From NCBI GenBank assembly GCA_002269645.1, contig NIVC01004462.1:1-44969 (forward strand): a DNA stretch of 44,969 nt, written 5' to 3'. Below the pieces are notes generated by a model that worked only from the letters and a program-made list of their open reading frames with translations, was not told the origin of the DNA and did not search any database. The translations under genes and the position numbers were made by a program. This document shows positions 1 to 44,969 of this stretch, one piece after another. This stretch comes from Macrostomum lignano. Taxonomy: Eukaryota. Position 1 is the first letter of the stretch. The number at the start of each line of letters is the position of its first letter.

Positions 1-147
1 AAAATTGCCCTGGCGTTTGGCCATATTTGGCCCGCTAATCTGGGCCAGTTCTGGGCTGCCACGTCAATTGCAAAATGTATACAAGCATTCGATCTCGCGA
101 ATTCGTTCTGTTCAAGCCGTTTTTATCGCTAGGGGTGGGGCTTGTTT

Positions 148-161
148 GTTACCTTGGCAAC
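148..161. promoter_or_regulatory. RFX X-box motif GTTACCTTGGCAAC
   Basis: 14-bp near-palindromic match to the RFX consensus GTTNCC-NN-GGNAAC. Target gene not identified. Confidence 0.55.
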
Positions 162-1174
162 GCTTGCTGGTGCCTGCCTCGGCTCAGTCGTGGACGGACT
201 GGTTTTATTGGAACCGAGGAAAGCGGCCTTATGTATCTGTCTTAGTCGCACAGGTTAACTCTGGGTTACACTGTCACTGTTTACACGCATTGCAGATTGT
301 GTAGAGTCGTTGCAGCTAACGCAGGTAGAATAAGAACTGACTCTAGACGACCAGTGACTCTAACCAGTGACTCAACAGTCTGTGACTCTGTGAAGTTGCT
401 AGAGTCACTACATAGTGAGCTGTTCTTGTCACGGTATCGCTTTCAACGGGGTGTGAATTTGGACCCAGGCAGGATGGTTGTTCAAAATTCAAAGTCAATA
501 AAATAGCAACTAGTACCCCACTCTTATGTGGCTGAGACTTTCCTGACGGACCTGACCTACAGACTCCATGTTTACAAATTACATGTACTTTATAATTTGA
601 CAATTGATAGAAAATCTTGGAGATCCCAAGAATCCCAATAACTATAAGATTATTGATTGACACTTTAAATGAACTATTGAAATATACGGAACTAACTTGG
701 GGGAAAAACAGGATTCGTGCACTTTTACATAAATCAAACCCTGAAAATAATGAAAAGTTTTAAGCTATTCATGTACGAATGTCATGTTTTTGGCTCCGAG
801 CCAACCATTCAAAAATCGTTTTATTGGTTCACAATTGCGCCAAAATAATGTGGCATCACTCCAGCCTTTTAAATATTGATACGAATTATGGATACATTTC
901 AGTCCATTGCCTCTGGTGCGTTTAGCTGATTTGAATTCGGCAGCATAACTACAGAAAAATGTTTGTTTTTGTTTGAAATATTCGCTTTATAGTAGCGAAA
1001 AATGGCATTGCGAATGTGCGACCCCAGATTGCATACGTGAACAAAATTGCCTGGGTCATGTGTACTGATTCACAGGAATGCACCGGTCGTGTTCGAGCAA
1101 TGAAAAAGGCAGGACCGCAACTCATGTGCACCCTGTGTGATATGTATACCTGCGTACAGTGTATTTGGATTCAA

Positions 1175-1831
1175 CAGCAGCTTGTTCATTCACAGTAGCT
1201 TATCCATTCACAGTAGCTTATCCATTCACAGTAGCTTATCCATTCACAATAGCTTATTCATTCACAGTAGCTTGTTCATTCACAGTAGCTTGTTCATTCA
1301 CAGTAGCTTGTTCATTCACAGTAGCTTGTTCATTCGCAGTAGCTTGTTCATTCACAGTAGCTTGTTCATTCGCAGTAGCTTATCCATTCACACTATAGCT
1401 TATCCATTCACACTAGCTTTTTAATTCACAATAGCTTACCCATTCACAGCAGCTTATCCATTCACACTAGTTTATCCATTCACATTAGCTTATCCTTTCA
1501 CACTATAGCTTATCCATTCACATTAGCTTATCCTTTCACACTATAGCTTATCCATTCACATTAGCTTATCCTTTCACACTATAGCTTATCCATTCACATT
1601 AGCTTATCCTTTCACACTATAGCTTATCCATTCACATTAGCTTATCCTTTCACACTATAGCTTATCCATTCACATTAGCTTATCCTTTCACACTATAGCT
1701 TATCCATTCACATTAGCTTATCCTTTCACACTATAGCTTATCCATTCACATTAGCTTATCCTTTCACACTATAGCTTATCCATTCACATTAGCTTATCCT
1801 TTCACACTATAGCTTATCCATTCACACTAGT
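1175..1831. repeat. Minisatellite: 18-bp unit (CACAGTAGCTTATCCATT) turning into a 38-bp dimeric unit (CACATTAGCTTATCCTTTCACACTATAGCTTATCCATT)
   Basis: Read directly; explains ORFs 1137..1424 and 1159..1398. Confidence 0.95.
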
Positions 1832-2045
1832 TAACCTCATAGGCTCGCTCGAACAAAAGATAAATAGAACCATATTTTTAGATAAAAAACTTTGCTTTCA
1901 TGAAATCCGCACTGTCTATGGCCCGAAATCAAGCACTTACATTGCTGATTTCAAATCGGCCGGTAAAATTAAATACTGATAAACAAGTCGTTGATGTCTT
2001 TTGTAGTTATACTCTGACGGCCCAAAGAAGTTGAAAATTTCATTA

Positions 2046-5000
2046 ATGCGTATTTATTGTTATAATTCAGGATTGCTAATCTACTCATTTCTGTTTCTAT
2101 TTACAATCATTCACGATTGCCGGTCATTGCCAAGCCGAAGTGTCACCACGGTGCGCCATTGGCACTGGCCGGGCCTTCAGACAGACTCGTGGCTGGCTCT
2201 GCCGGCTTGCGGAAACTCGACAGACAATGTGATCTGGTTTGATGGCGGTCGCAGGCGAAGAAAGAGGCTGAAATACTGGGCTGGCCGATTGTTTAACGGC
2301 TGTGCCGCTTACTACAGGTGAGGCGATTAGTTGTTACAGGTGAGGCAATTAGTTATTACAGGTGAGGCAATTATTTATTACAGATGAGGCAATTAGTTAC
2401 TACAGGTGAGGCAATTAGTTATTACAGGTGAGGCGATTAGTTATTACAGGTGAGGCGATTAGTTATTACAAGTGAGGCAATTAGTTATTACAGGTGAGGC
2501 GATTAGTTATTGCAAGTGAGGCAATTAGTTATTACAGGTTATTCTACAGCTACCGAGGGGGCGCCAGCTACAGAGGGGGTGCCAGCTTCAGAGGGGGGTG
2601 CCAGCTACAGAGGAGGGCGCCAGCTACAGAGGGGGTGCCAGCTACAAAGGGGGCGCCAGCTACAGAGGGGGTGCCAGCTACAGAAGGGGTGCCAGCTACA
2701 GAAGGGGGGTGCCAGCTACAGAGGGGGGTGCCAGCTACAGAGGGGGGCGCCAGCTACAGAGGGGCGTTCCAGCTACAGAGGGGGTGCCAGCTACAGAGGG
2801 GGTGCCAGCTACAGAGGGGGTGCCAGCTACAGAGGGGGTGCCAGCTACAGAGGGGGTGCCAGCTACAGAGGGGGGCGCCAGCTACAGAGGGGCGTTCCAG
2901 CTACAGAGGGGGGCGCCAGCTACAGAGGGGGGCGCCAGCTACAGAGGGGGGCGCCAGCTACAGAGGGGGGTGCCAGCTACAGAGGGGGTGCCAGCTACAG
3001 AGGGGGTGCCAGCTACAGAGGGGGTGCCAGCTACAGAGGGGGTGCCAGCTACAGAAGGGGGTGCCAGCTACAGAGGGGTGCCAGCTACAGAGGGGGTGCC
3101 AGCTACAGAAGGGGGTGCCAGCTACAGAGGGGGTGCCAGCTACAGAGGGGGTGCCAGCTACAGAGGGGTGCCAGCTACAGAGGGGGTGCCAGCTACAGAG
3201 GGGTGCCAGCTACAGAGGGGGGCGCCAGCTACAGAGGGGGTGCCAGCTACAGAGGGGGGGTGCCAGCTACAGAGGGGGTGCCAGCTACAGAGGGGGGTGC
3301 CAGCTACAGAGGGGGTGCCAGCTACAGAGGGGGTGCCAGCTACAGAGGGGGTGCCAGCTACAGAGGGGGTGCCAGCTACAGAGGGGGTGCCAGCTACAGA
3401 GGGGGTGCCAGCTACAGAGGGGGTGCCAGCTACAGAAGGGGGTGCCAGCTACAGAGGGGGTGCCAGCTACAGAGGGGGTGCCAGCTACAGAGGGGGTGCC
3501 AGCTACAGAGGGGGTGCCAGCTACAGAGGGGGGTGCCAGCTACAGAGGGGGGTGCCAGCTACAGAGGGGGTGCCAGCTACAGAAGGGGGTGCCAGCTACA
3601 GAGGGGGTGCCAGCTACAGAGGGGGGTGCCAGCTACAGAGGGGGTGCCAGCTACAGAGGGGGGTGCCAGCTACAGAGGGGGTCTTGTATTTTCATCAACA
3701 ATTCGCAGAATTGGAGACCGCCTACTGGTGCATCTGCGACCGCGGCTGCTCAACCACTGCGGAAATATCTATCAAGATCTTTCGCTGACCTGTCTGGTTG
3801 TGCGACACAGCTCAAAAGCTGCGATAAATGCTGCTAATCAGTTGATGAATCTGCACTCCTTGCAGCTGATTTATGATGACCGGTGCCCTCCAGGTACAGC
3901 TCGGGATCGGCTCGGACTTTGCAGGCGCTGCCGCCGTCGCCTCTTGCAACGTCGCAACCGTCACCGTCACCTCCGATTTCGCTTTGATGATGCCGACAGT
4001 CGCTTTGATCATTCCGACAGTCACTTTGATCATTCCGACAGTCGCTTTGATCATTCCAACAGTCGCTTTGATCATACCGACAGTCGCTTTGATCATTCCG
4101 ACAGTCGCTTTGATCATACCGACAGTCGCTTTGATCATGCCGACAGTCGCTTTGATCATTCCGACAGTCGCTTTGATCCTTCCGACAGTCGCTTTGATCA
4201 TACCGACAGTCGCTTTGATCATGCCGACAGTCGCTTTGATCATTCCGACAGTCGCTTTGATCCTTCCGACAGTCGCTTTGATCATTCCGACAGTCGCTTT
4301 GATCCTTCCGACAGTCGCTTTGATCCTTCCGACAGTCGCTTTGATTCTTCCGACAGTCGCTTTGATCATACCGACAGTCGCTTTGATCATTCCGACAGTC
4401 GCTTTGATCATGCCGACAGTCGCTTTGATCATTCCGACAGTCGCTTTGATCATACCGACAGTCGCTTTGATCATTCCGACAGTCGCTTTGATCATTCCGA
4501 CAGTCGCTTTGATCCTTCCGACAGTCGCTTTGATTCTTCCGACAGTCGCTTTGATCATTCCGACAGTCGCTTTGATCATGCCGACAGTCGCTTTGATCAT
4601 ACCGACGTTGGCACTGAGAAAGACGTAGGGGATTGCTGGCAGTCTACTTGGAACGCAGCCTCCTGCCCCATCTGTTACTATCCGCATATAAGTAATGCCT
4701 CCGATAGTCCAGCAGCTCCCGATAAACCAAACCGGTTGAGACCGGTGCTTCTGCGACGGTCACGCAGATCAGTGAACGCTAAGAAGCCGCTAGTATTGAG
4801 AACGTCTACCGGAAAGGTGTTTATTGACGCTTGTGTAACTATACGGAGTTGCTGGGCCAGACTCCTAATCCTCAGTTGCTGGGCCAGCCTCCCAGATCCT
4901 CAGTTGCTGAGCCAGCCTCCCAGATCCCCAGTTGCTGGGCCACCAACCTCCCAGATCCTCAGTTGCTGAGCCAGTCTCCCAGATCCTCAGTTGATGGGCC

Positions 5001-6880
5001 AGCCTCCCAGATCCTCAGTTGCTGGGCCAGCATCCCAGATCCCCAGTTGCTGGGCCAGCCTTTCAGATACTCAGTTGCTGGGCCAGCCTCCCAGATCCCC
5101 AGTTGCTGGGCCAGCCTTCCAATGCTTAGTTGCTGGGCCAGCCTCTCAGATCCTCAATTGCTGAGCCAGCCTCCCAGATCCTCATCAATTCCTGAGCCAG
5201 CCTCCTAGATCCTCAGTTGTTGGGCCAGCCTCCCAAATCCTCATCAGTTGTATGGCTAGCCTCCCAGATCCTCAGTTGCTGTGCCAGCCTCCCAATCCCC
5301 AGTTGTTGGGCCAGCCTCCCAGATCTCAGTTGCTGGGCCAGCCTTCCATCCCAATCCTCAGTTGCCGTGCCAGACTCCCACATTCTCAGTTGCCATGCCA
5401 GTCTCCCAGATCCTCAGTTGCTGGGCCACTTTACCATTTCAACCTTCGCGATCGCAGGTTCGGGTTGAGCAGCTGCGCTGCCCCAATCGCATATCGGTGG
5501 TGGCCAGCATCACTTGCCTGCTAGAGATGCAGAAGCCAATCCAGTGCGAGATGATCAGCCTGGTGGTGACGTCATTCACGCTAATCGCCTATCTGAGCAT
5601 GCCAATTTACGTTGGCTACGTGTTCATCCAGGTGCAGTCGGCGAGGTTCCTGCCGTTCCTCCAGTTTCATGTCTACCATCGGTCGGCGCTGCTGTGCTCC
5701 GCGATGCGAACCCAGGCCGTGTTCGCCTCTTCACTGTGGGACTTTGAGGTCTGCAGTTTCTGAGATACGGCTTTCATTTGAATGCGGGAATGCCACAAGA
5801 ACCCAGTCATGCAGGCGTGTCGCATGAATCAAACCCAAGGGTTCCAGGAATTTTCGATAATTGCTTGGGTCAAGCGCATTTATTGTTTGTCAGTCTTAGG
5901 GTAGGCGGCTAGAAAAATAAATGAGTTAGATAAATAGGTAGGTACCTGTAAACAGATAGGCAGATCAGCATAGTTTCGTAGGTAGGTAGGTAGGTAGGTA
6001 GGTAGGTAGGTAGGTAGGTAGGTAGGTAGGTAGGTAGGTAGGTAGGTAGGTAGGTAGGTAGGTAGGTAGGTAGGTAGGTAGGTAGGTAGATAGGTAGGTA
6101 GGTAGGTAGGTAGGTATAGGTAGGTAGGTAGGTATAGGTAGGTAGGTAGGTAGGTAGGTAGGTATAGGTAGGTAGGTAGGTAGGTAGGTAGGTAGGTATA
6201 GGTAGGTAGGTAGGTAGGTAGGTAGGTAGGTATAGGTAGGTAGGTAGGTAGGTAGGTATAGGTAGGTAGGTAGGTAGGTAGGTAGGTAGGTATAGGTAGG
6301 TAGGTAGGTAGGTAGGTATAGGTAGGTAGGTAGGTAGGTAGGTAGGTAGGTATAGGTAGGTAGGTAGGTAGGTAGGTAGATAGGTAGGTAGGTAGGTAGG
6401 TAGGTAGGTAGGTAGGTAGGTAGGTAGGTAGGTAGGTAGGTATGGGGGAGGCCGTTGCCTATTAGTGAACTGGAGCGGCGCTCTGATGTGCCAGCGGCCC
6501 AAGCTCGATTCCAAGTGTAGTCAAATTAATGATGTCTCGTGGCTTGGGTCTGTTCGTGCAATTAAGTCAACCCCAAGGCACAGTGAAGTGTACATCCTAA
6601 CGATAAATAATGTTAGTGCCGCTGTACACTCTTGTGTTAGTGTGTGCCTGCTAGGCGCTGACGCGGGGCTGACACATTGGATGACGCGAATCTCAGTTTC
6701 CATTCTCAAATCCCATATCTACCCGAACAAACTCCATCCAAATTGCAGGCCTTCCGCGAAGCTGAGAAGCGCCGCAGGCTGGTGCAGCAGGACATGAGCC
6801 AGCGGCACCACAAGTGCGATTTCAACAGGCGCGAGCTGTCCAACCTGTTCTTCTGGTACGGAGTGAAGGAGAACCAGTGA
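2046..6880 (+). CDS. Orphan signal-peptide + Cys-rich + heptad-repeat + TM protein; tentative exons 2046-2317, 3709-4816, 5458-5631 (or -5748 / stop at 5763), 6749-6880
   Basis: ATG 2046 opens MRIYCYNSGLLIYSFLFLFTIIHDCRS (signal-peptide-like). Junctions are phase-compatible: AG|GTGAG 2317 to TTCGCAG|A 3709 (phase 2); AAG|GTGTTT 4816 to TCGCAG|GTT 5458 (phase 0); CAG|GTGCAG 5631 or GAG|GTCTGC 5748 to TTGCAG|GCC 6749 (phase 0). Exons are GC3-rich, a hydrophobic segment reads ISLVVTSFTLIAYLSMPIYVGYVFI, and AATAAA lies at 6892-6897 after TGA 6880. Confidence 0.55.
2313..2538 (+). repeat. 22-bp tandem array (ACAGGTGAGGCAATTAGTTATT), ~10 copies, starting at the exon-1 donor
   Basis: Read directly; the first unit overlaps the donor ACAG|GTGAG at 2317/2318. 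Confidence 0.95.
2546..3682 (+). repeat. G-rich ~18-bp intronic minisatellite (GCCAGCTACAGAGGGGGT) with variable G-run length
   Basis: Read directly; about 60 copies; explains the repetitive parts of ORFs 2494..3837, 2510..4969 and 2598..3788. Confidence 0.95.
3985..4606 (+). repeat. 21-bp tandem repeat (CCGACAGTCGCTTTGATCATT), ~29 copies, probably exonic, encoding SRFD(H/P/S)(S/T/A)D
   Basis: Perfect 21-bp phase, no indels, open in the frame of the flanking Cys-rich coding sequence. Confidence 0.85.
4848..5428. repeat. ~28-bp intronic minisatellite (CAGTTGCTGGGCCAGCCTCCCAGATCCT)
   Basis: Read directly; fills proposed intron 4817-5457. Confidence 0.92.
5978..6442. repeat. (TAGG)n microsatellite with periodic TA interruptions
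   Basis: Read directly; explains ORF 5909..6514 (PTYL repeats). Confidence 0.97.
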
Positions 6881-7603
6881 CATTTTTTTCAAATAAATGT
6901 ACGGCACGTGTATTGATCAATCTATTGTCCGTGTAAGTGTCTTAAGTTTTTTTGTAATAAACAGAGTCACACCGAGAAACACGCATCTGCCCCGCGTAAA
7001 AAAATTGAAATTACTCCATTTTAAAGTGGAGCGTGATTGTATATGCAATACTTAGCTATAGAAAAAATCTTCAGAACGTTTTTGAGCAAACTGATGCTCT
7101 CGAAATTAATACCGTAAATCGTTTATTTTTTGTGACAAAATACAATTTACACGTTTACAAATAACAGGCAGGTAAAAAGTAAAATATTTCGTTAAATTTT
7201 ATTTCGCAACTAAAAAAGTCTTTGGAATGTCTTTCTATCATTGTTTAAATAATCATTTAAACAAATGAAGGCACTTAAACTTATAACTGCCGCAGAAAGC
7301 AAGGCTGTATATGTCAAATCAGTTTTTTAAAATATTTCTTGTCAATTTTTGCACTATAGCCTTTTACGGTTGTTTGTACAAGAGTTTAAACTAGTTTCAT
7401 TGTCGTTCATTGTAATTTCCGAGGTTTTTTATTTTTGTTAATATTTGCTAATATTTGTTTATAGGATTTATTGTTTTAGTTTTCATTTCCTTGAAAATTA
7501 TATTTTCGTAAACAGCCTTGACTAATGCTTGTCATATTATTTAATTTCATTGAAATAGTTGATATTTTAGTTAAAATTAATGAACAATTATTAAGCATAA
7601 TTA

Positions 7604-10600
7604 TCAGAAGCTGAGGCTCATCAGCAGCGCGGTGCCTCGCTTCACCCAGTGATCCGGCTGCTTCTCGCCGCTCTTCAAATCCACCGCCACCACGTAGGAG
7701 GCCCGGCCGCTGACTCCGGCTCGGTTAGGGAAGTAGTAGCACGGCGCGATGTACACGTCTGCGGGTGGAGGCGTTTGCGAGTATATAAGCTACTTGCTTA
7801 TTGACCTACTCAGAGTAGAAATGTGCACATTTGCGTCTGTATCTGCCGAGTCGGTTTGTAATATTGTCAGTAATTAATCTAATAATTATTTTAAATTTGA
7901 TGCTTGTAATGAGTAACGCTTGACTCTGATTGGTAGGGCAACCTTAGAGGAAACTTGGCCCCATTTCTGAGACCCAGAATTGGCGCTATTTCTGAGGAGA
8001 CCCCAAACAACTTGGCGCCATTTCTGAGACCCCAACTTGGCGCCATTTCTGAGGGGACTCCAAACAACTTGGCGCCATTTCTGAGGAGACCCCAAAAAAC
8101 TTGGCCCCATTTCTGAGACCCAGAATTGGCGCTATTTCTGAGGAGACTACAAACTATTTGGTGCCATTTCTGAGACCCCAGCTTGGCGCCATTTCTGAGG
8201 AGACCCCAACAACTTGGCGCCATTTCTGAGGAGACCCCAAACAACTTGGCGCCATTTCTGAGACCCCAACTTGGCGCCATTTCTGAGGAGAGTACAAACT
8301 ATTTGGCGCCATTTCTGAGACCCCAGCTTGGCGCCATTTCTGAGACCCCAGCTTGGCGCCATTTCTGAGGAGACCCCAACAACTTGGCGCCATTTCTGAG
8401 GAGACCCCAAACAACTTGGCGCCATTTCTGAGACCCCAACTTGGCGCCATTTCTGAGGAGAGTACAAACTATTTGGCGCCATTTCTGAGACCCCAGCTTG
8501 GCGCCATTTCTGAGACCCCAGCTTGGCGCCATTTCTGAGGAAACCCAAACAACTTGGCGCCATTTCTGAGGAGACCCCAAACAACTTGGCGCCATTTCTG
8601 AGACCCCAACTTGGCGCCATTTCTGAGGAGACTACAAACAACTTGGCGCCATTTCTGAGACCCCAGCTTGGCGCCATTTCTGAGGAGACTACAAACTATT
8701 TGGCGCCATTTCTGAGACCCCAGCTTGGCGCCATTTCTGAGACCCCAGCTTGGCGCCATTTCTGAGACCCCAGCTTGGCGCCATTTCTGAGGAGACCCCA
8801 ACAACTTGGCGCCATTTCTGAGGAGACCCCAAACAACTTGGCGCCATTTCTGAGACCCCAACTTGGCGCCATTTCTGAGGAGACTAAAAACTATTTGGCA
8901 CCATTTCTGAGACCCCAACTTTGCGCCGTTTCTAAAAAGACCCCAGCTTGGCGCCATTTCTTAGGAGACCTAAATTTGGCGCCAATTCTGGTACTCGAAT
9001 GGCGCCACTACCGAGGCGATCGAATCGCCCAACAAAATCAAAATGCTGCTTCAAGCACGAAGCTCACTCTTAGCCGTCTTCTTCTTGTTCTCCACCGGCC
9101 TGAACAGGATGGTGGGCATCTCGCACTCCAGCTGCATGGGGTTCGCCTCGATCAGGCAGCACTGCTTCTTGTCCCAGCCGGCGCCCTCCAAGTAGAGCCC
9201 CTTGACGTAGACGCCGTCTCTAGCCGCCTCGGGGATGCTGGAATCGTCGATGGTCTGCACAGTGAACTCCCAGCTGAGCGAATCGACGCTCACGTTGTTC
9301 TGCCGGGCGGACTTCTGCTGGACAGCCGTCAGGAAGCCTGTCGGCAGGCTGAACCCGGAGATCCAGTAGATCTTCGGCGGGTGCGTTGTCGTGGCCCATT
9401 CCTGGAATTGCTCCACCCGCTTCAACAGGTCCCGAGTCCACGAGGCGAGCGGCTTCATTGATGGATAGGTGCGCTCCCAGAGCGATGGCACTCGGGTGTC
9501 GTAGATTGCCTGTGGGTTGGCGGCAAGGACATCGGTAGCCACATGCGGCTTTTATGGGCGACTTTTTCCTCTGTAAAGTCTCTGTTATTGTCTGTTTCCT
9601 CTGTTTCCTCTGTTATTGTCTGCCTGTCCTACTGCCCGTCTGTCTAAATGTCTGCCTGTCTGAATGTCTGCCTGTCTGAATGTCTGCCTGTCTAAATGTC
9701 TGCCTGTCTGAGGGTCTGCCTCTCTGAATGTCTGCCTGTCTGAATATTTGCCTGTCTGAATATTTGCCTGTCTAAATGTCTGCCTGTCTAAATGCCTGCC
9801 TGTCTAAATGTCTGCCTGTCTGCCTGTCTGCCTGTCTAAATGTCTGCCTGTCTAAATGTCCGCCTGTCTAAATGTCTGCCTGTCTAAATGTCTGCCTGTC
9901 TAAATGTCCGCCTGTCTGAATGTCTGCCTGTCTGAATATTTGCCTGTCTAAATGTCCGCATGTCTAAATTTCTGCCTCTGAATGTCTGACTGTCTATTTG
10001 TCTACGTATCTTTCTTAGAGTCCATCTGTGCTACTGTACGCCTGTCTTAGTGTCTATTTTAGTGTCTGGTTTGTGTCTGTCTGAGTGCCTGCCTGCAACT
10101 CTTACCAGGAAGATCTGCTCCAGATCGGAGCTCATCACAACCAGACCCTGGATGCCCTTGTCCAGGTCGGTGAGGTTGCTCCTGATCAAGTTCAGCAGGG
10201 CGTTGTAACGCTCGATCTCTTGCAGCAGCACCACGTTCAGCGGGTTGGGGTCCTGCTGCATCAGCTTCGCCGTTGCCTCGTAGTCGATGTTCTCCGGCAG
10301 CTGCTTGTAGATGTTCCTGGCCAGTTCCAGCACTTTGTCTTCGCGCGACTCGCCCGCGCCGCCAGAGGTGACCTGCGGCACCAACGAGAGCAGAGTGCCG
10401 AAGAACAGGCGAGTCTCCTGAATCTGCGAGCTGATGTCCGCGTTGGGGTGCTGGCCGAAAGCCTCCGGGTGGTCGATGTTGGGCAGCATGCTGACGTACT
10501 CGCGGTAGGAGGCTAGCGAGCCGTCCCGCGGCACGTAGTAGTGCGGCAGAGAGGAGAACTTATAAAATGGCGTCGTGATGACGTCCTCGTTGAAGTAGTT

Positions 10601-13600
10601 GGTGATGTAGGTGATCAGCAGGCGCCGGTCCCAGTCGTCTGTCACGTGACCGCCGTAGTTGATCTCGGCGATGAGGAACTTCAGCGCGTCCCAAGGCGTC
10701 TCGTCGTACTGGTCCAGGTAGTTGGAGAGGATCTTCAGCGACACCTCAAAGTCGGAGTCGTTGAACTCGTACAGAATGTTCCAACCGAGCATGCGGAACT
10801 TGCGCCTCTCGATGAGGATGGAGTGGAAGAAGCAGAGGGAGAACACCAGCTTTTTGAAGCGATCTGGTTTGCTGCACGAAGAGAAGTCTTCCTCTTTGAT
10901 GATGTGGTACAAGCGCTTCATGTTGGCCTTGAGTCCTTTCGGCGGCTCGGTGGTCATCTTGATGCCGGCCTGCAGGATTGCGATTGGGAAGTTCGGGTGC
11001 GGTGAGCTGCTCAGCCAGAGTCGGAAATCCGGGTGAACCTCGTGATAGTTCAGTTGCTCGATCAGCTTGTCCAGCTGCGGCATCCACGACATGGACAGGT
11101 GGCAGTTGGCCAGGAAGACCCAGTGACCTTGACTGACGCCCTCCTTGATCAGCTTGGTAGCCGTCGGGGACTGTCCCTGACCCAGGGACAAGGCCTGGAA
11201 CTTGCGCGCCATCTTGAAGGTCTCGGCCAGCTGCATCAGGCCGTTGGTCGGGTCCACGCCCGGGCTCAGCACGAAGATCAGCGGCGTCTTGCAGTTGCTC
11301 TCCTCCACAACCTGCTTGGTATCCAACACCGGCGGCTCGACAAATTTCGAGCCGAGATTGTTGACGATGAAGCTGGTCGAGCAGAATGAGACGCGGTCTT
11401 CGCGCAGAGATCGGACGATCAGCATCCGCTGGAACTCGTTGGTGGCGTTGTCCCATTCACCAGGCAGAGCGGCGTTCTCCGGCTCAGATGAGGTGTACCA
11501 GATGTGCCAGTCGCGAGGGTACTGCTCGAAACTTGTGATGATCCCGTGAAAATTGGCCAGCTTGTCCAGCTCGGAGATATTGTCCCAGCCGGTTTCGGAC
11601 AGCCAGTTCGGCACCGGGTTGTCCATCTGGTTATCCCTGTCCAACACGACGCCACCGCGAAGAAAGAAGTCATATTCGTCCATGTTCAGCTTGCCGGAGG
11701 CTTCCAAAATCTTAGCGGTCATCTGGAAGGAGAACAGCAGCTTGTGCTTCTCGAAAAGGCCGCGGCAGGTGTACCTGTACACGGCGTAAGTGTGGTGATC
11801 GTTCAAGTTGCTGATTCGCTCCTCGAGGCGCGGATTTCGCTGACTGCGGTCGATGCTGAGCTTGAAGAGATTGATGTAGGCGTCCAGCGAGAACTGGTAC
11901 ATCGGGTCGATCTTGCCCATGTCGTTCATGACGAAGAACAAAATGGAGGCACGCGTAGCGCACGGTCGGTAGCCCTCGCGAGCCGCGTCAATCTGGGCTT
12001 CGGTTTTCTCAGACACCGCCAGCTGCTCCGTGACCTCCGCCGAGGTCGACTTGGACGTCTGCAGCGTGTTCACCAACTGCTCGTCGTCCAGCAGGGAGCC
12101 CTGCGCTTCGTTCAGCAGTCGAAGGATTTCGTCCTCGAGCTCTTTGATCTTCTTCTTTCCGGCCGCGATCTTCATCACTAGACTGTCCTTCTCCTTCTCG
12201 AGCTCTTCGCGCTCCTTCTCGACCACAATGCCCAGCAGTTGAGCCTCCAAACCGTCCTCCTTGATGGCAAAGTTGGTGATGGCCGTCTTAGTGGAGATTT
12301 CCGGTGCGTAGTGCGGATTAGGAATCTTGGTCGTGATGTAGAACCGGAAGTCGAAGTTGTACTCGATCTCTTTGTCGCCGAGCTTGATGATCCAGGCCCC
12401 GCCCAGCTTCACAATGGACTTGTTCAGCACCGGGTCGAGGCTGGGGTCCAGCTTCTCCGCTACGTTCTGGAGCAGCACCGGTTTGCCATACTGCAGGGCC
12501 ACTTCCAGCTTGCGGATGTAGTCCGCCTGCTGCAGATCAATGATGATCAGCTCCTTGCCCTCCATGTTCTTGATCCACTTCTGCGCCTGGCCCTGCAGAG
12601 CGATAGTTCAGAATCAGTTTGCAAATTGCTTTTGATTCTTTCTGTACAGTCACCCTTGTTAATTTTCTTAGCGTAAAATATTTTCAAAGCAAAACTGCAT
12701 TCGCTCTGAAAGCCAGCAATCAAGTCTAAGTTATCACGTCTTCTTGAGCATTGGCTCAAAGCATTTGAGCAACCCCCAATGAGCCACAGCATTTCAGCAA
12801 TCCCCTATGAGGCTTGACGTCTCAGAAATCTCCCCATGAGCCTTGAAGGCTCAGAAATCCCCCCATGAGCCTTGACGTCTCAGCAATTCCTTCATGAGCC
12901 TCGACGTCTCAGCAATTTTCCATAAGCCTTGAGGCTCAGTATTTCAGCAACTCCCCTATGAGCCTTGAAATCAATATTGTTTGGTCTCCCAGTCTATTGC
13001 TACACTAGCGCGTGCACTCGCATCCGAGTTGTGCATGAGCTGAATTCCAGAAATCGATTTTAAACTGTTCAATTAATATTGTACAAGCTAGAAAAACTTG
13101 CAAGCTCACCTGCGGGTCAATCATGAGCGGCCACCGGGAGCCCCTGGTCACGATGACGCCATTCTCAACGGAGAAGCTGTCCGACGGCAGGCCCCAGATG
13201 TTCCAGTCGCGGATGAGGGTCGGATTGGACAGGAACTCGGTGAATTTAAAATCCGGCGAGTAGGGGATCGCCTCCGACTTGACGAACTCGATCCACTTCA
13301 GGTTCATCTCGTCTCGGTAGTTGCTGAGGAACGGACCCAGGTAGGACAAGCAAGCCGAAGCAACGAGACAGTCACCGGGCAGCAGCTCCATCTGCTTCTC
13401 CATGGTTTCCACCGACTGCTCCCAGCGAACCTTCTCGCCAGCCAGACCGTCCACCAGTTGATTGGCTCGGTCCAACATTTTCTCCGTGTGCTCCGCTTTT
13501 CTTCGCAGGTTCTCCTTCTCTTCCATCTTGCCGTTGTACTGATCCTGCAGCTCCTTCATCTTGGCCTCGACAGCTGCAAGCTTCTCCTCGGCCTCGCGCA

Positions 13601-16600
13601 GCTGAGCCTGCTTCTCCTGCAGGACCGCCTCAGCTTGCTGAAGTCGCTGCCGCTTCGGCTCCACGACCCGGTAGATCCTGCCGTACACCTCCATGGCGCG
13701 CACCCACATGCAGAGGCTCTTGGCCGCTGAAGACACTTTGCCAACCACTTCAGGCTGGAAGTCGTCCTGCGAGCAGTACTGCCCGATCTTCTTCAGCACT
13801 CGGTCGGAGATGTTGTCCTTCTTGAAGTCGACCAGCTGGCCGATGAAGTTCTGCTCTCCCAGGTGACGCTTGGCAGTCTCCCAGCTCGTGTCGGCGCCGC
13901 GCAGAATCATGACGGCCTCCATGACCTTCTGGACAAGGTAGGGCGGCTTGCCGTAGGACTTGATCTCAGTGATGTCGTTCTTGTTAAGAGCCTCCAGGGC
14001 TTTCACTGCGGCCTCCAGGGCTGGCATCGCCTCTTGAAGGTCGGCCTCGGCCAGCTCCTTCATGTTGAGACACTTGGCTTCGTCCACGGAGATTCGCTCT
14101 TTGGTCTGCGCCACCTGCTTCTGCTGGTCGTCGGCTTCGCGCTTCTGCTGCACAATGATGACAAGGAACTCCTCGCACTGACGCTGGAACTCCGCCACCT
14201 TCTTCTTGTCCTTCTCGAGCTCTTCAGACATCACTTCGACTTTCTCGCGCGTCTCGTCAATCTTGCTGAGACCGTTTTTGAGCTTCTGCGAAGAGCTGTA
14301 CAGCTCCTGCCGCTTCTCTGCCAGCAGCCTGAGGGTTGGAATTTTTGGAAAAGTCCAAACTGGCAGCTGAACTTAAAGTGTCGATGTTCAAGTAAAATGA
14401 CACTACAGTAAACTGTAGATCTTTAATTAGGTGCTGAGATGAGGGAGGGGCAGGGAGTGAGGGTGCTGGGATGAGGGACGGGCAGATAACGAAAAAGTAT
14501 ACTCACTTTTTGTAACCGGAAACCAACTCCAAATAGTTGGTTGGAGTCACATAGTTATATCGCTTCATCTCCAGCAGCATTCGTCGCGAGTACTCGGACA
14601 CAGACTTCTGCATGAAGGAGAAGGTCCTGGACAGAGCCGGCTTGATGTTTTCCTGAAAATATTTTAACGATTGAATATTGTTAAGATCCGAAACAAACAT
14701 TGAACAGAGTTGTTTTGAGTTCAATGTCAAAGCACACTTATTGATTTCTGAAGTATTTTTCATCACAACGTCCTTAACAAGGCAGTGAGAATTAGGCTTC
14801 AATCAGTAGAATAGACACTAAAAATCACCCGGGGATTCATGGAAAAATAATTTTAACAGTTTCACAACGCAGGTATAACTTGAAAGACAAAGAAATGTTG
14901 ATTAAGTTATCAAAAAAGTGAACACATGCTCTTAATTGTATTCAGTAACACTTTATCATTTGGTACGCTTTGTTAAAATACGGAAAATTCAGTTTAAATT
15001 TCTGTTAGATTCAACCGGTTAAGCGACGTGAGAACAAAACAGCTTTTTTGCATTAAGCAAAACAGACCTGCTGTTTAGAATTAACAATTTTTGCTTAATC
15101 AAAAGCAGACCCATGCAGATTATCGTTTAAAATATTCACACTTGTTTGAGCAAGCCACATTTGTTAGATTTTCAAAGCATTTTAACAAATACCAAACATT
15201 TTGGTCCACCTACAAATTGCTTGATTTCCTGAAATGGTTGGTTTTGATCAATCACAAATAAATTTTATTTGACTTATCGAATTCTAAGATAGCGTTGAAG
15301 TACCCACAAACTAACTAGTAAATTCCCTCACCTCTTCTGTGTTTCCGAACTGCAGGTCTGCCAGGTAGCGGTCCGCCACCTCCAGCAGCGCATCTGGCGG
15401 CCACTCGGAGAACCAGTCGATAGTCGTGCAGTTCACGAAGGCGGGGTACATCCGGATCCGGTTGCGGAAGGCCTCGCCAACCGGGCTCATGCACAGGATG
15501 ACGTGCAGGTTGGCTCGAGCTCGCTCGATCAGGAAGTTGAACATGTTGGCTGGGGTGTCGTCGATGCCCTCCTTCTTGGCCTCGGGCGCCAGTGCGCCGC
15601 GCATCTCCTCGATCTCGTCCGGTTTGAAGAGATTCGGCACCTCTCCAGAGCTTAGCATGTTGTTGATGTCTTCAAGGAAGCTCTCCTCCACCACTTGGGT
15701 GTCGCTAAACAGGAAAGTGGTTCGCTTGTTCTCCACGCCAGACTGGCGGTAGAGACTCTTAATGTCTGCAAGGTTTAGTGCATGGGGCAATGAGTTGTGT
15801 CACGTTTTCCGTTCTTAAATTGGCCTTTCTTTTCTTCATTCCTTACCGTCTCTGAACTCCTGCTTCCTGTAGTGCTTAGTAACCTCGATCTGGAAGGTCT
15901 TGTACTCGCAGATGAAGGCGGCCAGACGGGCAAGGCTTTGACGGCCGCTGCCGCCAATTCCGATGAGCAGCATGTTGCCACGGGGCTGACGGATGTAGCG
16001 AATGATCTTCGAGACTGAAAGGGAAAATTGAGAAGGAATCGTTTAGTTTTCTTCAAAATGTTAAATAAAATATTTAGGAAAAACTACTTGTCGTCTTTGT
16101 TACCAGGTACAACTTACTGTGCTCAATGGCGTCCCTGAACAGCACCAGATCCATGGAGACAATGCCCGGCGTCTCGTTGTACTCTTTGAGCATCTCGGCC
16201 ATGTGCTTCTTCAGCTTTTCCATATCTGTGATGTCTTCGTACACCAGGTCGACGTTGAGATAGTCGCCAAAGATTGGTGGCTGCTTGTTCGGGCAGATGT
16301 TGTGGAATGTCTGATCAAACAGTACGCCCAGCTTCTCTGACAGGAGTTCTACAAACGCGTGCTTGTCGTTATCGTCAACCAGCCTGTCGGCGAAGACGCG
16401 AAAGCATTCGTGGATCCACAGTCGAGTGATCGCCGCCCTGGTGTCGTGGAAGCTCTTGTTGGCACGCAGCATGCCCTGAAACACCTTGGAGATGTCGCGC
16501 AAGTTGAACAGATAGTGAATTTTCAACGGCGTTGGCAGGAACTTCTGGCACACTGCGTAGTAGAGATCGATCGTAGCTTGGGTGACGACCTCTCCTACCG

Positions 16601-19600
16601 GTTTGATGTCTTCTTCGAAGTCTTGCAACTTCTGGCTGATCATGCTGCCAAAAATGCGCTTCAGGTTGCTCTCGCTCGGGAAAGTCATGTTGATCTGGTT
16701 GAACTTGCTCTGCAGCCGGCGCGAGATCACAGTTCGTCCACCGCCTGGAGGTCCCATCGCGCCCAGCAGGAACATGCCCTGCACGTACTTCACTGTCTGC
16801 GCTTTCGGTCGTACCACATGCCGTAGTCGATCCACTGCTTGATGAGCTCCAGCGGCGGCTGCGAGCCGTAGGTGTCCTTGGCGGGCATGTTGAAATCGTC
16901 CATGAAGGTCAGAAGACTCTTGCCGCCCACCGGCACAAAAGTGCCCTTGGTTCGCTTCTCGACGCGACCCTCAATGATTTCCTGCACGTTATTGCTGGTA
17001 GTCTGTGCGGACATGTTGATGGTCAACAAGGACCACTTGCTAGGGTCGAGCTTCTCTACCACGCCTGTCGCAACAGAGGTCTTGCCGGTGCCAACAGGAC
17101 CCACGAGCATCACCGGATACTTCTTCTCCACAAGCTTCTGCGTCAGGTAAGAATAACGAACGGTGTCTACCGTTGGCACAACCAGTTTGTAAAAGGGCAG
17201 GTTGGGATTGTACTTCCATCCGCCTCGAAGCTGCTCCTCCCAGTGCACCCAGGACTTGTTCTTCACGTCAACATAGTACTCGTAACAGTGTCCTTGTTCG
17301 GAAAGCTGGCGTCCGCCTCGCGCAAGTAGGTGTCGATCTTCTTGCGACCGTCCTCGTCAACAGAGGCGCACACGGACCAGATCATGCAGAACTGGAACCA
17401 CAGCTCCGCCATGCGGCTGAAGTTCTCTGTATCGTTCGAGTCCAAACCGTTCTCGGGCGTGCCGAGCACGTCGAGCAGACGGGTCAGGCTGACAACGCCG
17501 TTCATTGGGGCGATCGGGATCAGCTCAGAGCAGCTGGTGCGCACCAGCTCCTGCATCTTTTCAATGTACTTCTCGAACAGGCGTCGAAGCTCCTCTACCA
17601 GCAGTTTGTCCTTCTTTTTGCGCAGCCAGGACTCGACGAACGGCTGCCAGCCGAGGTCGTTGAAGTCGTTGTACACCATGCCGCAACGGGACACTGTGGC
17701 CGGACTGGCCACCGCCAGGTCCTCGACTTCGAATAGCAGCGATACCTGTGCGATTGTGTCTTTTGTAGTAAGTTTTCTATTTCTCCTGAAGAGATCTATT
17801 TTGATATCTAGAATAAGGGTCGACAAACTCCGCCCGCGGGCCACATGCAGCCCTCGAAGTCTCTCTATCTGGCCCTCGGGTCCTTTGAAACTTCACAATG
17901 GCAATCCGGCCCGCTCAAGGTCTCAACTCTCTTACGTCCGTCCTCTCTTCCCTCTTCTATTTTCTCCCCTCGCTCACCTCTTTTTCTCTCTCTTCTCATC
18001 TCGTCTTTCATCTTTCCTCTCTTCTCTCCTCTCTTTCCTCTATTCCTTCTCCATTCCTCTCTCATCTGGCCGCAGCCATTAGCTAGGTTCTCTGTCTGGC
18101 CCTTGAGGTAAAAAAAGTTTGCCGACCCAGCTGCTCTAAGTCTCTGCCTCTGTGTGTCTTAATATCGTTCTATGCTTGTTTAATTGGTTGTAATCATTCG
18201 ACAAAAACGTACATGAAGGTATTTTATTTCTTATTACGTTTGATTAGCACACATTAATGTCCAATGTGCATAATTTCTCACCTGGGCTGGCATAGAAATT
18301 CGCTCTCCATTGATCAGCGTGAGAATCTTGTTGTCGTCCATAACGCTGTTCATCGACTCGATCCACAAGGCGTCGACAGGCCCGTCAAACAGAATCCACT
18401 TCTGATCGTCTTTCTCGTCTGGACGGGGGGCATTTTCATACAGAGGAGCATTTTAATTCTATCTTACTTGAGTAGTCAGAACTTTTCTCTATATACAGCT
18501 CATATTATATGATGTATTGTAGATTAAGAAGCACTGTGCAATTCTATAGCTATGCTTGATGGCTTTAGAGTAATAAAAAGAAAACGTAAGCAGAATGAAT
18601 GTGTAAACAAAATGCAAGAAATGTCAGGGCTCTTGAAAGTTTGTATGTAAGCCATGGTTCCTGAAGATTCGAATGTAACCCATCGCTCATGCATAACAAA
18701 AATGCGTACTAAATTTGACCTTTGAACCGTTTGTAAATGTATAGAATTCGATTAAGTTAAATAGCAAATTTCTAATAGTAAATAATAACGCGAATAGTAA
18801 ATGTTGCTTTTCGAGAGAATTATAACAAAAGAAATTGCTTTGTCTAAGTCTAAACAGTGTTAATTTTAAAATCTTACCTTCTTTGAAGCCTAAAATTCGG
18901 TTTTAGAAGAGAGATTCGAAGTGACTCAAAATTTCAAAGCAAATTTAGCCCCTGGTACGAGGTTAGGGTTTCTCAGGTGTCTCTTTATCAAACACACTGC
19001 TACAGCTCAAAATGAACTCACCTGCGCAGGTGTATCGCATAACGCTGGACAGCACACCGTCAGTCCACTCGTTGCTGGACAGATCGATCTCGCCGTACAG
19101 CTCGCCCAACGACACCGCCTTCGGGTTGATGACGTACTCCTTGGCGGGAACGTAGCCCGGTTCGCCGTCCTTGGCCAGGGCAGTCAAGGTGTCCCTTAGC
19201 AACTGCCAGGTGACCGACTTGGCCGAGAGAGTTTTGCCCACAAGCATGGTACTGTGCCGGCTGTTCTTGGTCTCAAACAGCTGGATCACCTTCTCCACGG
19301 TGAACTTCGTTCGCACCAGATTGGCCTGGTCGCACATGACCTCGACTTTGTCCTTGAACTTGGCGTAGTCCATGACAGGCGCGTCCACTCCGGGGAACAG
19401 GTCAGACACGATGCCTTTGAACAGGGGCAGATCCACTGCGGTCAGCTTGGCCAGGTTCATGTCGTTCATGGACAGCAGCAGAATCTCTTCGTCCGGCGTG
19501 CCCGGGTTCGCTCGCTTCTTCCTGCCGGCGTAGCGGAGCACGGAGACCAGGGCGCGCAGGCCGAAGTCGTAGTGGTCCTGCTTGGACAGCTTCTGCACGG

Positions 19601-22600
19601 CCAGACTGTACAGGGTGAACACCTGCGAGGGAATAGGAGGGTTTTTTCTCTTGAGTAGAGCTATGGAAATAAAGTCTAGAGCTCCTACAGTGAACTAAGA
19701 TGCAACCAACAAATTGAGGACACTTTAAATAGTCTATATTGTAAAAAACATTAATGTTAAATTCACCTGATGATACTCTATCTGTAGAATATATATTTTG
19801 ACACAGTTACACTGAGTAAACTGGGGTGTCGAACTTGAAACAGAACCTTTGATGAAGCGAATCCACTTTGGTAAATTTGTTCAACCGCATTCATTTGTCC
19901 CAAAGATTCTCTTAATCCCTCAATACGTTCGGCCCGTGTGTTCCCTGTTATCTGCAACAATAAAACGCACCTTCTTAGCCAGGATTTTCGTGTTTCCGAA
20001 CCCTTCAGCAAATAGAGTGATCTCCGCGATCATGGTGGAGTCGGGCACCACCATGGAGATCGGGCGGAACATGGACTTCAGATTGTCCGGAAGCTCTGTG
20101 CGTCCAGCGTAGCCAGGGTTCATCGTGATGAAGATGCCAACGGTTTTGCGCAGGTTGATCGACGAGCCTTCGAATAGGAACTTGCTCACTGGCGTGTTGG
20201 GGCCGGCTGTGGCCAGCGCGCTCAGAATGCTTAGGATCTGCTTGGCAACTACGGACAACACCTCGATGTTGATGCTACAATTGTTTGTGTTGGGGGGACC
20301 ATTCATAACATAATTTTTATTAGAGTCGACTGGAGCAACATACATTACACTCGTATAGAAAATGTTAGTGAAATTTTAGACCCATTTCTAAAATGGCAAC
20401 CAAAGTCAATTCTGATTTCATGGAAACGCACCGGTTGAACTCGTCAAAGCAGCCCCAGGCGCCGGTCTGGGCCAAGCCGGAGAGCATCCGACCCATCGAC
20501 TTGTAGTCGAGGCCTTCGCTGCAGTTGACCACAATGACGTACATGCCCAGAGCCTTGCCAAGATCCTTGGTTGTCTCAGTCTTTCCCGTACCAGCGGGTC
20601 CCTTCGGAGAGCCTCCTCGGTTGAGGTGCAGGGCAGTGGTCAGGGTGATGTAGCAGCGATCTGTCAGCGGCGTGATGACCAGTCGACCGCTGTTGCCAAG
20701 GTACTCATAGCCGTACTCGAACTGAGTATTTGTCTGCTTGATTACGCAATCATCCAGGTCTTTGTCCCAGAAGAAGCGCAGCTGCGCCAGCCAATCAAAC
20801 GAGTTGATGTCGCTCACGCCTGCTTTGTACAGCCTCTCGATGATGTCGCGCTGGTGAACTTCGATAATCACCTGGGCGTTCACCTTTTTCCGGTCCAGCG
20901 GATCCAAGTCCTTCCTGATCATCTCGGAGAACTTGCTCAGCATCACCACCTGCTTCTTCTTCAGCGATCTGAGCGGTTTCTTGTCGTTGCGTTCTTTTAC
21001 CAGACTGAGGGCCTTCATGACATCCTGCGTCCACTGGATCTGGCTGGAGGTGATGCACATTTGGCCTTTGTTCTCCCTGAGCCACTTGTCTCTCTTGCTC
21101 AGCATCTTCTTCAGATTGGTTCGCGTCTCCCGAAGGCAGTTTCTCAGAGTGACCCGCATCGTGTCCTCGATCTCCTTCATCCAGCTCTCCACCGGACCTT
21201 CAAGGCGAAGCGGCTTCTCAAAGTCGACGAATTCGCCGTCGTCTGCGTGCATTCGGGAGGCCTCCCAGCCCTGGACGTTGTTCTGTCGATTATTTGAAAG
21301 TTTTTGGAGTTTTATATCGCTATTCGATGATTAATAAAGATTTGTGACGTAGTGAAACTTGAAGAAAGTAAAAAACCGGTGACGAATGTCCTGACGAAGA
21401 GACACGTAAATTAGATTTTTTCCTAAAAAGCGACAACTCAAATAATAAAATCCTACAGTCCGTGAACTTAAAAAAACATTTTTGTGATATTTTTAGGAAA
21501 TTAATGCTAACCAGAACATTCCAGATGTAGGTTTCCTGTAATTTTTTGAAAATTAACAGAGTCGATAGATTGCTTAACGTAAATCAATAGATTAAGAGGG
21601 CCCAGCGTATCGTTAAATCATTCAAGGTCTGCAACTTTTAGCATCATTATCGTAGTCTCACCTTCTTAATTGTGAGTCGCACGATGTTGTCGAAGCACTT
21701 CTTGAAGTGCGGCTGGATGGCCTCTGGGTTCTTGCTCTGGCCGAGGATCTCCAGCAGGTCGTCATTGGAGATGAAGTAGAATCGCGGGAAGATCTGCCGC
21801 TTGGTTTCCAAGTACATGTCGAGCGATTTCTGGATACCTTCCAGCTTGTCGTTCATTCCGTTGAGTGTCTCCAGCACGCCAGCCTTCTTGGTGCTGCGTT
21901 TAGCGTTCTTCTCCTTGTTGATGTCAGTCATGATGACCTTCCACTGGCTGTTGATGGAATCAAAGTCGCTGGTCTCTTTCGGAAGCTGCTTGCGAATGTC
22001 CTCGCCAAGGAAGATGTTCTCCAGGTACAGCCACTGTCGCTGCACTACCTGCAGTGTTTCCAGCGTCTCCAAAATATGCGACAGGTCGCGCTCCCACTGG
22101 TCCACTTGGTGCTCGAATGGCTTCACAAACCTGGACGCTTTCATTGTTGACAGTTGCACCTGGTTGTCCTCCAGCGTCTGGTAAATCTCTTCAGTCGATC
22201 TGACCTTGAAGTGACCCTTGTCTTTGTGTGGCACAATGTCCAGATCAACTCGCTCCCAAGTCTTCTCCAAGTCGATGATGCGATTCTCAATCTCAAGCTC
22301 CTTGCGCGCTGCCGTGGAGATCTCGTTGACCAGCTCGGCGTGGGCATCGAAGCCCAGCTCGATGATCTTCTCCAGGGTGAAGTCTTCAGCGTCTTCGTCG
22401 AATGGTTTGTTCATCTCCTCCTGTAGAAATTCAATAAATTGCGCAAATTGTCAGCTGCTGAATTTGCATTGAGTAACTAAAAGATAGGATGCGTATTGGT
22501 AAAAGCAATCGCTCACCTTGATCGTAGCCCAGTGACGCGCTCTCATCGCGTCGTTTCTCAGGTCGGTGATGAGCGGCATCGTCTTCCTGAACTGGTCGAC

Positions 22601-25600
22601 CCGCACGCGGCTGGTCTCCACAACTTCCCAGTTCTTGTCCTTCAGCTCGCGGCTGAGCTTGTACAGATTCCTGTACACATTGTTAGCCACGTCTTCCATC
22701 TCGGATGCTTTGAGGTTGACGAAACGGCCGCTCTTCCACCTGTTCCAGTTTTCTTCCCATTCGTCCCGCAGCATCCAAACCTTCTCCACCGACTCAAGGT
22801 CCTAAAATTATATGACGAATATACCTTTATAATTTCTGGATAAATCGGTAGCAAGATGAAATGGACTTGTGAAACAATGAATCATTCAAATATTTGTGCC
22901 CACCACACGGCCCATGCAAAATTTGAAAACACCTGTGAAGACACAAATAATAACGGTGACGGCTGAATAAAAAACTTGGTGACATTGCGAAGAAAAAATC
23001 ATGGAATCATGGTGCCAATGGACGAACTGGTGAAATCTGTCGACACCTCGATCCATTGTGAACGGAGGAAACGGCCTCTCGTATGACCTCATCCGTACTT
23101 GCTGAATCATTGACGGATCTGGCATCGGCTCGGTGTTCAAAGTGGACACCATCGATTCGAACTCCGGGTTGACCACACTTGTGGCGACAAAATCCGACGA
23201 TCGCTCGGTGTCGGCAGTCAGGCCAAGAAGCTCCGGTTCGGGCGTGACTCCCATGGGTAGATCGTTCAGCGCCTTGATGTCGCGCATCACGGCGTTGATT
23301 GGCACCATAAACGGGCTGGGCACGTGGTCGTAGTTCTTAATGACCACCTGTTCGCCCTCAATTGAGACTACAGAGTCCATACTGTGCATCGATGTTCGCC
23401 GCGACTCCGAGTGACTTCCCGTTGCTGACGGGTCCACGGTCTCGGCGTTCTCAATCACCGTTGTCAGCATGGTTCGGGTTGTCGCCGTTCTCAGACGAAA
23501 ACTCTTTATAGTTTATGGGATTTTTATACGATACAAGCACTAATAACTGTGTTATTATGCGTCAGATTTAGTTAAAAATGCCTCTAGTAGTAAGTAGCAT
23601 GATACGAACCTTCTCCAGCGCGGCAATGTCCTTGTTTGGCGGCTGCTCAATCTTGAAGATGTTGAGTCCCTTCCTCAAGTTGGCCTCCTGTTCCTTTAGC
23701 GCGGCCAGTTGCTCTTTGAACCTCGTGATGCTCGCCAGTGCCTCCTTGGTGTTCACTGCCGATGTAAACGGACCAGTTGTTGCGAACTCGTCCACCAGAC
23801 TGCTGACTGACTTCTTGAAGTCCTCGGACTGTGAAATGAGATCTGTGAAGTAAGTGTGGAATTGGTTAGAATCATTCAAAACTTTTTAAAACTTTAGTTT
23901 GAGTTTGAAAATTTGAGTTTTAACTTACTGGACTTGAACTTTTCTTTGTGCTTTCGGAGCATCTCCTCCGCGTGCACCATGGTCTCCTTAAACTGGTCCC
24001 ACTGGTGCTTCAGATTGTAGCGCACTTCCATGATGTCGTCTCCAATGGGCACTTCGTACTTCTCCAGAATCTCGAACGGCTCCTCCAGTGGGTAGATCTT
24101 CTCCTCCAGTTCTGGAGTTTCACTGTCCAGCTTCTCCCACAGCTGCAAGGCATCTCCCAGCTCGTCCAGGGTCTGCGGCGGTCGGCAAACATTCTCGCTC
24201 ATGTCCTTCAAGTACTTGTGGAATGCCATGAGGTTGTCCGACGAGATGTCCAATAGCAGCCGCGTCAAGCGGTTCTGCCACTCTTTGCAATCAGTGGTGA
24301 TTGACATCTTCAGTTGGGTGTAGTCCAGCTGCAGGAACTTGGTCGTCACCATGGCGTCGCTGTCCATCACGCTTGTCGCCACCTCCGAGTAGCGACCTAT
24401 GTCAGCGTCGAAGGATGCCACCTTCGGGTTGCCCTTCTTGTAGACTTCGAAGAACTGGTCTTTCTCTACCTCCCAGATTTCTCGGAATTTATCCCAGTAG
24501 CTAATAGCCTGAGCAACTAGACTCTGCATCTCGCTCATTCCGTTTAGAATCTGGCCCTGAATCTTGTGAATCTCCTCGTCTCCTGCGATCATGGACAGAA
24601 TGGATTGACGGTGCGACTTCTTTGCCGTCAGCTTGTCTGGCAGCCGGGGAATGTCCTCCAGATTGCGAGTCAGCTGGCCGTTCATATTCACCACGGCGTT
24701 GTTGAGGTCCGGCAGGGGCGGGTGTACACCAGCTTCGACACGCTCGAGTCGACTTCGCGTTCCAAGTCGAGCGACACGCGGAATAGTGGCATCGGCTCGT
24801 TGCGACCGTCTCCGTTGATGGCCTTACTGAGCTCCTGCAGTGACGACTTGATGTTGAGCCGGAACGCCTCTTCACATAGTCGGTCGATCTTGTCGGTGTA
24901 GCGGTACCACTGCTGCTGGACCTCGTTGCTATCTCCGGCGAAGAATTTCTGCGTTTCGCGCATCTTCTCGATCACATCTTCGTGCAGAGCCTTCAGCTTC
25001 TCCTTGACCTCCTTCTGGTGCTCGCGCTGTCGAATTTCAAACTCGTCGTTCTGGTAGACGTGATTAGAATCAATGCTGATCTGCAGAGTCTCGCTGATCT
25101 GGATGCACAGCTCCTTGATGCGCTGGTTGGAGTCCATGTACTCGTCAACCTTTCTCTGCGCTTTCAGAGCCTCCTCTCGGGTGCCTTTGATCCAGCTCTC
25201 CAGATTGTGACTGGTCCAGTTGGTTTTGGTCATGCCGACCATGAGCTTGCGGTCCACCTGCTTGATCTGCTCTTTAAACAACAGCCGCTCCTCTTGAGTG
25301 AGCTTGGCAATGACCTTGTTGTAGTCCCTGACCACCAGCATGACCCGCTCCCGGAGGTCTCTGTAGAACTTTCGCTTCTCGTACACGTCGGCAATCCAAG
25401 ACGGCGTCTCAAAGTTGAGCCGACGCCAATAGTACAACTCTTGGAAGAGTTTCAGCAGGTTCTTGTCAAAGTGGACGTTAATCATGCCGAGCTGTTCGTG
25501 ATTTTTGGCGATGACCGGCATCTGCAGGCTCTTTACCGGGTCCTGCTCAGTGACAAAGCGGGTTTGTTTTAGTATCAGATTTTCATCAAGTCACTTTAAT

Positions 25601-28600
25601 CCACCGTTCCTGCTCCAGCAGGGGTAAAACTGCTTCCAAAAGCTCAGGAATTTTGCTTCTACCTTACTATGTCATCTGACACTACCGACCAAAGTAATTC
25701 CCAAGTATTCTCATGATACCACAGCTTCATTTTAAAACACAGAATCGCAAGAATTGAGCGATGTTGTGTTTGAATAGCAGGTAGTTTGCAATCTTCCGAG
25801 TATTATAAAATCGAGTTAGTAGCAGGTTATAAAAATGCCGATATTAGCTCAAAAACTTTCCGATTAAAAACGAAACTCTGCGCTCTCGTTCAGTACAAGA
25901 GGAGCTATTAGGTAACCAAAAAATCGATTCAAAAGAGTAAAAAGGGCTTGCATGAAAACTAACAAAACAGAACGAAGGGACGACTTTGCTAGATCGATTT
26001 TGTTGGGGAAAATTCTATCACTCTTGTCAGGTAACAATTGGACTGAAAATTCTAAGCATACATAAACTTAATATAAACCTATATATAAACCTTCCGTCTA
26101 AAATTCTGATGTTAAAAGTGCTTGACTGGTTAATTAAAGGGCTCAAAGGTAGACTAGTAGAGAAAAAGTTTACGCTTTAAGTCCAGTTTCTGTACTGAAC
26201 TTTACTTACATCACCAACCAGCGCCTCAAACTAAAAGAGTTAAACAAAAAATCGAAATGCTGATTTATTAAACTCAAACGTTACTAGCAAAAGCTGTGTC
26301 TCAGGTTGCTGGAACCCTTTCTTGATCTTAGCGAAGCATGAAACTATGGAAAGCAAAATGCAGACAGGTAGTTACTTGCACATAGTTTAGCAAAAAGAAC
26401 TCCAGTGCATTGTTGTTTTGAATTTTCAGCAAAAACTTATTGTAAGATTAACAAAGCACAGCATTTCGTTTTTGGATTTTTTTAGAATCGAAGACAGTAT
26501 AAATGAGACACACAAGATGTTAAGCTTCAAACGTTTCACTTTCCAATTTTTAACTTACCGTCAGCTGCAAAGTTCAAGCGAGTCGGTGTTTTGAAATTTG
26601 AAAAAAACATAGTAACTCAAATCGATTTTTATGCATGAAATCTTTTTTAAATCTACAGGACACAAAGTCATTGGGTCCCATTCTTCCGTTCCCAATGACT
26701 CCCTGACAATGCTTGCAGATTCGGTACACATTTGTTGTACTTTTGTGTGCCAGCGGTTTGATAGCAGCATAGAGAGCAGGATTACATATCGGGATGCACA
26801 ACTGCTGCCAGTGCATGCCTAGAGCTGGATGTCAGCTTAACCCGAGATCCCCTGGGATACAATGACACATTGACACCCTTGAAACAAAGCAACACAATAC
26901 CAAAATTGATTCTCACCCGCTCAATGGTGCCCTGGAACTCGATGTGGTTCTTCCTGACGACCTCCTCGAGCGCCTGGCACAGCTGGGCGTAGGCGGCTCG
27001 AGTCTCGGCCGCATTGGAGACGGCGGGCAGGAAGTGAGCCCGGTCCAGGAAGCCCATCCCGCGCTCCATTCTGCGCTTGACGATCCGGGCCCAGTGGCCG
27101 TTGCCAGCGAAGCGCGGGTGGCCCAACGGCGGGAGGCCAGACGAAGTGTGCTGCGACATCTCGCGCTTGGCCCAGTTCATCTCTTCGTTGAACATCTTGA
27201 ACACCTGCTGGGTCTTCTTGTCGATGGCTCGCTTGATTGATTCTCTGGACTGCAGGTGGGCGAACACGTCCAGGATCTCGATGCCCTGCTCCACGGAAGT
27301 GACGATGTCGATGAAGGCCGTGTAGATGCCGTTCTGAATCATCACCTCCAGATCCTTGATGCCCGCTCGGAATCTATTGTAATCATCGTGCCAAGACGTC
27401 GCTTTTACATCCAAAATGGTGTTTTTCTTGTCCCTGAGGGTCTTGAGCAGCTTCTCGAACATGCTCTCCACCTGGAGCAGGATGGCCGAGATCTCCGGGC
27501 CGCGTGCGCCGCCAAAAATTGGCAGCTCCTTCTTGTTGCCCTCCTCGTAGCGAGCGAAGTGGCTCTGACACTCGCAGATCTCCAGCAGGTCTTTGCAGCG
27601 CTGGATGAACGCGTCCACCTGGGCAAAGATGCTGCCCTCGTCCAGGTCCCACGGGTCCTTGGAGAATCGCTGATGGATTTCTGCGGTCTGGAATGGAAAG
27701 CAACATATAATATAATTTTGGATGAAAATGGCTGTGACGGGAGATTGGCAGAATACCTGGAGTGAAAAAAATCTCACCTTAGTATAGATATCCTTCCATT
27801 TTTTGCAGCAGGTGATGCACTCGTTCAGGCTGTTTACGCTAGAAGTGATGTAGCCCTGGAAGATTTTGTCTAGCGAAATCTCGGCGCAGCATCGCCGGAT
27901 GATTTCGTTGCTGAGCTTGCGGAAGATGCCAGTCATGGACTCCTTATTATTGTAGTGGTCGGAGTTGGTCCAGATCATTCGGATGCGGTTGACCAGTTTC
28001 TGCAGCATGCCGGGGATGTCCTTCGGCTTGGCGTCGGCCAGCTCGTAGCACATGTCCTTCAGCGACGTGAGGAACTTCAAGTTGCTCTGCGCTTGAGCCG
28101 TGTTCTTCTTAATCTCGCTGGCCAGTTTGAGAAAGTTGGCCACGTAGGAAGATTTCGCGGCCTCGAGGTGGGCAGTGATCTTCTTGACGCCCGGCTTGTC
28201 CAGCTGCTTGCTGATGCCCGAGAGATCCTCGCAGCGGTTCTTCCAAAAGTTGATCTCGTCCAACGGTCCCGCCTTGTCGTCGTCATCGAAGGCATTCTGC
28301 GACCCCGTGACGTCTTTGATCTGGCGAGTCCAGTGAATTAGGATCATCTCCAGCCGCTGAATCAAGTCTTTGTCCTTTGCAGCCTCCTCCGATGTGAGGT
28401 CCATGCCCTCGATTGGGACGTACAACACAGTTTTGTCCTCCAGCTTCCACCGGGTGTCAGTCAGCGAGCTCATAAACTTGTGCAGCTGCAGCGAGAAGTC
28501 GTTTCTGATGGTGTCCGGCCAGTCTTTGTTGGCAAAGAACACCGGAGCGTAGAGCTCGTTCATGACCCGCAGCATGCAGTCGATGCCCATACCGCTAATG

Positions 28601-29223
28601 CTGCCGTACTGTATCAGATCGTTGAAATTCTCCACGGTGATCTCCTGGCCTTCCTCGATGGTGCTGGACTTCATGAAATAGAAGAATTCGGTCAGCCTCA
28701 TCGTTGGGAAGCTGGTATCAAACTGCAGACCTGCCTTGGGGTGAGCGTAGGCCACCAGGAGGTTGCTGTGGCTGCTCTGCAGGAATTCAGTCTCGATGAA
28801 GACCGCGTGCTCCTCAGTGAAGGTTTCGTCCATCAAGTAGTCTGTGAGGACAATCTTGGACTTGATGAGATCCAGCACTGTCAGTTTGGCGGCCTCTGCT
28901 TCAGCTTCCGCCGCTGCTGCTGCCGCTGCTGCGGCTGCCGCGGCCTCTTCGTTGTTCTCAGCGATCGCCACCTCACCGCCTTCTCCATCCGCAGGCTGCT
29001 CGGCGCCAGCTGCGTCAGCTGCAGCACTCGGCGTCGCTGGTGCTGCTGGCGGCGCCGCCTCACCGCCGCCAGCGCCGCTACTCGAGCGCGACTTCTCCTT
29101 TTCTGTGTCGGCTTTCTCCGTCTCTTCGGTGACATCAGCGGCCGGTTCCATGTCGACCGGCAGGTGTTTATCAGGCGCCTCTGCGCCCTCCTCTGCTATG
29201 TTTGTGTCGCCCGCTTGAGACAT
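7604..29223 (-). CDS. DNAH2: Dynein axonemal heavy chain 2 (inner-arm I1/f beta type), complete gene, 18 exons, ~4560 aa after correcting three 1-bp deletions
   Basis: Exons (genomic, read high to low): 29223-27778, 27687-26917, 25542-23929, 23842-23610, 22801-22517, 22420-21662, 21282-20432, 20274-19971, 19622-19022, 18418-18282, 17745-16118, 16014-15847, 15765-15332, 14652-14507, 14328-13110, 12592-10106, 9509-9068, 7758-7604. All junctions are GT-AG and phase-compatible. Motifs: AAA1 GPAGTGKT and [12 protein letters not shown]3 [11 protein letters not shown]4 GIGGSGRQS, stalk coiled coil, [18 protein letters not shown]. The C-terminus [14 protein letters not shown]...[16 protein letters not shown] matches the DNAH2 end as I recall it (PCYYYPNRAG...[14 protein letters not shown]). 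Confidence 0.93.
7953..9005. repeat. GGCGCC-containing minisatellite (25-bp and 31-32-bp unit variants) with ~170-bp higher-order period, in the last DNAH2 intron
   Basis: Core CTTGGCGCCATTTCTGAG. Identical ORFs 8183..8368 and 8353..8538 are offset by 170 bp. Confidence 0.95.
9640..9995. repeat. 16-bp minisatellite (AATGTCTGCCTGTCT[A/G]) in DNAH2 intron 9510-10105
   Basis: Read directly. Confidence 0.9.
12795..12970. repeat. Degenerate ~29-bp repeat (ATGAGCCTTGACGTCTCAGCAATTCC..), ~6 copies, in DNAH2 intron 12593-13109
   Basis: Read directly; copies are diverged. Confidence 0.75.
17814..18133. mobile_element. hAT-type MITE (~320 bp) in DNAH2 intron 17746-18281
   Basis: Ends TAAGGGTCGACAAACT ... 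AGTTTGCCGACCCAGCTG are inverted and resemble the hAT CAGGGGTCGGCAAACT terminus. Subterminal GCCCGCGGGCC and left flank ATCTAGAA fit the NTCTAGAN target consensus. The right TSD is degenerate. Confidence 0.6.
23099..23503 (-). CDS. Candidate extra in-frame DNAH2 exon (405 bp, 135 codons, phase 0-0) inside intron 22802-23609
   Basis: Stop-free and GC3-rich. Acceptor ATAAAG|AGT at 23504/23503; donor CAA|GTACGG at 23099/23098. Internal ATG at 23470. Confidence 0.55.
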
Positions 29224-30624
29224 TGCAGGCAAGTCAGTTGAGTTTGTGTGCTAGACTCTGCAAACAAGATTTGAAAGCATTTTTAAATTTTTTAATTTTC
29301 CTAAGCAAATATTTTTCGTCTAAGTTATGATTTTTAAAAGACATATACAAAGGCTGAAAATAATAAACACTAAAGACCTGGGTTACTACTGAAAATTCCC
29401 TGTAATTGTGTTCATCGATGTAAACATTATATTTATTGAAAGCATTGTACATGCTTCTTGAATCCACATTCAACGAATACCATTTAAGATAGTAAAATCC
29501 GAGCTACAATAATTTTTCCCAGAACTATGTATTGAGGTAATTAGCTAAAGTGTGCCTACCATGAAAATTCCGATATTTAGCAATATAAATCTACATAAAT
29601 GAATTATAAATAAAACGTAACGATATGATCAAATTAATTCATGTAATTCTCTATTAGATTCATCCTGACTCTTCCCGTAGAATGATTAGTTATTACTCAA
29701 TTATCAATAAAAATATTAGAATAGATTATATAAAAACTCTGATTAAACTACACAAAAAGAAAATTTTAAACCGAAACGTAAACACATTAAACAATGGTAA
29801 AAAACATTTGTTTAAAGAATTTTTGAAAACTAACTAGAAGTTGGTAAATGGCAAAAGACGGCAAAATTAACCTACAAAAGTTGAAACTAATATTTAGAAT
29901 TTCGAGAATAGAATTATTACAGTACACCAATAAGAACGCAACAGATACAGGTTTGCGTATTTCCAAGGTAAAGAATGTTTTAAGATTCATTCTAATCAAA
30001 GCCACTGAGTTGTCAAGGCGATATTTTTATGCTATCTTAAGAATATAAAACTTTTTTTTCATTTTAAACATGTATTTTGAAAAACAAAAGAGAACCATGT
30101 TTCGTGTGTAAAGTACCTAGACAAATAAAGCAAACCTGTTTTCTTATACTTGTCACTGAATTTGCTATACGCGCAAATTTGAAACGTAGGAAAAGTTGCA
30201 GGCAAAATTTTTATAATTAACTTTTAAACGATCGATAGTTTCAATCTGATAATCTCAACCACGCACTGATTCACTTAGTGTGACTCAGCCCTTCAGTTTC
30301 ATTTACTGATCTATCTTATAGCTTATAGTACAAAATACTTTCTATAACACATTAGACTAGAGTTTAGAGTGTAGTTGTAATAATTCTAATTTTACGCCCA
30401 AATTTGCAGGCTAACAAAGCTGTTTGACAAACTCGATTTATCAGCATACGGTTAGGACTGCAAGTTGTATTTATTCCCATCTGGTTTGGCCTTTCACTTA
30501 AACAGTTGCACCAGTAAATTGCAGTAATACAGTAGGCCTATTGTTATTGTTAGGTATAATAACAAGTACTAGGCCCTGTAGCTTAAAATATAAAACTGCT
30601 TAAAAACGAAAGTATCTGGAAACA

Positions 30625-33600
30625 ATGAAAATACAAATTGTTTCTATCATAAAACTTCTATGCCTTGTTCTTGCTTCTGATATATTTGCTCTGGAGTATA
30701 CATGTAAGTTGAAGTTTAAATATTTTGATATTTTAGTGGCTGAAATAAATTAAAGTTAAAATAATTCTTATTGTTTTGTTGTTTTAAAGCAAATTTAACT
30801 AGATTCTTGATGTAAAAGTATATTTAGCTATTGTCAAGTTCTATAATTATATTACTAATAATATACCTAATAAATGTTTGCCATTGTACACACATACTAT
30901 TAAAGTTCTAAGCCTCAATATAAAAAAGAGGAGATATGGGCAAAGTGAGACTGTGAGATGGTCCCTGGACATTTCGGTGACAAGACGTTTCGGTGACAGC
31001 CTTTTCGGTGACAATTTAGGACGTTTCGGTGACAAATTTAGACAATTCGGTGACATGTTTTAAAAATGAAAGTTAATTTTGTCTGTAAGATAATAAACTC
31101 ATGAACAAGACTTTTATACTCAGACCTCGTCATATTTTATTGTTTTGCGTTGATTTCATAACTGACTTTGTTATATCTCTACACTTAAAAAAGGGTCATC
31201 TGCATTTCTAGATAAGGTCAGTCGGCCGACGCGACACGTCAAGTCGCCTATTTTACACATTATAGCGGCATCATTTTTGCGACACTATCTGGATATATAC
31301 CTGTGTTCAAGGCAATTTGTGTAAAAAATGTACATGTAGCATATTTTCATGATCAAGTCGCCTGATCGATCTACTGTTTTGATGCAAACAAAAGTTGTGG
31401 TTGTTGTATAGTTTGTTACTCTACTATCAGGGCTATGGAAGAAGGGGCCAGGACATTCCATTGCTTTATCCCCAGCTGAACCCCGACCCCACTTTAATTT
31501 GTTGACCTGTTATATGGAAATAATGTATATACATGAAGAAATTTAGTCATGTACAATCTACATGTACAATTGTTGGCATGGTAGACCGGTAGACTGTTAA
31601 TTGGCTGTATGATTGCTGACCATATTGACCAGGAAAGTCAAAGGAAAGAGGAGGGAAAGGACGTGAGGCCACTAAGTTAATAAATTGCATAGTTCACTTT
31701 TCAGAACTTACTTTAAATGTTTATTGCTATGCTACGTAAATAGGCAATTCCAGTATTTAATCTTTCTTCATTGTTTGATCGATATTAGCACCTTTGATAG
31801 TTCAAATGTTGCAAAACAGTAAAGCTCGTTAAGTGAACCAATTGGGCTTAGTGAATTGAATTTCGATATCTACATGTATTTAATTACTAACAATGCTAAT
31901 TCTAGAATGGCAACAAGCAACAATGATTTGGTTGCACGTTAATTGCTACCGTGATAAAGCAAAATCATTGCTAGCAGAGAAGCATTGCTTGTACGGTGAT
32001 ATAATGTTTGCTTTTGCCACGACACTAGGGTTAGCAAAGTACATGTAGAACAACGGCCATTGCGTATGAAATATGAATGGGCCCCCCCATGAATTTAAAG
32101 ACTCGGTATCCGAGAGGCGCTACGACTATATACATGTAACTTCTACCAAACTCGAGCGATAGTTCTTCGAATTCTAGACGCATGCATAATTCACGGCTCT
32201 GCTGGTTCTAACCTTTAATCAGTCAAAATTTTAGTTATTTAATGGACGCGATTACTGCCCAAAATGCAACAAAAAGCTCTTCTGCACTTATTTTAGCGCC
32301 GCGTCTGCACTTATTTTAGCGCCGCATCTGCACTTATTTTAGCGCCGCATCTGCACTTATTTTAGCGCCGCATCTGCACTTATTTTAGCGCCGCATCTGC
32401 ACTTATTTTAGCGCAGTAGCTGCACTTATTTCAGTGCCGCAGGCAATTTTGGTGCCGCAGGCGCTATTTTTTGCCGCCGTAAAACATGCACATTATTGAT
32501 TTCCGTATATAACAGGTCAACAAATCAACAAACTTGACGTGTCGTGTCGGCCGACCATCAGTGTCACAATCACGTAGCAGAATAGGACACGTTTTTTTCG
32601 GCTTCAGAAGCAGTCAATACATGTTTTGTGTACGAAAATGTATTCAGCCCGGCCGACTGACCTTTTCTAGAAATGCAGATTACCTTTTTATTCAAGTGTA
32701 GAGATATAACAAAGTCTGTTACAAAGTCAACGCAAAACGATAATATATGACGAGTTCTGAGTATTAAAGTCTTGTTCATGAGTTTATTATCTTACAGACA
32801 AAATTAACTTTCACTTTTAAAACATGTCACCAAATTGTCTAAATTTGTCACCGAAAAGGCTATCACCAAAACGTCTTGTCACCGAAATGTCCAGGGACCT
32901 GTGAGATCAGGTTTTTCTCAACATAGTCTCCCCCAACCAAGATGCACTTATGGCATCTTGATTGCAGCGCCTCAATATTACTCTTGGAAGAATTGCACCA
33001 AGCAGCTCTCAAACCAAGCAATTGCAGCATCCTTCAGCATATCATTAGTGTTAAATCGCTGTCCACAGAGTGCCCACTTAAGATATAGAAATAGGTGGAA
33101 GTCGCTTGAGGCCAGGTCTGGTGAATAGGCTGTGTGTAGCAGCTCTCAGAACCCTGTGACACTGACAGCAGCCTTGGCAATCCTGCTGGTGTGGGCTGGT
33201 GCATTGTCGTGCAGCAGCACAACACCTCGGCTCAGCATCCCTTGCCTATTTTCCTTGATTGCCTCGCATAGATGGGCGATTAGGTCAGCGTAATAGGCGC
33301 CTGTGACTGTGACTATCTGCTTGTGCGGTAGAAAGTCCAGCAGCAGCGGGCCCTTGGCATCCCAGAAGACGGTCAGCATAATCTTGCCCGCACTGCATGC
33401 AGTCTGTGCCTTCAGTGGTGCAGGTGAACCAACTGGCAGCCACTGCTTAGACTTGGGATCGTGGTGATAGATCCATATCTCATCCCTGGTCACGCAGCAA
33501 GACAGAAAATTGGCAGGGTCCAGATCATAGGAGTCTAGGACAAGCTTTGAGTACTGCACCCATGCAGTCTTTTGGTCCCTTGTCAAGATTTGTGGGATCC

Positions 33601-36600
33601 ATCTGGCAGAAACCTTGGACAGATGAAGATACTAGTATAGGATCTCAATGACTTGCAGGTCAGAGTCTAGTATATGTTGCAAGTTGCCTGACTTTCACCT
33701 GCCAGTCACTGTCAACCAGAGCCTGGATGCGCTAGATGTTGTTGGCTGTGACAGCAGTCTAGGGCGTCCATATTAGGGGTCATCTTTGAGCGAGTCACAG
33801 CCTCGCTTGAACTTGGCTGCCTAGCGCTTGATAGTGAAATATGAGGGGGCAATGTCAGCGTACACACTAGCCATGGGGCTTTGAATTTCAGCAGGCTTTG
33901 AGCCTTCCAGAGTCAGAAATTTGACCACTGCCCTGTGCTCAAGCTTCAATTCTTAAGAAAATGCCATGGGGTGCTAGAAATAAAATGGTGCAGTGGGACT
34001 TAGGGAATGCAGAAAATTCTAAAAAGTTGACAATAGACTATTAACATGTGGCACTTTTAGAGCCTAAAGTTTCAACATTTTGCCACTATAAGATCTTGGT
34101 CAGGCTCGGAACTTTTTTAGTGCCCCTGTACTATTGTAGAATTAGCAAAGCATATAATAAATATGTGTAACAAAGATATAATCTATAGATAATGATAGTC
34201 TTTAAATAAAATTTTAGTTTTAGTCTTAAGGACTTTAATAAGGGTCCTTTGACTTTCTGAGTCTTTTAAGATAATTAAATTTTAGTAAAATGAAAAATAG
34301 GTTCTTTTAAAATGAAAAAAATATTATAACAATAATATTAATTTAATTATATAGAATTTCCAATTAAAATGTTTAATTTTCATTTCCAATTATTAAATAT
34401 TAAATTTTATATAGAAAGTTTAAGATATAAAAATGCTTCAAATCAAACCATTTTAAAAAGTAAGACACTATATCTTTTTTACTTTGGAAAATGAAACTTA
34501 TCTAATAAAATGACTTATAAAATTTCATTAGGCTTTAGGGTCTAAAGTCCAGTAAAGTCCCTAGGGCCTAGTTTTAGTGAATTCAACTTAAACTTTAAGT
34601 TTTGCTTAGATAAATGAAATATTTATTTTAGATTAGTAGTAATACTTATTGTGTATTATCTTATAATTTAATTTTTAATGTAATGTTTTTGAATGAAATT
34701 GTGCCAATATTTTTGTATATACTAACTAAATTGACTTACATTGTTATAAAAATATTATAAACTCAATTTTTAAGACCTTTATTAAAATAGAGAATAGTAA
34801 ATGCCTTAAATAATTAAATAAGTTGTTATAAAGCATCAACAAGTGAACAATAAACATCAAAGTTGAAAAGTGATGTTTGCTTTTAAAGGCTTGCAAGTTT
34901 TTAATAAATATTCTAACTAGACAATGTAGGGTCGACTTGGAAAAATCTAGCCTCCAAGATATATATGGCTAAGGTTTCTATTTCTTTTAAGCTCTCTTTT
35001 CTTTTCTTTCTCTTATCTTCTCTTCTCTCTTGTCCTCTTATCCTCACCTGGCTTTTGTTCTAGATGTCACCCATTTTTTATCCAGTTTTGGGGGTTCTTT
35101 CTAGGAAAAATCCAGAGAAAAGAAATGCATAAGTTGCACTCTTGGGTGAAAACTAGAATTTTAGCTAGATGAGTTGTTGGACCATTGTTTGACCCACATA
35201 ATATAGAGCCTTATGTTTTGAAAAGATTGCTTTTATAATTCCTGCTTGTATATAGAACAATATTTTGAGACATCAGGCTATGTAGCTAGTTTATATTTAG
35301 CAAATCAACCTTTTGTCAATAATTAACAATTATTCTTCATTTTTCAACCTTTTTAGACACCGATCTGCCCAGTCTGACTAAGATCAGCTCAGATTGCAAC
35401 CCAAACTATGCGGCCAACAACAGCTTCTTGGCCAAATTTAATCTCGGGAAACTCAAGAATCCAAGTGAAATCAGAGCCATGAAGGCCATCTTTTATGAGC
35501 TGCCATCTGGAGGTGAGTGACGTCCAAATACTAAAAATGGTTTGTCTATACGATATTTCCATATTCCATGTGTGATAGATTTCAGAAAAAATTGTAATGC
35601 ACTATTATAAGCCTAGTCAAAAAATTAGGAAAAGTCGGGGGTTCGATTCTCGACCCACTCAGAACAATTTGTTTCCTTGAGCAAGACACTTAACTCTACA
35701 TTGCTTCAGTTCACCCAGCTGTAAAATGTGTGGCCAGCATTAGCTGGGGTAATTAAGGGTGTGTGGCGACCCCCAGTCCTTGGACTGAACAGCCTTCAGA
35801 TGCGCCGCGCAATAGCTGCAGCTGAGCTGTCGGTTGCACATCTGCCTATTAGGGCAGATTTAATCAATTATTATTAATACTTTGAATAAAGTATAAACTA
35901 CGGAAAATATGAAGCTTAAATTAAATGGCAACCAAGGTGCCAATTTGCTATCTGGGCCCCCCAGAAATGATCAGTAAAAGTCGTTTACCCGTGTTGCCCT
36001 CTTCAGAACGCCGCAGAGTTGAAATCAACAGTTGGGCTTCTCTGGAGCCGCAGTTTCAAGCGCCAGGGTTTCAACCCAACAGGCGTCACATCGGCTTCTT
36101 GACGGTCCGCCTGGCTGACGAGAACTCAACTAGCGGCCTCACCGAGTGGCTCTGGTCTCAGAAATTTGAATTCACCAGCTGCGGTGTTGAGAATCGGTCA
36201 GCTGTCTGTCTGTGCGATCCGGTCAATTCTTACAATGGTACGGAGTGCAGGCCCGGCTCACCGGACTGCCGCTGCACTCCGCAGGCCACCAGCTCAGACT
36301 GCAGCCTGTGCACCGACGGCACCTACAGAGATTATTCCCGCTACAGTCTTGGCTGTATCTCTTGTCAGTGCAGTCCGCATAACTTTGCCGGCCCGTGCGC
36401 CTGGAGGCACGTCGGCGACCCCGACTGGAGCCCTGGCGGCAGCGGCGGCGGTGGACTTAGCCAGCGAGTGTGCATCGGCTGTCGGCACGGGTTTGTGGGT
36501 GACAACTGCCTGGCGCCCAGAGATAATAGCGGCATGGGCCTGGCGGCTAAGGTTGGTTATTATGTCTGCATAGTTTTTACTGTTTTTCTATGGTGATTTC

Positions 36601-37516
36601 ATTTTATTTAAAATATTGCTCATCTTTTAAAGTATCTTATCTCATTTGTCAAAGATTTGCGTCTCAACATTATAATGTCACTCTCATTATCATGTAGTCA
36701 CTCTTATTATCACTTAGTCACCCTTATTATCATATTGTCACTCTCATTATCATATAAAGTCACTCTTATTATCATATTGTCACTCTCATTATCATATAGT
36801 CACTCTCATTATCATATAAAGTCTCTCTTATTACCATATAAAGTCACTCTTATTACCATATAGTCACTCCTATTATCATATTGTCACTCTTATCATATAG
36901 TCACTCTCATTATCATATAGTCACTCTCATTATCATATAGTCACTCTCATTATCATATAGTCACTCTCATTATCATATAAAGTCTCTCTTATTACCATAT
37001 AAAGTCACTCTTATTACCATATAGTCACTCCTATTATCATATTGTCACTCTTATCATATAGTCACTCTTATCATATAGTCACTCTCATTATCATATAAAG
37101 TCACTCTTATTACCATATAAAGTCACTCTTATTACCATATAGTCACTCTGATGATCATATAATCACTCTTATTATCATATAGTCACTCTCATTACTGCAT
37201 ACTCGCTCTCCATCGCACTGCTCAAACACCCGCTCAGATATTCCTGGTCCTGGCCTGCCTGCTCTGCTCACTCGCTCTGCTAGCCGCCTTTGTCATTCTG
37301 CGGCGCCAATGCCGGCGCCGAGCTCAGCGCGCCGCGCGCCACTCCCTGGCCGTTCAGCGCCTATTCAGCCGGTTCAAAGACGACACCAGCTTGGAGGCGG
37401 AGGCCGCGGAGTCCAGCGCCATCTTGGCTGAGGATGACGACTTGCAGAGGGCCACTCAGCAGCTGAGGCTGGGCGCTGACCCCGTGTACCAGCCTACCAC
37501 CGTCTCCATCACGTGA
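30625..37516 (+). CDS. Type I membrane protein with laminin-type EGF-like Cys repeats (loosely MEGF9-like); exons 30625-30703, 35357-35512, 36007-36551, 37238-37516 (~352 aa)
   Basis: Exon 1 is MKIQIVSIIKLLCLVLASDIFALEYT (signal-like, donor GTAAGT). All junctions are phase-compatible (1,1,0). Cys pattern CRCTPQATSSDCSLCTDGTY...CISCQC...CIGCRHGFVGDNC; TM IFLVLACLLCSLALLAAFVIL followed by RRQCRRR; tail ends DPVYQPTTVSIT*. Exon 1 is the least certain part. Confidence 0.7.
30960..32899. mobile_element. 1940-bp non-autonomous DNA transposon with ~250-285-bp TIRs, GG...CC termini and 8-bp TSD (TGTGAGAT); Merlin-like by structure
   Basis: Left end GGTCCCTGGACATTTCGGTGACAAGACG; right end CGTCTTGTCACCGAAATGTCCAGGGACC. 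TGTGAGAT at 30952-30959 and 32900-32907. The arms stay complementary inward to about 31228 and 32650. No coding ORF inside. Confidence 0.88.
32283..32445. repeat. 23-bp tandem repeat (CTGCACTTATTTTAGCGCCGCAT), ~7 copies, inside the TIR element
   Basis: Read directly. Confidence 0.92.
32910..33950 (-). pseudogene. Mariner transposase pseudogene with in-frame stops and frameshifts
   Basis: ORF 33146..33586 covers the catalytic core; stops in the HTH region (TIKR*AAKF, DDP*YGRP). Confidence 0.88.
35630..35880 (+). mobile_element. 5'-truncated tRNA-derived SINE with CORE/V/Nin-type central domain
   Basis: B-box-like GGTTCGATTC at ~35641, followed by CCTTGAGCAAGACACTTAAC...TTGCTTCAGTTCACCCAGCTGTAAAATG (resembles conserved metazoan SINE central domains) and an (ATT)n-like tail. 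No A-box seen. Confidence 0.7.
36670..37195. repeat. AT-rich 20-23-bp minisatellite (TAGTCACTCTCATTATCATA) in intron 36552-37237
   Basis: Read directly. Confidence 0.92.
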
Positions 37517-37532
37517 TCTGCTGAGTAGGCTA

Positions 37533-38053
37533 GTGTCAGATCCAGTTGCTGACAGTGTCATAGAGAGGGTGTCAGATCCTGTTACTGACAGTGTCATAGA
37601 GAGGGTGTCAGATCCAGTTACTGACAGTGTCATAGAGAGGGTGTCAGATCCAGTTACTGACAGTGTCATAGAGAGGGTGTCAGATCCAGTTGCTGACAGT
37701 GTCATAGAGAGGGTGTCAGATCCAGTTGCTGACAGTGTCATAGAGAGGGTGTCAGATCCAGTTGCTGACAGTGTCATAGAGAGGGTGTCAGATCCAGTTA
37801 CTGACAGTGTCTTAGAGAGGGTGTCAGATCCAGTTGCTGACAGTGTCATAAAGAGGGTGTCAGATCCAGTTGCTGACAGTGTCATAGAGAGGATGTCAGA
37901 TCCAGTTGCTGACAGTGTCATAGAGAGGGTGTCAGATCCAGTTACTGACAGTGTCTTAGAGAGGGTGTCAGATCCAGTTGCTGACAGTGTCATAAAGAGG
38001 GTGTCAGATCCTGTTGCTGACAGTGTCATAGAGAGGGTGTCAGATCCAGTTAC
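37533..38053. repeat. 36-bp minisatellite (GTGTCAGATCCAGTTGCTGACAGTGTCATAGAGAGG), ~14.5 copies, starting 17 nt after the stop codon
   Basis: Read directly; explains ORFs 37361..38029 and 37533..38117. Confidence 0.95.
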
Positions 38054-40174
38054 TACTTACAGTGCCACTAATTCAAGCTACATGTCGAAGCACCTCGTTT
38101 ATCACATCCGGTATTAGTTTTTTGTGCTAAAATTTTCAAAGTTCTGCACCATTTATCAGCATAGACTGCAGACAATAGAGCTATAGTTGCACTGTTAAAC
38201 ACCGTTTTTATTTATCAGCTATTAATTTTATGGTTCGCGCATTTTAATATCCCAAATTTAACCAACACGCTCCCAATTTTTTATTAGTTGTTAGTTGAAT
38301 ACGCAACTCGCATGTCCAGTGCGCATTGGTCATGATATAGCTTCATCATCTCCACGCGGTGAATTAAGGTGTTCAATGTACCCTTTAGTTACTGATAGCT
38401 TAGACTAACACGCAAATGTTGTGAATTTTATTGTTATAAAATATTTTGGCTGTGTTTTTACACTAATAATTTCATTTAGAATCACTAAGTCATAACTCAT
38501 AATTGGAATCTGTCACAGTGTCTTGTATATTCTGTTGGTATATGTTTGATGAATTTTTCTTATCTATTCATTATTGTCTGGTGATCGGATTTTTATTTAT
38601 GCGCTTTTTTGCTTTATCCAGGTTTGTTCGATTCTGAGTTAATAGCCAATCAGATCGGGTCAGGAGAGGCGGGACTGCAATGTACATTGAAGACGAACTC
38701 GTCCCCCGCAGCCAATCAAATCGGGGCTGTATGTACATTGAAAAAAAAACTCGTCCCCCGCAGTCAATCGGATCGGAGCAGGAGACACTTTGATAAAGTG
38801 TGCAAAGTTTGCAAAACAGAGTATAAATTTTTATACCAATTTTAAACATCCGCGTCATATGGTTTGAATTCAATTTTTCCGGTTTCAACTTTTTTTCTGT
38901 CTTGGTTTGGCTGTGCTTTTCTCGTTTAAGCTGCAACATTGCTATTGTCTTAATTTACCGTGTGAAATCTTTTCCATTTCTAGCGATTATTTCTGAGCAG
39001 CTGTTAGCAGTGTAACTATATAAAGTACATGTTTATATTGGTTACTTATATCTACTACTTGTGAAAGACGCACAGCTTATGTTAAACCAGCGGCTGCTTA
39101 GCAGAGATGAATATTGTGAGCAAAGTTGGTAATAATGTTATTTTTACTCGCTAAATATATCAGATGCAACTTGCACAACTATCTCTATCACATAAAAAAC
39201 GTTAAAGATTTTGTTTCAATAATTTCATCAATAAAGATTTGCGCCTAGCGAATAGGACTAGAAGTGGTTTGCAGTGAAACGCAGTGTGTATTTTAAAAAT
39301 AAAACAGACACAACAAATTAAACAAGCGTAATAAAACTTACTACTACTGAAGATAGAAGTTATTAGTAGTAAGTAATGCAACCAGTAGCCAAAAAAGACG
39401 TGCGTGCGTAAGAGAGAATGTTTTTATCTACTGATACGATTCAGCAGATTCGTGCACTTATATATTTTTAACTTATTTTAACAAACACGATTGACAGATA
39501 AGACTATTGGACTGGAATCCAGTCAGACCTTTATCCAGTCAGTCTCGTACTGAAGAGTAGTACAGGCAATACGCATTGTAAAAGTACGCGTGTACTTTAC
39601 TATTGCAAAAGTACATGCGCACTTTACTTGATCAAAAGTTGTGTACGTTTGTACACACGCAAGCCAAATGTACATGCATTATAGGGAAAAGTACCTCTAG
39701 TACTTAACCGAGAAAAGGAGCAATAATAAAATGAAGATTCGCTAAGTGTAATGAGTCATAGTATGGATACAAATCAAACTCAATAAGAGCACTAAGAAGC
39801 CGTAAAAATTCGAATACTTCGCACAAAGAGTAAAGCGTGGTGAGTTCTGTCCTGACTCCAGTCTGATCCATCACAAACTTAAGTTATATATTCTATTAAA
39901 GAGCAATAATAAAGGATTAGTTTAACAACAATTCGACAGCTGATGAGGACTGAGGGATGCCGTTAACAGAAGATATCCGCATTATAAGTATAGTTTTGTA
40001 AGATCTGCATACGCTATTGAACAGAATCATTAAATTAAAATGTTTTCTGGGTGTTGAATAAAATGAAGGAATTGAAGAAATAAAAACAGTGTGCGGAAAC
40101 AGAGGAAAAGACAGGTGGATGGATAAAAAGACTAAACACGGTGGTATTAACGGAACAACACATGAATGGGAAGG

Positions 40175-40755
40175 ACGCAGGGAGATGAAGGGAAGAGACT
40201 GAAATAAGGGAAGAAGAGAAGAGACACAGTGAGATGAGAACAGACACAGGGAGATGAAGGGAAGGGACGCAGAACGATGAGAAAAGACACAGTGAGATGA
40301 AGGGAAGAGACGCAGGGAGATGAAGGGAACAGACCCAGTGAGATGAAGGGAAGAGACTGAGGTGAGGAGAACAGACACAGTGAGATGAAGGGAAGAGACA
40401 GTGAGATGAGGAGAACAGACCCAGTGAGATGAAGGGAAGAGACACGGTGAGATGAAGGGAAGAGACACAGTGAGATGAAGGGAAGAGACAGTGAGATGAG
40501 GAGAACAGACCCAGTGAGATGAAGGGAAGAGACACGGTGAGATGAAGGGAAGAGACACAGTGAGATGAAGGAGACAGGTCCAGTGAGATGAAGGGAAGAG
40601 ACACGGTGAGATGAAGGGAAGAGACACAGTGAGATGAAGGAGACAGGTCCAGTGAGATGAAGGGAAGAGACACGGTGAGATGAAGGGAAGAGACACAGTG
40701 AGATGAAGGGAAGAGACAGTGAGATGAGGAGAACAGACACAGTGAGATGAAGGGC
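40175..40755. repeat. Purine-rich ~21-23-bp minisatellite (GTGAGATGAAGGGAAGAGACACA) just past the CRELD stop codon
   Basis: Read directly; explains ORFs 39917..40696, 40035..40757 and 40147..40740. Confidence 0.93.
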
Positions 40756-40760
40756 ACAGG

Positions 40761-43700
40761 TTATCTCCTGCCGGCGTGCAGGTAGACCCTATCCAGCACA
40801 GAGCTCTGCTTGCACAGATACCAACCAGCCAAGCAGGCGGCCACTGTCACAGGCGCTGGCCGACCCTTCACCGCCACAGCGAACACAGCCAGGCCAACGA
40901 TAGCGCCGAAAAACTTAGCAAACTCGATGCTGTAGGCCACTGTCCAGATCAGCTTAGGCGGCTTGCCTTTCTTATTGCCCGACTGGCCTTTTTTAGTCTG
41001 CTTTGAGTTGGCCGACTTCTTGCTTGACGCTGCCGGTTTTGGCACGCATTGACTGCCCGAGCGCTGGTAGCCTGGCTGGCAGTCGCACCGGTAGCTGCCT
41101 GTGGAACAGGGATGAGACTAGAAATGAGTCTAGGAATGAAGTCTGAGGTAAGATCGGACAGATAGAATACAGGGTCGGACAGATAGAATCCAAGGTCGGA
41201 CAGATAGAATTTAGGGTCAGACAGATAGAATACAGGGTCGGACAGATAGAATCCAAGGTTGGACAGATAGAATACAGGGTCGGACAGATAGAATACAGGG
41301 TCGGACAGATAGAATCCAAGGTCGGACAGATAGAATCCAAGGTCGGACAGATAGAATTTAGGGTCGGACAGATAGAATCCAAGGTCGGACAGATAGAATC
41401 CAAGGTCGGACAGATAGAATCCAAGGTCGGACAGATAGAATCCAAGGTTGGACAGATAGAATCCAAGGTCAGACAGATAGAATCCAAGGTTGGACAGATA
41501 GAATCCAAGGTCGGACAGATAGAATACAAGGTCAGACAGATAGAATCCAAGGTCGGACAGATAGAATCCAAGGTCGGACAGATAGAATACAAGGTCAGAC
41601 AGATAGAATCCAAGGTCGGACAGATAGAATTTAGGGTCGGACAGATAGAATCCAAGGTCGGACAGATAGAATTTAGGGTCGGACAGAAAAAATCCAAAGT
41701 CAGACAGATGGAATCCAAGGTCGGACAGATAGAATTTAGGGTCGGACAGATAGAATCCAAGGTTGGACAGATAGAATCCAAGGTCGGACAGATAGAATCC
41801 AAGGTTGGACAGATAGAATCCAAGGTCGGACAGATAGAATCCAAGGTTGGACAGATAGAATACAGGGTCGGACAGATAGAATACAAGGTCGGACAGATAG
41901 AATCCAAGGTCGGACAGATAGAATTTAGGGTCGGACAGATAGAATCCAAGGTCGGACAGATAGAATTTAGGGTCGGACAGATAGAATCCAAGGTCGGACA
42001 GATAGAATTTAGGGTCGGACAGAAAAAATCCAAAGTCAGACAGATGGAATCCAAGGTCGGACAGATAGAATCCAAGGTTGGACAGATAGAATCCAAGGTC
42101 GGACAGATAGAATCCAAGGTCGGACAGATAGAATCCAAGGTCGGACAGATAGAATCCAAGGTTGGACAGATAGAATCCAAGGTCGGACAGATAGAATCCA
42201 AGGTCGGACAGATAGAATCCAAGGTCGGACAGATAGAATCCAAGGTCGGACAGATAACATCCAGAGTCGGACGGCTCACCTGGCAGGTTAACGCATCTCT
42301 CATACGGCCCCGTACAGTGTGGACTGTCCGGGCTGCATTCGTTCACGTCTTGACAACCGGATCCGGTGGTCGCGGGTTCGAATCCTGGCGAACAGGCGGT
42401 GCAGCCGGCCTGGCCGGGTCCGGAGCAGGCGGAGCAGGCCCGGTCGCAGTCGCCGCACCGGTAGCTGCCGGGCAGGTTCTCGCAGAAGCTCCTCGGCCCA
42501 CTGCACGGACTGCGGGTCTGGCATTCGTCGATATCAACACACGCGGCTCCGTCAGCTTGCTGGACTGTCTCGTAGCCGTCGGCGCACTGATCGCACTGGT
42601 GGCCAGCGGACCGGTGCAGGCGCTTCGACAAGCCGGGCTGCAGGCTTTGCATTCGCCGTTGCTCTCGCCGTTGGCGCGGTAGTATTTGGCTGAGCAGTCC
42701 GAGCACTGAGCACCTGAGTAGCCCGGTGACAGTCACATGCGCCAGTGCCTGATATTTGGAATTATAAGGGAGATTGCTTCACTGGTAAACACCTGTCACG
42801 GTTAGCACTTAGCAGTTTAGCTGCAACTGGAGGGCAAAGGCCCAATCAGTTTACAGTACAGACAGAAATAATCTGTAAACGGACACAGACATGAACTCAG
42901 GGCAGACACAGACAAACTCAAAGTGGACACAGACAGACTCAGAGAAAACAGGCACACTCAGAACGGACAGACAAACTCGAAGTAGTCATAGACACACTCA
43001 GAGAGGACACAGACACTCAGAAAAGGAGAGGACACAGAAAATCTACAACGGACACAGACAATCTACAACGGACAAAGACAATCTACAATGGACGCAGACA
43101 ATCTATAACGGACACAGACAGTCTATAACGGACACAGATATTCTAACAACGGACACAGACAATCTACAATGGACACAGACAATCTACAATGGACACAGAC
43201 AGTCTATAACGGACACAGACAATCTACAACGGACACAGATATTCTAACAATGGACACAGACAATCTACAACGGACTCAGACAATCTACAACGAACACAGA
43301 CAATCCACAACGGACACAGACAATCTACAACGAACACAGACAATCTATAACGGACACAGACAATCTACAATGGACACAGACAATCTACAACGAACACAGA
43401 CAATCTATAACGAACACAGACAATCTATAACGGACACAGACAATCTACAATGGACACAGACAATCTACAACGGACACAGACAATCTACAATGGACACAGA
43501 CAATCTACAACGGACACAGACAATCTACAACGGACACGGACAATCTACAATGGACACAGACAATCTACAACGGACACAGACAATCTACAACGGACACAGA
43601 CAATCTACAATGGACACAGACAATCTACAATGGACACAGACAATCTACAACGGACACAGACAATCTACAACGGACACGGACAATCTACAATGGACACAGA

Positions 43701-44363
43701 CAATCTACAACGGACACAGACAATCTACAATGGACACAGACAATCTACAATGGACACAGACAATCTACAACGAACACAGACAATCTATAACGAACACAGA
43801 CAATCTATAACGGACACAGACAATCTACAATGGACACAGACAATCTACAATGGACACAGACAATCTACAACGGACACGGACGCAGACAATCTACAACGGA
43901 CACGGACACAGACAATCTACAACGGACACGGACACAGACAATGTACAACGGATACGGACACAACGGACGGTCGGACACAGACAAACTACAACGGACACAG
44001 ACAATCTACAACGGACACAGACAATCTACAACGGACACAGACAAACTACAACGGACACAGACAATCTACAACGGACACAGACAATCTAAAATGGACACAG
44101 ACAATCTACAACGGACACAGACAATCTACAACGGACACAGATAGTCTAACAACGGACACAGACGATCTACAATGGACACAGACAATCTACAACGGACACA
44201 GTCCCAGCTCACCGGTCCGAGTCCCGTTCCCATTGCAGTCGCCGCGGCCGCCGGAGCAGTCGGGGCAGGGCGCGCACTCCGGTCCCCAGCGGCCGTAGAC
44301 GCAGCAGGCGGCGGTGCCGTTGACGCAGACAGAATCGCGCAGGCTGGCAGAGGTCGGGTTGGC
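40761..44363 (-). CDS. CRELD1: CRELD1-like (cysteine-rich with EGF-like domains, C-terminal TM) gene, 3' part; exons 44363-44213, 42748-42280, 41098-40761; 5' exons lie beyond the window
   Basis: SVCVNGTAACCVYGRWGPECAPCPDCSGGRGDCNGNGTRTG|GTGACDCHPGYSGAQCSDC, then furin-like repeats and calcium-binding EGFs (CVDIDEC, CENLPGSYRC, CQDVNEC), then two hydrophobic segments and TAA at 40761-40763. Junctions are phase 1 GT-AG. Two 1-bp deletions at ~42725 and ~42608 must be corrected. Confidence 0.85.
41145..42272. repeat. 21-bp minisatellite (GGACAGATAGAATCCAAGGTC), ~53 copies, filling CRELD intron 41099-42279
   Basis: Read directly; explains the repetitive parts of ORFs 40949..42736, 40993..42303 and 41708..42682. 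Confidence 0.96.
42885..44200. repeat. 20-bp minisatellite (ACGGACACAGACAATCTACA) filling CRELD intron 42749-44212
   Basis: Read directly. Confidence 0.96.
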
Positions 44364-44562
44364 CTGCGGGAGAGATGCCCGAGTGTTTTGGATTTTTTGG
44401 TAATTCAATAAAAGAAGAGGCTGATGAGAAATCAGCTTTAGGTAACGGACAAAAAGTCTGTCAAGTTTATATCCTCAAAGATTTTGATTGTAAAATTTCT
44501 GTATTTTTTATCACCAATGCTTAATAACATTTTCAAATATAAGACATTCCTTAAATCCCGAG

Positions 44563-44805
44563 ACACTCCTGACATTCAAGAAATTTCCCACACCCAGACA
44601 TTTCCCACACCCCAGACATTTCCCACACCCCAGACATTTCCCACACCCAGACATTTCCAACACCCCAGACATTTCCCACACCCCAGACATTTCCCACACC
44701 CCAGACATTTCCCACACCCCAGACATTTCCCACACCCCAGACATTTCCCACGCCCGACATTTCCCACACTACAGACATTTCCCACACCCCAGACATTTCC
44801 CAACC
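44563..44805. repeat. 18-bp minisatellite (CAGACATTTCCCACACCC)
   Basis: Read directly. Confidence 0.93.
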
Positions 44806-44969
44806 GCAGAGACATCAGGGCGGTTACCATGGCCCTCTCGGGTCATGGCTGCTTTGCCAGGCATCGTTACCTCCAGGAAAAAATCCGCAGTGAGGAATGC
44901 CCTTTCTGCCTCTCCGGTGTCGAGAATGCGGAGCACTTCATCTGTGAATGCCCCGCCTTTACTCAGGAC
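44806..44969 (+). mobile_element. Non-LTR retrotransposon ORF2 C-terminal fragment (GH motif + CCHC knuckle), running off the window
   Basis: Translates as RDIRAVTMALSGHGCFARHRYLQ..(frameshift)..IRSEECPFCLSGVENAEHFICECPAFTQD, the GH...CxxC-x8-H-x4-C ending typical of LINE ORF2 (R1/I/LOA-like). Confidence 0.7.

Follow-up and report, generated by a model that had tools for sequence, protein, structure and literature searches.

The window, that is, the whole stretch of 44,969 nucleotides analysed here, carries on its minus strand a dynein heavy-chain gene whose best match among the dynein heavy-chain classes is DNAH2, the inner-arm dynein f (I1) beta heavy chain. Its 844-aa exon scored 1351 bits (9fqr_D0) and 1347 bits (8j07_k9) against DNAH2 and 1035 bits against Chlamydomonas I1-beta, with the next dynein class at about 850 bits or less, so that the assignment to DNAH2 made in the initial annotation is borne out; the nearest DNAH2 relatives found are only 49–60% identical. 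Three homopolymer frameshifts interrupt the dynein CDS and are presumably assembly errors. The intron of interest and its two neighbouring exons are the following.

23610–23842, minus strand: DNAH2 exon 5' of the intron, the last exon of the tail, ending ...NKDIAALEK at 23610 in phase 0 (gene model, tblastn and human alignment)
22802–23609, minus strand: intron of 808 nt, phase 0, gttcgt...ttttag, between the exon that ends at 23610 and the one that starts at 22801
22517–22801, minus strand: DNAH2 exon 3' of the intron, the start of the linker (Pfam DHC_N2), beginning DLESVEKVW after ttttag (gene model, tblastn, alignment and Pfam)

The upstream exon end and donor read ...DIAALEK/gttcgtat on the minus strand, and the tblastn matches of P0008, P0010 and P0015 all stop at 23610. 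When spliced across the intron, the flanking peptide (LEK/DLE) aligned without a gap to human DNAH2 residues 1149–1319, in keeping with the earlier claim that the two exons join seamlessly and collinearly with vertebrate DNAH2, and the junction falls inside LEKDL, which is invariant in all five homologs compared. Pfam DHC_N2 (PF08393) starts four residues before the exon junction, PF25007 was also found, and the tail-linker region is collinear with the DYH2-5-8_CC and DHC_N2 domains. Judged by these domain matches, the junction is the tail/linker-motor boundary of DNAH2, and the site had rightly been placed ahead of the linker. An insertion at LEK/DLE was absent from every homolog aligned (five homologs; human DNAH2).

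The position and phase of this intron are common to frog (L003) and Schistosoma margrebowiei (L002), and it is therefore ancient, which rules out intron gain or an introner as its origin; it is absent from eight other eukaryotic loci. With a GC content of 0.47, the intron as a whole lies above 14 of the 15 other introns scored (0.27–0.44). A GC-rich stretch from about 23500 to 23000 is set between typical AT-rich intron ends, the last 198 nt of the intron having a GC content of 0.34, and it was here that an open block had been noticed.

23504–23609, minus strand: AT-rich 5' part of the intron, GC 0.31, with two TATAAA motifs
23099–23503, minus strand: 135-codon block of 405 nt, stop-free, between AAG acceptor-like and GT donor-like sites

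The block is in frame, stop-free and GC3-rich as originally described, its 405 nt giving exactly the translation stated there, with a GC3 of 0.69 and a GC content of 0.56 that is indeed unlike that of the AT-rich introns of the gene (0.373) and close to that of the exons (0.564). Its GC content at codon positions 1/2/3 is 0.55/0.44/0.69, compared with 0.55/0.34/0.80 in the exons. The full stop-free frame is longer than the block, extending on the minus strand over 208 codons from 23512 to 22889, with a stop at 22888–22886 and the first in-frame ATG at 23470. As the host intron is ancient and the block occurs in no homolog examined, the block itself is lineage-specific.

An exon-versus-intron Markov score proved to be mostly a GC detector, antisense frames of exons reaching about 95 bits, and frame-specific measures were relied on instead. 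Codon periodicity of the block was significant (chi-square P = 2.6e-4), and its codon log-likelihood was +0.14 per codon in frame versus −0.32 to −1.03 in the other five frames and −0.77 ± 0.15 in shuffles (z about 6), giving a six-frame score pattern the same as in real exons. Given its composition, a stop-free frame of 135 codons has a probability of about 3.5e-3 and one of 208 codons a probability of about 2e-4. The codon adaptation index (CAI) of the block was 0.573, against 0.395 ± 0.096 for off-frame windows and 0.34–0.49 for its own other frames; this is at the very bottom of the range of the dynein exons (mean 0.688, minimum 0.568), and in both CAI and GC3 the block falls below all dynein exon windows but one. 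A CAI this low can be explained equally well by decay or weak selection and by low expression. No such coding-like segment was found in the other introns of the gene, making the block unique in this respect. The block looks like real protein-coding sequence, a lineage-specific orphan.

Within the open frame the coding signal is unevenly distributed. The maximum coding-versus-intron segment runs from 23488 to 23114 (94 bits, about 125 codons), with 0.71 bit per codon versus 0.80–0.83 in the flanking exons; ATG 23470 lies within it, and its 3' end falls 15 nt short of the donor at 23099. From the AAG to ATG 23470, the 11 codons look non-coding (−4.4 bits, CAI 0.415), and so does the frame beyond the donor, so that the extent originally assigned to the block held as a stop-free frame but not as coding sequence, the signal being restricted to about 23488–23114 and missing from the 5' 11 and the 3' 70 codons.

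23099–23470, minus strand: best-supported coding unit, 124 codons, from ATG 23470 (gaACCATGc) up to the final codon preceding the donor
22886–23098, minus strand: read-through tail, 70 codons plus TGA at 22888–22886, non-coding-like, with a T-rich hydrophobic stretch

In the read-through tail, GC content at codon positions 1/2/3 is 0.47/0.39/0.49, GC3 falls from 0.49 to 0.37, the score is −0.47 bit per codon, CAI is 0.39 and periodicity is lost (P = 0.44); a stop-free frame of this length has a probability of 0.027. Its hydrophobic stretch (KD19 1.98) was predicted as a confident helix. The predicted 124-residue product of the coding unit is acidic (19 D/E versus 6 K/R) and rich in Ser, Thr, Pro and Val, and the block contains RRTS along with several S/T-P and acidic Ser motifs. 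Single-sequence AlphaFold2 gave the block a pLDDT of 33–41, and a fold search was therefore not worthwhile.

Searches for relatives of the block gave no Pfam family at E ≤ 10, no match in an exhaustive HMMER search of 1.84 billion protein representatives, nothing in a 5.8-billion word search or among PDB sequences (best E = 0.68) and nothing in tblastn-confirmed scans of metagenome and viral contigs. Similarity to transposable element proteins was not found in these searches, and neither the databases searched nor the 45-kb window yielded a match to such an element or to another gene, a possibility that the initial annotation had raised. An exact look-up found neither the 194-aa ORF nor the 844-aa dynein exon ORF on record; as the host's own dynein ORF is likewise unrecorded, absence from the databases says nothing about expression of the block. 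A second copy or exon duplication was absent from the 45-kb window and from the orthologous introns (frog, Schistosoma and 10 metagenome loci), and terminal inverted repeats around the block were not found in the window. A processed retrocopy was rejected on the lack of an A-run before 22839 and the loss of codon bias in the last 70 codons, and a non-coding RNA was ruled out by Rfam, which gave no match at gathering score in the window (the sole match in the intron had E = 0.72), and by the lack of any tRNA.

Three splice-like sites in the intron bear on how the block could be expressed.

23501–23523, minus strand: acceptor-like site aaatcccataaactataaag/AGT, with A at −3 and a 47% pyrimidine tract; PWM 0.1 bit
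23091–23101, minus strand: donor-like site CAA/gtacggat, phase 0, in frame with the exon at 22801; PWM 6.6 bits
22930–22952, minus strand: strong acceptor-like site tattatttgtgtcttcacag/GTG, first exon base 22932; PWM 8.8 bits

The donor at 23099 outscores 5 of the 17 true donors and stands at the 96.8th percentile among decoy GTs, and since both it and the acceptor at 22801 are in phase 0, splicing between them keeps the frame. The AAG acceptor at 23503 scores below 16 of the 17 true acceptors, 15 of which are CAG and two TAG, with none having A at −3; it is the only in-frame acceptor at the 5' edge of the block. Other in-frame acceptors did not exceed about 2 bits, and the figure for the best of them is put at about 0.4 bit or less, the median of the true acceptors being near 6. 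The phase-0 splice sites reported on both sides of the block are thus present, with a good donor and a poor acceptor, and the acceptor had already been recognized as weak. Further downstream, the acceptor-like site at 22932 is stronger than the true acceptor at 22801 (8.8 versus 6.5 bits), and a splice into it from either donor gives 16 codons and then a stop.

Upstream of the coding unit, two further motifs were seen.

23523–23528 and 23505–23510, minus strand: TATAAA motifs, 58 and 40 nt upstream of ATG 23470, respectively

These two copies compare with a single sense copy in the 5,249 nt of the 14 other introns; in AT-rich DNA, such hexamers are weak evidence. No upstream ATG occurs between 23528 and 23470. 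A bacterial-type promoter and terminator scan was uninformative for a eukaryote.

Taken together, we tentatively favour the reading that the block is an orphan coding piece in an ancient DNAH2 intron, built as a first coding exon and not as an internal exon, while holding it at somewhat less than even probability. A start of its own fits best because of the two TATAAA motifs, the ACCATG at the onset of coding signal and the in-frame donor of normal strength at 23099, and a first exon is preferred to an internal one because no good in-frame acceptor was found. Transcription would start within the intron at about 23500–23480, or an equivalent 5' end would form there, translation would begin at ATG 23470, and the 124-codon exon would be spliced from the donor at 23099 to the acceptor at 22801 with the frame kept. 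The predicted fusion product would lack the tail of about 1,225 residues and would carry a disordered, acidic, Ser/Thr-rich N-terminus of 124 residues in front of the complete linker and motor, while the canonical mRNA would skip the block entirely. Promoter activity, use of the donor and production of a protein are what we infer for the block from these features. Of the options originally offered, an alternative first exon from ATG 23470 was in this respect upheld in part, in that it appears to fit the anatomy best (ACCATG, coding onset and donor in frame). Against a fusion to the motor counts the stronger acceptor-like site at 22932, which lies between the donor and 22801. Dynein tails dock axonemal heavy chains on the doublet, and a tail-less chain could not dock by the usual route, so that its function is hard to picture. 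A literature search found no precedent for such an axonemal dynein isoform, and we know of no N-terminally truncated isoform from an internal promoter for any axonemal dynein heavy chain. That an internal promoter would yield an mRNA for a tail-less motor free of the I1/f docking complex, in which the new N-terminus would act as a targeting or regulatory module, we regard as unlikely.

A close rival, to which we give perhaps a one-in-three standing at most, is that the block is a non-functional insert, namely a stretch of coding DNA that moved from another site of the genome into a once-short AT-rich intron, is spliced out with it and is recent enough to retain an open frame and codon bias. 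It may derive from another lineage-specific gene, namely from its 5' end, or from part of an unsampled mobile element. The antiquity of the intron combined with the lack of the block in every homolog, the GC-rich stretch between AT-rich ends and the low CAI and GC3, which are expected of decay or a foreign source, are all in line with an insertion, and a mariner remnant in the same window likewise keeps a GC3 near 0.6. The block is also bracketed by a short direct repeat.

22825–22839, no strand assigned: copy of a 15-nt direct repeat, partner 23504–23518, 13 of 15 bases matching; the pair brackets 679 nt including the block

This repeat could be a target-site duplication, but its frequency is at chance level (family D3; about three such pairs expected in 851 nt by our estimate). 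An insert is further opposed by the lack of transposable element protein domains and of any homolog among the protein representatives, by the lack of terminal inverted repeats, poly(A) or a second copy in the window, and by the total lack of stops in 124 codons. Moreover, the coding signal ends at a normal donor in phase and starts at a Kozak ATG with TATA motifs, which would be coincidences for a random fragment.

A copied promoter together with its first exon would explain those boundary matches without coincidence.

Far less probable is a cassette exon, in which all 135 codons from 23503 to 23099 would be included in a minority of DNAH2 mRNAs to form a disordered, phosphorylatable loop between tail and linker. 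The block is divisible by three in length, with phase-0 sites at both ends, no intervening stop and a donor of ordinary strength; weak splice sites are typical of alternative exons, and the RRTS, S/T-P and acidic Ser motifs would suit such a loop. However, the AAG acceptor with its poor pyrimidine tract has no good in-frame substitute, the block's first 11 codons do not look coding, and inclusion would break up the invariant LEKDL where DHC_N2 begins, a place at which no homolog has any insertion; on the acceptor and the first 11 codons in particular, the cassette exon proposed in the initial annotation is disfavoured.

We consider still more doubtful a small nested gene starting at ATG 23470, encoding either an unspliced protein of 194 residues with a C-terminal hydrophobic helix or, via a splice from 23099 to 22932, one of 124 + 16 residues. 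It would draw on the same TATA and Kozak ATG features, on the frame staying open for 70 more codons, on the predicted helix and on the strong acceptor-like site, and TATAAA at 22831 could serve as a variant poly(A) signal. The tail nevertheless resembles T-rich non-coding DNA in its periodicity, GC3 and CAI, the 16-codon second exon is also AT3-rich, and neither AATAAA nor ATTAAA occurs anywhere in the 808-nt intron.

Very improbable, and the least supported of the options originally proposed, is a truncating last exon by which the main transcript would enter the block and read to the stop at 22886 to give a tail-only DNAH2 fragment, since, although the frame is open from 23503 to 22889, this depends on the weak AAG acceptor and there is neither coding signal after 23099 nor a canonical poly(A) signal. 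An equally slight chance is left to an open frame in a GC-rich intron patch without coding history: GC-rich DNA does yield long open frames and antisense frames of real exons score highly in the exon-versus-intron comparison, but the GC-independent frame tests and the low probability of a stop-free frame oppose it.

The predicted first exon can be compared with several known systems. Titin reportedly has an internal-promoter isoform, an example of an alternative first exon giving an N-terminally truncated giant protein. As in such isoforms, a promoter-like region and an ATG lie here in an intron of a very large gene, the donor is in frame with the downstream exons and the predicted product lacks the N-terminal third; unlike in those isoforms, the unique N-terminal peptide predicted here is an orphan. 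With lineage-specific cassette (exonised) exons the block shares its frame, a length divisible by three, AG/GT flanks and absence from orthologs. Exonised sequence is usually derived from transposable elements, short and intron-like in composition, whereas the block has host-like codon bias, no usable acceptor and no transposable element signature. Like nested or orphan genes, the block lies in a host intron as an ORF on the same strand, has an ATG of its own and lacks homologs in other taxa, but its codon bias stops at an internal donor and not at a stop codon, and the intron has no poly(A) signal. Finally, a discrete GC-rich insert in an AT-rich ancient intron, with a possible 15-nt duplication, recalls insertions of gene fragments or 5'-truncated retroelements, from which the block is set apart in that it lacks a poly(A) tail, resembles neither reverse transcriptase nor transposase nor gag and occurs only once in the 45 kb.

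A simple ab initio gene model took most of the block as an exon (23449–23024), adding 142 residues at LEKDL. Should the block prove a silent insert, it would serve as a warning to annotators, and in either case gene models should keep 23610 to 22801 as the canonical junction. If the block is expressed from its own start, a highly conserved giant gene would have taken up an orphan coding exon at one of its domain boundaries, and the product would be the first natural isoform known to us in which an axonemal dynein heavy chain is motor-only.

The minus strand of the window encodes a large gene that begins at ATG 29223 and continues as far as 7646 or beyond. Its 844-residue exon gave human and other vertebrate DNAH2 as top matches (1351 and 1347 bits), with 1035 bits against Chlamydomonas I1-beta and about 850 bits or less against all other heavy-chain classes, which identifies the gene as the DNAH2/inner-arm dynein f beta ortholog. 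The closest DNAH2 sequences found were only 49-60% identical. Three apparent one-base deletions in the homopolymers CCC, TT and AAA (24720-24722, 17284-17285 and 16803-16805, minus strand) shift the frame where the homologs are uninterrupted (VYT/PPLPD, KDTV/YEYYVD and WYDRK/AQTVKY); as the remaining ∼13 kb of coding sequence is intact, errors of long-read assembly are the likeliest cause, rather than a pseudogene. A strong acceptor-like site, tcttgtttgcag/AGTC (29258-29260), 34 nt 5' of the dynein ATG and with no TATA motif nearby, suggests that the 5'UTR contains an intron or that a spliced leader is trans-spliced here. At the other end, exon 7758-7646 appears genuine, and the last coding exon was not identified among the tandem repeats (7646-9068).

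Minisatellite arrays are numerous in the window (1120-6450, 7952-8948, 9543-10057, 36662-38144 and 40162-44825; periods of 8/16, 18, 20, 21, 22, 23, 36 and 57 nt); two lie within 3' introns of the dynein gene, and several yield long spurious open frames, by which an HMM gene model was misled past 7646. Broken frames around a mariner-type transposase remnant (33149-33631, minus strand; PF01359, E=2.6e-18) point to a decayed element. Upstream of the dynein gene, ∼1.4-1.8 kb of AT-rich DNA is bracketed by long inverted repeats (30960-31228 and 32650-32899), complementary at 93% over 169 nt and extended by adjacent arms; the arrangement resembles a foldback element or a non-autonomous DNA element. 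A 223-aa ORF (35925-36596, plus strand) resembles exons in composition and encodes a laminin-type EGF domain (PF00053, E=6.8e-5); it is probably a piece of a neighbouring gene.

The candidate block lies between two dynein exons (slashes denote splice boundaries):

23842..23610, minus strand, upstream exon, 3' boundary LEK/gttcgtat
23609..22802, minus strand, intron of 808 nt, phase 0
22801..22517, minus strand, downstream exon, ttttag/DLESVEKVW

The initial annotation had described these exons as joining seamlessly and collinearly with vertebrate DNAH2, and their spliced peptide indeed aligned without a gap to human DNAH2 1149-1319, with LEKDL unchanged across five homologs; the canonical DNAH2 mRNA omits the block. 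The Pfam linker domain DHC_N2 starts four residues ahead of the junction, which puts the intron exactly at the tail/motor boundary.

The block itself (23503..23099, minus strand) comprises 135 codons in a stop-free frame, and its translation agreed with that originally quoted. Its GC content is 0.56, compared with 0.564 in exons, 0.373 in introns, and 0.31 and 0.34 at the ends of its own intron; by codon position it is 0.55/0.44/0.69 (chi-square P=2.6e-4), the exons giving 0.55/0.34/0.80. The composition-corrected codon log-likelihood was +0.14 per codon in frame and between −0.32 and −1.03 in the five remaining frames, the same six-frame pattern as in both flanking exons, with −0.77±0.15 after shuffling (in-frame z ∼6). 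The CAI was 0.573, against 0.688±0.048 (minimum 0.568) in dynein exon windows and 0.395±0.096 in off-frame windows. No comparable segment was found in any other intron of the gene.

A coding-versus-intron Markov score reached its maximum of 94 bits over 23488..23114, and amounted to 0.71 bit per codon from ATG 23470 to the donor at 23099 (0.80-0.83 in the flanking exons). The 11 codons between AAG 23503 and ATG 23470, the earliest in-frame ATG of the open frame (context gaACCATGc), scored negatively and had a CAI of 0.415. TATAAA occurs at 23528 and 23510, 58 and 40 nt 5' of this ATG with no ATG in between, its sense frequency in 14 other introns being 1 in 5,249 nt; AT-rich sequence gives way to GC-rich at about 23497, ∼30 nt past the first TATA. 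Position weight matrices built from 17 introns of the gene assigned 6.6 bits to the donor 23099 (CAA/gtacggat), which exceeds 5 of the 17 true donors and ranks in the 96.8th percentile among decoys; it is in phase 0, matching acceptor 22801. A pyrimidine-rich, acceptor-like CAG at 22932 (AG 22934-22933) scored 8.8 bits versus 6.5 bits for 22801; joined to either donor, it would allow 16 codons before a stop.

Because a promoter-like motif precedes a Kozak ATG at which the coding signal sets in, and 124 host-like codons run to a normal in-phase donor at its end, the anatomy fits a first coding exon with its own start. We adopt this reading tentatively, at less than even confidence; to that extent the earlier proposal of an alternative first exon from ATG 23470 holds. 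Translation would start where the coding signal begins and the exon would close at 23099, where it stops.

The main rival, only slightly less likely, is that the same module, or another coding fragment, was inserted into the intron and is inert. An intron at identical position and phase is present in frog (GAGAAG/gtaaga...ctctag/GACCTG) and Schistosoma margrebowiei (GAGAAA/gtaatt...cttaag/GATTTA), and the exon of a eukaryotic metagenome locus begins at the same residue, but in eight other eukaryotic contigs the junction falls within one exon. This distribution marks the intron as ancient and repeatedly lost, and the block as a lineage-specific addition. That restricted presence, the low CAI and a possible flanking duplication would fit an inert insert; the direct repeat concerned (23518-23504/22839-22825, 13/15 identical) encloses 679 nt, and about three such pairs are expected by chance (estimate). 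Terminal inverted repeats and poly(A) were absent around the block. The transposable element or other gene that it might have matched was sought in protein, contig and RNA collections and not found: there were no relatives in Pfam, a 5.8-billion word search, PDB, or metagenome and viral contigs, 0 HMMER matches at E<=1e-3 over 1.84 billion representatives, nothing resembling it in Rfam and tRNA scans, and no second copy or similar sequence in the window or related loci. The source species is apparently absent from protein collections, so these negatives are silent on expression.

Inclusion as a cassette exon, as first proposed, is improbable. Of the phase-0 splice sites claimed at both edges only the donor is of normal strength; the acceptor (AAG/A at 23503, 47% pyrimidines), already called weak, reached 0.1 bit, lower than 16 of the 17 true acceptors (15 CAG, 2 TAG), and no alternative in-frame acceptor in the block exceeded about 2 bits. 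Insertion would also split the invariant LEKDL at the linker start. A stand-alone nested gene is still less probable, and the suggested tail-only protein very much so; against both stand the character of the 70 codons past 23099 and the lack of a poly(A) signal. These codons look non-coding (no periodicity, P=0.44; CAI 0.39; GC3 dropping to 0.37; stop-free with P=0.027), the T-rich DNA encoding a hydrophobic stretch, helical in AlphaFold, and the 808-nt intron contains neither AATAAA nor ATTAAA. Pure chance is equally remote, a 208-codon open frame (23512 to 22889) having a probability of ∼2e-4 at its own composition.

As a first coding exon, the block spliced from 23099 to 22801 would place a 124-residue N-terminus on a tail-less product that keeps the linker and motor in full. 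This N-terminus is predicted to be acidic (19 D/E versus 6 K/R) and Ser/Thr/Pro-rich, includes the motif RRTS and, at a pLDDT of 33-41, is probably disordered. A simple HMM gene model made during the analysis took 23449..23024 as an exon, and annotation pipelines could thus easily mis-include the block.
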